DNA of 64,000 nt, from the NCBI GenBank assembly GCA_963774015.1, contig CAVZDH010000011.1:96573-160572 (forward strand), in the 5' to 3' direction. Positions 1-64,000 of this stretch are shown here, piece by piece. Under the pieces are notes generated by a model. That model saw only the letters and a program-made list of their open reading frames with translations, ran no database searches and was not told where the DNA came from. Each line of letters opens with the position of its first letter. Position 1 is the first letter of the stretch. The stretch is from an uncultured delta proteobacterium (GTDB taxonomy: Bacteria > Desulfobacterota > Binatia > UTPRO1). A program made the position numbers and the translations under genes.

Positions 1-1
1 G

Positions 2-1138
2 CAGCGCGGCACGTATCGCGTGATGGGCATCACGTCGCGCACCGGCCGTCTCGACGAGGAGATCAAGAGCGTCGAGTTCCACGCCGACGGCTTCGACGCG
101 GCGCTCGCGCGCCTGCCGCCCGACACCTGCCTCGCCGTACGGTCGCCGACCGCCTCGCCGATCCCCGCGATGTTGAGCACGCGGTGGGAGATCGGGCCGT
201 TCCTCGGCGCCGCGCTGCGCCGCGGCGACGAGGTGCTCGGCATGCTGCTCGTCGGAGAGGACGACGCGGGGTCGCTGTTCTCGCCCACCACCGAGCGCCT
301 CCTGGTCGGCATCGCCCACCAGACGGTTCTGGCACTCGACAACGCGCGCCTCGTCGACGAGCTCCGGGCCGCGAGCACGCTCAAGTCGGAGTTCATCGGC
401 ACGATGTCGCACGAGCTGCGCTCGCCCCTGAATGCGATCATCGGGTACACCGACCTCCTACGCGACGAGGCGCAAGCCGCGGCGGCCACCGATGCGGAGG
501 CCGCCGCCCGCGACGATACGCTCGGCCGCATCCGCTTCTATTCGCTGCAGCTCCTCGAGATGATCCAAGCGACGCTCGACGTCAGCCGGCTCGAGGCGGG
601 CCGGCTGCCCGTGCATCCGATACCGGTCGACCTCGGTGCCTTCTTCGCGGAGCTCCGCGCCGGCATCCCGGAATACTGGCAGAAGGAGGGGGTCGCGCTC
701 GAGTGGGACGCGCCCGCCGATCCGCCGATGGTCGAGCTCGATGGGCCGAAGCTCGTCACCGTCGTGCGGAACCTCGTACACAATGCCCTCAAGTTCACCG
801 AGCAGGGACGCGTCGTCGTGCAGGGGCGCCTCGACACGCGCCTCTCCGAAGACGACGCGGCCCCCACCGAATCGCTCACCGTGACGGTCTCCGACACGGG
901 CATCGGCATCCCACGCGAGCAGCTCGACCTCGTGTTCGAGATGTTCCGCCAGGTCGACGGCTCCGACAGCCGGCGACACGGCGGCGTCGGGCTCGGCCTC
1001 TACATCGTGAACCGGCTCACCCAAGCGCTCGGCGGCACCGTCCGCGTCGACAGCATGCCGGGACGCGGCAGCACCTTCAGCGTCGCGGTGCCGGTGCGGC
1101 GGATCAGCGAGGGCGAGACGCAACGGGCGGCGGGCTGA
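2..1138 (+). CDS. sensor histidine kinase (GAF-like N-terminal part, HisKA, HATPase_c); 5' end probably outside the window
   Basis: Frame of ORF 20..1138 stays open back to base 2. H-box MSHELRSPLNAIIGYTDLL; ATP-lid motifs DTGIGIP and GGVGLGLYIV. Confidence 0.9.
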   Translation, partial: QRGTYRVMGITSRTGRLDEEIKSVEFHADGFDAALARLPPDTCLAVRSPTASPIPAMLSTRWEIGPFLGAALRRGDEVLGMLLVGEDDAGSLFSPTTERLLVGIAHQTVLALDNARLVDELRAASTLKSEFIGTMSHELRSPLNAIIGYTDLLRDEAQAAAATDAEAAARDDTLGRIRFYSLQLLEMIQATLDVSRLEAGRLPVHPIPVDLGAFFAELRAGIPEYWQKEGVALEWDAPADPPMVELDGPKLVTVVRNLVHNALKFTEQGRVVVQGRLDTRLSEDDAAPTESLTVTVSDTGIGIPREQLDLVFEMFRQVDGSDSRRHGGVGLGLYIVNRLTQALGGTVRVDSMPGRGSTFSVAVPVRRISEGETQRAAG

Positions 1139-1991
1139 GCGTCGCGCGGCGAAGGCGCCGGATCGCGATCGGTACGCGGACGGGCCAGCGACGAAGCGCA
1201 CGCGCGCAGCCGCGCTCGAGCTCGTGCCCCAGCGCTCGCCGCATCGCCCACTCGGCCGGCGTGCTCATCGCGCGTCGCCACGCCGCGCGGCCGACGCGCC
1301 GCACCTCGTCGGGGTAGCGGTCGGGCGTCTCCCAATCGAGCCCGTCGCACTCGACGTAGGCGAGCGGCGGCGCCCGTCGTCCGGCGCGCGCATCGAGGCC
1401 GGCGAGCAACGCCACCCACTCGCCGTACATCGTCGCGCCGCGCGCCCGGGAGCGCGCGAGGAAGCGTTCCACCTGGGCGCGCGCGAGCACGAACGACGGC
1501 ACGAGAAAGTCGACGCGGCCGCCGAGCCCGAGGCGCGCCGCGAACCGTCGTTCCGCGTCGTGCTCGGTCTCGACCAACGCCGCGTGATGGCTCGCGTGCG
1601 CGCGTGGCGTGCGGCCGATCACCAGGAGCGGATGGCGGCGCGCCGTCACGAGCAGCGCCGCGAGCTCGCGGGGGCGGCGGGCCACCCAATGCAGCGCGCG
1701 GTCGAAGTCGAGGTAGTGGACGCATGCGACGTCGGTCGCGTGCGCGGCGCGCAAGGCCGAGCGATAGAGCGGGCCACGCGCATTGATACGAAACGACCCG
1801 GCGTCGACCCCGTACGCCGCGAGGAGCGCGCGCACGCGACGGTCGGTCGGCGGGCTGCTCGCCACACGGACGTGCGCATAGAGCCGCACGAGCGCGGGAA
1901 GACGGCGCGCGATCTCGCCGAGCAACGCGCCCTCGGGATCGTGGAGCGTGGCGGCGAGCGCGATCTCGCCGCCGGACGCGCGTGGCCTCAC
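1104..1991 (-). CDS. hypothetical protein, translationally coupled to ilvA
   Basis: Lower 888 nt of track ORF 1104..3575, with non-repetitive composition (HYLDFDRALHW, YVECDGLDWETPDRY). GTG at 1991..1989 overlaps the ilvA TGA at 1990..1988 (GTGA). No family recognised by eye. Confidence 0.6.
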   Translation of the reverse strand: MRPRASGGEIALAATLHDPEGALLGEIARRLPALVRLYAHVRVASSPPTDRRVRALLAAYGVDAGSFRINARGPLYRSALRAAHATDVACVHYLDFDRALHWVARRPRELAALLVTARRHPLLVIGRTPRAHASHHAALVETEHDAERRFAARLGLGGRVDFLVPSFVLARAQVERFLARSRARGATMYGEWVALLAGLDARAGRRAPPLAYVECDGLDWETPDRYPDEVRRVGRAAWRRAMSTPAEWAMRRALGHELERGCARALRRWPVRVPIAIRRLRRATLSPPPVASRPR

Positions 1992-3499
1992 CGCAGGAAG
2001 AAGCGCGCGGCCGGGTCGTCGGTCTCGTCGCTGCAGCGAAAGCCGAGCTCGGCGAGGGTCGCGCGGAGGGCGGCGCGCTCGCCCGCCGGCACCTCGAAGC
2101 CGCAGAGCACGCGCCCATAGGCGGCGCCGTTGTTGCGGTAGTGGAAGAGGGAGATGTTCCAGCGGCTGCCGAGGCTCGTGAGGAACTGCATCAGCGCGCC
2201 CGGGCGCTCGGGAAACTCGAAGCTGTACAGCACCTCGTCGCGTACCGCGGGGCTCCGACCGCCGACCATGTGGCGCACGTGGGTCTTCGCGAGGTCGTCC
2301 TCGCCGAGGTCGACGCAGCCGTACCCGTGGGCGCGGAGGGTGTCGGCGAGCGCGCAGGCTTCCGGACGTCCGCTCACCTCGACGCCGACGAAGATGTGCG
2401 CCTCGGCGCGCGTCGCGAGCCGGTAGTTGAACTCGGTGACGCTGCGCTCGCCGATGGTACGGCAGAACTCGAGGAACGCGCCCGGGCGCTCGGGGATCGT
2501 GACGGCGAGGATCGCCTCGCGATGCTCGCCGATCTCGGCGCGCTCGGTGACGTAGCCGAGGCGCGTGAAGTTCATGTTGGCGCCCGACGCGATCACGACG
2601 GCTGCGCCGGGCGCGAGCGTCCCGCCCTCGAATGCCCGCTTCATGCCGGCGAGCGCGACCGCCCCCGACGGTTCGAGCACCGTGCGGGTCTCCTCGAACG
2701 CGTCCTTGATGGCGGCGCAGATCTCGTCGGTCGTGACCGTGAGCGTACCGTCGAGATAGCGCCGGCAGAGCTCGAACGTGAGGGCGCCGACCTGTCGCAC
2801 GGCGACGCCGTCGGCGAAGCGGCCGACGTGGTCCAGCACCACGCGCTCGCCCGCCGCGAGCGCGCGCGTCATCGCGTCCGAATCGTCGGGCTCGACGCCG
2901 ATGATCCGCACCTCGGGACGGAGCTCCTTCACCGCGGACGCGATCCCGGCCGCGAGCCCGCCGCCCCCGATCGGCACGAAGATGCTGCCGAGGTCGCGCG
3001 GCGCCTGACGGAGGATCTCGAGCCCGACCGTGCCCTGGCCCGCGATGACGTCGAGGTCGTCGAAGGGCGGCACGACCGTCATGCCGGTCGCAGCCGCGAC
3101 GCCTGCCGCATGCGCGGCCGCAGCCGCGTAGTCGTCGCCGACGAGCTCGACGTCGACACCGTAGCCGCGGACGGCCGCCACCTTGATCGCGGGCGTCGTG
3201 CGCGGCATCACGATGCGGCAGCGGAGGCCGAGGCGCGTCGCCGCGTAGGCGACGCCTTGCGCGTGATTCCCGGCCGACGCCGCGATCACACCGGCGGCGC
3301 GCGCGGCGGCGTCGAGCTGCGCGATGCGATTGTAGGCGCCGCGCAGCTTGAACGAGAAAATCGGGGTCAGATCCTCGCGCTTCAGCCAGACGTCGTGCCC
3401 GAGACGCGCGGAGAGCGCGGGCGCGCGCTGGAGCGGCGTCGGCTCGGGCAGCACCTCGGCGACGCGTGCGTTCACGACGCGCTTCAGCATCTCGTGCAT
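1988..3499 (-). CDS. ilvA: threonine ammonia-lyase (biosynthetic threonine dehydratase)
   Basis: PLP-lysine motif SFKLRGAYN, GNHAQGVA, and C-terminal regulatory domains. ATG at 3499 (MHEMLKRVV) chosen because the upstream part of ORF 1988..3631 is Arg-rich. Confidence 0.92.
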   Translation of the reverse strand: MHEMLKRVVNARVAEVLPEPTPLQRAPALSARLGHDVWLKREDLTPIFSFKLRGAYNRIAQLDAAARAAGVIAASAGNHAQGVAYAATRLGLRCRIVMPRTTPAIKVAAVRGYGVDVELVGDDYAAAAAHAAGVAAATGMTVVPPFDDLDVIAGQGTVGLEILRQAPRDLGSIFVPIGGGGLAAGIASAVKELRPEVRIIGVEPDDSDAMTRALAAGERVVLDHVGRFADGVAVRQVGALTFELCRRYLDGTLTVTTDEICAAIKDAFEETRTVLEPSGAVALAGMKRAFEGGTLAPGAAVVIASGANMNFTRLGYVTERAEIGEHREAILAVTIPERPGAFLEFCRTIGERSVTEFNYRLATRAEAHIFVGVEVSGRPEACALADTLRAHGYGCVDLGEDDLAKTHVRHMVGGRSPAVRDEVLYSFEFPERPGALMQFLTSLGSRWNISLFHYRNNGAAYGRVLCGFEVPAGERAALRATLAELGFRCSDETDDPAARFFLR

Positions 3500-3662
3500 C
3501 CGGCGAGGGTAGCCGATTTCGCGCGATTCCGCGCCCGCCAAAAGGCCCGCCCGGAGGCGGCGCGATCTCCCGCATGATCTATTGCACCGCGTCCCTCGGG
3601 ACCTTCGGCACCGGCTACCTCTTGCCGCCATTGCCCCCGGCCGATTGATGCCGGGCTGACGG

Positions 3663-4220
3663 CTACGTCGGCAGATCGAGCGTGACGCCGACGTCGTAGA
3701 CGAGCCGCCCCTCGACGACGCGCGCGAAATCCGGCAGCCGGTGCGGGGCGGCGTGCCCGCCCGAGTCGATGTGCCGCACCGTCCAGCCCCCGACCACGAG
3801 TCGATCGGCGATCAGGCGGCGGTGGCATTGCCACCAGAGCGCCTCGGCGCAGAAGAACGCCGTCGGCGCCGCGGCGGCTTGGTGCTCGAGCACGGCCAGC
3901 GCCTCCGCGAACTCCGCCGTGTCCATGTAGTCCGCATAGGCGCGAAAGGCCGGGACCTCCCACGCCAGGTGCGGTGAGGGTCGGTCGAGGCGGCGACGGC
4001 GCCGGCCCCCGAGGCCCGGCATCCAATGATAGGCGAGATCGCGCGCCTGGCAGCTCAGAACGAGCGCCTCTCGGCCGAACTGCGGATGGCGTCGCGACGC
4101 CGGGATCGCCCGCACGTCGGCGACCGTCCGGATCCCGTGCCACTCGAGAAAGCCGAAGAACACCTCCGCCGAGTGGCTCGAGTGCCCGATCGTGTAGACG
4201 ACGCGACCGTCCGACGGCAT
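3663..4220 (-). CDS. DUF488 family protein
   Basis: 185-aa ORF with TIGHS N-terminus and the CAEALWWQCHRRLIAD motif typical of DUF488. Confidence 0.8.
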   Translation of the reverse strand: MPSDGRVVYTIGHSSHSAEVFFGFLEWHGIRTVADVRAIPASRRHPQFGREALVLSCQARDLAYHWMPGLGGRRRRRLDRPSPHLAWEVPAFRAYADYMDTAEFAEALAVLEHQAAAAPTAFFCAEALWWQCHRRLIADRLVVGGWTVRHIDSGGHAAPHRLPDFARVVEGRLVYDVGVTLDLPT

Positions 4221-4267
4221 CGCCCGTCACCAAAGCAAACGGCGGCGCGCAACGCGAGCCGTCGGCC

Positions 4268-4368
4268 GGGGCCGAAATCTACGAGGACCGCGAATTCACT
4301 TCGCGGGCCTCGGGCCATCGGAGCATTCGGACGCGCAGCGGCCGAAGCGCACGGGGCCGAAATCTACG
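4268..4368. repeat. perfect 16-nt direct repeat GGGGCCGAAATCTACG (4268-4283 and 4353-4368)
   Basis: Read directly. The second copy spans the stop codon of the lipoprotein gene, and a hairpin lies between the copies. Confidence 0.8.
4288..4306 (-). terminator. stem-loop CCGCGAA-TTCAC-TTCGCGG downstream of the lipoprotein gene
   Basis: 7-bp perfect stem and 5-nt loop about 60 nt after the stop at 4364. No clear U-tract. Confidence 0.3.
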
Positions 4369-4936
4369 GCGCCGGGTGGGCCCCGTCGTCGGTGAGCGCC
4401 CGAACCTGATTCGCCGAGGCCGTGACCGACGCCGGGTTCGTGAAGTCGGTCGTCGCGACGAACCGCACGGCCGCGTCCTCGAGGTTCTGGATGCGCTGGG
4501 CATCGAGGTCGTTGCCTGCGATGTCGCCGTCGATGACGGCCTGAACGCCCGCCTCGCACGCGATGTCAGTGTGTCCGTCGAGTTGCTTCCCGTTGTCGTT
4601 CGACGAGGCGAGGATGAGACCGCTCACGCGGATGCCCTTGCCCGAGACGGCGCCCGAGATGATCACCGCGACGCTCACCGTTTTTCGGAGGATGCCGAAG
4701 TAGCGGCCGTCATTCGTCGTGACGTCGGTCACGAGGGGATCGTTCGGGCGATCCGGATCGATGATGATGAACGGCGAGCTGCTGACCTCCTGACCGCCGT
4801 TGGCGACCGGAAAGGTGGCCGCACCGCTGATCGTGACGCGATTGCTGCTCCCTGCTCCCCCACCGCCGCAGCCGGCGACCAGCAACCCGAACGCCAGCGC
4901 TGCCCCGAGAACACGAACCGTACGTTGTGCCTTCAT
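4364..4936 (-). CDS. secreted lipoprotein, function unknown
   Basis: MKAQRTVRVLGAALAFGLLVAGCGGGG has a signal peptide and lipobox (VAGC). ATG at 4936 is preceded by a G-rich SD. The upstream part of ORF 4364..5053 was discarded. Confidence 0.8.
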   Translation of the reverse strand: MKAQRTVRVLGAALAFGLLVAGCGGGGAGSSNRVTISGAATFPVANGGQEVSSSPFIIIDPDRPNDPLVTDVTTNDGRYFGILRKTVSVAVIISGAVSGKGIRVSGLILASSNDNGKQLDGHTDIACEAGVQAVIDGDIAGNDLDAQRIQNLEDAAVRFVATTDFTNPASVTASANQVRALTDDGAHPAP

Positions 4937-5052
4937 GGCCCCCCCTTTTCCCGACCGGACATAGCGGTCGAGGGCGCGCGATTTCAAGCGCTGACGGTTG
5001 CGTGGGCAGGACGCGGGCGCTACTGCGCCTCTGCACCCGAAAGGAGCAGGCA

Positions 5053-5555
5053 ATGATCAAGGTCTACGGCGTCCCGATGTCGCGGGCGATGCGCGTTCTC
5101 TGGGCACTCGAGGAGGTCGGCACGCCCTACGAGCTGCGTCGGTGAGGAAGTGCGTCGAGACGCGGAAGTACGGTCAGGCGATCTGGCCGAAGACGGTGGC
5201 CGACGAGGGCCGTGCCTATCAATGGAGCATCTGGGCGATGACCGAGCTCGAAGAGCCGGTGATCACCACCCTCATGCACCGCATGTTCCTGCCCGAGGCG
5301 CAGCGCGAGCCGAAGAAGGCCGAGGAGGCGGCCGTGCGCTTCGAGAAGCCGCTCGCGGTCCTGAACGGCGCGCTCGCCGGGACGCAGTGGCTCGCCGGCC
5401 CGAACTTCACGATCGCCGACCTGAACGTGGCATCGGTGCTGAGCCTGGCCCCGATGGCCGGCCTCGACCTGTCGACCGCGCCGAACGCCGCGGGCTGGCT
5501 CGCGCGCTGTACGGCCCGCCCCGCGCTGGCACGCGCCCAGGCGACCCCGGGCTAG
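5053..5555 (+). pseudogene. glutathione S-transferase with internal deletion and frame break
   Basis: AAGGAG SD at 5041-5046 and ATG at 5053. The N-terminal GST start MIKVYGVPMSRAMRVLWALEEVGTPYEL ends at TGA 5143. The GST C-terminal domain (KYGQAIWPKT...QWSIWAMTELE...WLAGPNFTIADL) resumes in another frame from about 5166. Confidence 0.8.
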
Positions 5556-5661
5556 CCGGTCACGCCCGGGCACCCGTCGGCCAGCCGGTTGCGTTTGCCG
5601 CGTCCGTCGGTTCAAATCACTCGGTTCACACGTCAGGTCGCCGCACCGAGGAGGAATCACC

Positions 5662-7098
5662 ATGGCCCAGACCGCTCAGCTCCGCCATTTCGAAGCCGTC
5701 GACAACGAAGCGCAGCGTATCTTCAACCTGCAGCGCGCCGCCTACCTTCGGCATCCCTACCCGAGCATCGACGAGCGGCGGGCCAACCTCGACACCGTCG
5801 AGCGCATCCTGGTCGACAACGCCGACGCGATCGCCGACGCGATCAACGCCGACTTCGGCCATCGCGCCGCCGAGGAGTCGAAGCTGCTCGAGCTCTTCAA
5901 TTGCGTCGACGGCATCCGCGCGGCCAAGAAGAAGCTCGCGAAGTGGATGGCGCCGCAGCACCGCCACGTCGGCATCCTCTTCGCGACCGCGAAGAACCGG
6001 CTGATTCCGCAGCCGAAGGGCGTGATCGGCCTGGTGTCGCCGTGGAACTACCCCCTGTTCCTCACGATCAGCCCGCTCACGAGCATTCTCGCCGCCGGCA
6101 ACCGCTGCATGATCAAGATGGCGAGCAACTCGAGCAACCTCTGTCGCCTCCTCGCCGAAAAGTTCCGTCAGGAGTTCCCCGAGGACATGGTGGCGATCCT
6201 GCCGGGCGTGAAGCCGAACGACTTCACCACCCTGCCCTTCGACCACATCATCTTCACCGGCTCGGCCGACGCCGGCCGAAACGTGATGCGCGCCGCCGCG
6301 GAAAACCTCACGCCGGTGACGCTCGAGCTCGGCGGCAAGTCGCCGACCATCATCGCGCCCGACTACGACGTCGAGACCGCCGCCGGCCGCATCCTCTACG
6401 CCAAGTTCGTGAACGCCGGGCAGACCTGCCTCGCACCCGACTATCTCTTCGTTCCCGAGGAGAAAGCCGAGACCTTCGTGCAGGCGGCCGAAAAGATCCT
6501 CGCGGAGCGCTACCCGGATACGAACGACCGCAGCTATACGTCCGTCATCGACGAGAAGTCCTACCGGCGCCTGCGCAACACGCTCGACGACGCCGTGAAG
6601 AAAGGCGCCCGCGCCGTCTCCCTCGTCCCGGGCGCGACCTTCAACGACCAGCTGCGAAAGTTCCCGCCGCACCTCGTGCTGAACCCGACCGACGACATGA
6701 TCATCATGAAGGAGGAGATCTTCGGACCGCTCCTCCCGATCAAGACCTACCGGTCGCTCGACGAGGTGCTCGCCTACGTGAACGCCAAGGACCGTCCGCT
6801 CGGCCTCTACCTCTTCACCGACGACAAGGCGGTCGAGGACCAGGTGCTGTACGGCACGATCTCGGGCGGGGTCACGATCAACAACTGCATGTTCCACATC
6901 GCGCAGCACGACCTGCCGTTCGGCGGCATCGGCGCGAGCGGCATGGGCCACTACCACGGGTACGAGGGCTTCCAGGAGTTCAGCAAGATGCGCCCGGTCC
7001 ACACCAACCCGCGGCTCTCGGGCATTCAGATGTTCTACCCGCCCTACACGAAGCTGCACACGCGGCTGTTCGACCTGCTGCTGCGCTTCAAGCGGTAG
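5662..7098 (+). CDS. NAD(P)-dependent aldehyde dehydrogenase (coniferyl-aldehyde / ALDH3-like class)
   Basis: 478 aa. Catalytic motifs LELGGKSP and FVNAGQTCLAPDY; PFGGIGASGMG. Confidence 0.92.
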   Translation: MAQTAQLRHFEAVDNEAQRIFNLQRAAYLRHPYPSIDERRANLDTVERILVDNADAIADAINADFGHRAAEESKLLELFNCVDGIRAAKKKLAKWMAPQHRHVGILFATAKNRLIPQPKGVIGLVSPWNYPLFLTISPLTSILAAGNRCMIKMASNSSNLCRLLAEKFRQEFPEDMVAILPGVKPNDFTTLPFDHIIFTGSADAGRNVMRAAAENLTPVTLELGGKSPTIIAPDYDVETAAGRILYAKFVNAGQTCLAPDYLFVPEEKAETFVQAAEKILAERYPDTNDRSYTSVIDEKSYRRLRNTLDDAVKKGARAVSLVPGATFNDQLRKFPPHLVLNPTDDMIIMKEEIFGPLLPIKTYRSLDEVLAYVNAKDRPLGLYLFTDDKAVEDQVLYGTISGGVTINNCMFHIAQHDLPFGGIGASGMGHYHGYEGFQEFSKMRPVHTNPRLSGIQMFYPPYTKLHTRLFDLLLRFKR

Positions 7099-7301
7099 GA
7101 GTCGGGGGTTCTGGCATCCTTACGGACTGCCCTCGGGTCTGTCCCGGTACGTGGAAACCTCTCCGCGAAGACGACATCGCACGACCGCAACGGCCCGGCA
7201 CCATCTCCTCGTAGCGATGCCGTCCCTTCGGGCCACTGCCGACGTGGTCGCCAAAGGGTAGCGGGCTTCGCGCTCGAGTGATCCGCGCGGCCCGCGGCGA
7301 C

Positions 7302-8549
7302 TCAGGACGCGCCGCGGTCGCCCGTTTCGAGCACGCGGACCCGTTCGACCACGGGCGGGTGCGAGTGGTGCAGCGCCACGTACCACGGGTGCGGCGTCAG
7401 GTTGGATAGCGTGTCGGCCGAGAGCCGGCGCAGGCCACGGGCGAGATCGCGGCCGGTGCCGACGGCGTCGGCGGCGAAGCGATCGGCAGCGTACTCGTGG
7501 CGCCGCGACAGCGCGTTCAGCGCGAGCGCAAGCGGGAGGTCGATCGGGGTCAGGAGGATCCCGAAGACGACCAGCCCGGCGTGCACCGAGGGGCGATCGA
7601 TCGCGAACGCGGCGAAGAGCGACGGCGCGTGCAGCACCCACGACAGGAGCCAGAGCAGGACGCCGGTGTGCCCGATCGCGATCGCGAGACCGAGCTGGAC
7701 GTGCCGCCGCTTGTAGTGTCCGATTTCGTGTGCCACGACGGCGAGGATCTCGCCGGCGCCGAGCGTCGCGAGCAGCGTGTCGAAGAGCGCGATCCGCTTC
7801 CGCGACCCGAAGCCGGTGAAGAAGGCATTCGCTTTGCTCGAGCGCCTCGAGCCGTCGATCACCCAGACACCGGCGAGGGGGAAGCCGACCCGCTCGGCGA
7901 GCCGCAAGAGCGCGTCCTTGAGATCGCCGGCGGGCAGGCTCGTGAAACGATTGAAGAGCGGCATGATCCAGGTGGGCGCGACGTACTGCACGCCGACCGT
8001 CCACGCGGCGACGAGCGCCCAACACCAGAGCCACGCCTGCGGTCCCATCGTCTCGAACAGCCCCAGGATGGCCGCGAGCAACGGTCCGCCGAGCGCCACC
8101 GCCAGCGCGACGCCGGTCGCGACGTCGGTCCAAAACGTCCGCGGCGTGGCGCGATTGAAGCCGTAGCGCTCCTCGATGACGAACGTCCCGTACCAGGAGA
8201 ACGGCAGCTGCACGGCGCCCTGGGCGACGAGCAGCACGGCGACGAACGCGAGACCGGTCGGGACCTCCGGCCAACCGAGCGCGCGCGTCCAGCGGTCGAC
8301 CGCGCCGAAGCCGCCGCCGAGCCAGAACGCGAGGAGCAGCGCGAGACGTACGCTCGAGGCGATCCACCCGAAGCGGGTCCGCTCGCGCGCGTAGTCTTGG
8401 GAGCGGCGGTAACGCTCGGCGTCGTAGAGATCGCGGAAGTCGGCAGGCGCCTCGGGGCGGAGCGCACGGAGGTTCAAGAGGTCGGTGGCGAGGTAGATCG
8501 CGAAATCGATCAGGAGCACCGCGATCAGCAGCGTTCGCCAAGGCAGCAT
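7302..8549 (-). CDS. M48 family zinc metallopeptidase (Ste24/HtpX-like), polytopic
   Basis: HEIGHYKRRH zinc motif and multiple TM helices. ATG at 8549 (MLPWRTLLIAVLL). Confidence 0.9.
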   Translation of the reverse strand: MLPWRTLLIAVLLIDFAIYLATDLLNLRALRPEAPADFRDLYDAERYRRSQDYARERTRFGWIASSVRLALLLAFWLGGGFGAVDRWTRALGWPEVPTGLAFVAVLLVAQGAVQLPFSWYGTFVIEERYGFNRATPRTFWTDVATGVALAVALGGPLLAAILGLFETMGPQAWLWCWALVAAWTVGVQYVAPTWIMPLFNRFTSLPAGDLKDALLRLAERVGFPLAGVWVIDGSRRSSKANAFFTGFGSRKRIALFDTLLATLGAGEILAVVAHEIGHYKRRHVQLGLAIAIGHTGVLLWLLSWVLHAPSLFAAFAIDRPSVHAGLVVFGILLTPIDLPLALALNALSRRHEYAADRFAADAVGTGRDLARGLRRLSADTLSNLTPHPWYVALHHSHPPVVERVRVLETGDRGAS

Positions 8550-8773
8550 GTGCGACGGAGTTAAGGCACCGGCGGGGAGTGCCGGCAAGCGCACCCCCGA
8601 GATCGGTCGGCGCCAGCGGCGCGACGCGATTGCTGGGCGTGCCGCCGGCGTGCCTCGTGCACGCATTCGTGGCGCGGTGGTGACATCGATCGACCCGCCT
8701 TTGCGGGGTGTTTCGATTCGCGGACCGCGTGATCAACGGGCCTGCCGACAGCAACCTCGCTGAGCCGTCCTGA

Positions 8774-9217
8774 ATTCGGCACGCCTCTGGATGGCCGACC
8801 CACCAGCATTTCGGTCGGCGTCGTGCCGTTGGCGCGCTCGTTCTGATCGGAGTCGTCGTCACGGCCATCTCGATCTGTACGGCCCGCAATACCGCGGCGG
8901 AAGAGGCCAAGCGCACCATGAAGGTGCAAGAGGTGCGGGCCGAGATCCAGCGGCCGCAGGCCCCACTGCTCCTGTCGGTCGAGATGATTCCCGACCCGGC
9001 GGCAGGGAGTGTCCACGCGATACCGCAGAGAGGGGACGGTGGCGTTGCGCCGATCGCCGTCGACCCCGAAGCGACGAACCCCCGCGGCGTCGCACAGCAC
9101 GCGATCGAGTGGCGGCTCGGCGTGCGACCGGGGGCGCCGCCGTTTCTCGCCTGCGTCGGCGATCGGTATTGCTTACCCGACGAGTTCGCCACCGAGCGGG
9201 TCCGCGGTCTCGGCTGA
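8774..9217 (+). CDS. hypothetical membrane-anchored protein; true start unresolved
   Basis: Strong GC3 bias in this frame from about 8805 to the TGA at 9215-9217, including a TM-like AVGALVLIGVVVTAISICTA. The only in-frame ATG/GTG/TTG is at 8918, after the TM segment. ATG 8791 is in another frame. Confidence 0.45.
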   Translation: MRHASGWPTHQHFGRRRAVGALVLIGVVVTAISICTARNTAAEEAKRTMKVQEVRAEIQRPQAPLLLSVEMIPDPAAGSVHAIPQRGDGGVAPIAVDPEATNPRGVAQHAIEWRLGVRPGAPPFLACVGDRYCLPDEFATERVRGLG

Positions 9218-9282
9218 TCGCGGCGATCTGCTGTCCCTCCGGGCCAAGCTTACGGACGCTTCGCGGCGTCGCGCGGCACCCG

Positions 9283-11496
9283 TCACCCGGACGCGATCCC
9301 CGACCAGCTGTCCGGCGCGAGCGGGCCGGCGGCGGGACGTACGTCGACCGGAATGCCGGTGAGATGCGCCATGCCGGAGAGCGGCTCGAGGCTCCCTGGA
9401 CCATCGGCGGCAAGCAGGTTGGCGTTGACGCCGCGCACGCGGCTCGCGACGCCGAGGCCGGTCGCGTGCTGGTGGCCCCAGCCGTGCGGCAGGGCGACCG
9501 TGCCCGGCATGAGATCGGAAAGCAGGCGGACGGGGACACGCACGGTCGCGGTCGCGGAGGTCACGTCGGCGACGTCGCCGTCGGCGAGACCGCAGCGCTC
9601 GGCGTCGGTCGGGTGCAGGTAGAGATAGTTGGTATCGCGACCTCGATCGACGAACTCCTCGGCGTTGTGGGTCCACGAGTTGTGGGTGTGGATCGCACGC
9701 TTGGTGATGAGCCGAAGGCGGCCGGCCAACGCCAGCTCGCGCCCGAGCTCGTCGTCGAGGCGAGAAGCCATCGCGAGGACGTCGGGCGGCGCCAGATGCA
9801 CGCGACCGTCGTCGGTCACGACGCGCTGCCCGAGGAAGTCGTCGGGCCGATGCTCCGGACGCGGGGCGCCGTGGGGCCGCGCGAGCAGCCCCTTGAAGCC
9901 GCCCTGACGGGTCGCCCGCAGCAGCAACGACAGCAAGAGCTCCTGCGGCACCGAGCGCGGCGTGCCGCGCCGGAGGCCGTGCAGGCGCGTCGCCGTCTCG
10001 AGCAGCCGTTGCGCGACCGCCGAGCCGAAGAGATTCACCCCCGCCGCGCGGCAGAGATCGAGATAGATCGTCGCCTCGTCGCGCTGCTCGCCGTCGGGCG
10101 CGACGACGCGCTTCGTCGCCTGGAGGTAGGGACGTGATTGCAGCCCGAGCAGCAACGGAAAGATGAACGGCAGGTCGGCACGCTCGAACGGCGTCGTGCA
10201 CGGCAGCACGTAGTGCGCGAGCGACGCCGTCTCGTTCCGGAAGATGTCGAGCACGACGAGGAGCTCGAGCTCGCGGAGCGCGTCGCGGAGACGCGCCGAG
10301 TTGGGCATCGTGATGAGCGGATTCCCGCCGGTCACGAAGAGCGCGCGGACCTGCCGTGCACCTTGCGTCAGAATCTCGTCGGCGAGGACGCCGCCCGGAA
10401 ACGCGTCGTTCACCGACGGAAAGTCGCCGATGCGCGAACGGTCGGAGCGGAGCAGCGTGCCGCTCCTCTTGCCGAAGCGCGGGAAGTCGATGACGCCGCG
10501 GCCGACGAGCGTCCCGCCCGCGCGGTCGAGATTGCCCGAGACGGCGTTGATGACCTCCTGGAGCCAAAACGCGAGCACGCCCCGCCCGCCCATGTTGACG
10601 CCCGTCGACGAGTAGAGCGCGGCGCCGTCCGCAGTCCGATACGCCTCGACGATGCGACGGAGCGTCGCAGGCTCGATGCCGGTGATCGTCGCGGTGCGCT
10701 CGGGCGGCCACGCGGCGACGACGCGCTCGACCTCGTCGAGCCCGCTCATGAAACGCGCGACGCGTTCCCGATCGACGCCGCCGGCGGCGATGAGCTCGTG
10801 CAGAAAGGCCGCGAAAAAGAACACGTCGGTGCCGGGGCGAATGAAGACGTGCTCACCGGCGACCTTCGCCGTCTCGGTGCGCCGCGGGTCGACGACGAAC
10901 ACCCGCCCGCCGCGACGTTCGATGTCCTTGAGGCGCTTCGCCGGATTCGAGACCTGCAGGAAGCTCCATTTCGAGATCACCGGGTTCGCCCCGACGATGA
11001 CGAGGCACTGCGTCCGATCGACGTCGGGAAAGGGCTGCGTGAACGGAAACCCGTACACGTGCCGCGCGACCGCGAACTTGCTCGAGCAATCCTGGGTCGC
11101 GGACGAGTACATGCCGCGCGCCCCGAGCCCGGTCATGAACCCCTGCGCGAAGATGGGATGGAGGATGCTGAAGCCCGCCGCCGTCCCGACGTACATCGCG
11201 ATCGCGTCGGCGCCGCGCCCGCCGAGGAGCTCGCGCAGCTTGGCGCCGATCTCGCCGAGCGCCTGGTCCCACGCGATGCGCTGCCAGTCGTTCCCGACGC
11301 GCTTCATCGGGAAGCGCAGGCGATCGGGCGAGTCGTAGAGGCGATGCTGCTGCAGCCCTTTCACGCACGCGAAGCCCTCGGTCGCGACGTGGTCCGGATC
11401 GGGATCGATGTGCCGGACCGCGCCGCCGTCGACGGTGACCCGGAGGCCGCAGAGCGCCTCGCAGATGCGGCAGAAGGTCGTGACGGTCTCGGCCAT
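9283..11496 (-). CDS. molybdopterin-dependent oxidoreductase (formate-dehydrogenase-like catalytic subunit family)
   Basis: N-terminal 4Fe-4S motif FCRICEALCGL...FACVKG, then molybdopterin oxidoreductase and C-terminal MoCo dinucleotide-binding regions. ATG at 11496 (MAETVTTF). Confidence 0.9.
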   Translation of the reverse strand: MAETVTTFCRICEALCGLRVTVDGGAVRHIDPDPDHVATEGFACVKGLQQHRLYDSPDRLRFPMKRVGNDWQRIAWDQALGEIGAKLRELLGGRGADAIAMYVGTAAGFSILHPIFAQGFMTGLGARGMYSSATQDCSSKFAVARHVYGFPFTQPFPDVDRTQCLVIVGANPVISKWSFLQVSNPAKRLKDIERRGGRVFVVDPRRTETAKVAGEHVFIRPGTDVFFFAAFLHELIAAGGVDRERVARFMSGLDEVERVVAAWPPERTATITGIEPATLRRIVEAYRTADGAALYSSTGVNMGGRGVLAFWLQEVINAVSGNLDRAGGTLVGRGVIDFPRFGKRSGTLLRSDRSRIGDFPSVNDAFPGGVLADEILTQGARQVRALFVTGGNPLITMPNSARLRDALRELELLVVLDIFRNETASLAHYVLPCTTPFERADLPFIFPLLLGLQSRPYLQATKRVVAPDGEQRDEATIYLDLCRAAGVNLFGSAVAQRLLETATRLHGLRRGTPRSVPQELLLSLLLRATRQGGFKGLLARPHGAPRPEHRPDDFLGQRVVTDDGRVHLAPPDVLAMASRLDDELGRELALAGRLRLITKRAIHTHNSWTHNAEEFVDRGRDTNYLYLHPTDAERCGLADGDVADVTSATATVRVPVRLLSDLMPGTVALPHGWGHQHATGLGVASRVRGVNANLLAADGPGSLEPLSGMAHLTGIPVDVRPAAGPLAPDSWSGIASG

Positions 11497-11535
11497 CGCG
11501 CCCTGGCGTAGCGGGCCGCGCCGGATCCGGTCAAT

Positions 11536-11560
11536 GGGAAACCGGCCGGGGAAACCGGCC
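11536..11560. repeat. tandem 12-nt direct repeat GGGAAACCGGCC x2 (1-nt spacer)
   Basis: Read directly in the divergent intergenic region between the oxidoreductase and the MAPEG gene. It also forms a GGCCGG/CCGGCC hairpin. Confidence 0.8.
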
Positions 11561-11562
11561 TG

Positions 11563-11592
11563 TTGACCCGACCCGAGCCCGCCAGCTAAACG
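11563..11592 (+). promoter_or_regulatory. candidate sigma-70 promoter TTGACC-N18-TAAACG for the MAPEG gene
   Basis: The -10-like hexamer ends 7 nt before ATG 11600 and no SD is visible, so the mRNA may be leaderless. Confidence 0.25.
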
Positions 11593-11599
11593 CGCGCCG

Positions 11600-12046
11600 A
11601 TGGATACCTTCGTCGCCAATCCCGCCTTCCGCACCTACGCCCTTTGCTGCGCGATCCTCGGCGTCAAGATGCTCTACTCGAGCGTCTACACCGGAACACG
11701 GCGACAGAAGCATCACGGGTTCATCAACCAAGAAGACGCGGCCGTCTTCGGCCCCGCGGGAGCCGCGGCGCTGCCGCAGGAAGCCCCCGAGGTCGCGCAC
11801 GCGCTCCGCATCCAACGGAACGACCTCGAGAGCATCCCGCTCTTCTTCGCGATCGGGCTGCTCTACGTGCTGACCGGGGCATCGCCCTTCGGGGCCAAGG
11901 TCTTCTGCTGGACGTACACGCTCGCACGGCTCGCGCACACGTACTTCTATCAGAACCACATCCAGCCGTGGCGAGCGGTGAGCTTCGTCATCGGTGCGTC
12001 GGCGACGGCGCTGATGGCGTTGCGGATCATGTGGACCGTTCTCTGA
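11600..12046 (+). CDS. MAPEG family membrane protein (microsomal GST-like)
   Basis: 148 aa with 4 TM helices. RIQRNDLESIPLFF resembles the MGST1 signature RRAHLNDLENI. Confidence 0.75.
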   Translation: MDTFVANPAFRTYALCCAILGVKMLYSSVYTGTRRQKHHGFINQEDAAVFGPAGAAALPQEAPEVAHALRIQRNDLESIPLFFAIGLLYVLTGASPFGAKVFCWTYTLARLAHTYFYQNHIQPWRAVSFVIGASATALMALRIMWTVL

Positions 12047-12109
12047 TCCGGGCCGATCCGTGGCCGCGCTCGACTACCTCGCCCTGCCCATGACCAAGGT
12101 CCGCGAGCG

Positions 12110-13315
12110 GTGAGCTCCGCGTCCGTGGATCCGCGCTCGGCGCCCGAGGACGTCTGGGCGCCCCTCAACGACCCCGCGTTCTGGTCCGGCGACCCGACCG
12201 CGCACTTCGCGCGGCTGCGCCGCGAGGCGCCCATCGTGTGGAATCCCGTCTTCGGCTACTGGGCGCTCGCGCGTCACGCCGACGTCATGACCGTGTCGCG
12301 CGACTCCTCCACCTTCTGCTCGGCGAAGGGCATCCTCGCGATGGAGATCGGCGTCACCTATCCGTTCCCGCCGACGATGATGCACACCGATCCGCCGGAG
12401 CACTCGCGCTACCGGAAGCTCGTGCAACCCGGCTTCGCCCCGCGTGTGATGCGCGCGCTCGAGACGCGGGTCCGCGAGCGGGCGGCGGCTTTCGTCGAGC
12501 GGCTGACGGCGGGCAGCGTCGTGGACTTCGCCGAGGCGGTCGCGATTCCGTTCCCGGTCGCGATCATCCGCGAGCTCCTCGGTCTCGAGGACGTCGACGA
12601 CGCACGCGTGCTGCGCTGGTCGGATGCCGCGATTCCCGGCTCCTCACCGATGACGTGGGAGGAGATCGAAGCGGCGCGCGAGGACCAGCGCGCGACGCTC
12701 CTCGCCACCACGATCGCGCGCCGCGGCACCGATGGCGACGACCTGACGACCGCGCTCGCGAACGCGGAAATCGACGGCGACCGTCTCAGCGACGACGAGA
12801 TCGTCATGTTCCAGAATCAACTGCTCGTCGCCGGCAACGAGACGACGCGCAACATGATCTCGGGCGGCATGGCCGCGCTCGCAACGCGTGCGGACGCGTG
12901 GGCGCAGCTGTGCGCGGAGCCGGCGCTCGCGGCGTCGGCGGTCGAGGAATGGCTGCGCTGGACCACGCCCGTCATCTCGTTCATGCGCACCGCCACGCGC
13001 GCGACCACGCTCGGCGGCGTCGCCATCGCCGCGGGCGAACCGGTGTTGATGCTCTACGCCTCGGCGAACCGCGACGAGGACGTCTTCGGCCCGACCGCCA
13101 CGGACTTCCGCGTCGACCGCACCCCCAACCCGCACGTCGCCTTCGGCTTCGGCCCCCATTTCTGCCTCGGCGCCGCCCTCGCCCGCCTCGAAGGCCGCGC
13201 CCTCCTCGAGGAGCTTCTCGCTCGCTTCCAGACCGTCGAGCTCGCCGGCGACGTCGTACGCACCGAGTCCTCCGTCATCGCCGGCATCCGCTCCCTCCCG
13301 CTCCTCCTGCGCTGA
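12110..13315 (+). CDS. cytochrome P450
   Basis: Haem-thiolate loop FGFGPHFCLGAALARLE, I-helix AGNETT, and length of 401 aa. Confidence 0.93.
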   Translation: MSSASVDPRSAPEDVWAPLNDPAFWSGDPTAHFARLRREAPIVWNPVFGYWALARHADVMTVSRDSSTFCSAKGILAMEIGVTYPFPPTMMHTDPPEHSRYRKLVQPGFAPRVMRALETRVRERAAAFVERLTAGSVVDFAEAVAIPFPVAIIRELLGLEDVDDARVLRWSDAAIPGSSPMTWEEIEAAREDQRATLLATTIARRGTDGDDLTTALANAEIDGDRLSDDEIVMFQNQLLVAGNETTRNMISGGMAALATRADAWAQLCAEPALAASAVEEWLRWTTPVISFMRTATRATTLGGVAIAAGEPVLMLYASANRDEDVFGPTATDFRVDRTPNPHVAFGFGPHFCLGAALARLEGRALLEELLARFQTVELAGDVVRTESSVIAGIRSLPLLLR

Positions 13316-13328
13316 TCCCTCAGCACCC

Positions 13329-14432
13329 TCACGCGACGACGGTGCGGAGATTGGGATCCTTCCGAATCTTCCAAATGTACCCGTCCACGATGAAGTGGTG
13401 GATGTTGATGGCCGCGATCACCATGTAGACGCTCTCGACCCGGCCGTAGCCGGCCCACATGAAGGCGCGCGGCCAGCACTGGAAGAGGCCGTAGCCGAGC
13501 GCGATGCACACGACGAGCAGCCAGCCGACGTGGTACGCGCGGCCGTGGCGGTTGTCGGAACGCTGCATCCGATCCTCGCTGTGAAAGATCGCCACGATGC
13601 CGAGGTATTGCACGCCGTGCAGGATCGTCGCCCACACGACGGCGTCCCAGTAGGAGAAGAGCACCCACCAGCTCGCGTTGCTGAGCATCAATACGAGCGC
13701 GAGGATCGGCAGCGTGGCGCGCGCGCTGCCGTCCGCCGCCGTACGCGTGTCGGCACGGCGGACGAACCAGGCGAAGAGCACGATCGGCGCGGCGAGGCTC
13801 AGCCAGTCGAGCGCCGTGAGGAGCCCGCTCAGCGCGGCGTAGCGCGACGGCGTGCCGACGAGCGTACCGTACGGCACGACCCAGCCGAGCCCATGGCCGA
13901 AGGGCGCGCCGCCGACGAACGCGCGCGCGAACGGCAGGAGACACACGGCGCGCAGGAGCGACCGCTCGCGCTCGTCGAAACGACAACCGGAGCGATACGA
14001 GTACATCGTCGCGAGGCCGAACGTCTGCGCGGCGTAGTGGTACGGCGACCACGTGAGGTAGAGCGCCTGGAAGTGCTTGCCGACGGTGCCGGCGAACACG
14101 ACGAGCAACGCGACGACCGCGAAGGTCACCAGCGGAAACCCCATCGTCAGAAACGGCAGGTCGCGGAACGTATCGGCCTTCGTATAAAGCCGCACGGTCG
14201 ACGCGGCGAAGTGCGCCTGATTGCAGAAGAGAAAGATCACGGGCGCCGCGACCCCGAGGAACGCAGCCGCCGATCCCGCGCGCAGCGTCGCGAACAGCGC
14301 GACGGGGACCGTGAGCAGGCCGCCGATCACGAACAAGTCGAACGCCGGATGCACGAACGTACGCCCGATGGCGAAGCGCGGACGTCCGATGCCGGTGGCG
14401 ACGGCGGTCTCGAGCGACGGCACGGGAACCAT
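13329..14432 (-). CDS. polytopic membrane protein (about 10 TM) with conserved-looking intramembrane His motifs; function unknown
   Basis: ATG at 14432 (MVPVPSLE) within track ORF 13329..15047. Motifs NQAHF, WSPYHYAAQ, ILHGVQY and NIHHFIVDGYIWK. Confidence 0.75.
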   Translation of the reverse strand: MVPVPSLETAVATGIGRPRFAIGRTFVHPAFDLFVIGGLLTVPVALFATLRAGSAAAFLGVAAPVIFLFCNQAHFAASTVRLYTKADTFRDLPFLTMGFPLVTFAVVALLVVFAGTVGKHFQALYLTWSPYHYAAQTFGLATMYSYRSGCRFDERERSLLRAVCLLPFARAFVGGAPFGHGLGWVVPYGTLVGTPSRYAALSGLLTALDWLSLAAPIVLFAWFVRRADTRTAADGSARATLPILALVLMLSNASWWVLFSYWDAVVWATILHGVQYLGIVAIFHSEDRMQRSDNRHGRAYHVGWLLVVCIALGYGLFQCWPRAFMWAGYGRVESVYMVIAAINIHHFIVDGYIWKIRKDPNLRTVVA

Positions 14433-14436
14433 GACG

Positions 14437-14892
14437 CTAGAGACCGACGCCCCGGCGGAAATCGGGCGGAAACGTGACGCCATGCTGCTCGGCGACGCGC
14501 GCGCGCGCCAGTGCCAGCTCGCGCGAGCCCGTCGACCAATAGAGGAGCGCGAGCTGCTCGTATGCCTCGGCCGGCACCGGCGTGGTGGAGCACGCACGCT
14601 CGTACGCCGCGATCGCGCCGGGCGCGTCCCCGGTCGTCTGGAGGAATCGTCCAAGACGCATCCACCCGTCGGCCTTCGCGGGTTGGAGGGCGGCGTACAT
14701 CCGGAGCTGCCGCGCCGCGACGTCGTTGTCCCCGCGCGCGGACGCGTCACGTGCTTGCGCGAGCTCGTCGTACGGCAGCTCGGGAAGGCGCTTGCCGTCC
14801 CGCCACGCATCGACGATCCCGAGCGCGACGGCGAGGGCGAAGGCCGCCGTACCGACGACGAACGCGATACGGTACGGCCGGCGCGCGAGCAT
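14437..14892 (-). CDS. membrane-anchored TPR repeat protein
   Basis: MLARRPYRIAFVVGTAAFALAVALGIV anchor, then TPR-like helices. The stop at 14437 lies 4 nt before the next gene's ATG. Confidence 0.7.
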   Translation of the reverse strand: MLARRPYRIAFVVGTAAFALAVALGIVDAWRDGKRLPELPYDELAQARDASARGDNDVAARQLRMYAALQPAKADGWMRLGRFLQTTGDAPGAIAAYERACSTTPVPAEAYEQLALLYWSTGSRELALARARVAEQHGVTFPPDFRRGVGL

Positions 14893-14980
14893 CGCGAGAC
14901 TATAGCCCGCCGTCCGGCGGACACCCAAGCAGCTTTTCCGCGCCTGCGGTCCCACGCAGGACCGCGCCGTTCCGCGCGCC

Positions 14981-15766
14981 TCAGCCCCCGGCGTCCTCGA
15001 CGCACGGGGTGGCGCTCGCGAACAATCGCCCCTCCGCATCGACGCACGCGTACGCCGTACGTCCGGTCGCGAGGGGCACCGAGCGCACGCCGCCCGTCGC
15101 ATCGACCGTGAACCCCGGCGTCGCGAGCGCGGCATCGCTGAAACGCGCTTCGCGAAGATCGATGCCCGTCGTCACCTCGCCGAACCCCGGATGCACGCGC
15201 ACGAGCGCCTCACTCACGGCCACACCGGGCGCATTCGAGTGGAACGCGATCCCCTCGCGAAACCCGCCCGGACCCGCGGACGTTCCGTTGAGAATGCCGA
15301 TCGCCACGTCGGAGCGCTTGGGGCCGATGGCGAACACGTCGAGACCCGTAACGGGCACGGTGCCGGCGGTCCCGAGATTCCCGACGTCGATCTCGAGCCC
15401 CTGGACGGCACCGCCGCGCATGTCGGAATGCGCGAAGGCCAAGACGTTCGCCGCCCACACCTGCCCGGCGTCCTCGTGCGCGTCCATGAGCGCGTAGATG
15501 GCCGCGCTGTCGTTCGCGGCGACCCGGTTCTCGGTCGCGACGGTGAGGGTGAAATGGCGCGTCCCGTCCTCCGGCACGCGTTCCGCGATCCCGAGCCCCG
15601 GCGTGATCTTCGGCGGCCCCGCCTCGGCGAGCTGCTCGACGAGCGATGCGCCGCCGAGCTCGATGAGCGTCGCCGCGGCCTGAATCGCGTCCCCGGCGCC
15701 GCCGCTCCCGCAGGCATACCCGAGCCCGGTCAGCACGATCGCCCCGGTGATCCGTCGCATGTCCAT
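14981..15766 (-). CDS. secreted hypothetical protein
   Basis: Signal-like N-terminus MDMRRITGAIVLTGLGYAC. 261 aa, Gly/Ala-rich but non-repetitive. Same strand as the TPR gene. Confidence 0.65.
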   Translation of the reverse strand: MDMRRITGAIVLTGLGYACGSGGAGDAIQAAATLIELGGASLVEQLAEAGPPKITPGLGIAERVPEDGTRHFTLTVATENRVAANDSAAIYALMDAHEDAGQVWAANVLAFAHSDMRGGAVQGLEIDVGNLGTAGTVPVTGLDVFAIGPKRSDVAIGILNGTSAGPGGFREGIAFHSNAPGVAVSEALVRVHPGFGEVTTGIDLREARFSDAALATPGFTVDATGGVRSVPLATGRTAYACVDAEGRLFASATPCVEDAGG

Positions 15767-15811
15767 GCGGTCGCCCTCCTCACGAGCAGCGACGGTCGAG
15801 CGCCGCCGTTC

Positions 15812-16660
15812 TTACACGGGGGGCGCGAAGGTGGGATTGCGGCCGAGGCGGATGTCCTCGAATCGCGTCTCGGCGCTTCGGCGCCACGCATCCGCGTCCG
15901 AGAGCACGTAGAAGCGTTCTTCCTTCACGGCGCGCAGCACGCGGTCGGCGATCACCCGGGTCGGAATGCCGCCCGCGACCGCCGCGCGGATCGCGCCGTT
16001 CACGAGCTCGACGTCGGGCGGGGTCGCCGCCGCGGACGGGCGCAACTCGAGCGGCCGATTGCGCTCGCAGTCGTCGATGCGGGTCGCCACCGCCTCGGGA
16101 CAAAGAGCCGAGACGCCGATCTTCGCGCCCGTACCGCGGAGCTCGTGGTAGAGCACCTCGCTGAAAGCGAGGACCGCGTGCTTGCTCATGTGGTAGGCGG
16201 CGGCGTACGGATTCGCCGTGAGCGCCGCCATCGACGCGGTGTTCACGACGTGCCCTTCCTCGCCGCGCTCGAGCATGATCGGCACGAAGGTCCGAACGCC
16301 GTGGATGACGCCCCACATGTTCACGCCGAGGACCCACTCGTAGTCCGCGAGCGGCTGGCTCCACGAGAGCCCGCCCGCGAACACGCCCGCGTTGTTGCAG
16401 ACGACGTGCACGCCGCCGAAGGCCGCGAGCGTCCGCGTCGCGAGCCGGTCGACCTCCGTGGGCTTCGTGACGTCGGTCTCGACGGCCAGCACCTCGACGC
16501 CGGCGGCGCCGATCTCCCGCGCCGTCGCCGCGAGCGCGTCGGGCTCGACGTCCGCGAGCACGACCTTCATGCCTTCGCGCCCGAAGGTCTCCGCGAGCGC
16601 GCGGCCGATCCCGCTCGCGCCTCCGGTCACCACCGCGACTCTTCCTTGCAATCGTTCCAT
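15812..16660 (-). CDS. short-chain dehydrogenase/reductase
   Basis: TGGASGIGRA, NNAG and YHMSKHA (YxxxK). ATG at 16660 within track ORF 15812..17635. Confidence 0.92.
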   Translation of the reverse strand: MERLQGRVAVVTGGASGIGRALAETFGREGMKVVLADVEPDALAATAREIGAAGVEVLAVETDVTKPTEVDRLATRTLAAFGGVHVVCNNAGVFAGGLSWSQPLADYEWVLGVNMWGVIHGVRTFVPIMLERGEEGHVVNTASMAALTANPYAAAYHMSKHAVLAFSEVLYHELRGTGAKIGVSALCPEAVATRIDDCERNRPLELRPSAAATPPDVELVNGAIRAAVAGGIPTRVIADRVLRAVKEERFYVLSDADAWRRSAETRFEDIRLGRNPTFAPPV

Positions 16661-16665
16661 GCCGT

Positions 16666-17760
16666 TCACCTGAAGGCGGGGAGCACGTGCTCGCCCATGA
16701 GACGGATCGACCGCATCACCTTCTCGTGCGGGATCTTGTAGGGGTTGACGAGACAGAGCAGCAGGTCGCAACCGGCGGCCTCGTAGCGCCGTGCGATCTC
16801 GATGCAGCGCGCGGGATCGCCGACGACCGCCGAGCCCGAGTCCTTCAGGAAGTCGAAGGTCAGGTGGTCCATCCCGCCGAGGTCGACGACGGTCTTGAGC
16901 TGCCCCGCGTACTGATAGCTGCCGAGCTCGCTCATCCAATCCGGCAGCGACGCGATGTGCCGCACCGCCGTCCGGACGTACCATGGAAACGATTCCGCGG
17001 CGTCGGCGAACGCCTCCGCGTCGGTCTCGGCGCAATGCACCATGGTGAAGGTCGCGGCCTGCTCGTTCTTGAACTTGCCGACGGGCTCGGTGCACTCGGC
17101 GAGGCCCTCGCGATAGAGCGCCAAGCGGTCTTTCAGATCCTCGGGCGGAACGCCGACCGTGAACGAGCAGAGCCCGAGCCCGTGTTTGCCGATCTCGCGA
17201 TGCCCGTCGGGACTGCTCGTCGCGCCCCACAGTGGCGGGTGCGGCTGCTGGAGCGGTCGCGGCAGGACACGGCGCGGCGCGCCCATCTGCCAATACTCGC
17301 CGTGCGCCTGGTAGAGATCCTCCGTCCACGCGCCGACGATGTGGCGGAGCGCCTCCGACCACTGCGCGCGGGTCGCGTGCGGGTCGACGTCGAAGCCCTC
17401 GAGCTCCGCGCGCGTCGACGACCGGCCGGTGCCGAGCTCGACGCGGCCGTTGCTCAAGAGATCGAGCACCGCGACCGACTCCGCGGTGCGGATCGGATGA
17501 TTGTAGGGCTTCGGGAGGAGCCGCACGCCGTAGCCGATCCGGATGCGCTCGGTCCGGGCCGCGATCGCGCCGTAGAGCACCTCCGGATTGGAGCAGTGCG
17601 AGTACTCCTCGAGGAAGTGATGCTCGACGCTCCACACGCTGTGGAAGCCGACCTCGTCGGCGAGGATCGCTTGCGCGAGCGTCGAGCGATAGGCCTCGAG
17701 CTCGCTGGTCGGGGTCCAGGGACGGGCGACGGGAATCTCGAAGAAGAGTCCGAACTTCAC
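16666..17760 (-). CDS. luciferase-like (LLM class) flavin-dependent oxidoreductase
   Basis: VKFGLFFEIP...HSVWSVEHHF is a typical LLM N-terminus. GTG at 17760 has GAGG 5 nt upstream. Confidence 0.88.
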   Translation of the reverse strand: MKFGLFFEIPVARPWTPTSELEAYRSTLAQAILADEVGFHSVWSVEHHFLEEYSHCSNPEVLYGAIAARTERIRIGYGVRLLPKPYNHPIRTAESVAVLDLLSNGRVELGTGRSSTRAELEGFDVDPHATRAQWSEALRHIVGAWTEDLYQAHGEYWQMGAPRRVLPRPLQQPHPPLWGATSSPDGHREIGKHGLGLCSFTVGVPPEDLKDRLALYREGLAECTEPVGKFKNEQAATFTMVHCAETDAEAFADAAESFPWYVRTAVRHIASLPDWMSELGSYQYAGQLKTVVDLGGMDHLTFDFLKDSGSAVVGDPARCIEIARRYEAAGCDLLLCLVNPYKIPHEKVMRSIRLMGEHVLPAFR

Positions 17761-17874
17761 CGCGGCCCTCGGCGATCGTGCGTGCTCATGGTGCCAGGCG
17801 CGTACGTCAATCGAGGCCGCGGGCGCAAGCCGCAGCGCATGGCCTCCGGCGGCGCACGGCCTGCGGTAGCATCG

Positions 17875-18792
17875 ATGCGCACGTCCCGCTATCGCCGACG
17901 CGTGGCGATCCTCGCAGCACCGGCCGCCGAGGTCGCGATCGACGAGCCCCTGGTTCGCAGGCTGCTGCGCGCCCAGCATGCCGATCTCGGGGAACGCCCG
18001 ATCCGCATCGTCGCGGAGGGCTTCGACAACGTGCTCGCGCGCCTCGGCGACGACCTCGTCGTACGCCTGCCACGACGGGCGCTCGCGGCGCCGTTGATCG
18101 AGCACGAGCAGCGCTGGCTTCCCGTCCTCGGCCGGCGGTTACCGCTGCCGATTCCGGTGCCGGTGCGGGTCGGCGGCGCCGGCGCGGGCTTTCCGTGGCG
18201 TTGGAGCGTATGCCCGTGGTTCGCCGGCACGAACGCCGCCGCCGTACCCCTCTCGTCGCCTGCGGCGGCGGCGGAGGCGCTCGCGGGCTTCGTCGCCGCC
18301 CTCCACGAGCCGGCGCCCGCGGATGCCCCCGCGAATCCCCTGCGCGGCGTGCCGCTCGCGACGCGTGACCGGGCGGTGCGATCGTCCCTCGACGTGCTCG
18401 GCACGACGGTCGACCAGGCCGCGCTACGCGCGCGCTGGGAGCGCGCCTGCGCGCTCCCGCCGTGGAACGGCGCGCCGCTCTGGCTGCACGGCGACTTGCA
18501 CCCTGGGAACGTGCTCGTACGCGACGGCTCGGTCGCGGCGGTGGTCGACTTCGGCGACCTCACGGCCGGCGATCCCGCGACCGACCTCGCGGTCGCGTGG
18601 ATGCTTTTCACGCCACCCGTCCGCGCACGCTTCCGCCGCGCCCTCGGCGGCGTCGACGCGACGACCTGGCAGCGCGCGGCCGGCAATGCGCTCGCCCACG
18701 GGCTCGCCTGTCTCGCCCGCTCGGCCGAGGCACCACTGCTGGCACGCATGGGACGACGAACGATCGCCGCCGTGCTCGCCGACGAGGGCTGA
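17875..18792 (+). CDS. aminoglycoside/phosphotransferase (APH) family kinase
   Basis: Catalytic loop HGDLHPGNVLV and VVDFGD. The start could also be ATG 17839. Confidence 0.85.
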   Translation: MRTSRYRRRVAILAAPAAEVAIDEPLVRRLLRAQHADLGERPIRIVAEGFDNVLARLGDDLVVRLPRRALAAPLIEHEQRWLPVLGRRLPLPIPVPVRVGGAGAGFPWRWSVCPWFAGTNAAAVPLSSPAAAAEALAGFVAALHEPAPADAPANPLRGVPLATRDRAVRSSLDVLGTTVDQAALRARWERACALPPWNGAPLWLHGDLHPGNVLVRDGSVAAVVDFGDLTAGDPATDLAVAWMLFTPPVRARFRRALGGVDATTWQRAAGNALAHGLACLARSAEAPLLARMGRRTIAAVLADEG

Positions 18793-18813
18793 CGCACTCC
18801 GGACGACGCGACC

Positions 18814-20079
18814 TTGACGTCGCGCTTCACCGCCGCATATGCGAGCGCGATGCCCGCGCCGGCCACAGCGACCGCGCCGCTCGCCGGCGTTCGCGTCCTC
18901 GAGGTGGCAAACTGGCTCGCCGCACCGGCCGCGGGCGCGCTCATGGCGGATCTCGGCGCCGACGTCGTGAAGATCGAGCCCCCCGAGGGCGACGTCTTCC
19001 GCGGCTACCGCATGACCTCGATGGGCTACTCGCGGCCGTTCGAGCACAACTACGCCTTCGAGTGCGACAATCGCGGCAAGCGCTCGATGACGGTGGCGCT
19101 CGACCGTCCGGGCGGCCCCGCGCTCGTGCGCCGGCTCGCCGCGCGCTTCGACGTGTTCCTCACCAACCTCATCGAGCCGCGCGCCGTCCGCTACGGCCTC
19201 GGATGGGACGACATCCGCGCCGTGAGCCCGCGCGTCGTCTACACCGCCTTCAGCGGCTACGGTCGCCGCGGCCCCGACCAAAGCCGGCCGGGCTTCGACT
19301 ACGCGGCTTTCTGGGCGCGCTCCGGCATCATGGGTCTTCTCGGCGAGCCGCCGTCGCCGCCGCCGCTCTGCCGCGCGGGACAAGGCGACCACACGACCGC
19401 GCTCAACCTCCTCGCGGCCGTGCTCGCCGCGCTCCGCGTCCGCGACCGCACCGACCAAGCGCAATACGTCGAGGTGACGCTGCAAGGCACGGGCATGTAC
19501 ACGCTCGCGACCGACTTCCAGGCGGCGCTGGTGGCGCGCGAGCAGCCACGCCGGCACGACCGCTCCCGTCCCGCGAATCCCATCTGGAACTCCTATCGCT
19601 GTGCCGACGACGAGTGGGTGCTACTCGTCATGCCGCAGCCCGATCCGTACTGGCCGCGTTTCTGCGCCGCGATCGACAAGCCCGCGTGGGCGGCCGACCC
19701 GCGCTACGACTCGCTCGCCAAGCGGCGCGACGAGACCGCGACGCTGACGCCCGCGATCGCCGCGGCGTTCGCGACGCGCCCCCGCGCGTACTGGAGCGAG
19801 CGTCTCGACGCGCACGGCCTCATCTGGGCCCCGGTCGCGACGCTCCCCGAGGTGATCGCCGACCCGCAGGCGCGCGCGATGGGGTGGATCACGACGATCG
19901 ATCACCCGACGTACGGCGCGTTCGAAACCATCGGGACACCGTTCCACATCGCGGGCGCCGACGTCGGCCCGCGCGGCGGCGCTCCGGACGCGGGCGCGCA
20001 CACGTTGGAGCTCCTGGCCGAGCTCGGCGTCGACGACGACGAGCTCGCGCGCCTCGCGGCCGACGGCGTCATCGGCTGA
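18814..20079 (+). CDS. family III CoA-transferase (CaiB/BaiF)
   Basis: VRVLEVANWLAAPAAGALMADLGADVVKIEPPEGD signature; 421 aa. Confidence 0.9.
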   Translation: MTSRFTAAYASAMPAPATATAPLAGVRVLEVANWLAAPAAGALMADLGADVVKIEPPEGDVFRGYRMTSMGYSRPFEHNYAFECDNRGKRSMTVALDRPGGPALVRRLAARFDVFLTNLIEPRAVRYGLGWDDIRAVSPRVVYTAFSGYGRRGPDQSRPGFDYAAFWARSGIMGLLGEPPSPPPLCRAGQGDHTTALNLLAAVLAALRVRDRTDQAQYVEVTLQGTGMYTLATDFQAALVAREQPRRHDRSRPANPIWNSYRCADDEWVLLVMPQPDPYWPRFCAAIDKPAWAADPRYDSLAKRRDETATLTPAIAAAFATRPRAYWSERLDAHGLIWAPVATLPEVIADPQARAMGWITTIDHPTYGAFETIGTPFHIAGADVGPRGGAPDAGAHTLELLAELGVDDDELARLAADGVIG

Positions 20080-20168
20080 AGGCCTCCGGATCGCTGATGC
20101 GCGCCCGCCCGGGCTCAGGTGCGATCGCCACTCGCCTGCGATGCGACCGCTGTGGTAGCCGAAGCGGC

Positions 20169-21707
20169 ATGACGTCGTTCCGATTGCGCCGACGCCTTGC
20201 CGCGTCCCTGCTGCTGCTCGGCTGCGTCGTGCCGTCGGCCGCGGTCGCGCAGAGCAAGCGCTACGTCTGGGGCGGCTACGCCCGCACCCCGCAGCACGAC
20301 GCGCTCGCCGACGTGGCGGCGCAGCCGCTACAGCGGGTTCGCTGGCAGACGCCCGTCGACCTCGCGCCGCAGTACATCGGCTCGAACCTGCTCATCCACT
20401 ACGGGTCCCCGCTCGCGACGCGGAAGAACACCATCATCGTGCCGGTGAAGAGCGGCGCCACCGGGGGATTCCAGGTCGAAGGCCGGCGCGGGGCCGACGG
20501 CACCTTGCTGTGGACGCATCCCTCCGACTACCTCCTGCCGCCGCACGACTGGACGCCGAGCTTCGCGCCCGCGCTCGGCCGGAACAAGCTCTGGATCCCG
20601 GCGGCCGGCGGCACCCTCGAGAGCCGCACGCGCGTCGACGCGACGAGCCGCGCCCGCATCGGTCGCGTCGCGTTCTACGGAAACGCGAGCTACGCGGCGA
20701 ACCCCGCCGCCTACGCGAGCTCGGTCTTCATCAACACGCCGCTCACCGTCGACAGAAGCGGTAACGTGTTCTTCGGCTTCCAGGTGACGGACGTGAACCC
20801 GAGTGGCCTCGCGGGCGGCATCGCGCGGGTCTCGAACCGCGGCGTCGGCACCTGGGTGACGGCCTCCGCCGCGAGCGGTGATCCCGCCATGACGAAGGTG
20901 CCGCACGGCAGCGCGCCGGCGGTCACGCGCGACGGCAAGACCGTGTACGTCGCGGTGAGCGACGGCGACGGATGGGGAAGCGGCGTCGGGTATCTCCTCG
21001 CCCTCGACGCGAAGACGCTCGCGACCCGCGCCGCGGTCCGGCTCCGCGATCCGAAGATTCCGACCAACGACGCGCTCCTCGACGACGACGGCACGGCGTC
21101 GCCGACGATCGGTCCCGACGGCGACGTCTACTTCGGTGTGCTCGAGAATCCCTTCCCCTCCAACCACGCGCGCGGGTGGCTGCTCCACCTCGACCCGAGC
21201 CTCGCCCCCGCAGGGCCTCCGGGTGCCTTCGGATGGGACGACACCGCATCGATCGTCCCGCGGAGCCTTGTCCCGTCCTACCTCGGCACGTCCGACTATC
21301 TCCTGATGACGAAATACAACGACTATGCCGGCATCGGCGGCAGCGGCGTGAACCGCATCGCCGTCCTCGATCCCAACGCCGGCATGACGGATCCCGTCTC
21401 GGGGATCGCGGTCATGAGCGAGGTGCTGACCGTCGCCGGCCCGACCCCCGACCCCGACTTCCCCGGCTCGCCGACCGCGGTCCGCGAGTGGTGCATCAAC
21501 ACCGCCGCCGTCGATCCGCGCACCGGCTCGATCCTCGCGAACAACGAGGACGGCACGCTCTATCGCTGGGATCTCGCGACCGGCGCGCTGACCGAGAGCC
21601 TCGCGCTCACCACCGGGCTCGGCGAGGCCTACACCCCGACGATCGTCGGACCCGACGGCACCGTCTACGCGATCAACGACGCGACGCTGTTCGCCGTCGG
21701 GCAGTGA
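20169..21707 (+). CDS. secreted beta-propeller-like repeat protein (PQQ/BamB-like repeats)
   Basis: ATG at 20169 and signal peptide MTSFRLRRRLAASLLLLGCVVPSAAVAQ. Recurrent motifs DRSGNVFFG, RDGKTVYVAV, GPDGDVYFGV, EDGTLYRWD and GPDGTVYAIND. Confidence 0.75.
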   Translation: MTSFRLRRRLAASLLLLGCVVPSAAVAQSKRYVWGGYARTPQHDALADVAAQPLQRVRWQTPVDLAPQYIGSNLLIHYGSPLATRKNTIIVPVKSGATGGFQVEGRRGADGTLLWTHPSDYLLPPHDWTPSFAPALGRNKLWIPAAGGTLESRTRVDATSRARIGRVAFYGNASYAANPAAYASSVFINTPLTVDRSGNVFFGFQVTDVNPSGLAGGIARVSNRGVGTWVTASAASGDPAMTKVPHGSAPAVTRDGKTVYVAVSDGDGWGSGVGYLLALDAKTLATRAAVRLRDPKIPTNDALLDDDGTASPTIGPDGDVYFGVLENPFPSNHARGWLLHLDPSLAPAGPPGAFGWDDTASIVPRSLVPSYLGTSDYLLMTKYNDYAGIGGSGVNRIAVLDPNAGMTDPVSGIAVMSEVLTVAGPTPDPDFPGSPTAVREWCINTAAVDPRTGSILANNEDGTLYRWDLATGALTESLALTTGLGEAYTPTIVGPDGTVYAINDATLFAVGQ

Positions 21708-21718
21708 GGAGGGCCGAC

Positions 21719-22471
21719 GTGGCGGGATACGCGCCGGGGCGCCGACCAACCGAACCCGAGCTCCGCGCCACCAACCAGCGCTTCTTCGACGACCTCTGGC
21801 GCGACGCGCACCTCATCGGCCCCGAGCGCTTCAATACCTGGCCGCTCGTCCGCGAGCTGGCCGCGACCGCGGGGCACCGGCTCGAGGTCGCTCCCGGTCT
21901 CCGTCCGCGCCTGCCGATCGTGGGCACGCATTTCGTCGACATCAGCACGCCGGCGGTCGATTGCCTGCGCAGACGCGGCGGCCACGGGGCGCGCGGCTCG
22001 ATCACGGCCTTGCCCTTTCCCGATGCGTACTTCACGCTCGTCTGCGCGCTCGACATCGTGGAGCACGTCGACGACGACGATCGCGCGCTCGCGGAGCTGG
22101 TACGAGTGGCGGCGCCGGGCGCGACGTTCCTCCTGTCGATCCCGCTCCATCCCGAGCGTTGGACGACGCTCGACGAGCTCGTCGGACATTGTCGTCGCTA
22201 CGAGCCCACGCGGCTGCTCGCGATGCTCGACCAGCACGGCCTGGTCGTCGAGCGGACGGCCGAGCACTCGATGCAGCCGAAGTCGTCGCGACTCATCGAC
22301 TGCGGCATGTGGTTTCTCGTCCACAAGCGCGGCCGCGCCATCTGGTGGTACAACCACGTTTTCATGCCGCTCGCGCTCCGTTTCGAGCGGAAGCTCGCCT
22401 TGACGCCCGGTTTGGTGGATCTGGATCGGGCGGACGAGATCCTCCTGGTGTGCCGCCGACGCGACCCCTGA
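21719..22471 (+). CDS. putative class I SAM-dependent methyltransferase
   Basis: GTG at 21719 with GGAGGG 5 nt upstream, directly after the propeller gene stop. LDIVEHVDDDDRALAELVRVAAPGATFLLSIP resembles Methyltransf_11/23. Confidence 0.6.
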   Translation: MAGYAPGRRPTEPELRATNQRFFDDLWRDAHLIGPERFNTWPLVRELAATAGHRLEVAPGLRPRLPIVGTHFVDISTPAVDCLRRRGGHGARGSITALPFPDAYFTLVCALDIVEHVDDDDRALAELVRVAAPGATFLLSIPLHPERWTTLDELVGHCRRYEPTRLLAMLDQHGLVVERTAEHSMQPKSSRLIDCGMWFLVHKRGRAIWWYNHVFMPLALRFERKLALTPGLVDLDRADEILLVCRRRDP

Positions 22472-22491
22472 GGGGCAGTTTCGAGAAGGTG

Positions 22492-22514
22492 TCCCGCCGT
22501 CATGGCGGGATTTT
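22492..22514 (+). terminator. Rho-independent terminator
   Basis: TCCCGCC-GTCAT-GGCGGGA followed by TTTT, about 20 nt after the methyltransferase stop. Confidence 0.7.
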
Positions 22515-22585
22515 GCTGGTGTGCTTCTTGCGAGGTAGGCTCCTGACGTCAACGGCAACCGTGCAACCCAACAAGGAGGTGTCTC

Positions 22586-22795
22586 GTGGGAGACAGCGTG
22601 TACAAGATCATCGAGCTCGTGGGGACCAGCAGCGAGTCCTGGGAGAAGGCCGCCAAGACCGCGGTCGAGCGCGCAACGAAGACCCTCCGCGATCTTCGGG
22701 TCGCGGAGGTCCTGCAACTCGACATGACGGTCGAGGACGGCAAAGTCGCGCTCTACCGCACGAAGGTGAAGGTCTCCTTCAAGTACGAGGACTAG
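22586..22795 (+). CDS. dodecin family flavin-binding protein
   Basis: VYKIIELVGTSSESWEKAAKTAVERATKTLRDLRVAEV is a close dodecin signature. GTG at 22586 has AAGGAGG 6 nt upstream. Confidence 0.88.
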   Translation: MGDSVYKIIELVGTSSESWEKAAKTAVERATKTLRDLRVAEVLQLDMTVEDGKVALYRTKVKVSFKYED

Positions 22796-22798
22796 CGC

Positions 22799-24274
22799 TC
22801 AGTGCCACTGCGAGGGGGGCGGCGGCCCGCCGCTCTCCTCGCGACGGGCCGCTGCCTGCTGCATCTCGGCAACGGCGCGCTCGAAGCCGCGCGCGATCTC
22901 CTCGGGCGCGGCCACGGCTCGCGGACAGGTGATCAGCCCCACGTCCACCGAGCCGGCGTAGCTGATGATGCTGATGTTGATGCCGGCACCCTCGAGCACC
23001 GGCCCGACGGGATACGCGGCGACGAGCCGCGTATCGTCCAAGTAGAGTGGAAAGGGCGGGCCCGGCACGCTCGAGATGACGACGCTGTGCGGTGGCGGCA
23101 GTCGCTCGGCGAGCTCCCAGCGCGAGTACAGAGCCGCGGCCCGCGCGAACAACGCCGGCGGCGCGAGCTCGGCCCAGTCGGCGAGCATGGCGGTGCCGAA
23201 CGAGCCGTGTACGCGCTTGGCACCGGTCGACTGCGCGTGGACGAACGCGAGGACGTCCGCGACGCTCGTGAGCTGCACCGGCAGCCCGACGAACATCACC
23301 GAGACCCGGTTGTTGAGCCCCTCGGGGCCTTCCGTGCCGTGCTCGGAGACCGGAACGCTCGCGACCAGCGGCTCATGCGGGTCGTCGCCGTGCGCGCGGA
23401 GGTAGTCCCCCAACGCCCGCGTACATGCCGCCAGCAGGACGTCGTTGACGGTGACGGAGAAGGCCGCCTTCACCTCTTTCACGGCGGCGAGCGGGACGCT
23501 CCCGAACGCGACGAGACGTTCGGGCGTGAGGGCCCGATTCAGCATCGTCCGCGGCGAGGAGAACGGCAGAACCGGCGAGATCTCCGCCGCGGCGTTCGAA
23601 AGTGACGTCCGCACGACCGGCGCCACGGCGCGCGCGGTACGCAGCAACGTCCGCGCGACTTTGGCGGGGGTCGCGAGCGCCGACCAGATCGCCGATACCG
23701 CCAACGTCACGGCGGAAGGTCCGGGGTCGGGTGCGGCCCCATCGGCAGCGCCGGCCGGCCGCGCCCGCGGCGCGTCGGCGAACAGGCGCCCCAACACCTC
23801 GACGCCGGACATGCCGTCCAGAATGGCGTGATGGACTTTGAGCACGATACCGACCCGGCCGCCTTCGATGCCGGCGATCGCCCAGAGCTCCCAGAGCGGC
23901 CGCGTCCGATCGACGGGCTCTTCGGCGATCCGCGCTACGGTGGCGGCGAGCTCCGTGAGGGAACCCGGTGGCGGCAAGGTCAGGAGATGCAGGTGCTCGC
24001 GAAGGTCCACCGATGCGACGTCCACCCATGCCGGATGCGCGATCGCAAGCGGCTCCTCGACGAGTCGCCTGCGGAACGCCTCCTGCTCGACGAGGCGTTG
24101 CCACACCCTCTCGGCGATCGCCGCGGCGACCATCTCGGGATCCGGTGGCTCGCCGTTCGGCAGCGACCACGCGCGCGGCTCGAAGAGCATCGTCGCCGTC
24201 ACGTGCATGTGCTGGCTCGGCGTCTCCATGTAGAGAAACGCCGCATCGAAGCCACGTAATCGTTCGACGGTCAT
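22799..24274 (-). CDS. wax ester synthase / diacylglycerol acyltransferase (WS/DGAT)
   Basis: Active-site HHAILDGMSG and FLYMETPSQHMHV N-terminus. ATG at 24274 within track ORF 22799..25027. Confidence 0.92.
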   Translation of the reverse strand: MTVERLRGFDAAFLYMETPSQHMHVTATMLFEPRAWSLPNGEPPDPEMVAAAIAERVWQRLVEQEAFRRRLVEEPLAIAHPAWVDVASVDLREHLHLLTLPPPGSLTELAATVARIAEEPVDRTRPLWELWAIAGIEGGRVGIVLKVHHAILDGMSGVEVLGRLFADAPRARPAGAADGAAPDPGPSAVTLAVSAIWSALATPAKVARTLLRTARAVAPVVRTSLSNAAAEISPVLPFSSPRTMLNRALTPERLVAFGSVPLAAVKEVKAAFSVTVNDVLLAACTRALGDYLRAHGDDPHEPLVASVPVSEHGTEGPEGLNNRVSVMFVGLPVQLTSVADVLAFVHAQSTGAKRVHGSFGTAMLADWAELAPPALFARAAALYSRWELAERLPPPHSVVISSVPGPPFPLYLDDTRLVAAYPVGPVLEGAGINISIISYAGSVDVGLITCPRAVAAPEEIARGFERAVAEMQQAAARREESGGPPPPSQWH

Positions 24275-24330
24275 GCCCGCCTCCGGCCGAACGTCGGCGC
24301 ATGCCCGACGCCTCTTACGAGGAAACCAGG

Positions 24331-25323
24331 CTATATGCTCGCCGCTTCGTGCTCCCACTTCAAGATGTCGAGCTCGTGAAATCGCTCGCGGAGCCACGGC
24401 GTCAGGAGACCGAGCCGCTTGCAGTTCGGCACCACCTTCGAGAACAGCATCTTCTGGAACTCGCGCATGATCTCGGACTGCATGACGATCTCGTGGGTCT
24501 CCTCGATCGGGAGGCCCATCTCCTGCCACACCTCGACCGCATAGAGACGGTCGCGCATGAGCCGGCACCCTTCGTAGGTGAACTCCTCGCGCTCCCGCAT
24601 GTCGCGCTCGTTGAAGTCCTTGTAGACGCCCTCGAGCGAGAGCACCCCGAATGCGACGTGGCGCGACTCGTCGCGCATGATGTACTGCGTGAGCTGCTTC
24701 AGGAGCGGCTCGTTCGAGAACTTCTCCATGAGGCCGAAGGCCGCCATGGCGAGGCCCTCCACCAGGATCTGCATGCCGAGATACTTCATGTCCCAGCGCG
24801 AGTCGGTGAGGATCTGATCGAGCAGGGTCTTCAGATGCGGATTGATCGGATATTCCTTCTTGATCTTGTCGCGGAGGTAGTGGTCGTAGGTCTCGACGTG
24901 GCGCGCCTCGTCCATGACCTGCGTGGCCGCGTAATATTTCGCGTCGATCCACGGCACCGCGTCGACGATCTGCGCGGTCGCGAGGAGGGCGCCCTGCTCG
25001 CCGTGCAGGAACTGCGAGAGGCTCCACGAGAGCTGCTCCTGGCGGAACTTGCGGATCTCACGCTCCGTGAACTTGCCCCAGAGATGGGTTCCGAAGAGCG
25101 GGTTGTTCATGTCGGGGACGTTCTCGGCCTCGGGGTCGACGTCGATCGACCAATCGAGCGCGGTCGCCTGATCCCACTGGTTCTGCTTGGCCTTCTCGTA
25201 GAGGTTGCGGAGGCCGACTTTGAAGGTGTCGTAACTCCACGTGTAACAGGTATCGAAGGTGGTCGAGAGGTGCTCGGTGAAGTCCTCGACGGCAGAGAGG
25301 TGAGCGACGGCGGGCTCGGTCAT
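24331..25323 (-). CDS. ferritin-like di-iron carboxylate protein (R2/AurF/desaturase-like oxygenase fold)
   Basis: Two E...DExRH sets (DEARHVE, DESRHVAFG). ATG at 25323 overlaps the TetR TGA as ATGA. Confidence 0.8.
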   Translation of the reverse strand: MTEPAVAHLSAVEDFTEHLSTTFDTCYTWSYDTFKVGLRNLYEKAKQNQWDQATALDWSIDVDPEAENVPDMNNPLFGTHLWGKFTEREIRKFRQEQLSWSLSQFLHGEQGALLATAQIVDAVPWIDAKYYAATQVMDEARHVETYDHYLRDKIKKEYPINPHLKTLLDQILTDSRWDMKYLGMQILVEGLAMAAFGLMEKFSNEPLLKQLTQYIMRDESRHVAFGVLSLEGVYKDFNERDMREREEFTYEGCRLMRDRLYAVEVWQEMGLPIEETHEIVMQSEIMREFQKMLFSKVVPNCKRLGLLTPWLRERFHELDILKWEHEAASI

Positions 25324-25952
25324 TGGTGTTCTTCTCCTTGCACCGTCGTGCCCTGCGTGAGCATGCGGTGAGTCATGGAATTGATCTCTTCGATGGAGAC
25401 GTCCTGGTGGTCGATCCACCACGACGTGACTTGCGTGAGCATGCCGACGATGGCCTGGGCGGCGAACGCCGGCGGGAAGTCACGGAACACGCCGGCGGCG
25501 ACGCCCGCGGCGAAGTCGGTCTCGATGTCCGCGATGAAGATCTGATGGACCTCGCGCAGGAGCTCGTCGAATTGCGCGCTGTGGCCGAAGAGGATCTTGA
25601 AGACGTCGCGATTCTCGGCGGCGAAGCGGAAGAACGTCTCGCCGCCGACCCGGGCCCGCTCGAGGACGTCGGTGTGACCGGCCTTGGCGGCGTCCATCGC
25701 CTGCTTCGCGGCAAAGGCGGTCTCGCGCACGAGGTCGGCGAAGAGCGCGTCTTTGGTCGGGAAATAGAGATAGAAGGTACCCGTACCGACGTCGGCAGTC
25801 GCGGCAATGTCCGCGATCTTGGTGGCGTGGAAGCCCTTGGTCGCGAGCAATCGCTTGGCGGCGGCGAGAAGCTGACCGCGCGTCTTCGCCCGCCGGCGGT
25901 CCTGCCGGGTCAGGTCGTCGAGCTTGGTAACGGTCGCTGTACTAGTAGACAT
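25320..25952 (-). CDS. TetR family transcriptional regulator
   Basis: HTH LLATKGFHATKIADIAATADVGTGTFYLYFPTKDALF. ATG at 25952. Confidence 0.9.
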   Translation of the reverse strand: MSTSTATVTKLDDLTRQDRRRAKTRGQLLAAAKRLLATKGFHATKIADIAATADVGTGTFYLYFPTKDALFADLVRETAFAAKQAMDAAKAGHTDVLERARVGGETFFRFAAENRDVFKILFGHSAQFDELLREVHQIFIADIETDFAAGVAAGVFRDFPPAFAAQAIVGMLTQVTSWWIDHQDVSIEEINSMTHRMLTQGTTVQGEEHQ

Positions 25953-25970
25953 GGGGTTTGTGAATATCTG

Positions 25971-25993
25971 TTCAGAACTGAATCGCCGTTCAG
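25971..25993. promoter_or_regulatory. candidate TetR operator: TTCAG-AA-CTGAA inverted repeat plus a third TTCAG half-site
   Basis: AT-rich island in the 47-nt divergent gap between TetR (25952) and the PEP-utilizing gene (26000). Confidence 0.35.
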
Positions 25994-25999
25994 GAGTAA

Positions 26000-27688
26000 G
26001 TGGGTGACCGCGTAGTGTCAAGCCCCTTTTCCACCTCGCAGCCGATTTGGACTCGCCGGGTCGCGAGCGAGCTCTGGAGCGGACCCGTGACCCCGCTCAC
26101 TTACTCGCTCCTCGCCGAGGCGATGGCGGAGCACATGGTCCGGCGACCCCTTCGGACGGCGGGGCTCGACGACCTGGCCGAGCTGCCCGTGCTCCGCCAT
26201 CATGCGAGCCACGTCTACGTGAACGCGACGCTCCTCGCGGCAACGATCCGGCTCCTGCCGGGCGGCTTGCAGAGCGAAGGGCTGCTGGCGCTCGTTCCCG
26301 ACGTCGCCCGCGCCGGTATCGGAGCGGGTGCGTCGTGGGTCGCGGGCGGCATTCAGGCCTTCACGATCGCGGAGCGCGCATGGAGGAACGAGCCGGCCTG
26401 GGCGCCCTGGGAGCGCGCTGCGGCCTTCGACCGGGAGTGCGTCGAGGTCCGCCGCGGCTTTCAAAATCGGGCGACGTTCGGCGCCGAACCATTCGACGCG
26501 GAGCTCCGCGACGAGCTCGTCCACGTCGCCGAGCGCCTCGGACGGTTTCTCGACGTCGTGGGCTGGGGCATGGTCTTCGCCTATGTCTTCTTCCATCTCA
26601 TGCATGAGCTCGCGCGCCGTTGGGCGCCCGACCTCCCCGACGACCGTGCCGCGCTCACGATCGGCATCCCGGGCGTGGCGTCGCTCGAGGCGCACTACGA
26701 TCTCCACACGCTTTCGCGCTTGGTGCGGGCCGATCCGCTCGTCGCGGCCGCGCTGGCCGCCCACGACCCGGCGAAAGCCGGCGCGACCTTGCTGGACGAG
26801 GAGGGCGTGGCGGGCCAGGCATTCCGGCGCTTCCTGGAGCACCACGGGCACCGTCTGACCGGCCGCGATCTCTCCTGTCCGACCTGGTCCGAGTCGCCCG
26901 CAATGGTGATCGAGCTCGCGCTCGCGGCCGGCACCGATGCGGCCCTCGATCGCGCCGACCTCGTCCGGCGGCGCCTGGCGGCGACCGCCCGCATCGGTGC
27001 AGCGTTCGGCAGCGGGCCGATCGGGACGGCCCGACGCGCGGTCTTCGGATTCGTCCTCGACTACGCCCAGCGCTACTACGCGCTGCGCGAGAACATGCGC
27101 TATCACGCCGACTTCTTCCTCGCCCGCCTCCGCCAGGTAGTGCGCGCGATGGGGACGACGTTGGTCGCGCGCGGACGGCTGGCGGCGGTCGACGACGTCT
27201 TCTGGCTCGACGTCGAGGAGCTCGTGCACGCCCTCGAGGATCCGGCGCCGCTCGCCGACCGCATCGCGGCACGCCGAAGCGCGGCCGCCCGCGACGCCGA
27301 GGCGCCCCCGCCCGAGACGCTCGACGTCGACGCGCCGGCGGCGAGAGCCGCTCGGGATGCCCGCGTCCTCGCCGGCGAGGTCGGGGCTCCCGGACGCTGC
27401 ACCGGGGCGGCACGCGTCGTCCACGACCCCGACGACTTCGAGCGCGTCGCGACCGGCGACGTGCTCGTCGCGGTCTACACCGATCCGGGCTGGACCTCCG
27501 TGCTCGAGCGCGCCGCCGGGCTCGTGCTCGAAGCCGGCGGCGTGCTCTCGCACGGCGCGATCGTCGCACGCGAGCTCGGCATCCCGGCGCTCGTCGGCGT
27601 GGCCGATGCGACGCGGGTCATCCGCGACGGGGAGACCGTCGTCCTCGACACCCCAGCCGGCACCGTCACGCGCACCTCGAATGCGTGA
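26000..27688 (+). CDS. PEP-utilizing enzyme mobile (swivel) domain protein with an unassigned about 450-aa N-terminal region
   Basis: C-terminal GDVLVAVYTDPGWTSVLERAAGLVLEAGGVLSHGAIVARELGIPALVG phospho-His swivel domain. No ATP-grasp motifs recognised. Confidence 0.75.
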   Translation: MGDRVVSSPFSTSQPIWTRRVASELWSGPVTPLTYSLLAEAMAEHMVRRPLRTAGLDDLAELPVLRHHASHVYVNATLLAATIRLLPGGLQSEGLLALVPDVARAGIGAGASWVAGGIQAFTIAERAWRNEPAWAPWERAAAFDRECVEVRRGFQNRATFGAEPFDAELRDELVHVAERLGRFLDVVGWGMVFAYVFFHLMHELARRWAPDLPDDRAALTIGIPGVASLEAHYDLHTLSRLVRADPLVAAALAAHDPAKAGATLLDEEGVAGQAFRRFLEHHGHRLTGRDLSCPTWSESPAMVIELALAAGTDAALDRADLVRRRLAATARIGAAFGSGPIGTARRAVFGFVLDYAQRYYALRENMRYHADFFLARLRQVVRAMGTTLVARGRLAAVDDVFWLDVEELVHALEDPAPLADRIAARRSAAARDAEAPPPETLDVDAPAARAARDARVLAGEVGAPGRCTGAARVVHDPDDFERVATGDVLVAVYTDPGWTSVLERAAGLVLEAGGVLSHGAIVARELGIPALVGVADATRVIRDGETVVLDTPAGTVTRTSNA

Positions 27689-27733
27689 TCCGGCGCGCGC
27701 TGGCGGCGCACGCGGCCCGAGTACGCGCCCGGC

Positions 27734-28402
27734 TCACGCGACGCAGACCGAGTACTCGAGACCGTGGCCGAGCGGCACCGTCGTCGACTCGAAACCGTTC
27801 GCCGGCTCCCGCACGAACGCGACGTAGGACGCGAGCTCCTTCGGGAAGGTGAAGATGTTGTCCGCGAACACCACGGCGCCCTTGCGGAGCTTCGGGCGCA
27901 GGAGCCGGAGCATCGGCAGGTAGAGATCCTTCCAACCGTCGAGGAGCACGAGGTCGATCGGCGCCGGCAGGTCGGCGAAGGTCTCCATGGCATCGCCGTC
28001 GCGGATCTCGGCCACCGTCGCGAGCCCCGCGTCGGCGAGGTTCCGCCGCGCGGCCGCGAGCTTGTTCGGCTCGCGCTCGCTACCGACGAAGTGGCCGCCG
28101 TTCGCGCGCGCCGCGGCCGCCAAGTAGAGAGCGGAGATCCCGAACGAGGTGCCGAACTCGACGATCGTCCGCGCGTCGATCAGTCGCGCGGTGAGATAGA
28201 GGAGCTCGCCCTGCTCGGGACTGATCGGGATGTACGCGTCCTTCAGGTAGGGCACGACGCCGTCGAGCATCGACCCGCCCGTCAGCAGCGACCAGAGGCC
28301 GGCCGGCGCCGCCCGCACGAAGACCCAGCGGTCGCCCTTGGCGGCGGCGTACAGGCGAGCCAACGTCGCCGTCACTCGGGGATCTCTGAGCGCGTCGTGC
28401 AT
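27734..28402 (-). CDS. class I SAM-dependent O-methyltransferase (family 3-like)
   Basis: EFGTSFGISALYLAAA SAM motif and LLDGWKDLY; 222 aa. Confidence 0.75.
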   Translation of the reverse strand: MHDALRDPRVTATLARLYAAAKGDRWVFVRAAPAGLWSLLTGGSMLDGVVPYLKDAYIPISPEQGELLYLTARLIDARTIVEFGTSFGISALYLAAAARANGGHFVGSEREPNKLAAARRNLADAGLATVAEIRDGDAMETFADLPAPIDLVLLDGWKDLYLPMLRLLRPKLRKGAVVFADNIFTFPKELASYVAFVREPANGFESTTVPLGHGLEYSVCVA

Positions 28403-28475
28403 TGCGGCGTCTTCCGTGGTCGGTCACGAATACGAGCGACCACTCGCATTTACAACTCGCATTTCGGCCTGACGC

Positions 28476-30080
28476 TCAGCTCGCGCGGGCCACGCGTCGC
28501 GGCCCCTCGGCGAGCACGCACGGCACCTCGACCCGGAAGCGCGAGCCCGCACCCGGGACGCTCGACACCGAGACGCGCCCGCCGAGCGCCTCCGCCAACT
28601 GTTTGACGATGCTGAGCCCGAGCCCGACGCCGGCGTGCTGGCGCAGGTGCGAGCCGCCCACCTGCCGGAAGGGCTCGAAGATGTCGACGATCTCGTCCGC
28701 GGCGATGCCACGGCCCGTATCGCTCACCTCGATCACGACCGAGTCCGGTTGCTCGCCCCGCCGCGCCGTCACGGCAACCGCACCTGCATCCGTGAACTTG
28801 ATGGCGTTGTCCACGAGGTTCCGAACGATCTCCTGAAGCTTCACGCGATCGGTCTCGAGATCGGGAAGCTCCGGTGCGGCGTCGACCGTGAGCGCAACGC
28901 CCGCGCGGAGGTGCGAGTCCGCGAGCACTCGGATCTCCTCGAGCAGCGGACCGAGCCGGAAGCGCTCGACGTGAAACGAGATGCGTCCCGAGCTGAGACG
29001 CGAGAAGTCGAGGATGTTCGTGATGAGCCCGAGCTGCAGCTTCGAGTAGCGCGCGATCGCGTCCAACAGCTCCACCTGCGACCCGGTGAGCGGACCTGCC
29101 GCGCCGTCGGCGAGCATTTCCACGTAGCCGAGAATGACGTTGAGAGGCGTTCGCAGCTCGTGGGAGACGGTCGCCATGAACTCCGACTTCAATCGACTGG
29201 CCTCCTCGAGGCGCCGATTGAGGGCCTCGAGGTGCTGCGTGCGCGCCACGACCTTTTCTTCCAGCGAATGGCTGTACGCCTCGAGCGCCGCGCGGCCTCG
29301 CGCCACGCTGTCGGCCATCGCGTTGAACGAGAGCGCGACGGCGCCGATCTCGTCCTGCGTCGACGTCGTCACTCGTACTCCCATGTTGCCCGAGGCGAGA
29401 TCGTCGGCGGCGGCGGCGAGCGCCTGCAACGGCCGCGTCACCGCCTTCGCGATCAGGATCGCGAGACCGATCGCGATCATGGTCACGAGCGCGGTCAGCA
29501 TGGTCGCCGCCACGAGCGTCTGACGACGCAGCTCGGTCAGCGGCTCGAGCGACATGCCGACCGCGACGGTCCCGATGCGCCGGCCGCCTTGGTCGTCGCC
29601 GCTCGGCGCGACGTCGCCGTCGAGGAGCTGAATCTCCTCGCGCTGCGGCCGCGTATCGGCCATGCGTACGGCGGTTTGGAACTCCCAGAGCCCCTGGTTC
29701 GGAATCGGGTCGGGATGCTCCTCGACGACGGCGGGGACGGTCGCGGGCATCCGCCCGGCCGCGACCAACGATACGCCGTTCTCGTCGAGAACTCGGCAGT
29801 ACACGACGTCGACGCGATTCAACAGCCGGCGCGCGAGCTCCTGCAATCCGGCGCGGTCGCGGCTCGAGAGCGCGAGCTCCGCGTCGCGGGCGAGCGTCTC
29901 GGTCAGCATCCTCCCCTGCGCCGCGAGGAAGCGACCGACCTGCTGGAGGTCGCGATGCACGAGCATCGCGCTCTGTGCAACGCACGTCACGACGATGAGA
30001 AGCGACGTGGTCACGGCGACTCGCGTCGCGAAGCTCGCGCGCCCCACCACACGGCGCCAACGGTCGACGATCGGCGTCAT
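28476..30080 (-). CDS. sensor histidine kinase: TM - periplasmic domain - TM - HAMP - HisKA - HATPase_c
   Basis: ATG at 30080 (MTPIVDRW). HAMP AVTRPLQALAAAADDLASGN, H-box VSHELRTPLNVILGYVEML, DTGRGIA and GVGLGLSIV. Confidence 0.92.
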   Translation of the reverse strand: MTPIVDRWRRVVGRASFATRVAVTTSLLIVVTCVAQSAMLVHRDLQQVGRFLAAQGRMLTETLARDAELALSSRDRAGLQELARRLLNRVDVVYCRVLDENGVSLVAAGRMPATVPAVVEEHPDPIPNQGLWEFQTAVRMADTRPQREEIQLLDGDVAPSGDDQGGRRIGTVAVGMSLEPLTELRRQTLVAATMLTALVTMIAIGLAILIAKAVTRPLQALAAAADDLASGNMGVRVTTSTQDEIGAVALSFNAMADSVARGRAALEAYSHSLEEKVVARTQHLEALNRRLEEASRLKSEFMATVSHELRTPLNVILGYVEMLADGAAGPLTGSQVELLDAIARYSKLQLGLITNILDFSRLSSGRISFHVERFRLGPLLEEIRVLADSHLRAGVALTVDAAPELPDLETDRVKLQEIVRNLVDNAIKFTDAGAVAVTARRGEQPDSVVIEVSDTGRGIAADEIVDIFEPFRQVGGSHLRQHAGVGLGLSIVKQLAEALGGRVSVSSVPGAGSRFRVEVPCVLAEGPRRVARAS

Positions 30081-31039
30081 GGCAAGGTCAGGGCAGCATC
30101 GCGGGCGACGTCGGCCGGGATCGTGATGCCGAGGAGCTCGGCGGTCCGCTGGTTGACCGCGAGGTCGGACCGGCGCGGCCCGGTGACGGGGATGGTCTCG
30201 GCCCGCTCGCCGCGCAGCACCCGCTGCACGAGCTCGCCGGTCTGCGCTCCGACGTCGCGATAGTCGCAATAGCGCGCCGCGAGCGCGCCGCTTCGCACGT
30301 GCGCGGTCGAGAGCCCGATCAGTGGTACACGGCGACGGAGCGCCGCGAGGATGAGCGTCGGCGTGGTCTGCGGCGTGAACACGTGGCCGTCGGCGACCGC
30401 CCAGACCGCGTCGACCCCCTCCATCAACGTGGCGAACGCCGCAACCGCGTCACCGGCGTCGTCCACCTCGCGCGCGACCAACGTCAGCCCATGCGACGCG
30501 GCGGCGCCGACGGCCGCCGACACGATCGCGCCGGTCTCGGCGGGATTGAAGAGGACGCCGACCTTCTTGGCGTTCGGCAGCAGCCGATGCAGCGACGCGA
30601 ACTGCTCGTCGAGCGGCAGATCCAACGAAACGCCGGTCACCGCGTGCTTGGGCGTGCTCTGAAAGCCGCTCGCCTTCGGATACAGCACCATCGAGAACAC
30701 GATCGGGGTCGGCGACTCGCCGGCGAGCGCCGCCGACGTCGCGAGCGAGCCGACGGTCACGATCACCCGCGGCGCCGCCGCGTAGAGGGTTTGCAGCACG
30801 GCCGCTGCGTTCGCGGCGTCGCCTTCGAGGTCGAAGGTGAGAATCTCGGGTTGCGGCACCGCTCCCCGAAGCGACGCGATCAGCGCCTCCGTGGCGAGCT
30901 CGAAGGGCGCGAGCGTGCTGCTCTTCAGGATCGCGACCGTCGGCGCGCTCGTGACGGCGGGAACGGCGCGCGCCGGGCAGAGCAAGGCGGCGACGAGCAC
31001 CCCGATCGCGAGCCACGTCCGGCGGCGCTCAGAACGCAT
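30077..31039 (-). CDS. periplasmic ABC-type substrate-binding-like protein (PF04392-like)
   Basis: Signal peptide. VAILKSS..., TGVSLDLPLDEQ and NQRTAELLGITIP match the ABC_sub_bind pattern from memory. The stop shares ATGA with the kinase start. Confidence 0.75.
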   Translation of the reverse strand: MRSERRRTWLAIGVLVAALLCPARAVPAVTSAPTVAILKSSTLAPFELATEALIASLRGAVPQPEILTFDLEGDAANAAAVLQTLYAAAPRVIVTVGSLATSAALAGESPTPIVFSMVLYPKASGFQSTPKHAVTGVSLDLPLDEQFASLHRLLPNAKKVGVLFNPAETGAIVSAAVGAAASHGLTLVAREVDDAGDAVAAFATLMEGVDAVWAVADGHVFTPQTTPTLILAALRRRVPLIGLSTAHVRSGALAARYCDYRDVGAQTGELVQRVLRGERAETIPVTGPRRSDLAVNQRTAELLGITIPADVARDAALTLP

Positions 31040-33038
31040 AGCGCACCTGGACTCGGAAGGTGAAGCCGTTCTGGGGAATCCGATCCATGACGTGCTCGGC
31101 GCCGGCGGGATCGGGATAGGTGCGATCGAGGATGTTGTAGAGACCGAGCGAGCCGCCGAGACCTGGGATCGGCGAGGTGTACTCGAAATCGAGGTTCAGA
31201 ATCGGAGCCGTCTCGAGTCGCCGTCCGTCGCGCGTGTCGCGGGGACCAACGACCTCGAGCTCGGCGCCCCCTTCGAGCCCCCACAACAACGGGAACAGCA
31301 GCGTCAGATCGCCGAGATGCTGCGGTGAGTTGCTGAGCCGTCCGTCCTTGGTCTCGGCGCGTTGCAGGCAATAGCTGCTCTTGAGGGCGGCGCCGCGCGG
31401 CAACGGCACCCGCAGCTCGAGCTCGCCGCCGCGGGCTCGGATCGCCGGGCCGTTGACGAACTCCGTGGCCTGATCGGGTCCGCTGCCCGCGACGGGCGCG
31501 GACTCGATCTGGTCGTTCATGTCGTAGTGGTAGAGGGCGAAGGTGGCTTGCGCACCGCCCCAGAGCCGCTGCTCGAGCACGCCCTCGTACGTCGTGATCC
31601 GCTCCGGACCGAGGTTCGGGTTGACGACGGTCGCGGTGCCCGACCCCGGGTACGCGTAGTATTGCTCGTAGAGGTTCGGCGGCCGAAACGCGCGGCCGTA
31701 GAGCATCTTCACCGTCGTCGCCGGGCTGAGCGTCCAGATCACCGCGGCGCGCGGCGTCACCTGTTGGTCGCGATCGTAGTAGCGATCGAAGCGGACGCCG
31801 GCGACGAGCGTCACGTAGTCGGTGGCGCGGAGCTCGTCCTGGGCGTAGAGGCCCCACGAGCCGAACTCGCGGCGATCCTCGAGGTAGGTGACGTGGCCCG
31901 GACGATCGAAGTTCTCTTGGTGCGCACCGGGGTGGTACGCGTACTCCGCACCGACCGTCACCGCGTTCCGCTCCCACGCCTCCCAGCGCAGCTGTCCTTC
32001 GCCGCCGAACCAATCGCTCCAGGCACGATCCTCGTTCTTGATGCGCGCGCCGTCGTCACCGGCGTAGATGTACGTGCCGTGGTAGCGATAGCCGTCGTAA
32101 TAGGCGCGCGCCGACGCCTTCAGCGCGGGCGTGATCGCGGTCTCGTACGAGAGGTCGGCGAAGCGACGACCGTCGCTCGTCTGCGTACCGTCGTCGTTGA
32201 AGACGGTTCCGAACGCCCCCGTCGGAATGTGCTTGTCGCGTTGATTGATGCCGCCTTCGAGCTTGAGGCCGCGCCAGCGTGCCTTGAGGAAGAAGTCGAG
32301 CGCACGCTCGCCGTCGGCGTGCTCGGCGACGCCGTTATTGGTGCTCGGGTCGTCGAACGCCGGGTAGAAGAGCTCGTCCTGGCCGTCGAGGTCGACGACG
32401 GAGCCGCTGGCGAACAGCGACAGACCGTCCTCGGTGACGTGCCCGAAGCTCAGCTGCGCGCGCTTCCGCCAGAAGCTGCCGGTCTCGAGGAGCGCCTGCA
32501 CGCCGGGCTTGCTCGCACCGTCGAACGTGACGACGTTCACCACGGCGAAGATCGCGTTCCCGCCGTACAGCGCGGAGCCGGGCCCGCGGATCACCTCGAT
32601 CCGCTCGATCGCCTCCATGTCGATCCCGAAGTCGAAGCCGATCGCTGCAGTCTGGTAGATGTCGTCGTTGTACGTGTGGCCGTCGACGAGCAGCAAAATG
32701 CGATCGTTGTAATCTGAAGGCTGCGAAAAGCCGCGGACGCCGAGGTAGTCGTAGTTGCGGTCGCCGGTCACGTAGAAGCCGCGGACGCCCCGGAGCGCCT
32801 CGCCGAGCGTCCGGTACCCGAGCCGACGGATCTCTTCGCTCGTGATGACGGTGACGGCCGACGGAGCTTCGCGCTGCGGCTGCGGATGCTTGGTCGCGGC
32901 GCTGACGTCCTGCTCTTCGAAGAGCAGGAGCTCGCGCTGCGCCGGCTCCGCCGCGGCAGCCGATGCGCACGGCAAGAGGCCGAACACGTGACACAGCAAC
33001 ACGGCAGCGCCGAGTCGGCGAGCGATCCGCATGCGCAT
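31029..33038 (-). CDS. TonB-dependent outer-membrane receptor
   Basis: Signal peptide, plug (VTVITSEEIRRLGYRTLGEALRGVRGFYV), long beta-barrel and terminal FRVQVRYAF. The start could be 33056 (TTG), 33038 or 33032 (ATG). Confidence 0.92.
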   Translation of the reverse strand: MRMRIARRLGAAVLLCHVFGLLPCASAAAAEPAQRELLLFEEQDVSAATKHPQPQREAPSAVTVITSEEIRRLGYRTLGEALRGVRGFYVTGDRNYDYLGVRGFSQPSDYNDRILLLVDGHTYNDDIYQTAAIGFDFGIDMEAIERIEVIRGPGSALYGGNAIFAVVNVVTFDGASKPGVQALLETGSFWRKRAQLSFGHVTEDGLSLFASGSVVDLDGQDELFYPAFDDPSTNNGVAEHADGERALDFFLKARWRGLKLEGGINQRDKHIPTGAFGTVFNDDGTQTSDGRRFADLSYETAITPALKASARAYYDGYRYHGTYIYAGDDGARIKNEDRAWSDWFGGEGQLRWEAWERNAVTVGAEYAYHPGAHQENFDRPGHVTYLEDRREFGSWGLYAQDELRATDYVTLVAGVRFDRYYDRDQQVTPRAAVIWTLSPATTVKMLYGRAFRPPNLYEQYYAYPGSGTATVVNPNLGPERITTYEGVLEQRLWGGAQATFALYHYDMNDQIESAPVAGSGPDQATEFVNGPAIRARGGELELRVPLPRGAALKSSYCLQRAETKDGRLSNSPQHLGDLTLLFPLLWGLEGGAELEVVGPRDTRDGRRLETAPILNLDFEYTSPIPGLGGSLGLYNILDRTYPDPAGAEHVMDRIPQNGFTFRVQVRYAF

Positions 33039-33175
33039 CGCAGCTGTGCCGAGCAAGCGCCATGCCGTATGGCTCGGAGCCCGCGTCCTGCAAGCGCGTG
33101 AAAAGCGGGCGGTCGATGCCGGCGACGGCGACCGAAAACCCCTCGGGCGCTAGGAAAATGACGGACGCATCGACG

Positions 33176-34339
33176 TTACGGTCGCGGGCTCACGCTCGTC
33201 ACCGGACCCGTGAGCGTTCCGAGGAACGCCGCAAGATCGGCGAGCTGATCGTCGTGAAGGTCGCCGTGCGCCAGCTCTTTCATGCCGTGCGACTGGTCGC
33301 GGTAGAACCGCAACACGTCCGCGAGCGTCGCGAACTGTCCGGCGTTCATGTACGGCGCACGCACGGCGACGTTGCGGAGCGTCGGTGTCTTGAAGGCACG
33401 GAGCGTGTCGCGCGTGTCGGTGTCCATGAAGCGGAGCGCGGTGCATTGGTCGGGCGTGGCGTCGCTGAACGCGCCGAGACAGTTGAGCTCGTCGGCACGG
33501 ACGAGCGCGATGGCGGCGCTCCGACCGGCATCGGGCATCGCTTGCGGCACGCGCGTGAAGTGGAACTCGCCGTTCGTGAAGAGGGGACCAGCGTGGCAGT
33601 TGGTGCAGTGGGCGGCCCCGATGAACAGCCGGAGGCCGCGCAGCTCCGCGGGCATGAGCGCGGCCGTCGCATCGGGAGGCGTCTCGCCGAGCACGCCGGC
33701 GGCCCAGCGATCGAAGCGCGCCGGGCCCGGCACGATCGTCCGCACGAACGCCGCGATCGCCTTCGCGACGTTGACCAACACCCGCGTCGTCGCGGCCTCG
33801 CTCCGCGGCTCGCCCGGAAGCGGACCGAAGATCGCCGCGTAGTCGTCACGGTAGTGGCGCCCGACGAGCCGCGCCACGTCGGCACGCGCGAGACCGAGCT
33901 CGAGCGGGCTCTCGATCGGCGCGGCCGCTTGCGCCCACAGCGAATCCTTCCGTCCGTCCCAGAAGAACCAGGTGTTGTAGGCGACCCCGAGAAGCGGCAT
34001 CGACCGCCGCGGTAAGGGCCCGAGGCCTTCGGCGCGTGCCTTTCCGTCCTGGAAGCTCGACGCGGCGGGATGGCACGTCGCGCAGGCGAGCGCGCCGTTT
34101 CGACTGAAGCGGGTATCGAAGAAAATTCGCGCGCCCAGCGCGGCGGCGCGCGGATCGGTGTCGTAGGCGTTCGAGGGATCGTCCGGGAGCGGGCCGAGGC
34201 TGCCGATCCAGAGCGAACGCAACACGCGGAGCTCCACGGGTGACCAGGCCGGAGCGGCGTCGGCACCGGCGAGCGTCGGCGCGAGCACGAGCAGCACGGC
34301 CGCGAGCCAGGCGGCCGAACGACGGAGCGTGCGCCTCAC
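33176..34339 (-). CDS. di-haem cytochrome c peroxidase family protein (CCP/MauG/MbnH-like)
   Basis: Two haem c motifs, CATCH and CTNCH. GTG at 34339 yields signal peptide VRRTLRRSAAWLAAVLLVLAPTLAGA and overlaps the upstream TGA as GTGA. Confidence 0.88.
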   Translation of the reverse strand: MRRTLRRSAAWLAAVLLVLAPTLAGADAAPAWSPVELRVLRSLWIGSLGPLPDDPSNAYDTDPRAAALGARIFFDTRFSRNGALACATCHPAASSFQDGKARAEGLGPLPRRSMPLLGVAYNTWFFWDGRKDSLWAQAAAPIESPLELGLARADVARLVGRHYRDDYAAIFGPLPGEPRSEAATTRVLVNVAKAIAAFVRTIVPGPARFDRWAAGVLGETPPDATAALMPAELRGLRLFIGAAHCTNCHAGPLFTNGEFHFTRVPQAMPDAGRSAAIALVRADELNCLGAFSDATPDQCTALRFMDTDTRDTLRAFKTPTLRNVAVRAPYMNAGQFATLADVLRFYRDQSHGMKELAHGDLHDDQLADLAAFLGTLTGPVTSVSPRP

Positions 34340-34782
34340 GGGAGATCGAGCGCGAAGCTCACGGAATCGATGCCGGGCTTTGCGCTGATGCGAAAGGCGA
34401 CGATCCATGCTCCCGGCATGTGGAACTTGAGACCTTCCACGAGGTACCGCCCATCGCCGAGTGCACGCACGGTGGGCGTGGTCGGGAGACCGTGCGCATG
34501 GGCCGGCATGCCGCCGAGCACGGTGAGCCGCGCATCATCGACCGGTCGTCCGTCGGCATCGACGACCGTCACCGTCCAGCTGTGCACGGCGAGCATCGGC
34601 ACCGGCTCGAGCGACGACGCGTAGGTCACCCGATAGAGCTTCTTTTCGCTCCAGGCGCTGGTCGCGCCGGGAATGGGCGTCGCGCGCACCGGGGTCGGCG
34701 ACGACACCGGTCCGCCGCGGGCGTCGCCGACGAGGAGCACGAGCCCGAGGAGCATCACGATCCCGCGTGCAGCGATCGCCAC
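34336..34782 (-). CDS. small secreted YtkA/FixH-like (Ig-fold) protein with His/Met motifs
   Basis: Signal-anchor N-terminus. GGMPAHAHGLPT and KFHMPGAW motifs; 148 aa. The family call is tentative. Confidence 0.6.
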   Translation of the reverse strand: MAIAARGIVMLLGLVLLVGDARGGPVSSPTPVRATPIPGATSAWSEKKLYRVTYASSLEPVPMLAVHSWTVTVVDADGRPVDDARLTVLGGMPAHAHGLPTTPTVRALGDGRYLVEGLKFHMPGAWIVAFRISAKPGIDSVSFALDLP

Positions 34783-34815
34783 CGATCCTGCATAGCCCGC
34801 CCCGTCGGCGCGCGC

Positions 34816-34825
34816 ATCCTAGGAT
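34816..34825. promoter_or_regulatory. 10-bp perfect palindrome ATCCTAGGAT upstream of the YtkA-like gene
   Basis: Read directly. AT-rich relative to its surroundings, about 35 nt upstream of the 34782 start. Confidence 0.2.
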
Positions 34826-34902
34826 CGCCGCCGTCTCCTCGCGAGCGGCGCACAGCTCATGTTGTTCCGCTTCCCCGCGCCCGAGTGAAGGCGACGCATG
34901 GC

Positions 34903-35871
34903 TTACCAACGCTCGACGGGCTCCGCGCGCCCGCTCGCGATCGAGCGGTAGCATGCTTCGGCGATCGCCACCGACTTGGCACCGTCGGCGAGCGTGATGC
35001 ACGGCGGCCGTCGGTCGATCATCGCCGCGGCGAACTCCGCGAGCGTCGCGGCGACCGTCATCACGGGCGCGCCGACGGCGAGCGGGGTTCGCGCGGTGCC
35101 GACGAGACGGGCCGCGATGCCGTGCACGTGGTCGCCGACGAGCTGACCGTCCCGACCCACGAGCTCGATCGCGCCGCACCGTCCGGCCGTCGCACGTGAG
35201 CCCGCGACCTGCGCGAGGATACCGCCGTCGAGCTCGATGATCGCGGCGAAATTGTCCTCGGTATCCGCGGTCGTCACTTGGCCGGCCGCCGCGCGCACCC
35301 GGAAGGCCTCGCGTCTCGTCAGGAAGCGCAGGGCATCGAAGCTGTGGACGCCGGTGTGGAGCACGATACCGCCGCCCGCCTCGACGCGCCGGTCGAGCCA
35401 CGGCAGCGTCGAGGGCTCGAAGCGTTGGCTCAGCACCGCCGCGTGGATCGGCCCGATCGCCGGCAGCGCGTCGCGGAGCGCGCCCACGACGGCGTTGAAG
35501 CGCAGGGTGTGCGCGACCATCGCGGTGACGCCCGCGCTCGCGACCGCCTCGGCGATGGCGCGACAGTCCGGGACCGTCGGCGCGAGCGGCTTCTCGATCA
35601 GCAGCGCCTTCTTCGCCCGCGCGACCGCCGTGGCGAGCCGGACGATTCGGGGTCGGCGGGACCACCAGCACGACGGCCTCGACGGCCGGGTCGGCGATCA
35701 GCGCCTCGGCGTCGTCGTGGAAGCGGCACCGAAGGCGCGGGCCTGCTCGGCACCGGCGGCACGGTCGCGACGCGCGAGCGCCACGAGGCGGAGGCTCGGA
35801 ACGTCCGCGACGTGGGCGAGATAGCGCGCGCCGTGCTTGCCGGTTCCGATGATCCCGAGTCCGATCGCCAC
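34903..35871 (-). pseudogene. Gfo/Idh/MocA family oxidoreductase disrupted by a -1/+1 frameshift pair (as assembled)
   Basis: GTG at 35871 with a GGGAGGG SD, and Rossmann IGLGIIGTGKHG. The segment FHDDAEALIADPAVEAVVLVVPP reads only in a different frame (about 35655-35720). Upstream and downstream parts (ALLIEKPLAPT..., MVAHTLRFN...) share one frame, which has a TGA at 35698-35700. Confidence 0.7.
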
Positions 35872-36016
35872 GCACGCCCTCCCGACGAGGCCCACCGCCG
35901 GCAAAACGACCCGGCGACCGGCAGTTTATTGCCGCCTCGCCCGGCCCGACGTAGCGAAAACCCCTCGATTTGCCTACCGCGAGCCATGGCATCGGTCATG
36001 CAGCTTCGCGGCGCCT

Positions 36017-36295
36017 ATGCTGGACGCACGCGAAAAGCCCCAAGCCACCCTCCTCCGCAAGGCCCGCGTCCGCGCCGGTGACTACGGCGCCTGGCGCGTC
36101 GCTCCCGAGCACAACGGAACGGAGATCTGGATCGTCGCCGAGCCGCCGCGGCGCCGCCGCTTTCGGAACCCCCGGGGACAAGTGGCCGAGGGTCTGGTCT
36201 ACCGCCGGCTCGACGGTCTGGTCGCGCGCGCCGAGTATCTGGAGCTGATGCCGGAGTATTGCCTGGTCGACCCCGAAGCCGCCGGGCACGCGTGA
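36017..36295 (+). CDS. small hypothetical protein (92 aa)
   Basis: ATG at 36017 within track ORF 35837..36295. High GC3, non-repetitive sequence, no homology recognised. Confidence 0.35.
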   Translation: MLDAREKPQATLLRKARVRAGDYGAWRVAPEHNGTEIWIVAEPPRRRRFRNPRGQVAEGLVYRRLDGLVARAEYLELMPEYCLVDPEAAGHA

Positions 36296-36336
36296 GCCGA
36301 GCGCCGCTCCGTGTCTGCTCGCCTATCGAGCGCCGC

Positions 36337-36956
36337 TCATTCGCGGGGGCTGGGTAGCCCCGTCCTGAACGCGTAGCGGGTGAGCTCGACACGGTCTCGC
36401 ACGTCGAGCTTCTGAAAGATGTTGTTGATGTGGGTCTTCACGGTCGCCTCGCTGATCTGACAGCGCTCGGCGATCTCGGCGTTGCGCATACCGAGGGCGA
36501 CGCAGCGGACGACCTCGCTCTCGCGCGCGGTGAGCTTCACCGCCGGAGCGCTGCGGAGCTGCGCCGCGAGCTCCGTCTGGAGCGTCGCGGGCATCCATAC
36601 GAGACCCTCCTGGACGGAGCGAATCGCCTCCATCAGCGTCTCCACGGCGAAGCGCTTCTGGACGATCGCGCGCGCGCCGAGTCGGATGGCGGCGAGACCG
36701 TCCTCGATCCTCTCGCTCGCGGTGAGCACGATGACGCGCGTCACGCCGGCGAGGTTCTCGATGTCGTTCACCATCCAGCGCTCCATCTGGAGATCGAGGA
36801 GCAGGAGATCGCACGGCGTGACGGCGAGCGTGCTCAGGAGGTCGTCGCGCGCTCGACCTCGGCCACGACCTCGAAGTCGGGCTGCTGACGCAGGAGGGAG
36901 CGCAGCCCTTGACGGAAGAGCGCGTGGTCATCCGCGAGGACGATGCGAGTCGCCAT
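36337..36956 (-). pseudogene. NarL/LuxR-type response regulator with a 1-nt frame break (as assembled)
   Basis: REC start [22 protein letters not shown] (ATG 36956) stops at 36834. The remainder ([25 protein letters not shown] ... LuxR HTH LTARESEVVRCVALGMRNAEIAERCQISEATVKTHINNIF) is in another frame. The junction lies in a CGCGCG run at 36846-36852. Confidence 0.8.
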
Positions 36957-38139
36957 GTCCCTCACTCGCCGCCAACGGCAGCTCGATCTCGAGATGCGCA
37001 CCGGGCTCACCGGCGGCGGCGATCGCCAGATGGCCGCCGCACTCCGCGACCCGCGACGCGATCGACCACGGCGGCGTCGCCTCGCGCTCGAAACCGACGC
37101 CGTCGTCTCGGATGGTGATGCGAACGGTGTTCACGTCCTCGGCGACGTCGAGCATCGCCGCGGCCGCACGCGCGTGTCGGCGCGTGTTGCGCAGCCCCTC
37201 GAGCACGATTTGCAAGACCTGCTCGAGCACCGAGCTCTTCGCGGTGACGACCGCACGGAGGTGACACGTCGGATCGGCGCTCCGGCTCGCGTCGTGCGCC
37301 GGAGCCTCGGCCACCTCGGCGAGCGAGCGGATGTATGCCCGCACGTCGTCGAACTCGCGCGCCACGCCGGACTGGAGCTCGACGACTTCCTGCAACGCCT
37401 CGGCGGCGCGGTCGCTGCGCAACAGCTGGCGACACGTCTCGAGCCGGAGATTGATGCCGGCGAGCCCCTGCGCGTAGCCGTCGTGGAGGAAGCGCGCGAT
37501 GCTCTGGCGCTCGGCGACGGTCTCGAGCTCGCGGATGCGCTCCTCGAACAGCACGCGCTGGTGGCCGAGGAACCCGACCAGATAGCCCGTGATGGCGAGA
37601 CACGCCGGACGCATCACGTAGAGGTGCCAATCCCCCGGCGTCAGGAGCGCGATCAGCACGAGGTAGATCGCCGTACACGTCGCGGTGCTGATCGCGGTCG
37701 CCGCGAAGTTCCGGCGACACCCCACCGCAACGATCACGAACGCGAAGAACACGAACGAGGGCGTAGTCGGTCCTTCGGTAAAGAGCGTGATGACGACCGC
37801 GAACAGAACGTCGAGCACCGTCGAGAGGGCCGGGAGACGGTCGAGACCGAGATCGCGGCGGCAGGCGAGATAGATGCCGATCGCATACGCGAGATGCACG
37901 CACAGGATCTGAAACAGTCGCGGGTCGATCGCGAACGGCCCCGACGAGACGTGAATCCACGCGGCGAGATGCGGAATGGTGGGATCGACGAAGACCGAGG
38001 CGAGCGTGACGACCGAAAGCACGATCCGGCCACGCGCGATGTTCGACTCGAGATCGATGACCGCGTGGGATCTCACGGCATCCGCGACTAGACGATCGTC
38101 GGCACGCGCGCAACCGACGTTGCACGCGTGCCGACGCAC
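36928..38139 (-). CDS. histidine kinase, HisKA_3 type, with polytopic membrane sensor region
   Basis: Five to six TM helices without a large loop. H-box [14 protein letters not shown] and HATPase_c (IRDDGVGF). GTG at 38139 is 19 nt after the Amt stop. Confidence 0.85.
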
Positions 38140-38158
38140 GAAACGGGAGCGACGACGC

Positions 38159-39511
38159 TCAAGCGGTGTAGGCCGTCTCGCTGTGCTGCGACAAGTCGAG
38201 GCCGAGGCTCTCGTCGTCCGCCATCGGACGAAGCGGCGTGATCGCGTTCACGATCACGAGAATGACGAGGTTGCCGACGCCGCAGAAGACGTAGGTCGCG
38301 GCGACCGCCAGCACCTGCTTCAGCACCATCTCCGGGTGGCCGTAGAGCAGACCGCCGTCGAGGCCGAGGCTGAGCGTCGGCACCGCCGCGTTGACCGCCT
38401 TCGTCGCGAACACCCCGGTCAAGATCGCGCCGAGGGTCCCGCCGACCATGTGGACGCCGACCACGTCGAGCGCGTCGTCGTAGCCGAAGCGCGCCTTCAG
38501 GCTGACGGCGAAGGAGCAGACCACGCCGCCTGCGATCCCGAACACGATCGACGCCATCGGCGTCACGAAGCCCGCGGCCGGGGTGATGCAGACGAGCCCC
38601 GCGACGGCACCGGACGCGGCCCCGAGAATCGTCGCTTTCCCGGATCGCAGCCACTCCGTGCCCATCCAGCCGAGCGCGGCCGCCGCAGCGGCCGTGTTCG
38701 TGTTGATGAACGCGATCGCCGCGAGCTCGCCCGAGGACAGGGCGCTCCCGGCGTTGAAACCGAACCAGCCGACCCAGAGAAGCGCCGCGCCCATGACCGT
38801 GAGCACCAGATTGTGCGGGGGCATCGGCTGATGCGGATAGCCCATACGCCTGCCGAGATAGAGCGCCGTCACGAGCGCCGAGATGCCGCTCGAGACGTGG
38901 ACGACGGTCCCGCCGGCAAAGTCGAGGGCACCGATCTGCGTGCCGATCCAGCCGCCGCCCCAGACCCAGTGCGCGATCGGGCTGTAGATGAAGGTCGACC
39001 AGAGCAGCATGTAGAGCGCGAAGGCCGGAAAGCTCATGCGCTCCGCGAAGGTGCCCGAGATGAGGGCCGGAGTGATGATGGCGAAGGTCGCCTGGTAGAT
39101 GACGAAGAGGACGTGGGGGATCGTCGGGGCGAGCGGCTGCGTCGTGCCGAGCACGCCGCTCAGGCCGACGTAATCGAGACCGCCGATAACACCGCCTCGG
39201 GTCGGGCCGAAGGCGAGCGAGTAGCCGTAGACCACCCACGTGACGCTCACCAGGGCCGCGCAAAAGAAGCTGTGCATTATGGTCGACAGGACGTTCTTCG
39301 AGCGCACGAGTCCGCCGTAGAAGAGAAAGAGCCCCGGGATCGTCATCATCAGGACGAGCGCCGTGCTGGTGAGCATCCAGGCGGTATCGCCCGTGTCCAA
39401 TTTCGGCTCGGCGCCGGCCGCCGCCAGGGCGACGCCCGCGCCGGACGACGTCAGCATCGCGAGCGCCGCGCAGGCGACGCGCCCTACCAGCTTCTGCGTC
39501 CCGCGATTCAT
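38159..39511 (-). CDS. amtB: ammonium transporter (Amt family), copy 1, intact
   Basis: DFAGGTVVHVSSG, WFGFNAGS and DDALDVVGVHMVGG. ATG at 39511 with a GAGGAG SD. Confidence 0.93.
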   Translation of the reverse strand: MNRGTQKLVGRVACAALAMLTSSGAGVALAAAGAEPKLDTGDTAWMLTSTALVLMMTIPGLFLFYGGLVRSKNVLSTIMHSFFCAALVSVTWVVYGYSLAFGPTRGGVIGGLDYVGLSGVLGTTQPLAPTIPHVLFVIYQATFAIITPALISGTFAERMSFPAFALYMLLWSTFIYSPIAHWVWGGGWIGTQIGALDFAGGTVVHVSSGISALVTALYLGRRMGYPHQPMPPHNLVLTVMGAALLWVGWFGFNAGSALSSGELAAIAFINTNTAAAAAALGWMGTEWLRSGKATILGAASGAVAGLVCITPAAGFVTPMASIVFGIAGGVVCSFAVSLKARFGYDDALDVVGVHMVGGTLGAILTGVFATKAVNAAVPTLSLGLDGGLLYGHPEMVLKQVLAVAATYVFCGVGNLVILVIVNAITPLRPMADDESLGLDLSQHSETAYTA

Positions 39512-39590
39512 CGAACGATTCTCCTCGGGCGTCGATCTCCACGCCCGTCGTAGTGTGCTGCGATTTGCGGAAGTCACTCGGGATATAGAC

Positions 39591-39623
39591 GCGGGCTCGT
39601 CGCGATCGGAGCGACGAGCCCGC
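39591..39623 (-). other. 13-bp perfect GC-rich stem-loop between PII copy 1 and Amt copy 1
   Basis: GCGGGCTCGTCGC-GATCGGA-GCGACGAGCCCGC, with no U-tract on the transcribed strand. Confidence 0.7.
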
Positions 39624-39645
39624 TGTTTCCGGATGGTGGGATGTT

Positions 39646-41382
<1,737 letters not shown>

Positions 41383-41433
41383 GAGGTCACCTCCGCTTTC
41401 GTTCCAATGAGTGATCTGGACGCGACAGCGCAG

Positions 41434-41450
41434 AGCAACCACCATGCCGG
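41434..41450 (-). promoter_or_regulatory. sigma-54 promoter CCGGCAT-GGTGG-TTGCT upstream of Amt copy 2
   Basis: GG-N10-GC spacing matches TGGCAC-N5-TTGC. About 50 nt upstream of ATG 41382 and near-identical to the 43747 element. Confidence 0.7.
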
Positions 41451-41540
41451 TAGCGAGCGGGGAATCGGGCCCATCCTTGGGTGGATAGGGTCTCCGCCTG
41501 AGATGGAGGCCGCGGCGGAGTGCCGCTCGCCGTCGGAACG

Positions 41541-41579
41541 AAAAAGGGCCGCCCCCGATCTCGCGATCGAAGGCGGCCC
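41541..41579 (-). terminator. Rho-independent terminator after Amt copy 3
   Basis: GGGCCGCC...GGCGGCCC stem with inner CGATC/GATCG pairing, followed on the minus strand by TTTTT (plus-strand AAAAA 41541-41545). About 25 nt after the stop at 41603. Confidence 0.7.
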
Positions 41580-41602
41580 CGTCCGGTGAAGGAGGTAGCG
41601 GC

Positions 41603-43309
41603 TTAGTGCCGTTCGGCGTGGAGCTGGAAGTCGGGGTAGCCCATCGTTCCCATCTCGGGACCGTCGAGACCCTCGATCTCGACCTCCTCGGGGACGCGGA
41701 TCGGCGTGATCATGTCGCTCACCTTGAACCACACGTACGCCATCACGAATGCGAAGGCCGCCAGCACCACGCAGTCGATCGCCTGCATGATGAACTGCGA
41801 GAAGTCACCGTAGAGCAGGCCGCGCACGCCGTCGGACCCGTAGGCCTGCACCATCGAGTCGCGCACCACGCCGTTCCAGCCCGCCCCGTACTCACCGGTC
41901 GCGAAGATGCCGAGCGAGAGCACACCCCACAAGCCATTGATCCCGTGGACCGAGATCGCGCCCACAGGGATCGTCGACGCCCATGTTCTCGAAGAAGAAC
42001 ACGCTGTAGACGACCAGCACGCCGGCGATGAGGCCGATGATCGCGGCCCCGACCGGGTTCGACGAAGGCGCACGGCGCGGTGATCGCGACCAGTCCCGCG
42101 AGCATGCCGTTGCACATCATCGTGGGATCCGGCTTGAGGCCCTTCATCTTGAGCGCCAAGGCGGAGCCGAGCGCGCCGGTGATGCTCGCGAGCATGGTGT
42201 TCACGACCACGAAGCTGATGCGGAGGTCGGTGCCGGAGAGCGTCGAGCCGGGATTGAACCCGAACCAGCCGAAGGCGAGGATGAACGTCCCGAGCACCAC
42301 CATCGGGACGTTGTGGCCCGGCATGGCCTGCGGCTTGCCCTTGGAATCGAACTTGCCGATGCGTGGGCCGATCACCATCGCCCCCGCGAGCCCGATGATG
42401 CCGCCCATCCCGTGCACGACGCCGGAGCCGGCGAAGTCGACCGCGCCGTGCCCCAGGCCCCAGTTGAGCCCGCCCTGCGCGAGCCAGCCCCCGCCCCACA
42501 CCCAGTTGGCGTAGATGCAGTAGGGCAGCGCGACCCAGAGACCGTAGAGGCAGAAGTTCTTCCACGCCCAGCGCTCGGCCATGGCGCCGGTCGGGATCGT
42601 CGCGGTCGTGTCCATGAACACCATCATGAAGAAGAAGAGCGCCATGACGCCGGTGTCGTTGACCGAGCTGCCGAGGAAGAAGCCCTTCATGCCCATGAGG
42701 CCGTAGGTGAACGCGCCGGTCGCATTGCCGGCGGAGTCGACGGCTGCGCCGAGCCCGATCCCGCTATTGAGCACGGAGAGGCCGGGCCCGAGCGAGGGAT
42801 ACCAGCCCGGCGCCACCGGTCCGTTCCACCAATTGCCCCACCCGATCGCGAACCCGTAGACCCAGAAGGCGAGACAGCCCAGCGGGTAGATCATGAAGTT
42901 CATGGCGGACGTGTGCGCCGAGTTCTTCGCGCGGCAGAGACCGGTCTCGACGAACATGAACCCGGCTTGCATGAACATGACGAGGAAGCCGGTGACGAGC
43001 GTCCACACGTAGTTGATCGAGTAGCAGATTGTGGGCGATGCGGTCGTAGAGATCGGTGATGGCGAGCTTGGTCGGGACGTCGCCCTGGGCATCACCCGCG
43101 GGCGCCGCCCACACGCCGGAAGCTCCACCGGTCGGATCCGGCCACGACGGTTTCGCCGGGTCGTTGGTGGCCGTGAAATAGGCCGGTAGCGTCGGTGCAT
43201 CGTCGGCGTGCGCGCTCTCGATCATGCCCATGATCGCACCCGACAACACCGCCACGCCGAGCATCCCTAGCCCCCATCGCCAGATCTTTTTCTTCGTGCT
43301 CTCGATCAT
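41603..43309 (-). pseudogene. amtB: ammonium transporter, copy 3 (signal peptide plus about 60-aa N-terminal extension), with three +1 insertions (as assembled)
   Basis: ATG at 43309 with a GGGAG SD. The protein is recovered by joining frames at about 43030 (AHNL / SINYVWTLVTGFLVMFMQAGF), about 42053 (APCAFVEP / VGAAIIGLIAGVLVVYSVFFFENMGVDDP) and about 41966 ( / VGAISVHGINGLWG). The tail is [17 protein letters not shown]. Confidence 0.85.
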
Positions 43310-43364
43310 CGTCTCTCCCTGGTCGCGCTTCCCGCGCATGGTTTGGTGTGCTGGTGTGGCTCTC

Positions 43365-43826
<462 letters not shown>

Positions 43827-44013
43827 TCAGGAACTTACGAGCGAGGTCAGCGCGGATTAGCGAAACGGTGGGTCATGATCCGTCGTCCTGATGGAAGACT
43901 GCCTCGAATCGCTGCTTGGAAATTGGACCGCGGCTGCCCATCAGGCAGGCAGATGGGTTCCATCGGAGGGATGAGCGGCCCGATCGGCGAGCATCGGACC
44001 ACCTTTGGAATGG

Positions 44014-44796
44014 TCAACGAGCCGGGGGAGGTCCCGGCGGGGTGACTTCCTTGAGTCCCGGCGGGACCTGGAGATCGGCGGCGGGCATCTTCTCGTTGGT
44101 GATGCTCTCGATGACGAAACGATCCGTGACGATGCCGTCCCGGACTTCCTTCCGCTCGAGCGGCAGGCCTTCGAAGCCGCGCTCGGCGGCGCGGCCCCCG
44201 GTCGGGCCGGGCTCGCCTGCCATTTTCTGCGACAGGTCGAGAAATCCCTCGAAGACGGCCACGTCGGCGGGGGCAATGTCGAGCGTATCGGCCTCCGCGG
44301 CACAGACCTCGACGTTGCGGCCGTCCGCGCTCGCCGTGTAGCGGTCGCAAGGCCAGGCTCCCACCTTGTCGGAGCCGCTCTTGGCGAAATGGAGGGGCTT
44401 CCGTCCGCCCGGCGGCGGCAGGCCGCCGCCCTGCTCCTTCATCATCTTCTCCACCATTGCGCGTTTGTCGGGCGGGAGATCCTTCAGCTTCGCCTCCATC
44501 ATGCGCTGCGCCTCCGCGAGCTGTGCCGCGACTTGTTTCGCACGTGCCTCGTCCATCGCGAACGACGTCTTCTTCTCGGTGTCGACGATGTACGCCGTGC
44601 GCTTGGCATGGTCGTAGTAGATGAACTGCCCGGGCTGACTCGTGATCTTGCCGCGGCCGTCCTGGATGCGGAACTCGACCGTCCGGCCCCCAGGGGTCTT
44701 CGTGCCGGTATAGGTACCGACGATCACCACGCCCGCGGACGCGGCGCCGGCGCTCGCGAGCAGGACGAGCGTTTGGAACGAGAGATGTCGCAACAT
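44014..44796 (-). CDS. secreted protein, DUF4412-like
   Basis: ATG at 44796 and signal peptide MLRHLSFQTLVLLASAGAASA; 260 aa. The family call is tentative. Confidence 0.6.
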   Translation of the reverse strand: MLRHLSFQTLVLLASAGAASAGVVIVGTYTGTKTPGGRTVEFRIQDGRGKITSQPGQFIYYDHAKRTAYIVDTEKKTSFAMDEARAKQVAAQLAEAQRMMEAKLKDLPPDKRAMVEKMMKEQGGGLPPPGGRKPLHFAKSGSDKVGAWPCDRYTASADGRNVEVCAAEADTLDIAPADVAVFEGFLDLSQKMAGEPGPTGGRAAERGFEGLPLERKEVRDGIVTDRFVIESITNEKMPAADLQVPPGLKEVTPPGPPPAR

Positions 44797-44878
44797 GCTT
44801 GGAGCCCTCCGCTTTGGAACCGTTGGCGCGGCAGAGTCGCAACCCGCGTCGCCGATGACAAGAGGGGGGCCGCTGGAC

Positions 44879-46084
44879 CTACGCGGTCTGCGACTCGCGG
44901 CCATCGGCGGTCGCGAGCACGGCGGCGACCCCGGCAACGTCCCGCGCCGGCGCGAGCCACAGGAAAAGCATCCCGACGCCGACGCAGGCCGCGGCGGCCG
45001 TGAAGGCGACGGAATAGCCGAAGCGCTCGATCACGCCCCCGAACACGAACGCGCTGACGGCGACGCCGATGCTGAACGACCCGGAGAAGAGCGTCTGGAC
45101 GCGCCCGAGGTTGCCGGCATGGGAGAGGTCGACCATCAGCGCATTGGCGGTCGGGTAGACCATGCCTTGCCCCGCCCCGAACGCGATCCCGACCGCGACC
45201 AGCGCCGGGATGCTCCGGACCGAGCCGAGGGTCGCGATCGCGCCCGCGAGCACCGCCATCGCGGGGAAGAGCACGGGCCGGCGACCGACGCGATCCGAGA
45301 TGCCGCCGAGCGCGAAGCGGACGCCGATCGCGGCGAACGAGTACGAGAGGAAGAACGGCGCGACCCGATCGAGGCCGGACTCGCGAACGAAGGTCGGCAC
45401 GAACGTGAGGACCGTTCCGAATCCCATCCCGCACGCGATCATCGTCGCCGCGGCGAGCCACAGGACCGGCTCGCGGCGGACCGATCGGCGCCCCGTCGGC
45501 GCGGCAGGCGTGTGCGCCGCCATACCCGGCGCACGCACCATGGAGCTCAGCACGGCCGACCCGAGCCCGAGCGTGCCGGCGAACGCGAAGAGCGCGGAGA
45601 AGCCGAACCGGCGCGCGATCACCTCGCCGAGCGCCGGCGCGATGGCATGCGTGAGGAGCGTGGAGATGCCGAAGAGGCCGAGGGCGCGTCCCCGACTCGC
45701 GAGCGGCGCGAGCTCGGCCGCGAGCGTCGAGGCCGTCACGAAGGCGGAGGTGAACGCCACGCCCTGGATCATGCGCAAGAGATAAACGAGAGGACTCCCG
45801 CCGGGCACGAGCAGGTACAGGTACGACGCACCCGCCATGATCAGACCACCCGCGATCACGAAGCGGCGGCGGTCGACCCGATCGAGGAGGACACCGAGGA
45901 ACGGGAGCACGACGATCCCGGCGAAGCCGGCGGTGCCCATGACGTATCCGATGGTCTCGGCGCTCGCGCCGAGGTCGTGCAGATACACGGGCAGGAGGAA
46001 GAACGAGGCGAAGTTCAGGAAGAAGACGAAGTTCGCCGCGGTCACGAGGTAGAAGTCGCGTGGCAGGCGCTCGTGTGACGGCAT
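44879..46084 (-). CDS. MFS transporter
   Basis: 401 aa with 12 TM-like segments. The loop motif LGVLLDRVDRRRF is typical of MFS loop 2-3. Confidence 0.88.
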   Translation of the reverse strand: MPSHERLPRDFYLVTAANFVFFLNFASFFLLPVYLHDLGASAETIGYVMGTAGFAGIVVLPFLGVLLDRVDRRRFVIAGGLIMAGASYLYLLVPGGSPLVYLLRMIQGVAFTSAFVTASTLAAELAPLASRGRALGLFGISTLLTHAIAPALGEVIARRFGFSALFAFAGTLGLGSAVLSSMVRAPGMAAHTPAAPTGRRSVRREPVLWLAAATMIACGMGFGTVLTFVPTFVRESGLDRVAPFFLSYSFAAIGVRFALGGISDRVGRRPVLFPAMAVLAGAIATLGSVRSIPALVAVGIAFGAGQGMVYPTANALMVDLSHAGNLGRVQTLFSGSFSIGVAVSAFVFGGVIERFGYSVAFTAAAACVGVGMLFLWLAPARDVAGVAAVLATADGRESQTA

Positions 46085-46208
46085 CGGGTTCGGCTGCTGG
46101 CTCGACCGCGGAGCGGCCGCGCATCGTTAGACCGCAAGCCCGGAGCCCACGCAACGCGTCCATCGTCGATCGCGCCGAAAGTCGGCTCACGCGGCCTGCT
46201 GCGACTGC

Positions 46209-46338
46209 GCGCGCTCGAGGTGGGGGCGACCGACGTGTCCGTCTCGGCCGTGAGCGCGCGACAGACCCGCAACCGAGACAATATGGACCACGCGCGGCAA
46301 GGCCGGAGGACCGGAGGTCGCCCCCACCTCGTGCGCGC
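46209..46338. repeat. about 130-nt element closed by a 23-position inverted repeat (16 perfect + 6 perfect bp, one mismatch) with internal sub-stems
   Basis: CGAGGTGGGGGCGACC (46216-46231) pairs with GGTCGCCCCCACCTCG (46316-46331). GCGCGC 46209-14 pairs with 46333-38. Inner pairs are GTCTCGG/CCGAGAC and CGTGTCC/GGACCACG. Confidence 0.75.
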
Positions 46339-46411
46339 ACCATACGCGGGCTCTGCGAGCCGGCCCCCACCGCCGATTGCTGCGTGGGCATGCGCGCGGC
46401 ATAAGCGCGGG

Positions 46412-47176
46412 ATGCCACGACGAGCGGTCGCGACGGCGAAGACCATGTCGACGATGGACGCCGGTCCGACGCCGCGTCCGACCGGCGCGAAGAGGCCGCC
46501 GGCGCGGCGGCGGCGCGCGCTGCAGCGCGACGAGATCGGGGCGGTCATGGACGTGCTCAGGCGCGAAGCGCCGAGTTGGGGAGCGCCCGCGGTGACGTTG
46601 ATCGCCGAGACGACGGGCGATCCGTTCCGCGTGCTCGTCTCGACCATCCTGAGCCTCCGGACACAGGACGAGACGACGGCCGTCGCGTCGCGCCGGCTCT
46701 TCGCGCGCGCCCACGAACCCGCGACGATGCGGAAGCTCTCCGCGGCGACGATCGCGAAGCTCATCTATCCGGTGGGATTCTACCGTACCAAGGCGCGCGC
46801 CATTCGTGACGTCTGCCGTGCGCTGCTCGAGCGCTTCGACGGCCGCGTGCCGAACGATCTCGACGCGCTCCTCACGCTGAACGGCGTCGGCCGCAAGACC
46901 GCGAACCTCGTCCTCACGCTCGGCTTTCGCTCCCAAGGCATCTGCGTCGACACGCACGTCCACCGCATCACCAACCGCTGGGGCTACGTCCGCACGAAGG
47001 CACCGAACGATACCGAGCTGGCGCTGCGCAAGATCCTCCCGCCCGCGCACTGGATCGAGATCAACGACCTCTTGGTCGCGTTCGGCCAACGGCTCTGCCG
47101 ACCGATCTCCCCGCATTGCTCGCGTTGCCCGATCGTCGAGTATTGCCCGCGCCGCGGCGTCACGAGCAGTCGATGA
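46412..47176 (+). CDS. nth: endonuclease III (DNA glycosylase/AP lyase)
   Basis: HhH-GPD LNGVGRKTANLV and Fe-S cluster CRPISPHCSRCPIVEYC. The start could also be ATG 46445. Confidence 0.9.
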   Translation: MPRRAVATAKTMSTMDAGPTPRPTGAKRPPARRRRALQRDEIGAVMDVLRREAPSWGAPAVTLIAETTGDPFRVLVSTILSLRTQDETTAVASRRLFARAHEPATMRKLSAATIAKLIYPVGFYRTKARAIRDVCRALLERFDGRVPNDLDALLTLNGVGRKTANLVLTLGFRSQGICVDTHVHRITNRWGYVRTKAPNDTELALRKILPPAHWIEINDLLVAFGQRLCRPISPHCSRCPIVEYCPRRGVTSSR

Positions 47177-47197
47177 CGCGGTCGCGATAGAGCCGTC

Positions 47198-47926
47198 ATG
47201 AGTCTCGACCGCATCCGGATCGTGCTCGTCCGTCCGCGCGAGGCGCAAAACGTCGGCGCGGTGGCGCGTGCCATGAAGAACACGGGCCTGACGCGCCTCG
47301 TGCTCGTGGACGCGCCGGCGCTCGACGAGGCGCGAGCGGCGACGCTCGCGGTGCACGCGACCGACGTGCTCGGAGCGCGCGCGCACACGGCGACGCTCGA
47401 CGAAGCGCTCGCGGGCTGCGGCCTCGTGGTCGGGACCAGCGGACGCGCGACGGCCGCCCGCGATGCCGGCACGACGCCGCGGGCCTCGGCGCCGGTCCTG
47501 CTCGCCGCCGCACAGTCGAACGAGGTGGCGCTCGTGTTCGGACCCGAAGACCACGGACTCGCGCTCGAGGAGCTCAAGCACTGCCACCACGTGATCGCGA
47601 TCCCGACCTCGGACGCCTACGGCTCGCTCAATCTCGCGCAGGCGGTGCTGGTCTGCGCCTACGAGCTCTGGATCGCGGCGTCGCCGCCCGCACCCGCCCG
47701 AGTGCTCGCTCCGCACGAGCGTCTCGAGCTCCTCTGGGAAAAGCTCGAAGCCGGACTGTCCGCGGTGAGCTTCCTCCACGGCGACGAGGCACCGAGCATG
47801 ATGCGCCGGCTGCGTGCCATGCTCGGACGCGCGGCGCTCGACGACGACGAGGTGCAGATCCTCCTCGGCGTGGCGCGGCAGATGACGTGGGCGGGGGCGC
47901 TGGCGCGACGCCAAACTCGTAATTGA
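47198..47926 (+). CDS. trmJ: tRNA (cytidine/uridine-2'-O)-methyltransferase, SpoU/TrmH class
   Basis: IRIVLVRPREAQNVGAVARAMKNTGL, LDEALAGCGLVVGTSGR and VALVFGPEDHGL...SLNLAQAV closely parallel E. coli TrmJ. Confidence 0.85.
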   Translation: MSLDRIRIVLVRPREAQNVGAVARAMKNTGLTRLVLVDAPALDEARAATLAVHATDVLGARAHTATLDEALAGCGLVVGTSGRATAARDAGTTPRASAPVLLAAAQSNEVALVFGPEDHGLALEELKHCHHVIAIPTSDAYGSLNLAQAVLVCAYELWIAASPPAPARVLAPHERLELLWEKLEAGLSAVSFLHGDEAPSMMRRLRAMLGRAALDDDEVQILLGVARQMTWAGALARRQTRN

Positions 47927-49245
47927 CCGGCCTCCGGGCCTTCATTATCGTCGACCCGGTCCTGCGACGATCCATGCCGGAACTGACGCCCACCGGTGCC
48001 GTCGACGTGGTCGAACGGCAGGTTCGCCGCGTGCGCCGGCGCAAGAACCTCTACGAGCTGCAGCGCGCCCTCTATCTCGCGATCGTGGCGGCGGGCGGCG
48101 CGTCGATCGTCCTCTTGCCGTTGGCCTTGTTCGCGCGCGCCGAGCTCTTCGGCATCGTGGCCTGGAGCACCCTCGTGGCGCTCGCGATCCTGACCGCCGC
48201 GCTCGCGTACGGCGGCGCCCGCCGACGGCTCTCGCGCGCGCAGGCCGTCGGGTGGATCGAATCGCACGGCGGGTGCGGCGGTCGCGTGCGCACGCTCCTC
48301 GAGCTCGGCCGCGCGCCGACCATCGCGACCGGCTTCTTTCATCCGCTGCTCGTCTCGGAGGTCGCCGCGACGCTCGACGCGTGGAGCCCGCACCGTCTGG
48401 TCCCGCGCCGGGTGCCGCGTGGAGCGCTGGCGAGCGCGCTCGGCGTGCTGGTCGTGCTGGCAGTCGTCGTGCGCCTGGCGTCGCTGGCGACGCCGGCGGC
48501 ACCGACCATCGCGTTCGACGATCGGCGCGACGGCGGCGGTCGCGAGGAATACCCCGCCGACGCGCCGGACATCGGCGACCGCATCATCACGGCACCGAGT
48601 GCCTCCGAGCCCGAGACCGAGCGACGTCCGACCGATCGTGCCCCCGCCGCGGACTCGAGGCTCGCTCGCCTGTCGAGCGCGCTGCAGGACGACGTGCGCG
48701 AGCAGGTGTGGGGCAAGGCGTGGGAGCGCGTGCGCGCCGCGCTCGCGCGCGCGGGCGCGAACGGCCCGGACGATCGCGACGAGGACGTCGCGCACGGAGA
48801 AGACGGCACGGACGACCGCGAGCTCGCCAAGGCACACGAGCCGTCCGCCCGGGGACCGAAGCCGGCCGGGGCTCACGACGACGGCGACGAGAGCGACGAC
48901 GACCCCTCGAAGCAGGCGCGCCGAGCGCAGGCCGACGCCGACGAGCGCGACGGTGGCGGCACGAGCGGAGCGGGCAACGGCACCTCTCCCGCCGATCTCT
49001 TCGGCGGATCGAGCGTCGACACCGCCCGCACCAATGCCTCCTTCGAGCTCTCGCTCGCGGCCCGCATGCGGAGCGACCAGGCCGGGCGGCGCCAACCCGG
49101 CGGTACGGCCCCCGACGCGGATACGGACGCGCGCCCGACGCTCGCCGCCGACCAACGACGCGAGACGGCGGCCCACCGCATGACCGTTCCCGCTGCATAC
49201 GAACAGGTGGTGCGCGAGGTGTTCGCCCACCGCGAGGAGCCATGA
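47923..49245 (+). CDS. membrane protein with a long acidic low-complexity C-terminal region; first gene of the MoxR operon
   Basis: TTG at 47923 overlaps the trmJ TGA (TTGA); alternative ATG at 47974. Has TM helices and then a D/E/R/A-rich region. The stop shares ATGA with the MoxR start. Confidence 0.6.
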   Translation: MTGLRAFIIVDPVLRRSMPELTPTGAVDVVERQVRRVRRRKNLYELQRALYLAIVAAGGASIVLLPLALFARAELFGIVAWSTLVALAILTAALAYGGARRRLSRAQAVGWIESHGGCGGRVRTLLELGRAPTIATGFFHPLLVSEVAATLDAWSPHRLVPRRVPRGALASALGVLVVLAVVVRLASLATPAAPTIAFDDRRDGGGREEYPADAPDIGDRIITAPSASEPETERRPTDRAPAADSRLARLSSALQDDVREQVWGKAWERVRAALARAGANGPDDRDEDVAHGEDGTDDRELAKAHEPSARGPKPAGAHDDGDESDDDPSKQARRAQADADERDGGGTSGAGNGTSPADLFGGSSVDTARTNASFELSLAARMRSDQAGRRQPGGTAPDADTDARPTLAADQRRETAAHRMTVPAAYEQVVREVFAHREEP

Positions 49246-50264
49246 CGCCTGCCATCGCCACCGCCGCCATCGAGGACTTCCAGCAGACCTTCGCCGCGAT
49301 CCGCGCCGAGATCGCGCGCGTCGTGATCGGCCACGAAGACGCGATCGAGACCATCCTGACCGCGTTCTTCGCGGGCGGCCACGTCCTCATCGAAGGCGTG
49401 CCGGGCATCGGCAAGACCTTGATCGTGCGCTCGCTCGCGGAAGCGTTGAATCTGAGCTTCAACCGCATCCAGTTCACGGTCGACCTGATGCCCGCCGACA
49501 TCACCGGCACACGCATCATCACCGAGCACCCCGACGGACGGCGCGAGCTCGCGTTCGTCGCCGGGCCGATCTTCGCCCACCTGCTGCTCGGCGACGAGAT
49601 CAACCGCGCGACGCCGAAGACGCAGTCGGCGTTGCTCGAGGCGATGGCCGAGCAACAGGTCACCGTCGCGGGCTCGAGCTATCGCCTGGCGGCGCCCTTT
49701 TTCGTGCTCGCCACCTTGAATCCGATCGAGATGGAGGGCACCTATCAGCTGCCGGAGGCGCAGCTGGATCGCTTCCTCTTCAAGGTGCTGCTCGAGTATC
49801 CGAGCGAGGGCGAGCTCGTCCGCATCTTGGCCGCGACGACCGTTGCCGATCCGCCCACCATCCGGCCCGTGCTGGCCTCCGAGCACGCCGCGGCGCGCTC
49901 CGAAGAGCTGAAGCGGCTCGTCCGCGAGGTCCTGGTGGCACCGCACGTCGAGCAATACGTCGCCGGGCTCGTGCGAATGACGACGCCCGCGGGCGCGCGC
50001 GGCGACGGCGAGGCCGAGAGCCACGTCCGACGCTACGTCACGTACGGCGCGAGCCCACGCGGCGCCCAGGCACTGGTGCTCGGCGCCAAGGTGATGGCGC
50101 TCCTCGACGGTCGCCCGCACGTCACCTACGACGACGTCGACAAAGTCGCGGTCGCGGCCCTCCGCCACCGCCTGGTCATGAGCTTCGCCGCCGAAGCCGC
50201 CGGAGTGGCTCCCGCCGAGATCGTCGCGCGCGTGCTGCAGGCGGCGCGCCGGCTCCGCACGTGA
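49242..50264 (+). CDS. MoxR family AAA+ ATPase
   Basis: Walker A GVPGIGKT, Walker B LLGDEINRA, and TLNPIEMEGTYQLPEAQLDRF. Confidence 0.93.
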   Translation: MTPAIATAAIEDFQQTFAAIRAEIARVVIGHEDAIETILTAFFAGGHVLIEGVPGIGKTLIVRSLAEALNLSFNRIQFTVDLMPADITGTRIITEHPDGRRELAFVAGPIFAHLLLGDEINRATPKTQSALLEAMAEQQVTVAGSSYRLAAPFFVLATLNPIEMEGTYQLPEAQLDRFLFKVLLEYPSEGELVRILAATTVADPPTIRPVLASEHAAARSEELKRLVREVLVAPHVEQYVAGLVRMTTPAGARGDGEAESHVRRYVTYGASPRGAQALVLGAKVMALLDGRPHVTYDDVDKVAVAALRHRLVMSFAAEAAGVAPAEIVARVLQAARRLRT

Positions 50265-51187
50265 CGACGGCGGACGTCACCGCCGCGACGCAGGGACTGC
50301 TCGACCTCGCCGCGCTCGGGCACTTCGACGGCTTCATGCTGCACGTCCGTCGCGGCATGGGCGAGCGTCCCGGCGAACGCCGCTTTCCCGGCCGCGCCCA
50401 GCCGTCCGGCATCGAGGTCGAGGCGTACAGCGCCTACGCGCCCGGCGACGATCTCCGGCATCTCGATTGGTCCGCGATGGCACGACTCGACACGATGCTC
50501 GTCCGGCGCTTCACCGCCGAGCGCGAGGTACGCTTTCATCTCCTTCTCGACGCGAGCGCGTCGATGGACGCGCCGCCGAGCGATCGCAAGCTCGCGAGCG
50601 CCCGAGCGCTCGTGGTGACGCTCGCCTACATCGGGCTCGCCGCGAACGACGCCGTCCACGTCGCCCTCCTGCGCGGAGCCGCTCCCATCGTCACCTCGCC
50701 CGCCTTTCGGCAGCGCCGGAGCACGTTCGCCGTCACGGCACTCCTCGCCGAGGCCGACGTCGCGGGCACGGTCGACCTCGCGGCGGCGTGCGAGCACTAC
50801 GCGCGGCGGCATTCCGAGGCGGGGGCCGCGCTGCTCGTGTCCGATCTCATGACCGAGCCCACGCAGGTGGAGCGTGCCATCCTCGCGCTGCAGGCCCGAC
50901 GCTTCGAGGTGCACCTGCTGCACGTGATCGGCGCGAGCGAGCTCGATCCGGCCGGCTCCTTCACGCGCGGTGTGCTCGTGGACGTCGAGTCGGGCGCGAC
51001 GCACCCGATGGTGCTGACAACCGCCGTCGCTGCCCGTTATCGCGAGGTGCTCGAGGCTCACCTGGTCGCGCTACGCGCCGTCGCCGAACGCACTCGCTGC
51101 ACGTACGCACGCTACGTCGCCGGCAGCGATCTCGCCGCCTTCGTGACCGGCGAGCTCACGCGCACGGGACTCGTCCGGCGACGATGA
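50261..51187 (+). CDS. DUF58 domain protein (MoxR partner)
   Basis: YAPGDDLRHLDWSAMARLD and LLLDASASMD. GTG at 50261 overlaps the MoxR TGA (GTGA). Confidence 0.88.
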   Translation: MTTADVTAATQGLLDLAALGHFDGFMLHVRRGMGERPGERRFPGRAQPSGIEVEAYSAYAPGDDLRHLDWSAMARLDTMLVRRFTAEREVRFHLLLDASASMDAPPSDRKLASARALVVTLAYIGLAANDAVHVALLRGAAPIVTSPAFRQRRSTFAVTALLAEADVAGTVDLAAACEHYARRHSEAGAALLVSDLMTEPTQVERAILALQARRFEVHLLHVIGASELDPAGSFTRGVLVDVESGATHPMVLTTAVAARYREVLEAHLVALRAVAERTRCTYARYVAGSDLAAFVTGELTRTGLVRRR

Positions 51188-51197
51188 CGAGCGCGTC

Positions 51198-53084
51198 ATG
51201 AGACTCGATCACCCGGCCGGTCTCGGGGCGCTCGCCGCCGTGGCGGTGCTCGCGATCCTCTATCTCTACGATCGGCGCCGGCGGAGCATCCCGGTCGGCA
51301 CGCTCTTTCTCTGGCAGCAGGTGGAAAGCCCCCCGAGCGAACGCGAGCGCTTCCGGCCCGACCGCCTCTTCTTCGCGCAGCTCCTCGTCGTCCTGGTGTT
51401 GGTCGCCGCCTACGTGCGGCCGGTGCGTGAAGGTGCAGCGGCGCCACCCGTCGGCGCACCGCTGGTGATCGTGCTCGACGTGTCGGCGAGCATGCAGGCG
51501 AAGGAGGACGACGGAACGCGCTTCGACGCGGCACGGCGGCGGGCGCTCGCGCGCGTGGGCAACGTCGCGAGCGGCGACGACGTGATGATCGTCACCGCGG
51601 CGGCGCGGCCGCGGGTCGCGCTCGGGTGGACGGACGACCGGGCACGCATCCGTGCGGCGCTCGAAGCGCTCGCGCCGACGGACACGCCGACCGACCTGGC
51701 ACCGGCCCTCGAGCTCGCGCGCGGGCTCGCCGCCGAGCGGCCGGGCGCGGAGATTGCGGTCTTCACCGACCTCCCGCCGGAGGCGAGCGGGCTCACGCCC
51801 GACGCCCGCGCCCGCCTCGACTACGTGCAACTCGGCCGGACCGACGACAACGCCGCCATCGCCGGCATCACCGTGACGACGCCGCCGTTTCACGGACCCA
51901 GCGACGCGACCGCGACGATCGACGTGCGGAACTACGCGCGGACGAGCCGCGAGATCGTACTCGAGGCCCGCGTGGCAGGGGTGCCGTGGGCGCGACGGGC
52001 GCTCGCCATCGCCCCGCGCGCCACCGAGCACGTGCTCCTGACCGGACCGCCCGGGAGCGGGCCGCTCGAGGTCCGACTCGGCGGCGACGACGCGCTCGCG
52101 GTCGACGACCATGCCACCGCGTGGATCGGCCCGGGCGCGCCGCTCGATCTGCTGCTCGTGACCGACTCCCCCGCGCTCGCCGACGCCTTCGCCGAGGTGG
52201 CCAGCGCGCTCGCGGGAAGCCGGGTCGAGGTGACGTCGCGTGAGCGCTTCGAGACCGCGCCACCAGCCGGGCGCCGCGTCGCGCTGCTCGACGGCTTCGT
52301 ACCGGCGAGCCTCCCGCTGGCGACGAACGCCCTCTACGTCGCGCCGCCGCCCGGCAACCCCGTCTGTCCGAGCGGCGAGCGTCGTTCCGACGCCGTCGTC
52401 GTCGACTGGGACGGCGAGCATCCTGTGCTCGCGGGCCTCGGCGGACTGCAGGCGCTCGGCGTCGCGAGCGCCACGGTCCTCGGCGACACCGACTGGGGAA
52501 CCCCGATCGTGCTGGCGGCGTCCGAGCACGCGGCCTTCCCGTTGCTCGTTGCCGGCGAGCGGAACGGGCGGCGTACCGCGTGTCTCGGCGCCGAGCTCGG
52601 CGGGTCGCTGGCCTCGTCCGATCACATGCCGCTGCTGTTGTTGACGCTCGCGACACTGCGGTGGCTCGCAGAGCCGTTCGGTCCGAGCGCGCTCGAGGTC
52701 GAAACCGGGCGTCCGCGCCTCGCCGGGGCGGGACCGCTCGGTCCAGTGAGTGGCGACGGGATCGAGATCGCCGGCGAGCCGCCGGTGGTCGTCGCGGAGC
52801 GTGCCGGCGTCTACACGATCGGCCCTCCGGGCGGCGAGCGACTCGTGCTCGCCAATCTCTTCGACGATCGCGAGTCGGACATCGGACGAAGCGGTGCCGG
52901 CGAATGGCCCGCGACCGTGCACGATTCCCCACCGAAGCCGCTCCGCGACGGTCGGCCGCTGGCACCATGGCTCTACGGCGGGGCGCTCGTGCTGCTGGCC
53001 TGCGAGTGGGCGCTCTGGCGCCTCACGCAAATCCCGCGCGCAACCCCTGCGCTCCCCCCCAACGGACCATCGAGCCGCGCGTGA
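51198..53084 (+). CDS. BatA-like membrane protein with VWA domain
   Basis: Aerotolerance-regulator N-terminal pattern LAAVAVLAILYLYDRRRR and VWA MIDAS LDVSASM. Confidence 0.85.
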   Translation: MRLDHPAGLGALAAVAVLAILYLYDRRRRSIPVGTLFLWQQVESPPSERERFRPDRLFFAQLLVVLVLVAAYVRPVREGAAAPPVGAPLVIVLDVSASMQAKEDDGTRFDAARRRALARVGNVASGDDVMIVTAAARPRVALGWTDDRARIRAALEALAPTDTPTDLAPALELARGLAAERPGAEIAVFTDLPPEASGLTPDARARLDYVQLGRTDDNAAIAGITVTTPPFHGPSDATATIDVRNYARTSREIVLEARVAGVPWARRALAIAPRATEHVLLTGPPGSGPLEVRLGGDDALAVDDHATAWIGPGAPLDLLLVTDSPALADAFAEVASALAGSRVEVTSRERFETAPPAGRRVALLDGFVPASLPLATNALYVAPPPGNPVCPSGERRSDAVVVDWDGEHPVLAGLGGLQALGVASATVLGDTDWGTPIVLAASEHAAFPLLVAGERNGRRTACLGAELGGSLASSDHMPLLLLTLATLRWLAEPFGPSALEVETGRPRLAGAGPLGPVSGDGIEIAGEPPVVVAERAGVYTIGPPGGERLVLANLFDDRESDIGRSGAGEWPATVHDSPPKPLRDGRPLAPWLYGGALVLLACEWALWRLTQIPRATPALPPNGPSSRA

Positions 53085-55663
53085 CGTTCCACGTCGACAC
53101 ACCCGCGTTCTTGCTGCTGCTCGGCGTCCTGCCGCTCTTCTTCGTCCGCCGACGCAAGGTCCGTCCGACACGGACGACGCTCCTCGCGACCGTCGTGCGC
53201 GTCACCGCCGCAGCGGCACTGGTCGAGCTGCTCGCCGGGGTTCATCTCGAGCGGCCACGTCCGGAGGCCGGCACCTGCCTGGTCGCGGCCATCGACGTCT
53301 CGGCGAGCGTGCAAGGGGCGGCGATCGATCGCGCCCATGCGGTCCTCGGCTCACTCCTGACGCATCTCGGAGCCGACGACCTGATCGGATCGGTCGCGTT
53401 CGCCGCACATGCGCGGGTCGTCGCCCATCCGCGAAGCGGCGTCCGCGACGTGGCGGCATTGCTCCCACCGCGGCCGAGCGACCTCACCGGCTTCGAAAGC
53501 GGCGACACCGATCTCGCAGCCGCCTTCACGATGGCGCGCGCGCTTTGCCCGGTCGGCAAAGAAAGCGCGCTTCTCCTCTTCTCGGACGGCAACGAGACCG
53601 ACGGCAGCCTCGCGGCAGAGGTCGCTCGGGCGCGCGGACGAGCTCCGATCTACGCCTTCGCCCCGAGTGGCGCGGCGCTGCCGGCCGCCGTCATTCGTCG
53701 AGTGCTCGCGCCGAGCTACGCGCCCGAGCACACCGTCTTGCCGCTCGAGCTGGTCGTCGAGAATCGCGCGGCGAGCCCGCTGCCGGCCGAGCTGCACTTG
53801 ATCGCCAACGGCGAGCCGCTCGCGCGCGAGCGTACCCGCCTGGCGCCCGGCCTGAACGTCATTGGTCTTCCCTACCGCTTGCGCGGCGCCGGACAGTACG
53901 CGCTCGAGGCCGAGCTGTCGCTGCCGGGCGCGGCGACGACGCTGCCCGGACGAGCGAGGGCGACCGTGGCGGTCACCGCGCCGCTCCACGTCCTGGTCGT
54001 GAGCGAGCGATCGACGCCGATCGTCGCGAGCGCGCTCGCGGAGCGCGGCATGCACGTCGAGATCGTCGCCCCGCGATCGCTCACCTCGCGCGTCGAGGCG
54101 CTCGCAACGTATCACCTGGTCGTGCTCGACGACGTGGCCCGCGGCGACCTCGCCGACGCGACGCTCGAGCAGCTCGCGTCGTGGGTCGCGCGCGGGGGCG
54201 GGCTCGTCGCGACGGGCGGCGAGCACTTCTTCGGAGACGCCACCTACGCCGGGAGCGCGCTCGAGCGTGTCCTGCCGGTCATGTTGCGCGCGCAGACGGC
54301 GTCGCCACAGGAGCGCGAGCCGATCGCGATCTATCTGATCATCGACCGCTCCAACAGCATGGGCTACGCGAGCCGCCAGCCCGCGGTCCACAACGGCGAG
54401 AAGATGGCGTACGCCAAACGCGCCGCGCTCGCCGTGCTCGACCAGCTCGGCGACCGCGATCTCGTCGCGACGATCGCGTTCGACTCGCAGCCGTACGAGC
54501 TCGGCCCGTTGCTGCCGGCCGGCGAGACCCGCGCCGCGCTCGCCGCCAAGATCCAGCAGATCCAATACGGCGGGGGCACCGACTTCAAAGAGGCCCTCGA
54601 GATCGCACGCCGCAACCTGCTCGCGTCCGGCCGCACCGTCAGGCACATCATCCTGCTGACCGACGGCGACAGCAATCGCGCGGCCGAGGATCATGCCGGC
54701 GTGATCGCCGCGCTCGCGCGCGCCCAGATCACCGTCACGAGCATCCGCATCGGCACCGACACCGTGAATCTCGACTTGCTCGACGCGATCTCGCGCGCGA
54801 CCGGTGGCACGTTTCATCACGTTGAGGACGTCGAGCAATTGCCGCAGCTCATGATCCGCGACGCCCAACGTCTCCTCGGGCGGTCGACCGAGCGTCGCGA
54901 CATGGCTCCGCAGGTCGGCGAGGGCGGACCGATCCTCGCCGGCATCGACGAGCACGATTTGCCCGCGGTCTCGCGTTGGGCCTCGGTCGAGACGAAGCAC
55001 GGGGCCGAGGTGCGGCTATTCGTCGAAGACGGCGAGGCGCGTGATCCGCTGCTCGCCACGTGGCAGTACGAGCTCGGTCGCGTGGCGGTCGTACCGCTCG
55101 ACTTCCAAGGCGGCGCCGCCGCCTGGCCCGCCTGGCCAGGCTTCGCGCAGCTCTGGACCCAGCTCGCGGAGTGGACCGCGGCACGCGGGCTCGCGACGGA
55201 TCATCACCTGTCCGCAACGCGGCGCCGCGACGGCACCCTGATCGTGCTCGACACCGTCGCCGACGAGCACGGTCCGTTCACACTCCGCCTCGAGGGCGCG
55301 GACGACGTCGTGCTGCGGCAGGTCGGACCACGGAGCTTCGCCGCCACGGTGCCGAACCTGCGCGCCGGTCTCCACGCCGCGGCGCTCGCCGACGGCGCGA
55401 CGAACGGCGAGGAGCACCTCGATCTGCTCGTGCCGGCGACGGCCGAGAACGAACGCGAGCTTCGCACCGTCGGGACGAACCTTCCGCTGCTCCATGCGGT
55501 CGCGGCAGCGACGGGCGGCGCAGTCGAGCCCGAGCCGACGAGTGTGCTCGCCGCACGTCCCGGCGTCCGTCACGAGACCGTCCCGCTCGACTGGTTGCTC
55601 GTCCCGCTCGTACTGCTGCTGGTGCTCGCGGACGTCGCGATCCGCCGGCTGATGCTGCTTTGA
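53081..55663 (+). CDS. large membrane protein with two VWA domains (Bat-like)
   Basis: GTG at 53081 overlaps the upstream TGA (GTGA). FLLLLGVLPLFFVRRRK, IDVSASV, IIDRSNSMGY, and a C-terminal TM helix. Confidence 0.85.
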   Translation: MTFHVDTPAFLLLLGVLPLFFVRRRKVRPTRTTLLATVVRVTAAAALVELLAGVHLERPRPEAGTCLVAAIDVSASVQGAAIDRAHAVLGSLLTHLGADDLIGSVAFAAHARVVAHPRSGVRDVAALLPPRPSDLTGFESGDTDLAAAFTMARALCPVGKESALLLFSDGNETDGSLAAEVARARGRAPIYAFAPSGAALPAAVIRRVLAPSYAPEHTVLPLELVVENRAASPLPAELHLIANGEPLARERTRLAPGLNVIGLPYRLRGAGQYALEAELSLPGAATTLPGRARATVAVTAPLHVLVVSERSTPIVASALAERGMHVEIVAPRSLTSRVEALATYHLVVLDDVARGDLADATLEQLASWVARGGGLVATGGEHFFGDATYAGSALERVLPVMLRAQTASPQEREPIAIYLIIDRSNSMGYASRQPAVHNGEKMAYAKRAALAVLDQLGDRDLVATIAFDSQPYELGPLLPAGETRAALAAKIQQIQYGGGTDFKEALEIARRNLLASGRTVRHIILLTDGDSNRAAEDHAGVIAALARAQITVTSIRIGTDTVNLDLLDAISRATGGTFHHVEDVEQLPQLMIRDAQRLLGRSTERRDMAPQVGEGGPILAGIDEHDLPAVSRWASVETKHGAEVRLFVEDGEARDPLLATWQYELGRVAVVPLDFQGGAAAWPAWPGFAQLWTQLAEWTAARGLATDHHLSATRRRDGTLIVLDTVADEHGPFTLRLEGADDVVLRQVGPRSFAATVPNLRAGLHAAALADGATNGEEHLDLLVPATAENERELRTVGTNLPLLHAVAAATGGAVEPEPTSVLAARPGVRHETVPLDWLLVPLVLLLVLADVAIRRLMLL

Positions 55664-55696
55664 CACAGGCCATCAGAATCGGCAAAAAGCGCGCCC

Positions 55697-56050
55697 ATGA
55701 CTTACATCATCACGCGCCTCTGCCGCGATTGCGTCGATACCGCGTGCGTCACCGTCTGCCCCGTCGACTGCATCTACGCCTACAAGGGCAACGATCACGA
55801 GACGTTCCCGAACCAGCTCTACATCCACCCCGACGAGTGCATCGACTGTGGGGCATGCGAGCCGGAATGTCCGTGGCAGGCGATCTTCGAGGAGGCCGCC
55901 GTTCCGGCCGTGTTCGCCGACGACACGCCGCTCAACTACAATATGATGGACCACAAGGACGACTTCGTGGTGAGCCCGACGGAGAAGAAGGAGCACCCGA
56001 CGTCGGTGGAGATCGAGGCCAACAAGCGCAAGTGGGGCCTCGACACGTAG
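55697..56050 (+). CDS. ferredoxin (7Fe/2x[4Fe-4S]-type fold)
   Basis: [19 protein letters not shown] and [12 protein letters not shown] cluster motifs; 117 aa. Confidence 0.9.
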
Positions 56051-56072
56051 CGTGTCGCTGCCGATCCGATGT

Positions 56073-56095
56073 GCGGAGCGGTCGCTTCGCTCCGC
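56073..56095. terminator. hairpin GCGGAGCG-GTCGCTT-CGCTCCGC between convergent genes
   Basis: 8-bp perfect stem between the ferredoxin stop (56050) and the methyltransferase stop (56109). Weak T-tract. Confidence 0.45.
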
Positions 56096-56108
56096 CCTTC
56101 CTTGAAGC

Positions 56109-56909
56109 TCAGGCGGGTTTGGCGAACTTGAGGACGAAGCGGTCGCTGGTGCCGCGACGCGCGCCGGCGGTGCGGGGCGAGGCGCTCCAGTCGCGGCTGT
56201 CGTTCGGATTGCGCAGGAAGTCGGCGGCGGCGACGAGCCGAAAACCCGCGGCTTCGATCTCCTCGCGCACGACCTTTTCCTCGATGCGGTGCAAGGTCTG
56301 GGTCTCGGTCGCGCCGGTTCCCGGCTTGCCGGAGTGGTCGACGATCACGTAGATGCCGCCCGGCTTCAGCGCGCCGTAGATCGCGCGGTTCATCTTGGCG
56401 CGATCGGTCTTCATCCATACGGTGTCGTGGTAGAGCATCACGTTCACGACCGCATCGAGGTTCTTCACCTCCGGCGGCAGCGGCTCGTCGAACTCGCGGT
56501 CGACGCGCACGACGTTTTTCATGACCGGCTTTGCGAGCCGTTCGGTCCAGGGCTTCTCGGCGTAGCGGTCACGGATGAAGCGGTTGTTCTGGCCGTACAC
56601 GACGCCACCCGGCGCGACCGCGCGCGCGAGTAGCTCGGTCGTATAGCCGAGCCCGGCGCCGACCTCCGCGATCCGCATCCCGGGGCGAACGCCGATGAAC
56701 GCGAGCAGCTGGTCCGGGTGGCGTCCGGCATCGAGCGCGCGGTCGTCGGCCGAGCGATCGGGTGAGCCGACGATCGCTCGCGCCGTGTCGAGGACGGCCG
56801 GATCGAGCGTGGTCGGCGAGTTGATGTGGGTTTGTCGCTTCACGCATCCCGTGCCCGCGAGCAGCAGCACGAGCAGCAGAGCCTTCGTCTTGATCGTGGT
56901 TTGGCGCAT
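56109..56909 (-). CDS. exported class I SAM-dependent methyltransferase
   Basis: Signal/lipoprotein-like MRQTTIKTKALLLVLLLAGTGC and SAM motif IAEVGAGLGYTTELL. Confidence 0.8.
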   Translation of the reverse strand: MRQTTIKTKALLLVLLLAGTGCVKRQTHINSPTTLDPAVLDTARAIVGSPDRSADDRALDAGRHPDQLLAFIGVRPGMRIAEVGAGLGYTTELLARAVAPGGVVYGQNNRFIRDRYAEKPWTERLAKPVMKNVVRVDREFDEPLPPEVKNLDAVVNVMLYHDTVWMKTDRAKMNRAIYGALKPGGIYVIVDHSGKPGTGATETQTLHRIEEKVVREEIEAAGFRLVAAADFLRNPNDSRDWSASPRTAGARRGTSDRFVLKFAKPA

Positions 56910-56924
56910 GTCGGGCGGACTACC

Positions 56925-57521
56925 TCAGCGGTCCGACTGGTTCAACGTAGGTCCGACGCCGCCCCACGCGAGCTTCACGAAGATCCACACGTGGGTGGCC
57001 GCGACGAGCGGCACGAGGAACGTGGGAAGGAGGCTCAGCGGCAGGACGAGCAGCAAACGCATGGAGCTCGGATCGGCGAGGCCGAGCCGCGCCGCCGTCA
57101 CGACGACGAAGACGATGTCGGCCATACCGAGCACGTTCCAGGCGAGCACGAGACCGCGGCGCGCCATCGACCGCGGCGCGAGCAGCAGCACGACCGCACC
57201 GATCGCGACGAGCACGTCGCCGCACCCGCCCTTCACCGCGAAGTCGTACGGCAGCTGGCCGCGGGCGTAGAGCACGAAGAAATAGACGCCGACGAACCTC
57301 GTCACGTGCACGGCGACGAGACGGCGGAGGCCGAGCGCACCGAGCCAGTGGCGAAAGCCCGGCAGCACGGCGCCGTTCAGGAGGAGAAGCAGCGTGAGGC
57401 CGGCCGCGATCAGTTGCGGCGCGGGCGGCGCGAGGAGCGCGAGCCGTCCCGAGTCGCCGAGCGCGAACGCCGCGAAGAACCAGACGACGAGAACGATCGG
57501 ATAGAAACGGTCCGCGCGCAT
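56925..57521 (-). CDS. hypothetical polytopic membrane protein
   Basis: 198 aa with about 6 TM segments. No family recognised. Confidence 0.65.
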   Translation of the reverse strand: MRADRFYPIVLVVWFFAAFALGDSGRLALLAPPAPQLIAAGLTLLLLLNGAVLPGFRHWLGALGLRRLVAVHVTRFVGVYFFVLYARGQLPYDFAVKGGCGDVLVAIGAVVLLLAPRSMARRGLVLAWNVLGMADIVFVVVTAARLGLADPSSMRLLLVLPLSLLPTFLVPLVAATHVWIFVKLAWGGVGPTLNQSDR

Positions 57522-57528
57522 ACGACGG

Positions 57529-58176
57529 TCAGTGGGGATCCGCCGTGAGATAGGTGCCGACCAAGCGCACGATCTCGTCGACGTACACGTCGAGGCCGCG
57601 CTCGTGCTGGCGGTCGCCGTGCAGGACGAGATTGTGGGTGAGCGCTTCGACGGTCTTCACGACGACCGCGGCGGCGAGCGCCGGATCGGGGACGCGCACT
57701 TCGGGACTCGTGCGCAGCAGCAACTCGATCCGGTCGGCGACGCGATCCTCGATCTCGGAGAGCAGGTCGCGAAGCCGACGCGGCAATGGGGCCTCCTCGA
57801 ACAGCACGCGGTGCAACGCCCGGTCGCGGGCGTGCAGCTCGACCATCGCACGCACGAGATGACGAATCGTCGCGACGAGCGGCTGCGGCGTGGCCGCGAT
57901 CTCCGCGGCGGCGCGCGCCAGCACGGCCTCACCGTCGTGCAGATGCGCCTCCATCAGCGCCACGAGCAACGCGTCCTTGCTCGAGAAATACTCGTACAGG
58001 CTCCCGATCGAGACCCCGGCCCGCTCGGCGATGTGATTGGTCGTGGCGCCGGCGTATCCACGCCGTGCGAAAACCTGAGCTGCCGCCCGCAACATGGCCG
58101 CGACGGTGCGTTGCGAGCGCGCCTGACGCGGCCGTTTTCGCGGGCGAAGACGTTCGAAACGACGGGCGATCGGCAT
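57529..58176 (-). CDS. TetR family transcriptional regulator
   Basis: ATG at 58176. HTH FARRGYAGATTNHIAERAGVSIGSLYEYFSSKDALL. Confidence 0.9.
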   Translation of the reverse strand: MPIARRFERLRPRKRPRQARSQRTVAAMLRAAAQVFARRGYAGATTNHIAERAGVSIGSLYEYFSSKDALLVALMEAHLHDGEAVLARAAAEIAATPQPLVATIRHLVRAMVELHARDRALHRVLFEEAPLPRRLRDLLSEIEDRVADRIELLLRTSPEVRVPDPALAAAVVVKTVEALTHNLVLHGDRQHERGLDVYVDEIVRLVGTYLTADPH

Positions 58177-58201
58177 GGCGGCAAACGCGAGTAGCGAATC
58201 T

Positions 58202-58213
58202 GAGTAATTGCTC
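58202..58213. promoter_or_regulatory. near-palindrome GAGTAATTGCTC in the TetR/ICMT divergent gap (candidate operator)
   Basis: 12-mer with one mismatched pair, in an AT-rich 68-nt intergenic region. Confidence 0.25.
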
Positions 58214-58244
58214 GTATCTTTCGTCCTTCGGGAGGTCAACCGCC

Positions 58245-58850
58245 ATGCCAGTCGTCGCGCTCGCCGGATACGCCCTCTACGTCGCCCTCGCGTTCGGACT
58301 GCGCGCGCTGCTGCACTACCGCGCCACCGGCACCACCGGGTACGTCGGCCTGTCGGGCCGCCCGGGCTCGGCGGAGTGGTGCGCCGGCGTGCTTTTCGGC
58401 GTCGCCGCCATCGGCGCCGGGCTCGCGCCCGCGGCACAACTCGTCGGCCTCGTCCGTCCCTGGAGCATCGTCGCGCCGGCGGCCGACGCGCTCGTCGGCG
58501 TCGCGTGCGCGACGATCGGCATCGTGGGCACGTTCGCCGCACAGCTCGCGATGGGTCGCTCGTGGCGCATCGGCATCGACCGCGCGACACCGACCGATCT
58601 GATCGCGCGCGGACCCTTCCGTGTCGTACGGAATCCGATCTTCACTTGGATGACGGTCACGAGCGTCGGATTGGCGCTCGTAGCGCCGAACCTGCTCGCG
58701 CTGGCGTCCGTCGTCACGCTCCTGATCGCGCTCGAAATCCAGGTGCGCGCCGTCGAGGAGCCGTACCTCCTGCGCACCCACGGCGAACGCTATCGCCGTT
58801 ACGCAGCTGCGACGGGACGGTTCGTGCCGGGAGTCGGGCGCCTCGAGTGA
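58245..58850 (+). CDS. isoprenylcysteine carboxyl / phospholipid methyltransferase family membrane protein
   Basis: ATG at 58245 after a GGGAGG SD. RGPFRVVRNPIFTW and EEPYLLRTHGERYRRY signatures. Confidence 0.82.
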   Translation: MPVVALAGYALYVALAFGLRALLHYRATGTTGYVGLSGRPGSAEWCAGVLFGVAAIGAGLAPAAQLVGLVRPWSIVAPAADALVGVACATIGIVGTFAAQLAMGRSWRIGIDRATPTDLIARGPFRVVRNPIFTWMTVTSVGLALVAPNLLALASVVTLLIALEIQVRAVEEPYLLRTHGERYRRYAAATGRFVPGVGRLE

Positions 58851-58862
58851 CCGGCTCGGTCG

Positions 58863-60284
58863 TCAGTCTCCGAGCGTCCGGACGTAGAGGTTTCGAATCT
58901 CCGCGACGTGCCGGTCGATGTCCTCGGGCCTCCAGTCGGTCGTCGCGATCGGCGGATGCACCACCACCTCGATCGTCGTCGGCCGCACGATGATGCCGTG
59001 CTTCGGGAGGGCGTCGAGCGTGTTGCGCAGCACGATCGGGACGATCGGCACTCCTGCCGCCATCGCCATGTGAAAGGCACCCTTCTTGAAGCGCCCGAGG
59101 TGGCCGGTCGCGCTGCGCGTGCCTTCGGGTGCGAGCACGAGCGAAAGGCCCTCGCGGATCGATTCGACGACGGGCTTCAGCGCGGCGACGGCCTTGTCGT
59201 GGTTGAACCGATCGATGAAGACCGTCCCGGCGGCGGCGAACACGGGGCCGAAAATCGGATTCCGCCGCACCTCCTGCTTCGCGACGGCGATGATGTCGCG
59301 GCGGAGCAAGCGACAGAGCACCAGCATGTCGATGCCGCTCTGATGGTTGAAGATGAATACCGCCGGACGGTGCGACCAGAGGTGCTCCTCGCCCGTCACC
59401 GCGACGTCGACGCCGACGAGCGCGGTGCCGAGCTCGCCCCACGTCGTGATCGCGATGTTGATGGCGCGCCGCCAGCTCCATCCCAGCACCGCGGCGGGCA
59501 CACCCAACATCAATGAGGGAAAGAGCGCGCCGACGGCGAGCGAGGTGCGCACCACGTCGAGCGGTCCCGGCGTACCCCGGCTCGTGAACCGGTTCACGGG
59601 CCAGCCGCGCTTGGCGGCGATCTCCGCCAGCCGACTCGACGGGTTCGTGGGGCGCGGCCTCCCGACGATCTCGAGCAGGGGAAGATCTTCGTCGCTATCG
59701 GTATAGAAATAACTCTGGCCGAAATCGATGCCCCGGGTGGCGGCGAAGTCGAGCGCCGCCGTCGCCTTGCCCTCGCCGTAGCAGGTGGGCTCGATGACGC
59801 GGCCCGTGAACTTGCCGTTCTGCACCTCGAGCTGGGTGCAGAGGACGTGCTCGATGCCGAAGTCGCGGGCCAAGGGATCGATCTGGTAGCGCGTGGCGGA
59901 GGAGACCACGGCGATCGTGTGGCCCTTGCGGCGATGGGCCTGCACGAGCGCGCGCCCCTCGGGATAGACGTCGGCGGCGAGGTGCTCGATGAACATGTGC
60001 TCGGCGTGTGATTGGAGCTCGGACTCGGGTATGCCGCGCAGGCGCTCCATGGTGCTCGCGACGAAGCCCGAAAAACCGATCTGCCGCAGCTGGAAGAGCG
60101 TCGCGGCCAAGATCGTCTGCGCGAAATGCCTGGCGCTCATGCGGCCGGCGAGCACGTCCTCGCGGATGAAGTGGGCGGCGGAGAACCCGGCGAGCAAGGT
60201 ACGGTCGAGATCGAAGAACGCGGCGATGTGCGGGCCGGAAGCGCCTTCGTCGACCTCGCGCGTGAGCTCGGCGTGGAGCGTCAT
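58863..60284 (-). CDS. fusion protein: HAD-IB (SerB-like) phosphatase + 1-acyl-sn-glycerol-3-phosphate acyltransferase (PlsC-like)
   Basis: HAD motif I FFDLDRTL, acyltransferase FNHQSGIDM, and later PEGTRS. Confidence 0.88.
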   Translation of the reverse strand: MTLHAELTREVDEGASGPHIAAFFDLDRTLLAGFSAAHFIREDVLAGRMSARHFAQTILAATLFQLRQIGFSGFVASTMERLRGIPESELQSHAEHMFIEHLAADVYPEGRALVQAHRRKGHTIAVVSSATRYQIDPLARDFGIEHVLCTQLEVQNGKFTGRVIEPTCYGEGKATAALDFAATRGIDFGQSYFYTDSDEDLPLLEIVGRPRPTNPSSRLAEIAAKRGWPVNRFTSRGTPGPLDVVRTSLAVGALFPSLMLGVPAAVLGWSWRRAINIAITTWGELGTALVGVDVAVTGEEHLWSHRPAVFIFNHQSGIDMLVLCRLLRRDIIAVAKQEVRRNPIFGPVFAAAGTVFIDRFNHDKAVAALKPVVESIREGLSLVLAPEGTRSATGHLGRFKKGAFHMAMAAGVPIVPIVLRNTLDALPKHGIIVRPTTIEVVVHPPIATTDWRPEDIDRHVAEIRNLYVRTLGD

Positions 60285-60359
60285 GAGGGAAGCTTCTTAG
60301 CAACGAAGTGCAGCCAGCGCACGGGTCGTCCGCCCCGTTCCGGGGGCCCGACCCGTGGC

Positions 60360-61223
60360 TTACGTGCCGGGCTTACGCGTACGCGAGCGTGCCCCCGAGC
60401 CGTAGTCGCCGAAGGGGTCGTCACGCTCGCGGACCGCCTGACGGAAGCCGACGTCCTGCGCGCGGCTCACGAAGTCGAGACCCTCCTGCGTATGGCGCGC
60501 GATACCGTCGAACAGCGTCCCGAGCGTGCGGCTCGACGTGAGCCCCATGTTCTCGGCGGTCTGGTTGCAGAGGAGCTTCAGCATGACGAGCTGATTGGTC
60601 GGGAGACGCGCCATGCGACGCGCGAACGCCATCGCGTGCGTCTGCAGCTCGCCGTCGGGCACGGCCTCCAGAATGAGACCGATGCGCGCGGCCTCGGGCG
60701 CCGGGATCTCGTCGCCGGTCAGCAGATAGCGCTTCGCCTTCTCGAGACCCATGCGGTAGACCCACATCGCCGTCGTCGGCGTGCCCCAGACACGCGCAGG
60801 CGGATAACCGAAGGTCGCGCCCTCGCCCGCGATCACGATGTCGGCGCAGAGCACCATGTCGGTGCCGCCGCCGATGCACCACCCCTGCACCACGGCGATG
60901 GTCGGCTTCGCCGCGTACCAGAGCTTCATGTAGACGTCGACGAAGCGGCCCATCATGCGAAGGTCGGCGACCGAGTCCCAGCGCCGCTCGCGACCTTCCT
61001 CGGTCGCCTGGGCGACCGTCGACCAGTCGAGCCCGTAGCCGGCGCAGAAGGCGGGACCTTCCGCCCTGAGCAGGATCACGTGCACCGCCCGATCGGCGTC
61101 GGCGTCGTCGATCGCCGCGGCAAGCTCGTCGCGGAACGCGGGGGTGATCGTGTTGTACTGATCCGGACGGGCAAGGACGATCGAGCGAACGCCGTCCTCG
61201 GTCTCGATGCGGATCGCGCTCAT
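60360..61223 (-). CDS. enoyl-CoA hydratase/isomerase (crotonase) family protein
   Basis: ATG at 61223 overlaps the Rieske gene TGA (ATGA). ILLRAEGPAFCAGYGL and VVQGWCIGGGTDM oxyanion-hole regions. Confidence 0.88.
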   Translation of the reverse strand: MSAIRIETEDGVRSIVLARPDQYNTITPAFRDELAAAIDDADADRAVHVILLRAEGPAFCAGYGLDWSTVAQATEEGRERRWDSVADLRMMGRFVDVYMKLWYAAKPTIAVVQGWCIGGGTDMVLCADIVIAGEGATFGYPPARVWGTPTTAMWVYRMGLEKAKRYLLTGDEIPAPEAARIGLILEAVPDGELQTHAMAFARRMARLPTNQLVMLKLLCNQTAENMGLTSSRTLGTLFDGIARHTQEGLDFVSRAQDVGFRQAVRERDDPFGDYGSGARSRTRKPGT

Positions 61224-62401
61224 TGCGCCGCCTGCGCGACGGCGCTCGGCCGACCCGACTCGGTCGTCAGCTGCTCGCGCGTGTAGTGACCCGGGCGGGC
61301 CAGCGCCACGCGCTCGCCGGTCAGCGCACGGCTCACCATGCGCTCGAAGTGACCGATGCGGCTCTCGAGGAACGCCGAGTGCACGCCGCCGCGGAACCCG
61401 TGCGCGTGGAGCCCGCGCCGTACGCGCGTCACGACGGCGATGTCCTGTTGATTCGTCCGATCGATCGCGTCGCGGCGGAAGTCGCGGAGCAACGCGAGAT
61501 CGCCGCCCAGATCGAAGCTCCGCGCCACGAGCCGGATCCGCTCGGGGCCGAGCGGGTCGATGCGGAGATACGTGAACTCCGCCGGCGCGAGCACCGGGAT
61601 CAGGTTCGGGAAGACGTGACCGAAGCGGACGTAGCGCTGCTCCTCGGCCGCGAGGTGCGGCAGCTCCGGGATCATCGACTGGTACTCGGGCTTGATGAAG
61701 GCGTGGGTGTAGCTGCCGTGCTCCTCGAAGTGCTGACGCGCGCTCGCGGTCTCGACGAGATCGTTCAGGACGTCGTGCACGACGGCCACGTGGTAGCCCT
61801 CGAGCCCGTTCTCGACGTAGACTTTCCAGTTGACGTCGACCTCGTAGACGTACTCGAACGCGAGCTCCATGCGCTCGCCGCTCGCCCGCGCGAGCGCCCG
61901 CGGCAGCTCGCCGATCCAATCGACGAACGGTCCGGCCGCCGCGGGATCCAGACACGCGAACACCATGGGGCCGGCGGTTGCGACCGCGACCGGCTGGAGC
62001 GCGATCGTCGAGAAGTCGCAGGTGAACTCTTCGCGCGACGGCGCCCCGACGAGGCGTCCGTCGGTCGCGAAGCTCCATGCATGATAGGGGCATTTGATCT
62101 GGCGACCGCAATTCCCGCGGCCCTCGGCGATGGTAGCGCCGCGGTGCGGACAGACGTTGGCAAAGCCCCGGAGCTCGCCGTCGTGGCCACGCACGACGAC
62201 GACCGGGCTCGTGCCGATCGTGGCGGCGACGTAATCCCCGCCCGTGCGGAGCTCGGGAAGGTCGGCGACATGAACCCAGCTGCGCGCGAAAATCCGAGCC
62301 ATTTCGGCGTCGAACACCGCCGGCGAGAAGAATGCGCGCGGCGGCAACAAGCGCCCGGGCGCGGGCGCGGACACATCGCATCCATCGATCATGGTGCGCA
62401 T
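61220..62401 (-). CDS. Rieske [2Fe-2S] aromatic-ring-hydroxylating oxygenase, alpha-subunit-like
   Basis: CPHRG...CPYHAW Rieske motif. ATG at 62401 with AAGGAGG 6 nt upstream. Confidence 0.9.
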   Translation of the reverse strand: MRTMIDGCDVSAPAPGRLLPPRAFFSPAVFDAEMARIFARSWVHVADLPELRTGGDYVAATIGTSPVVVVRGHDGELRGFANVCPHRGATIAEGRGNCGRQIKCPYHAWSFATDGRLVGAPSREEFTCDFSTIALQPVAVATAGPMVFACLDPAAAGPFVDWIGELPRALARASGERMELAFEYVYEVDVNWKVYVENGLEGYHVAVVHDVLNDLVETASARQHFEEHGSYTHAFIKPEYQSMIPELPHLAAEEQRYVRFGHVFPNLIPVLAPAEFTYLRIDPLGPERIRLVARSFDLGGDLALLRDFRRDAIDRTNQQDIAVVTRVRRGLHAHGFRGGVHSAFLESRIGHFERMVSRALTGERVALARPGHYTREQLTTESGRPSAVAQAAQ

Positions 62402-62778
62402 CGTGAGCCTCCTTTGCGGGTACGCGTCTTCGGACGGCCGACCTTGGACAGGGTGGTTGCGCCCGTCGGAGCTCGGCAGCGAGCTGGCGACCGCGACAGC
62501 ACGTCGGGGTCGACCCACGGCTCGACGTCGCCCGCGCGTTGTCCGTCACGCGCGTTGCCGATCGCGGCGACGACCGCGGCGAACGTGTGCTCCAGCTCGC
62601 CGAGGAGCAGCGCCTGCTTGCCGCCGAAGAGATCGTAGAGCGTCGGGACCGAGACGCGGCTCGCGCGCGCGAGGTCGCGCATGGTGATGCCGTCGTAGCC
62701 CCGCTCGGCGATGAGCTCGCGCGCGGCCGCGAGAATCCGCGCGCGTCGCTCGGCCTTGTGCTCTTCGAAGAGGTTCAT
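62389..62778 (-). CDS. TetR family HTH protein, truncated (lacks most of the ligand-binding domain)
   Basis: Good TetR HTH AERGYDGITMRDLARASRVSVPTLYDLFGGKQALL. Only 129 aa; the tail loses coding character and runs into the Rieske RBS and start. Confidence 0.65.
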   Translation of the reverse strand: MNLFEEHKAERRARILAAARELIAERGYDGITMRDLARASRVSVPTLYDLFGGKQALLLGELEHTFAAVVAAIGNARDGQRAGDVEPWVDPDVLSRSPARCRAPTGATTLSKVGRPKTRTRKGGSRCAP

Positions 62779-62795
62779 GGAAGATTTGGCGGCGC

Positions 62796-63389
62796 TCAGG
62801 CGAGCAGGGTCTTCCAGGCCGCCGCGACGACCTCATGCAGGTTCGCGAGATCCCCGTCGTTCTCGAGGATCACGTCGGCGTGCCGACGGCGCTCGGCATC
62901 GTCGAGCTGCGCGGCGACCCGGGCGTCGATCTCCGCCCGCGTCATGGCGCGATCGGCCGCGAGCCTGGTCCGCACCGCTTCGGGGGGTGCGGTCACCACC
63001 CAGATCTGGTCGACCATACTCGTGCCCTTGGCCTCGAGGAGGATGGGCGCTTCGAGCACGATGTGGCCCGAGAAGCCGCCGTTTCGGAGGTCGGCGATCT
63101 CGCGCATGATCTCGCCGAAGATCAGCGGATGCACGATCGCGTTCAGCGCGGCGCGCTGCCCGGCGTCCGCAAAGACCAACGCGCCGAGCTTCTTGCGGTC
63201 GATCGTGCCGCCGGGCGCCACGACCCGCTTACCGAACGTCTCGACTATGCGAGCGTATCCCTCGCTGCCGGGCGCGTAGACGCGATGGCCGACTTGGTCA
63301 GTGTCGATGACGTGCGCGCCGAGCTCTGCGAGCATGCGACCGACGACGCTCTTCCCGGATCCGATCCCGCCCGTGAGCCCGATGATCAT
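62796..63389 (-). CDS. coaE: dephospho-CoA kinase
   Basis: ATG at 63389, P-loop IIGLTGGIGSGKS, 197 aa. Confidence 0.9.
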   Translation of the reverse strand: MIIGLTGGIGSGKSVVGRMLAELGAHVIDTDQVGHRVYAPGSEGYARIVETFGKRVVAPGGTIDRKKLGALVFADAGQRAALNAIVHPLIFGEIMREIADLRNGGFSGHIVLEAPILLEAKGTSMVDQIWVVTAPPEAVRTRLAADRAMTRAEIDARVAAQLDDAERRRHADVILENDGDLANLHEVVAAAWKTLLA

Positions 63390-63435
63390 GGCGCTCTTGT
63401 TGCGCAGGCCAGACCGCTCTGCAACAACGCCGCGC

Positions 63436-64000
63436 GTGACGGTCGATTGCGAGCGCCTCGACGACCGCATCGAGGGCGACGTCCGCGTCCAGCGGCTGCG
63501 GTACGCGGGCGGCGCCGGCGCCCGCGTTCCCGCCGTGCTGCTGCGGCCCGCCGTCCCGAGCGGCGCCGCTCCGGCCATCGTGCTGCAGCACGGCGCAAAC
63601 ACGGGCAAGGACGACTACTACATCCAGGCACCGGCCCGACGCTGGGCCAAACACGGATGGACGGTCCTCGCGATCGACCTCGCGGAACACGGTGAGCGGG
63701 CCAGCGCGCCGCCGAGCGATCCGCTCGTCCGGCGCCGCTTGATCGGAAAGCCGGCGTTCGTGGAGCAGAGCGTGGCGGACCTCTCGGCCGGGCTCGATCT
63801 CCTGGCGACGGACGCCGGCGTGGACGTCGGCCGCATCGCGTACGTCGGCTTCAGCCTCGGCGGCATGCTGGGCACGGTCTTCACGGCGCGGGAGCCACGC
63901 GTGCGTGCGGCAGCGATCGTGATCGCGGGGAGCTTCGCCTACACCCGCTACTGGGAGCACGGAGCGAGCGAGGAGGAGCGGGCCCGGCGATGGGCCGCCG
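63436..64000 (+). CDS. alpha/beta hydrolase (dienelactone-hydrolase-like), 3' end outside the window
   Basis: Own translation: the frame is open from GTG 63436 (or ATG 63388) to the window end. Nucleophile elbow GFSLGG. Not in the ORF track because there is no stop in the window. Confidence 0.7.
   Translation, partial: MTVDCERLDDRIEGDVRVQRLRYAGGAGARVPAVLLRPAVPSGAAPAIVLQHGANTGKDDYYIQAPARRWAKHGWTVLAIDLAEHGERASAPPSDPLVRRRLIGKPAFVEQSVADLSAGLDLLATDAGVDVGRIAYVGFSLGGMLGTVFTAREPRVRAAAIVIAGSFAYTRYWEHGASEEERARRWAA

Follow-up and report, generated by a model that had tools for sequence, protein, structure and literature searches.

Three overlapping genes on the minus strand, encoding a TonB-dependent receptor, a binding protein of the PF04392 family and a HAMP histidine kinase, were found in the window, that is, the whole 64-kb stretch of DNA analyzed here, which derives from an uncultured, Binatia-like bacterium (70% G+C) (Table 1). 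ORF coordinates and Pfam assignments agree on this organization. As described in an initial annotation of the same DNA, the stop codon of the receptor gene overlaps the start of the binding-protein gene, the shared stretch amounting to 11 nt, while an ATGA, read directly in the sequence, contains both the stop of the binding-protein gene and the ATG of the kinase gene and is consistent with translational coupling of the two. Downstream, the trio is followed by an O-methyltransferase gene, and upstream of it lies a gene for a di-haem cytochrome c peroxidase. The intergenic region 5' of the receptor gene is a possible promoter region of the trio; a consensus scan of this region found no sigma-70-like site, and a promoter and terminator scan returned no usable match.

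Table 1 Features of the receptor, binding-protein and kinase locus (positions within the 64-kb window).
Feature	Position	Strand	Basis and remarks
TonB-dependent receptor gene	31029..33038	(-)	ATG at 33038; in-frame TTG at 33056 as alternative start
Putative TonB box, motif RELLLFEE (receptor residues 35-42)	32913..32936	(-)	Alignment of 18 trio-linked receptors
PF04392 (ABC_sub_bind) binding-protein gene	30077..31039	(-)	ORF coordinates; ATG at 31039
HAMP histidine kinase gene	28476..30080	(-)	ORF coordinates and Pfam
Predicted kinase periplasmic sensor domain (~residues 42-186, ~145 aa)	29523..29957	(-)	Hydropathy; GacS/BarA PDC-like type
Receptor/binding-protein gene overlap, 11 nt	31029..31039	(-)	ORF coordinates and sequence; receptor stop at 31029-31031
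4-nt overlap (ATGA) of the binding-protein and kinase genes	30077..30080	(-)	Read directly in the sequence
Intergenic region 5' of the receptor gene, 137 nt; candidate promoter region	33039..33175	(-)	Sequence

The absence of an ABC permease or ATPase gene from the window was borne out by scanning the main predicted genes with Pfam and by a six-frame jackhmmer search, the latter alone covering the regions at ~13.3-15.0, 20.1-22.8 and 49.2-51.1 kb. Seeds for this search were the partners from two canonical PF04392 operons, and its targets were the window and 29 related loci. Nor does a response regulator adjoin the trio: the sole receiver domain in the window belongs to a NarL-type regulator (36337-36956), located 3.3 kb upstream of the receptor start and next to its own HisKA_3 kinase, and no cognate regulator for the trio kinase was identified within the 64 kb.

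Receptor and binding protein

HMM searches placed the proteins above threshold in the families initially assigned to them. The receptor, 669 aa when read from the ATG, consists of a signal peptide, a plug (PF07715, 1.2e-23, 84 bits) and a 22-strand-type barrel (PF00593, TonB_dep_Rec_b-barrel, 3.8e-39, 136 bits), and ends in a C-terminal Phe (...RYAF). Its best NCBIfam scores, to TonB-hemin (137.6 bits), PRK13483 (130.1 bits) and TonB-siderophore (121.4 bits), are all far below the respective cut-offs. The TOL_0244 family (NF053590) came fourth by score, with 116.5 bits against an equivalog cut-off of 645, and was the sole NCBIfam match to span most of the receptor in one stretch (residues 44-564). 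The same family was the top match of the receptors in three related loci (L027, L020 and L025; 188-307 bits). On these scores, the window receptor is a distant relative of the TOL_0244 family, outside its membership.

A FecA-type N-terminal signaling extension (STN) is absent from the receptor, as signal peptide and plug lie only ~25 residues apart, and neither an anti-sigma nor an ECF sigma gene lies beside the receptor gene, in line with the initial view that the locus departs from the FecA/FecR/ECF-sigma arrangement. Between signal peptide and plug, where a TonB box is expected, the alignment of trio-linked receptors revealed the conserved motif RELLLFEE, with counterparts such as RELFLFEE, REELLFQE and DFFGE in other receptor clades. 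Because the motif is non-canonical as a TonB box, we infer this role for it.

The binding protein (320 aa, signal peptide ~residues 1-25, ...PARA/VP) matches PF04392 with 1.3e-36 and 126.8 bits (cut-off 25.9). It is not a member of the TrpX tryptophan binding protein family (NF041285), against which it scored 117.3 bits for an equivalog cut-off of 390. Its AlphaFold model (pLDDT 90.8) has the full type I two-lobed PF04392 fold with a cleft, like amino-acid-binding structures. The best fold matches were 3LKV, 3LFT and 6HNJ, and canonical PF04392 structures aligned with TM-scores of 0.73-0.81 at 25-29% identity. Crystallized PF04392 proteins bind aromatic amino acids (PMC10443332).

In a neighbor-joining tree with eight transporter-type, orphan or crystallized PF04392 proteins as the outside set, 24 receptor- or kinase-linked binding proteins formed one clade in 200/200 bootstraps, with few clade-specific residues (G97, A100, D140, F221). 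Canonical PF04392 genes lie in binding protein-permease-ATPase operons. In 29 loci of several phyla, the ~7-8 kb around the binding-protein gene contained no ABC permease or ATPase gene, and among the loci examined the linked PF04392 clade never adjoins ABC genes. In these lineages, a sensor-subunit role is probable for many of the proteins labeled "ABC transporter substrate-binding protein".

Kinase

The kinase (534 aa) comprises TM1 (~residues 15-41), a periplasmic domain, TM2 (~residues 187-218), both segments being placed by hydropathy, and HAMP (1.4e-14), HisKA (1.7e-18) and HATPase_c (1.6e-30) domains. The initial annotation was right about a periplasmic domain between two membrane segments and overestimated its size, given as roughly 160 aa. 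By Pfam, receiver and Hpt domains are absent, and HATPase_c is the last domain before the C-terminus at residue 534; close orthologs in L007 and L008 have the same length. The sensor domain reached 20.7 bits against sCache_4, below the cut-off of 22.1, and a profile of 12 trio kinases matched the periplasmic detector domain of GacS (PDB 5O7J) with an E-value of 2.5e-8. From this profile match, the kinase sensor domain is judged homologous to the GacS detector domain. In two loci (L020, L021) the kinases showed weak matches to CHASE8, which we take to be the YfiN-type sensor domain.

Over residues 29-529 of E. coli BarA, the window kinase is collinear with the latter at 30% identity (E 2e-50), including TM2, HAMP, HisKA and HATPase, while its score to the BarA equivalog, 223.8 bits, stays below the cut-off of 890. 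BarA, GacS and LetS carry a fused receiver and Hpt for an unorthodox phosphorelay, whereas the window kinase has neither. A receiver is present in the kinases of some Binatia relatives (L003, L012, L014, L018); those of the gammaproteobacterial relatives have a receiver and most an Hpt (none recorded for L046). Kinases of the marine gammaproteobacterial trios align with the BarA model over its full length and adjoin rlmD, the position that barA occupies in E. coli. Judged by domain content and neighborhood, these are full BarA/GacS-type kinases in the barA position; next to E. coli barA, in contrast, there is neither a receptor nor a binding-protein gene.

Conservation of the trio

Related loci were fetched via the binding protein alone, which yielded loci from 23 GTDB species. 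Receptor, binding protein and kinase follow each other in that order in 15 of these 23 species-level loci, so that the neighborhood proposed initially recurs; the receptor is present in 19 and the kinase in 17. Trio-bearing loci belong to Binatia, Abyssobacteria, Gammaproteobacteria and further lineages, and additional trios or pairs were seen in L003, L045-L047, L049 and L050. Binding-protein and kinase genes share the 4-nt stop/start overlap in 15/22 related loci, and an identical 11-nt overlap of receptor and binding-protein genes in L007, L008, L009, L010, L013, L015 and L017. The shared order, strand and overlaps persist even where binding-protein identity falls to ~20%. Some loci hold binding protein and kinase without the receptor (L005/L016, L014), others receptor and binding protein without the kinase (L023, L028, L051), the binding protein being the common element of full and partial loci. 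These data support the three genes as a conserved, translationally coupled unit, and the conservation of the same arrangement in other genomes takes the trio far beyond a chance neighborhood.

Proposed mechanism and alternatives

We consider it likely that the products of the three genes form a single sensing module spanning the envelope, in which the signal would run from receptor to binding protein to kinase. Taken together, the coupled unit, the ABC-free PF04392 clade and the lack of FecA-type features make a chain from ligand through receptor and binding protein to kinase the most economical reading of the sequence data. The receptor would bind a specific ligand, likely scarce or poorly soluble, and probably pass it across the outer membrane. 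In the periplasm the ligand would be captured by the PF04392 protein, which may have lost its transporter role to become a dedicated co-sensor. The binding protein, in its loaded (or emptied) state, would then dock on the kinase at the latter's PDC-like periplasmic domain of GacS/BarA type and switch autophosphorylation via the HAMP domain. Phosphate would finally pass to a response regulator encoded elsewhere, a step that relatives may route via a fused receiver, with or without an Hpt. TonB-dependent signaling is usually equated with the FecA/anti-sigma/ECF-sigma route; the trio would represent a second one, with a soluble binding protein as the relay between receptor and two-component kinase.

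A hydrocarbon or other hydrophobic compound is a candidate ligand and only a lead. The distant match of the receptor is to the TOL_0244 family, and TOL_0244 is induced on the n-C28 alkane (PMC6304351). An ethylbenzene-dehydrogenase-like operon comes after the trio in L003, and genes for a P450, a Rieske protein and a luciferase-like oxygenase lie elsewhere in the window, away from the trio. None of these indications is adjacent to the trio or conserved.

Hand-over of a ligand may not be needed at all. By analogy with other systems, the receptor could hold or release the binding protein according to its occupancy or the state of the envelope, and the binding protein would in turn regulate the kinase, so that the ligand need not reach the periplasm, much as YfiB sequesters YfiR to free YfiN, or as FecA signals to FecR, here through a soluble adaptor. 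We regard this as unlikely. Since the binding protein is found with the receptor alone in some loci and with the kinase alone in others, it may contact both, and the weak CHASE8 matches noted above would fit such a switch, as does the behavior of PahP, the binding protein of the Pah system discussed below, which was reported to be bound to its receptor PahS without ligand and released upon ligand addition (PMC10570129). Against it stand the complete two-lobed fold and cleft that the binding protein retains, the absence of YfiR similarity from its top 50 fold matches, and a receptor whose plug and barrel are ordinary and carry no signaling extension.

It is less probable still, and in our view quite improbable, that receptor and binding protein serve ordinary nutrient uptake by feeding an ABC or other importer encoded elsewhere, with the kinase merely co-transcribed or the binding protein acting as a secondary input, as maltose-binding protein does for Tar and ChvE for VirA. 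PF04392 is primarily a transporter family, and the window covers 64 kb of a ~611-kb contig, which leaves room for a distant importer. This explanation has to contend with the 29 loci without nearby ABC genes, with the separation of the linked binding proteins from the transporter-type ones as a clade of their own, and with a 4-nt coupling that joins the binding-protein gene to a kinase gene and not to a permease gene. That three unrelated genes are packed together without meaning is hardly credible, being already contradicted by the recurrence of order, strand and overlaps across Binatia, Abyssobacteria, Gammaproteobacteria and others.

Under the sensing-module reading, the trio has a possible bearing on the GacS signal. 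BarA has been reported to bind acetate directly (PMC8639471), and the natural ligand of pseudomonad GacS is still described as unknown (PMC7695008). A kinase in the barA/gacS position is translationally coupled to a PF04392 protein and a receptor in uncultured marine Gammaproteobacteria, and the three-part module with simpler kinases is spread across Binatia and other phyla. We therefore raise, tentatively and with some doubt, the possibility that the receptor-binding protein pair is an ancestral or alternative input device of the whole BarA/GacS kinase class. If so, GacS-type detector domains could read a protein-presented ligand brought through the outer membrane, and the trios would open a direct way to find out what GacS-type kinases sense; given a dedicated pair for ligand delivery, the input question would become testable via the content of the purified binding protein.

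Comparison with known systems

Several known systems share single elements with the trio. The window binding protein has family and fold in common with canonical PF04392 transport proteins (S. pneumoniae 3LFT, V. cholerae 3LKV, C. difficile CD0873), and differs from them in its separate clade and in having no ABC partner nearby. In TorT/TorS, LuxP/LuxQ and ChvE/VirA a type I periplasmic binding protein, encoded beside a membrane kinase or acting on it, serves as its ligand-binding subunit, as is proposed for the trio, and TorT was among the fold matches of the binding protein (rank 37, TM ~0.5). These systems differ in binding-protein family and kinase sensor fold, and none has a dedicated TonB-dependent receptor gene. 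FecA/FecR/FecI combines a signaling domain at the receptor N-terminus with anti-sigma and ECF sigma genes, all of which the trio lacks, its proposed relay being a soluble binding protein that acts on a two-component kinase.

Bacteroides SusC/SusD systems with hybrid two-component sensors couple TonB-dependent import to periplasmic kinase sensing, and some of them sense via a binding-protein-like domain; in contrast to the trio, this domain is fused to the kinase, the protein families are unrelated and the loci include degradative enzymes. Kinship with the YfiB/YfiR/YfiN family was considered and rejected, the binding protein being a PF04392 member with no YfiR among those top fold matches. The likeness is one of analogy only, as YfiB/YfiR/YfiN employs an OmpA-like lipoprotein and a CHASE8-HAMP-GGDEF output where the trio has a TonB-dependent receptor and a kinase output.

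The closest counterpart is PahS/PahP/PahK/PahR, a cell-surface sensing system of Cycloclasticus sp. P1 (Wang et al., iScience 2023, PMC10570129; gene table PMC8547461). Its genes for a TonB-dependent receptor (687 aa), a periplasmic substrate-binding protein (318 aa) and a histidine kinase stand in the order seen in the window, its regulator PahR is unlinked, just as the window trio has no adjacent regulator, and the proposed flow from ligand through receptor and binding protein to kinase is that of our model. PahR is annotated as GacA, in agreement with the BarA/GacS-like character of the trio kinases. The Pah ligands are polycyclic aromatic hydrocarbons, and the trio is likened to Pah by layout and description only. 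PahK, of 771 aa, is stated to have no periplasmic sensor domain, whereas the 534-aa window kinase clearly has a sensor domain of GacS type and lacks a receiver. PahS was reported to bind PahP directly, and PahP to bind PahK, with switching that depends on the ligand (PMC10570129). That paper has internal problems, however: the primers printed for pahS, with 13 exact matches in metagenome contigs, flank a gene for a 500-aa flavin monooxygenase (L042 5468-6970) and not a TonB-dependent receptor gene.

No named Cycloclasticus protein was returned by searches with a gammaproteobacterial binding protein and a profile of its clade, or by an exhaustive representative search and cluster look-up. The locus L051, whose 687-aa receptor and 318-aa binding protein have the published sizes, was rejected as the Pah locus because no kinase follows. 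Literature searches on PF04392/COG2984 proteins, or on GacS with TonB-dependent receptors, turned up no account of the module, and a 2021 review of binding proteins in signaling mentions neither TonB nor PF04392. The initial annotation was aware of no experimentally characterized triad of this kind, a claim to novelty that fails since layout and model were already published for Pah. The trio is therefore real and interesting, not unprecedented: it belongs to a known kind that has barely been studied. The present loci show that the module is not confined to one marine bacterium: it is kept as a unit across several phyla and has a binding-protein clade of its own.

Organization and surroundings of the trio

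The three consecutive genes for a TonB-dependent receptor, a PF04392 (ABC_sub_bind) binding protein and a HAMP histidine kinase were confirmed in the window, whose G+C content is about 70%. Their tight, overlapping packing, as described in the initial annotation, was borne out by the open reading frame coordinates: the receptor and binding-protein genes overlap by 11 nt, while the binding-protein and kinase genes have an ATGA in common. Hydropathy placed two membrane segments in the kinase, with a periplasmic domain of some 145 residues between them. Only about 25 residues separate the signal peptide of the receptor from its plug, and the receptor therefore lacks a FecA-type signalling extension; its C-terminal residue is Phe, the residue with which outer-membrane barrels end.

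Features of the window and of loci from other genomes or metagenomes compared with it
Feature	Position	Strand	Description
TonB-dependent receptor, 669 aa	31029-33038	minus	Pfam Plug and TonB-dependent barrel; signal peptide (hydropathy)
Binding protein, 320 aa	30077-31039	minus	Pfam PF04392 (ABC_sub_bind); signal peptide (hydropathy)
Kinase, 534 aa	28476-30080	minus	Pfam HAMP, HisKA, HATPase_c; weak sCache_4 match in N-terminal part
O-methyltransferase	27734-28402	same as trio	Downstream neighbour
Di-haem cytochrome c peroxidase	33176-34408	same as trio	Upstream neighbour
GFO/IDH/MocA oxidoreductase ORF	34903-35697	minus	Truncated
NarL/LuxR-type regulator	36337-36956	minus	Split by a frameshift
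HisKA_3 kinase	36928-38139	minus	Partial HATPase match
Three tandem Amt (ammonium transporter) genes	38159-43221	minus	38159-39691, 39994-41709, 41743-43221
Histidine kinase, C-terminal part	2-1138	plus	HisKA and HATPase_c; cut at window edge
Scattered oxygenase/lipid genes	12047-13315; 16666-18138; 61220-62545; 22799-25422	plus; minus; minus; minus
L003 (Binatia relative)	11162-15845	plus	Trio with hybrid kinase, then directly a molybdopterin, 4Fe-4S, EB_dh three-gene operon
L019 (metagenome bin CAYVDS01)	7934-9478	plus	After binding protein: sensor domain, HAMP, GAF up to contig end
L023 (kinase-less locus)	7984-10239	minus	Next gene YfhO-like
L028 (kinase-less locus, CAYVDS01)	7946-10270	minus	Next gene YfhO-like
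L042 (marine metagenome contig)	5468-6970	minus	FAD-binding monooxygenase matched by pahS primers

No signalling or transport partner was found among the same-strand neighbours of the trio, which further upstream include a YtkA-like protein and the GFO/IDH/MocA oxidoreductase. In jackhmmer searches seeded with permease and ATPase sequences from two canonical, transporter-type PF04392 operons, no PF04392-type permease or ATPase was matched in the 64-kb window or in 29 related loci, and the sole receiver domain of the window, that of the NarL-type regulator, adjoins its own HisKA_3 kinase. The claims that the trio lacks a transporter and an adjacent regulator therefore hold within the visible sequence.

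The first frame of the NarL-type regulator gene stops near position 36834, with the remaining receiver and the GerE domain in a second frame, and the HATPase match of the accompanying HisKA_3 kinase covers profile positions 5-55 of 111; the two are either a pseudogene pair or the product of a sequence error. Of the Rossmann domain, the GFO/IDH/MocA reading frame retains just the final third (profile positions 78-120), followed by the C-terminal domain; its N-terminus is missing or lies in a different frame. Two apparently broken genes within 3 kb thus put the local sequence quality in question. The tandem Amt genes lie directly upstream of the kinase/regulator pair, and no P-II gene was seen beside them.

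Conservation of the module

The sequences most similar to the binding protein were from Candidatus Binatia and comparable metagenome bins. Of three contigs from these relatives, L001 encodes receptor, binding protein and kinase, L003 encodes all three as well but its kinase has a fused receiver, and L005 has the binding-protein and kinase genes but no receptor gene. A scan of GTDB with one genome per species, using binding-protein motifs as the only seed, gave 23 loci, whose open reading frames were scored against the window proteins; several of the loci lacking the full trio end at contig ends. A receptor homologue lay immediately upstream of the binding protein in 19 loci and a kinase homologue immediately downstream in 17. 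The gene-neighbourhood test proposed in the initial annotation thus recovered the complete trio in 15 of the 23 species loci, with order and strand invariant. Among the carriers are members of Binatia, one Thermodesulfobacteriota bin, Candidatus Abyssobacteria, a gammaproteobacterium and other bins. The 4-nt overlap of binding-protein stop and kinase start was present in 15/22 loci, and the 11-nt receptor/binding-protein overlap was found again in the Binatia clade. The constant element of the module is the binding protein, which is paired with just the kinase in L005/L016 and L014 and with just the receptor in L023, L028 and L051.

Two module copies on separate contigs of one bin (L021 and L025 in CAZSKP01; L019 and L028 in CAYVDS01) suggest paralogous expansion for different ligands. 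The L025 copy sits amid additional hybrid kinases and single-domain receivers. In the kinase-less loci L023 and L028 the next gene is convergent and encodes a YfhO-like membrane protein of 751-774 aa. In L019 the same sensor domain and HAMP are followed by a GAF domain, so that the module may drive outputs besides the classical kinase core.

A distinct clade of PF04392 binding proteins

Canonical PF04392 genes on Pseudomonas, Salinivibrio and Variovorax plasmids reside in binding protein-permease-ATPase operons. Twenty-four receptor- or kinase-linked proteins were compared by neighbour joining with eight others, namely three ABC-linked proteins, three orphans and two of known crystal structure (3LKV and 3LFT); the linked proteins formed one group in 200/200 bootstraps. 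With linked proteins from other phyla the window protein shares 34-37% identity, compared with 25-29% for canonical ones, and it scored 117 bits with the TrpX equivalog model, below the cut-off of 390. In the limited sample compared, tree and identities thus do not place it nearer to a transporter-type subfamily; a better match to a family with dedicated ABC partners was what the initial annotation had named as counting against its reading. The structure of the window protein is predicted with confidence (pLDDT 90.8) and shows the two lobes usual for PF04392 proteins, with 3LKV, 3LFT and CD0873 as nearest matches.

Relationship of the kinase to BarA/GacS

A sensor profile built from the N-terminal 230 residues of 12 trio kinases gave one convincing structure match, the periplasmic detector domain of P. 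aeruginosa GacS (5O7J, E 2.5e-8; PMC5595915). The window kinase shares 30% identity with residues 29-529 of E. coli BarA and ends past the aligned part, without receiver or Hpt; judged by these matches, it is of the BarA/GacS type. Kinases of the gammaproteobacterial loci (L027, L045-L047, L049, L050) are 902-920 aa long and comprise sCache_4, HAMP, HisKA, HATPase and receiver domains, with an Hpt recorded in four of the six (L027, L045, L047 and L050, not L046 or L049). The three scored, L045-L047, matched the NCBIfam BarA model over its full length with 505-560 bits, short of the equivalog cut-off of 890. In these three loci the trio is flanked by a cysM-like gene and rlmD on one side and by acpS-pdxJ-recO-era-rnc-lepB on the other; next to rlmD in E. 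coli K-12, in divergent orientation, lies barA. Domains, model alignment and rlmD position together indicate that the trio kinase of these marine Gammaproteobacteria most likely represents their BarA/GacS orthologue. There, receptor and binding-protein genes precede the BarA/GacS-type kinase, whereas E. coli has neither. Since the natural ligand of GacS is still described as unknown (PMC7695008) and BarA has been reported to bind acetate directly (PMC8639471), this link is the most interesting lead of the analysis.

Hints to the ligand

Among the other trio clades scored, the TOL_0244 family was the best NCBIfam match for the receptors of L020, L025 and L027; for the window receptor it ranked fourth by score and was the sole NCBIfam match to span the greater part of the sequence in a single alignment. 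All of these scores lie far under the membership cut-off. The founding TOL_0244 member increases sevenfold on the n-C28 alkane in Thalassolituus (PMC6304351), and aromatic amino acids are the ligands seen in crystallised PF04392 proteins (PMC10443332). These observations, and the operon next to the L003 trio, are hints of a hydrophobic or aromatic ligand, none of them conserved across loci.

The three-gene operon following the L003 trio has the composition of ethylbenzene-dehydrogenase-like enzymes, and acyl-CoA dehydrogenase, SDR and GFO/IDH/MocA genes lie upstream. Scattered through the window are genes for a cytochrome P450, a luciferase-like monooxygenase, a Rieske ring-hydroxylating oxygenase alpha subunit, a wax-ester synthase (WS/DGAT) and an AurF-like di-iron protein; they agree with a hydrocarbon- or lipid-oriented metabolism, and none is linked to the trio.

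Comparison with the Pah system

Full-text literature under the Pfam and COG names of the binding-protein family yielded nothing on signalling, and neither TonB nor the PF04392 family comes up in a review on the signalling roles of binding proteins. The view that no such trio had been characterised nevertheless does not stand, as the same receptor-to-binding protein-to-kinase inference has been published for Cycloclasticus sp. P1 (Wang et al., iScience 2023, PMC10570129). There, three consecutive genes required for growth on polycyclic aromatic hydrocarbons encode the TonB-dependent receptor PahS (687 aa), the periplasmic substrate-binding protein PahP (318 aa) and the histidine kinase PahK (771 aa). 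Hydrocarbon binding by PahS and PahP was reported, as were PahS-PahP, PahP-PahK and PahK-PahR interactions; in the model, PahS passes the ligand to PahP, which then quits PahS and activates PahK (PMC10570129). The PahR gene is located elsewhere and annotated as GacA (PMC8547461), in agreement with the BarA/GacS-like kinases of the trios.

The likeness of the trio to the Pah system rests on layout, sizes and annotation, not on sequence. In 13 contigs from marine metagenomes (L042 and L030-L041), the printed primers Tn7-pahSf/Tn7-pahSr (PMC10570129) coincide with the opening and closing codons of a gene for a 500-aa FAD-binding (flavin) monooxygenase (MKHPYLDVLIVGAGLSG ... FRKLLSA), and they matched no TonB-dependent receptor gene there. 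PahK is also said to have no periplasmic domain (PMC10570129), at odds with the trio kinases; we speculate that a mis-called start codon may explain the discrepancy.

Sensing by passage of a ligand from receptor to binding protein to kinase is the best available functional reading of the trio, with strong comparative support. Apparently new with respect to the literature searched are the foundation of the module in a PF04392 clade of its own and in a sensor domain of the GacS type, its occurrence across several phyla, and its joining, in some marine Gammaproteobacteria, to what is most likely the BarA/GacS orthologue itself.
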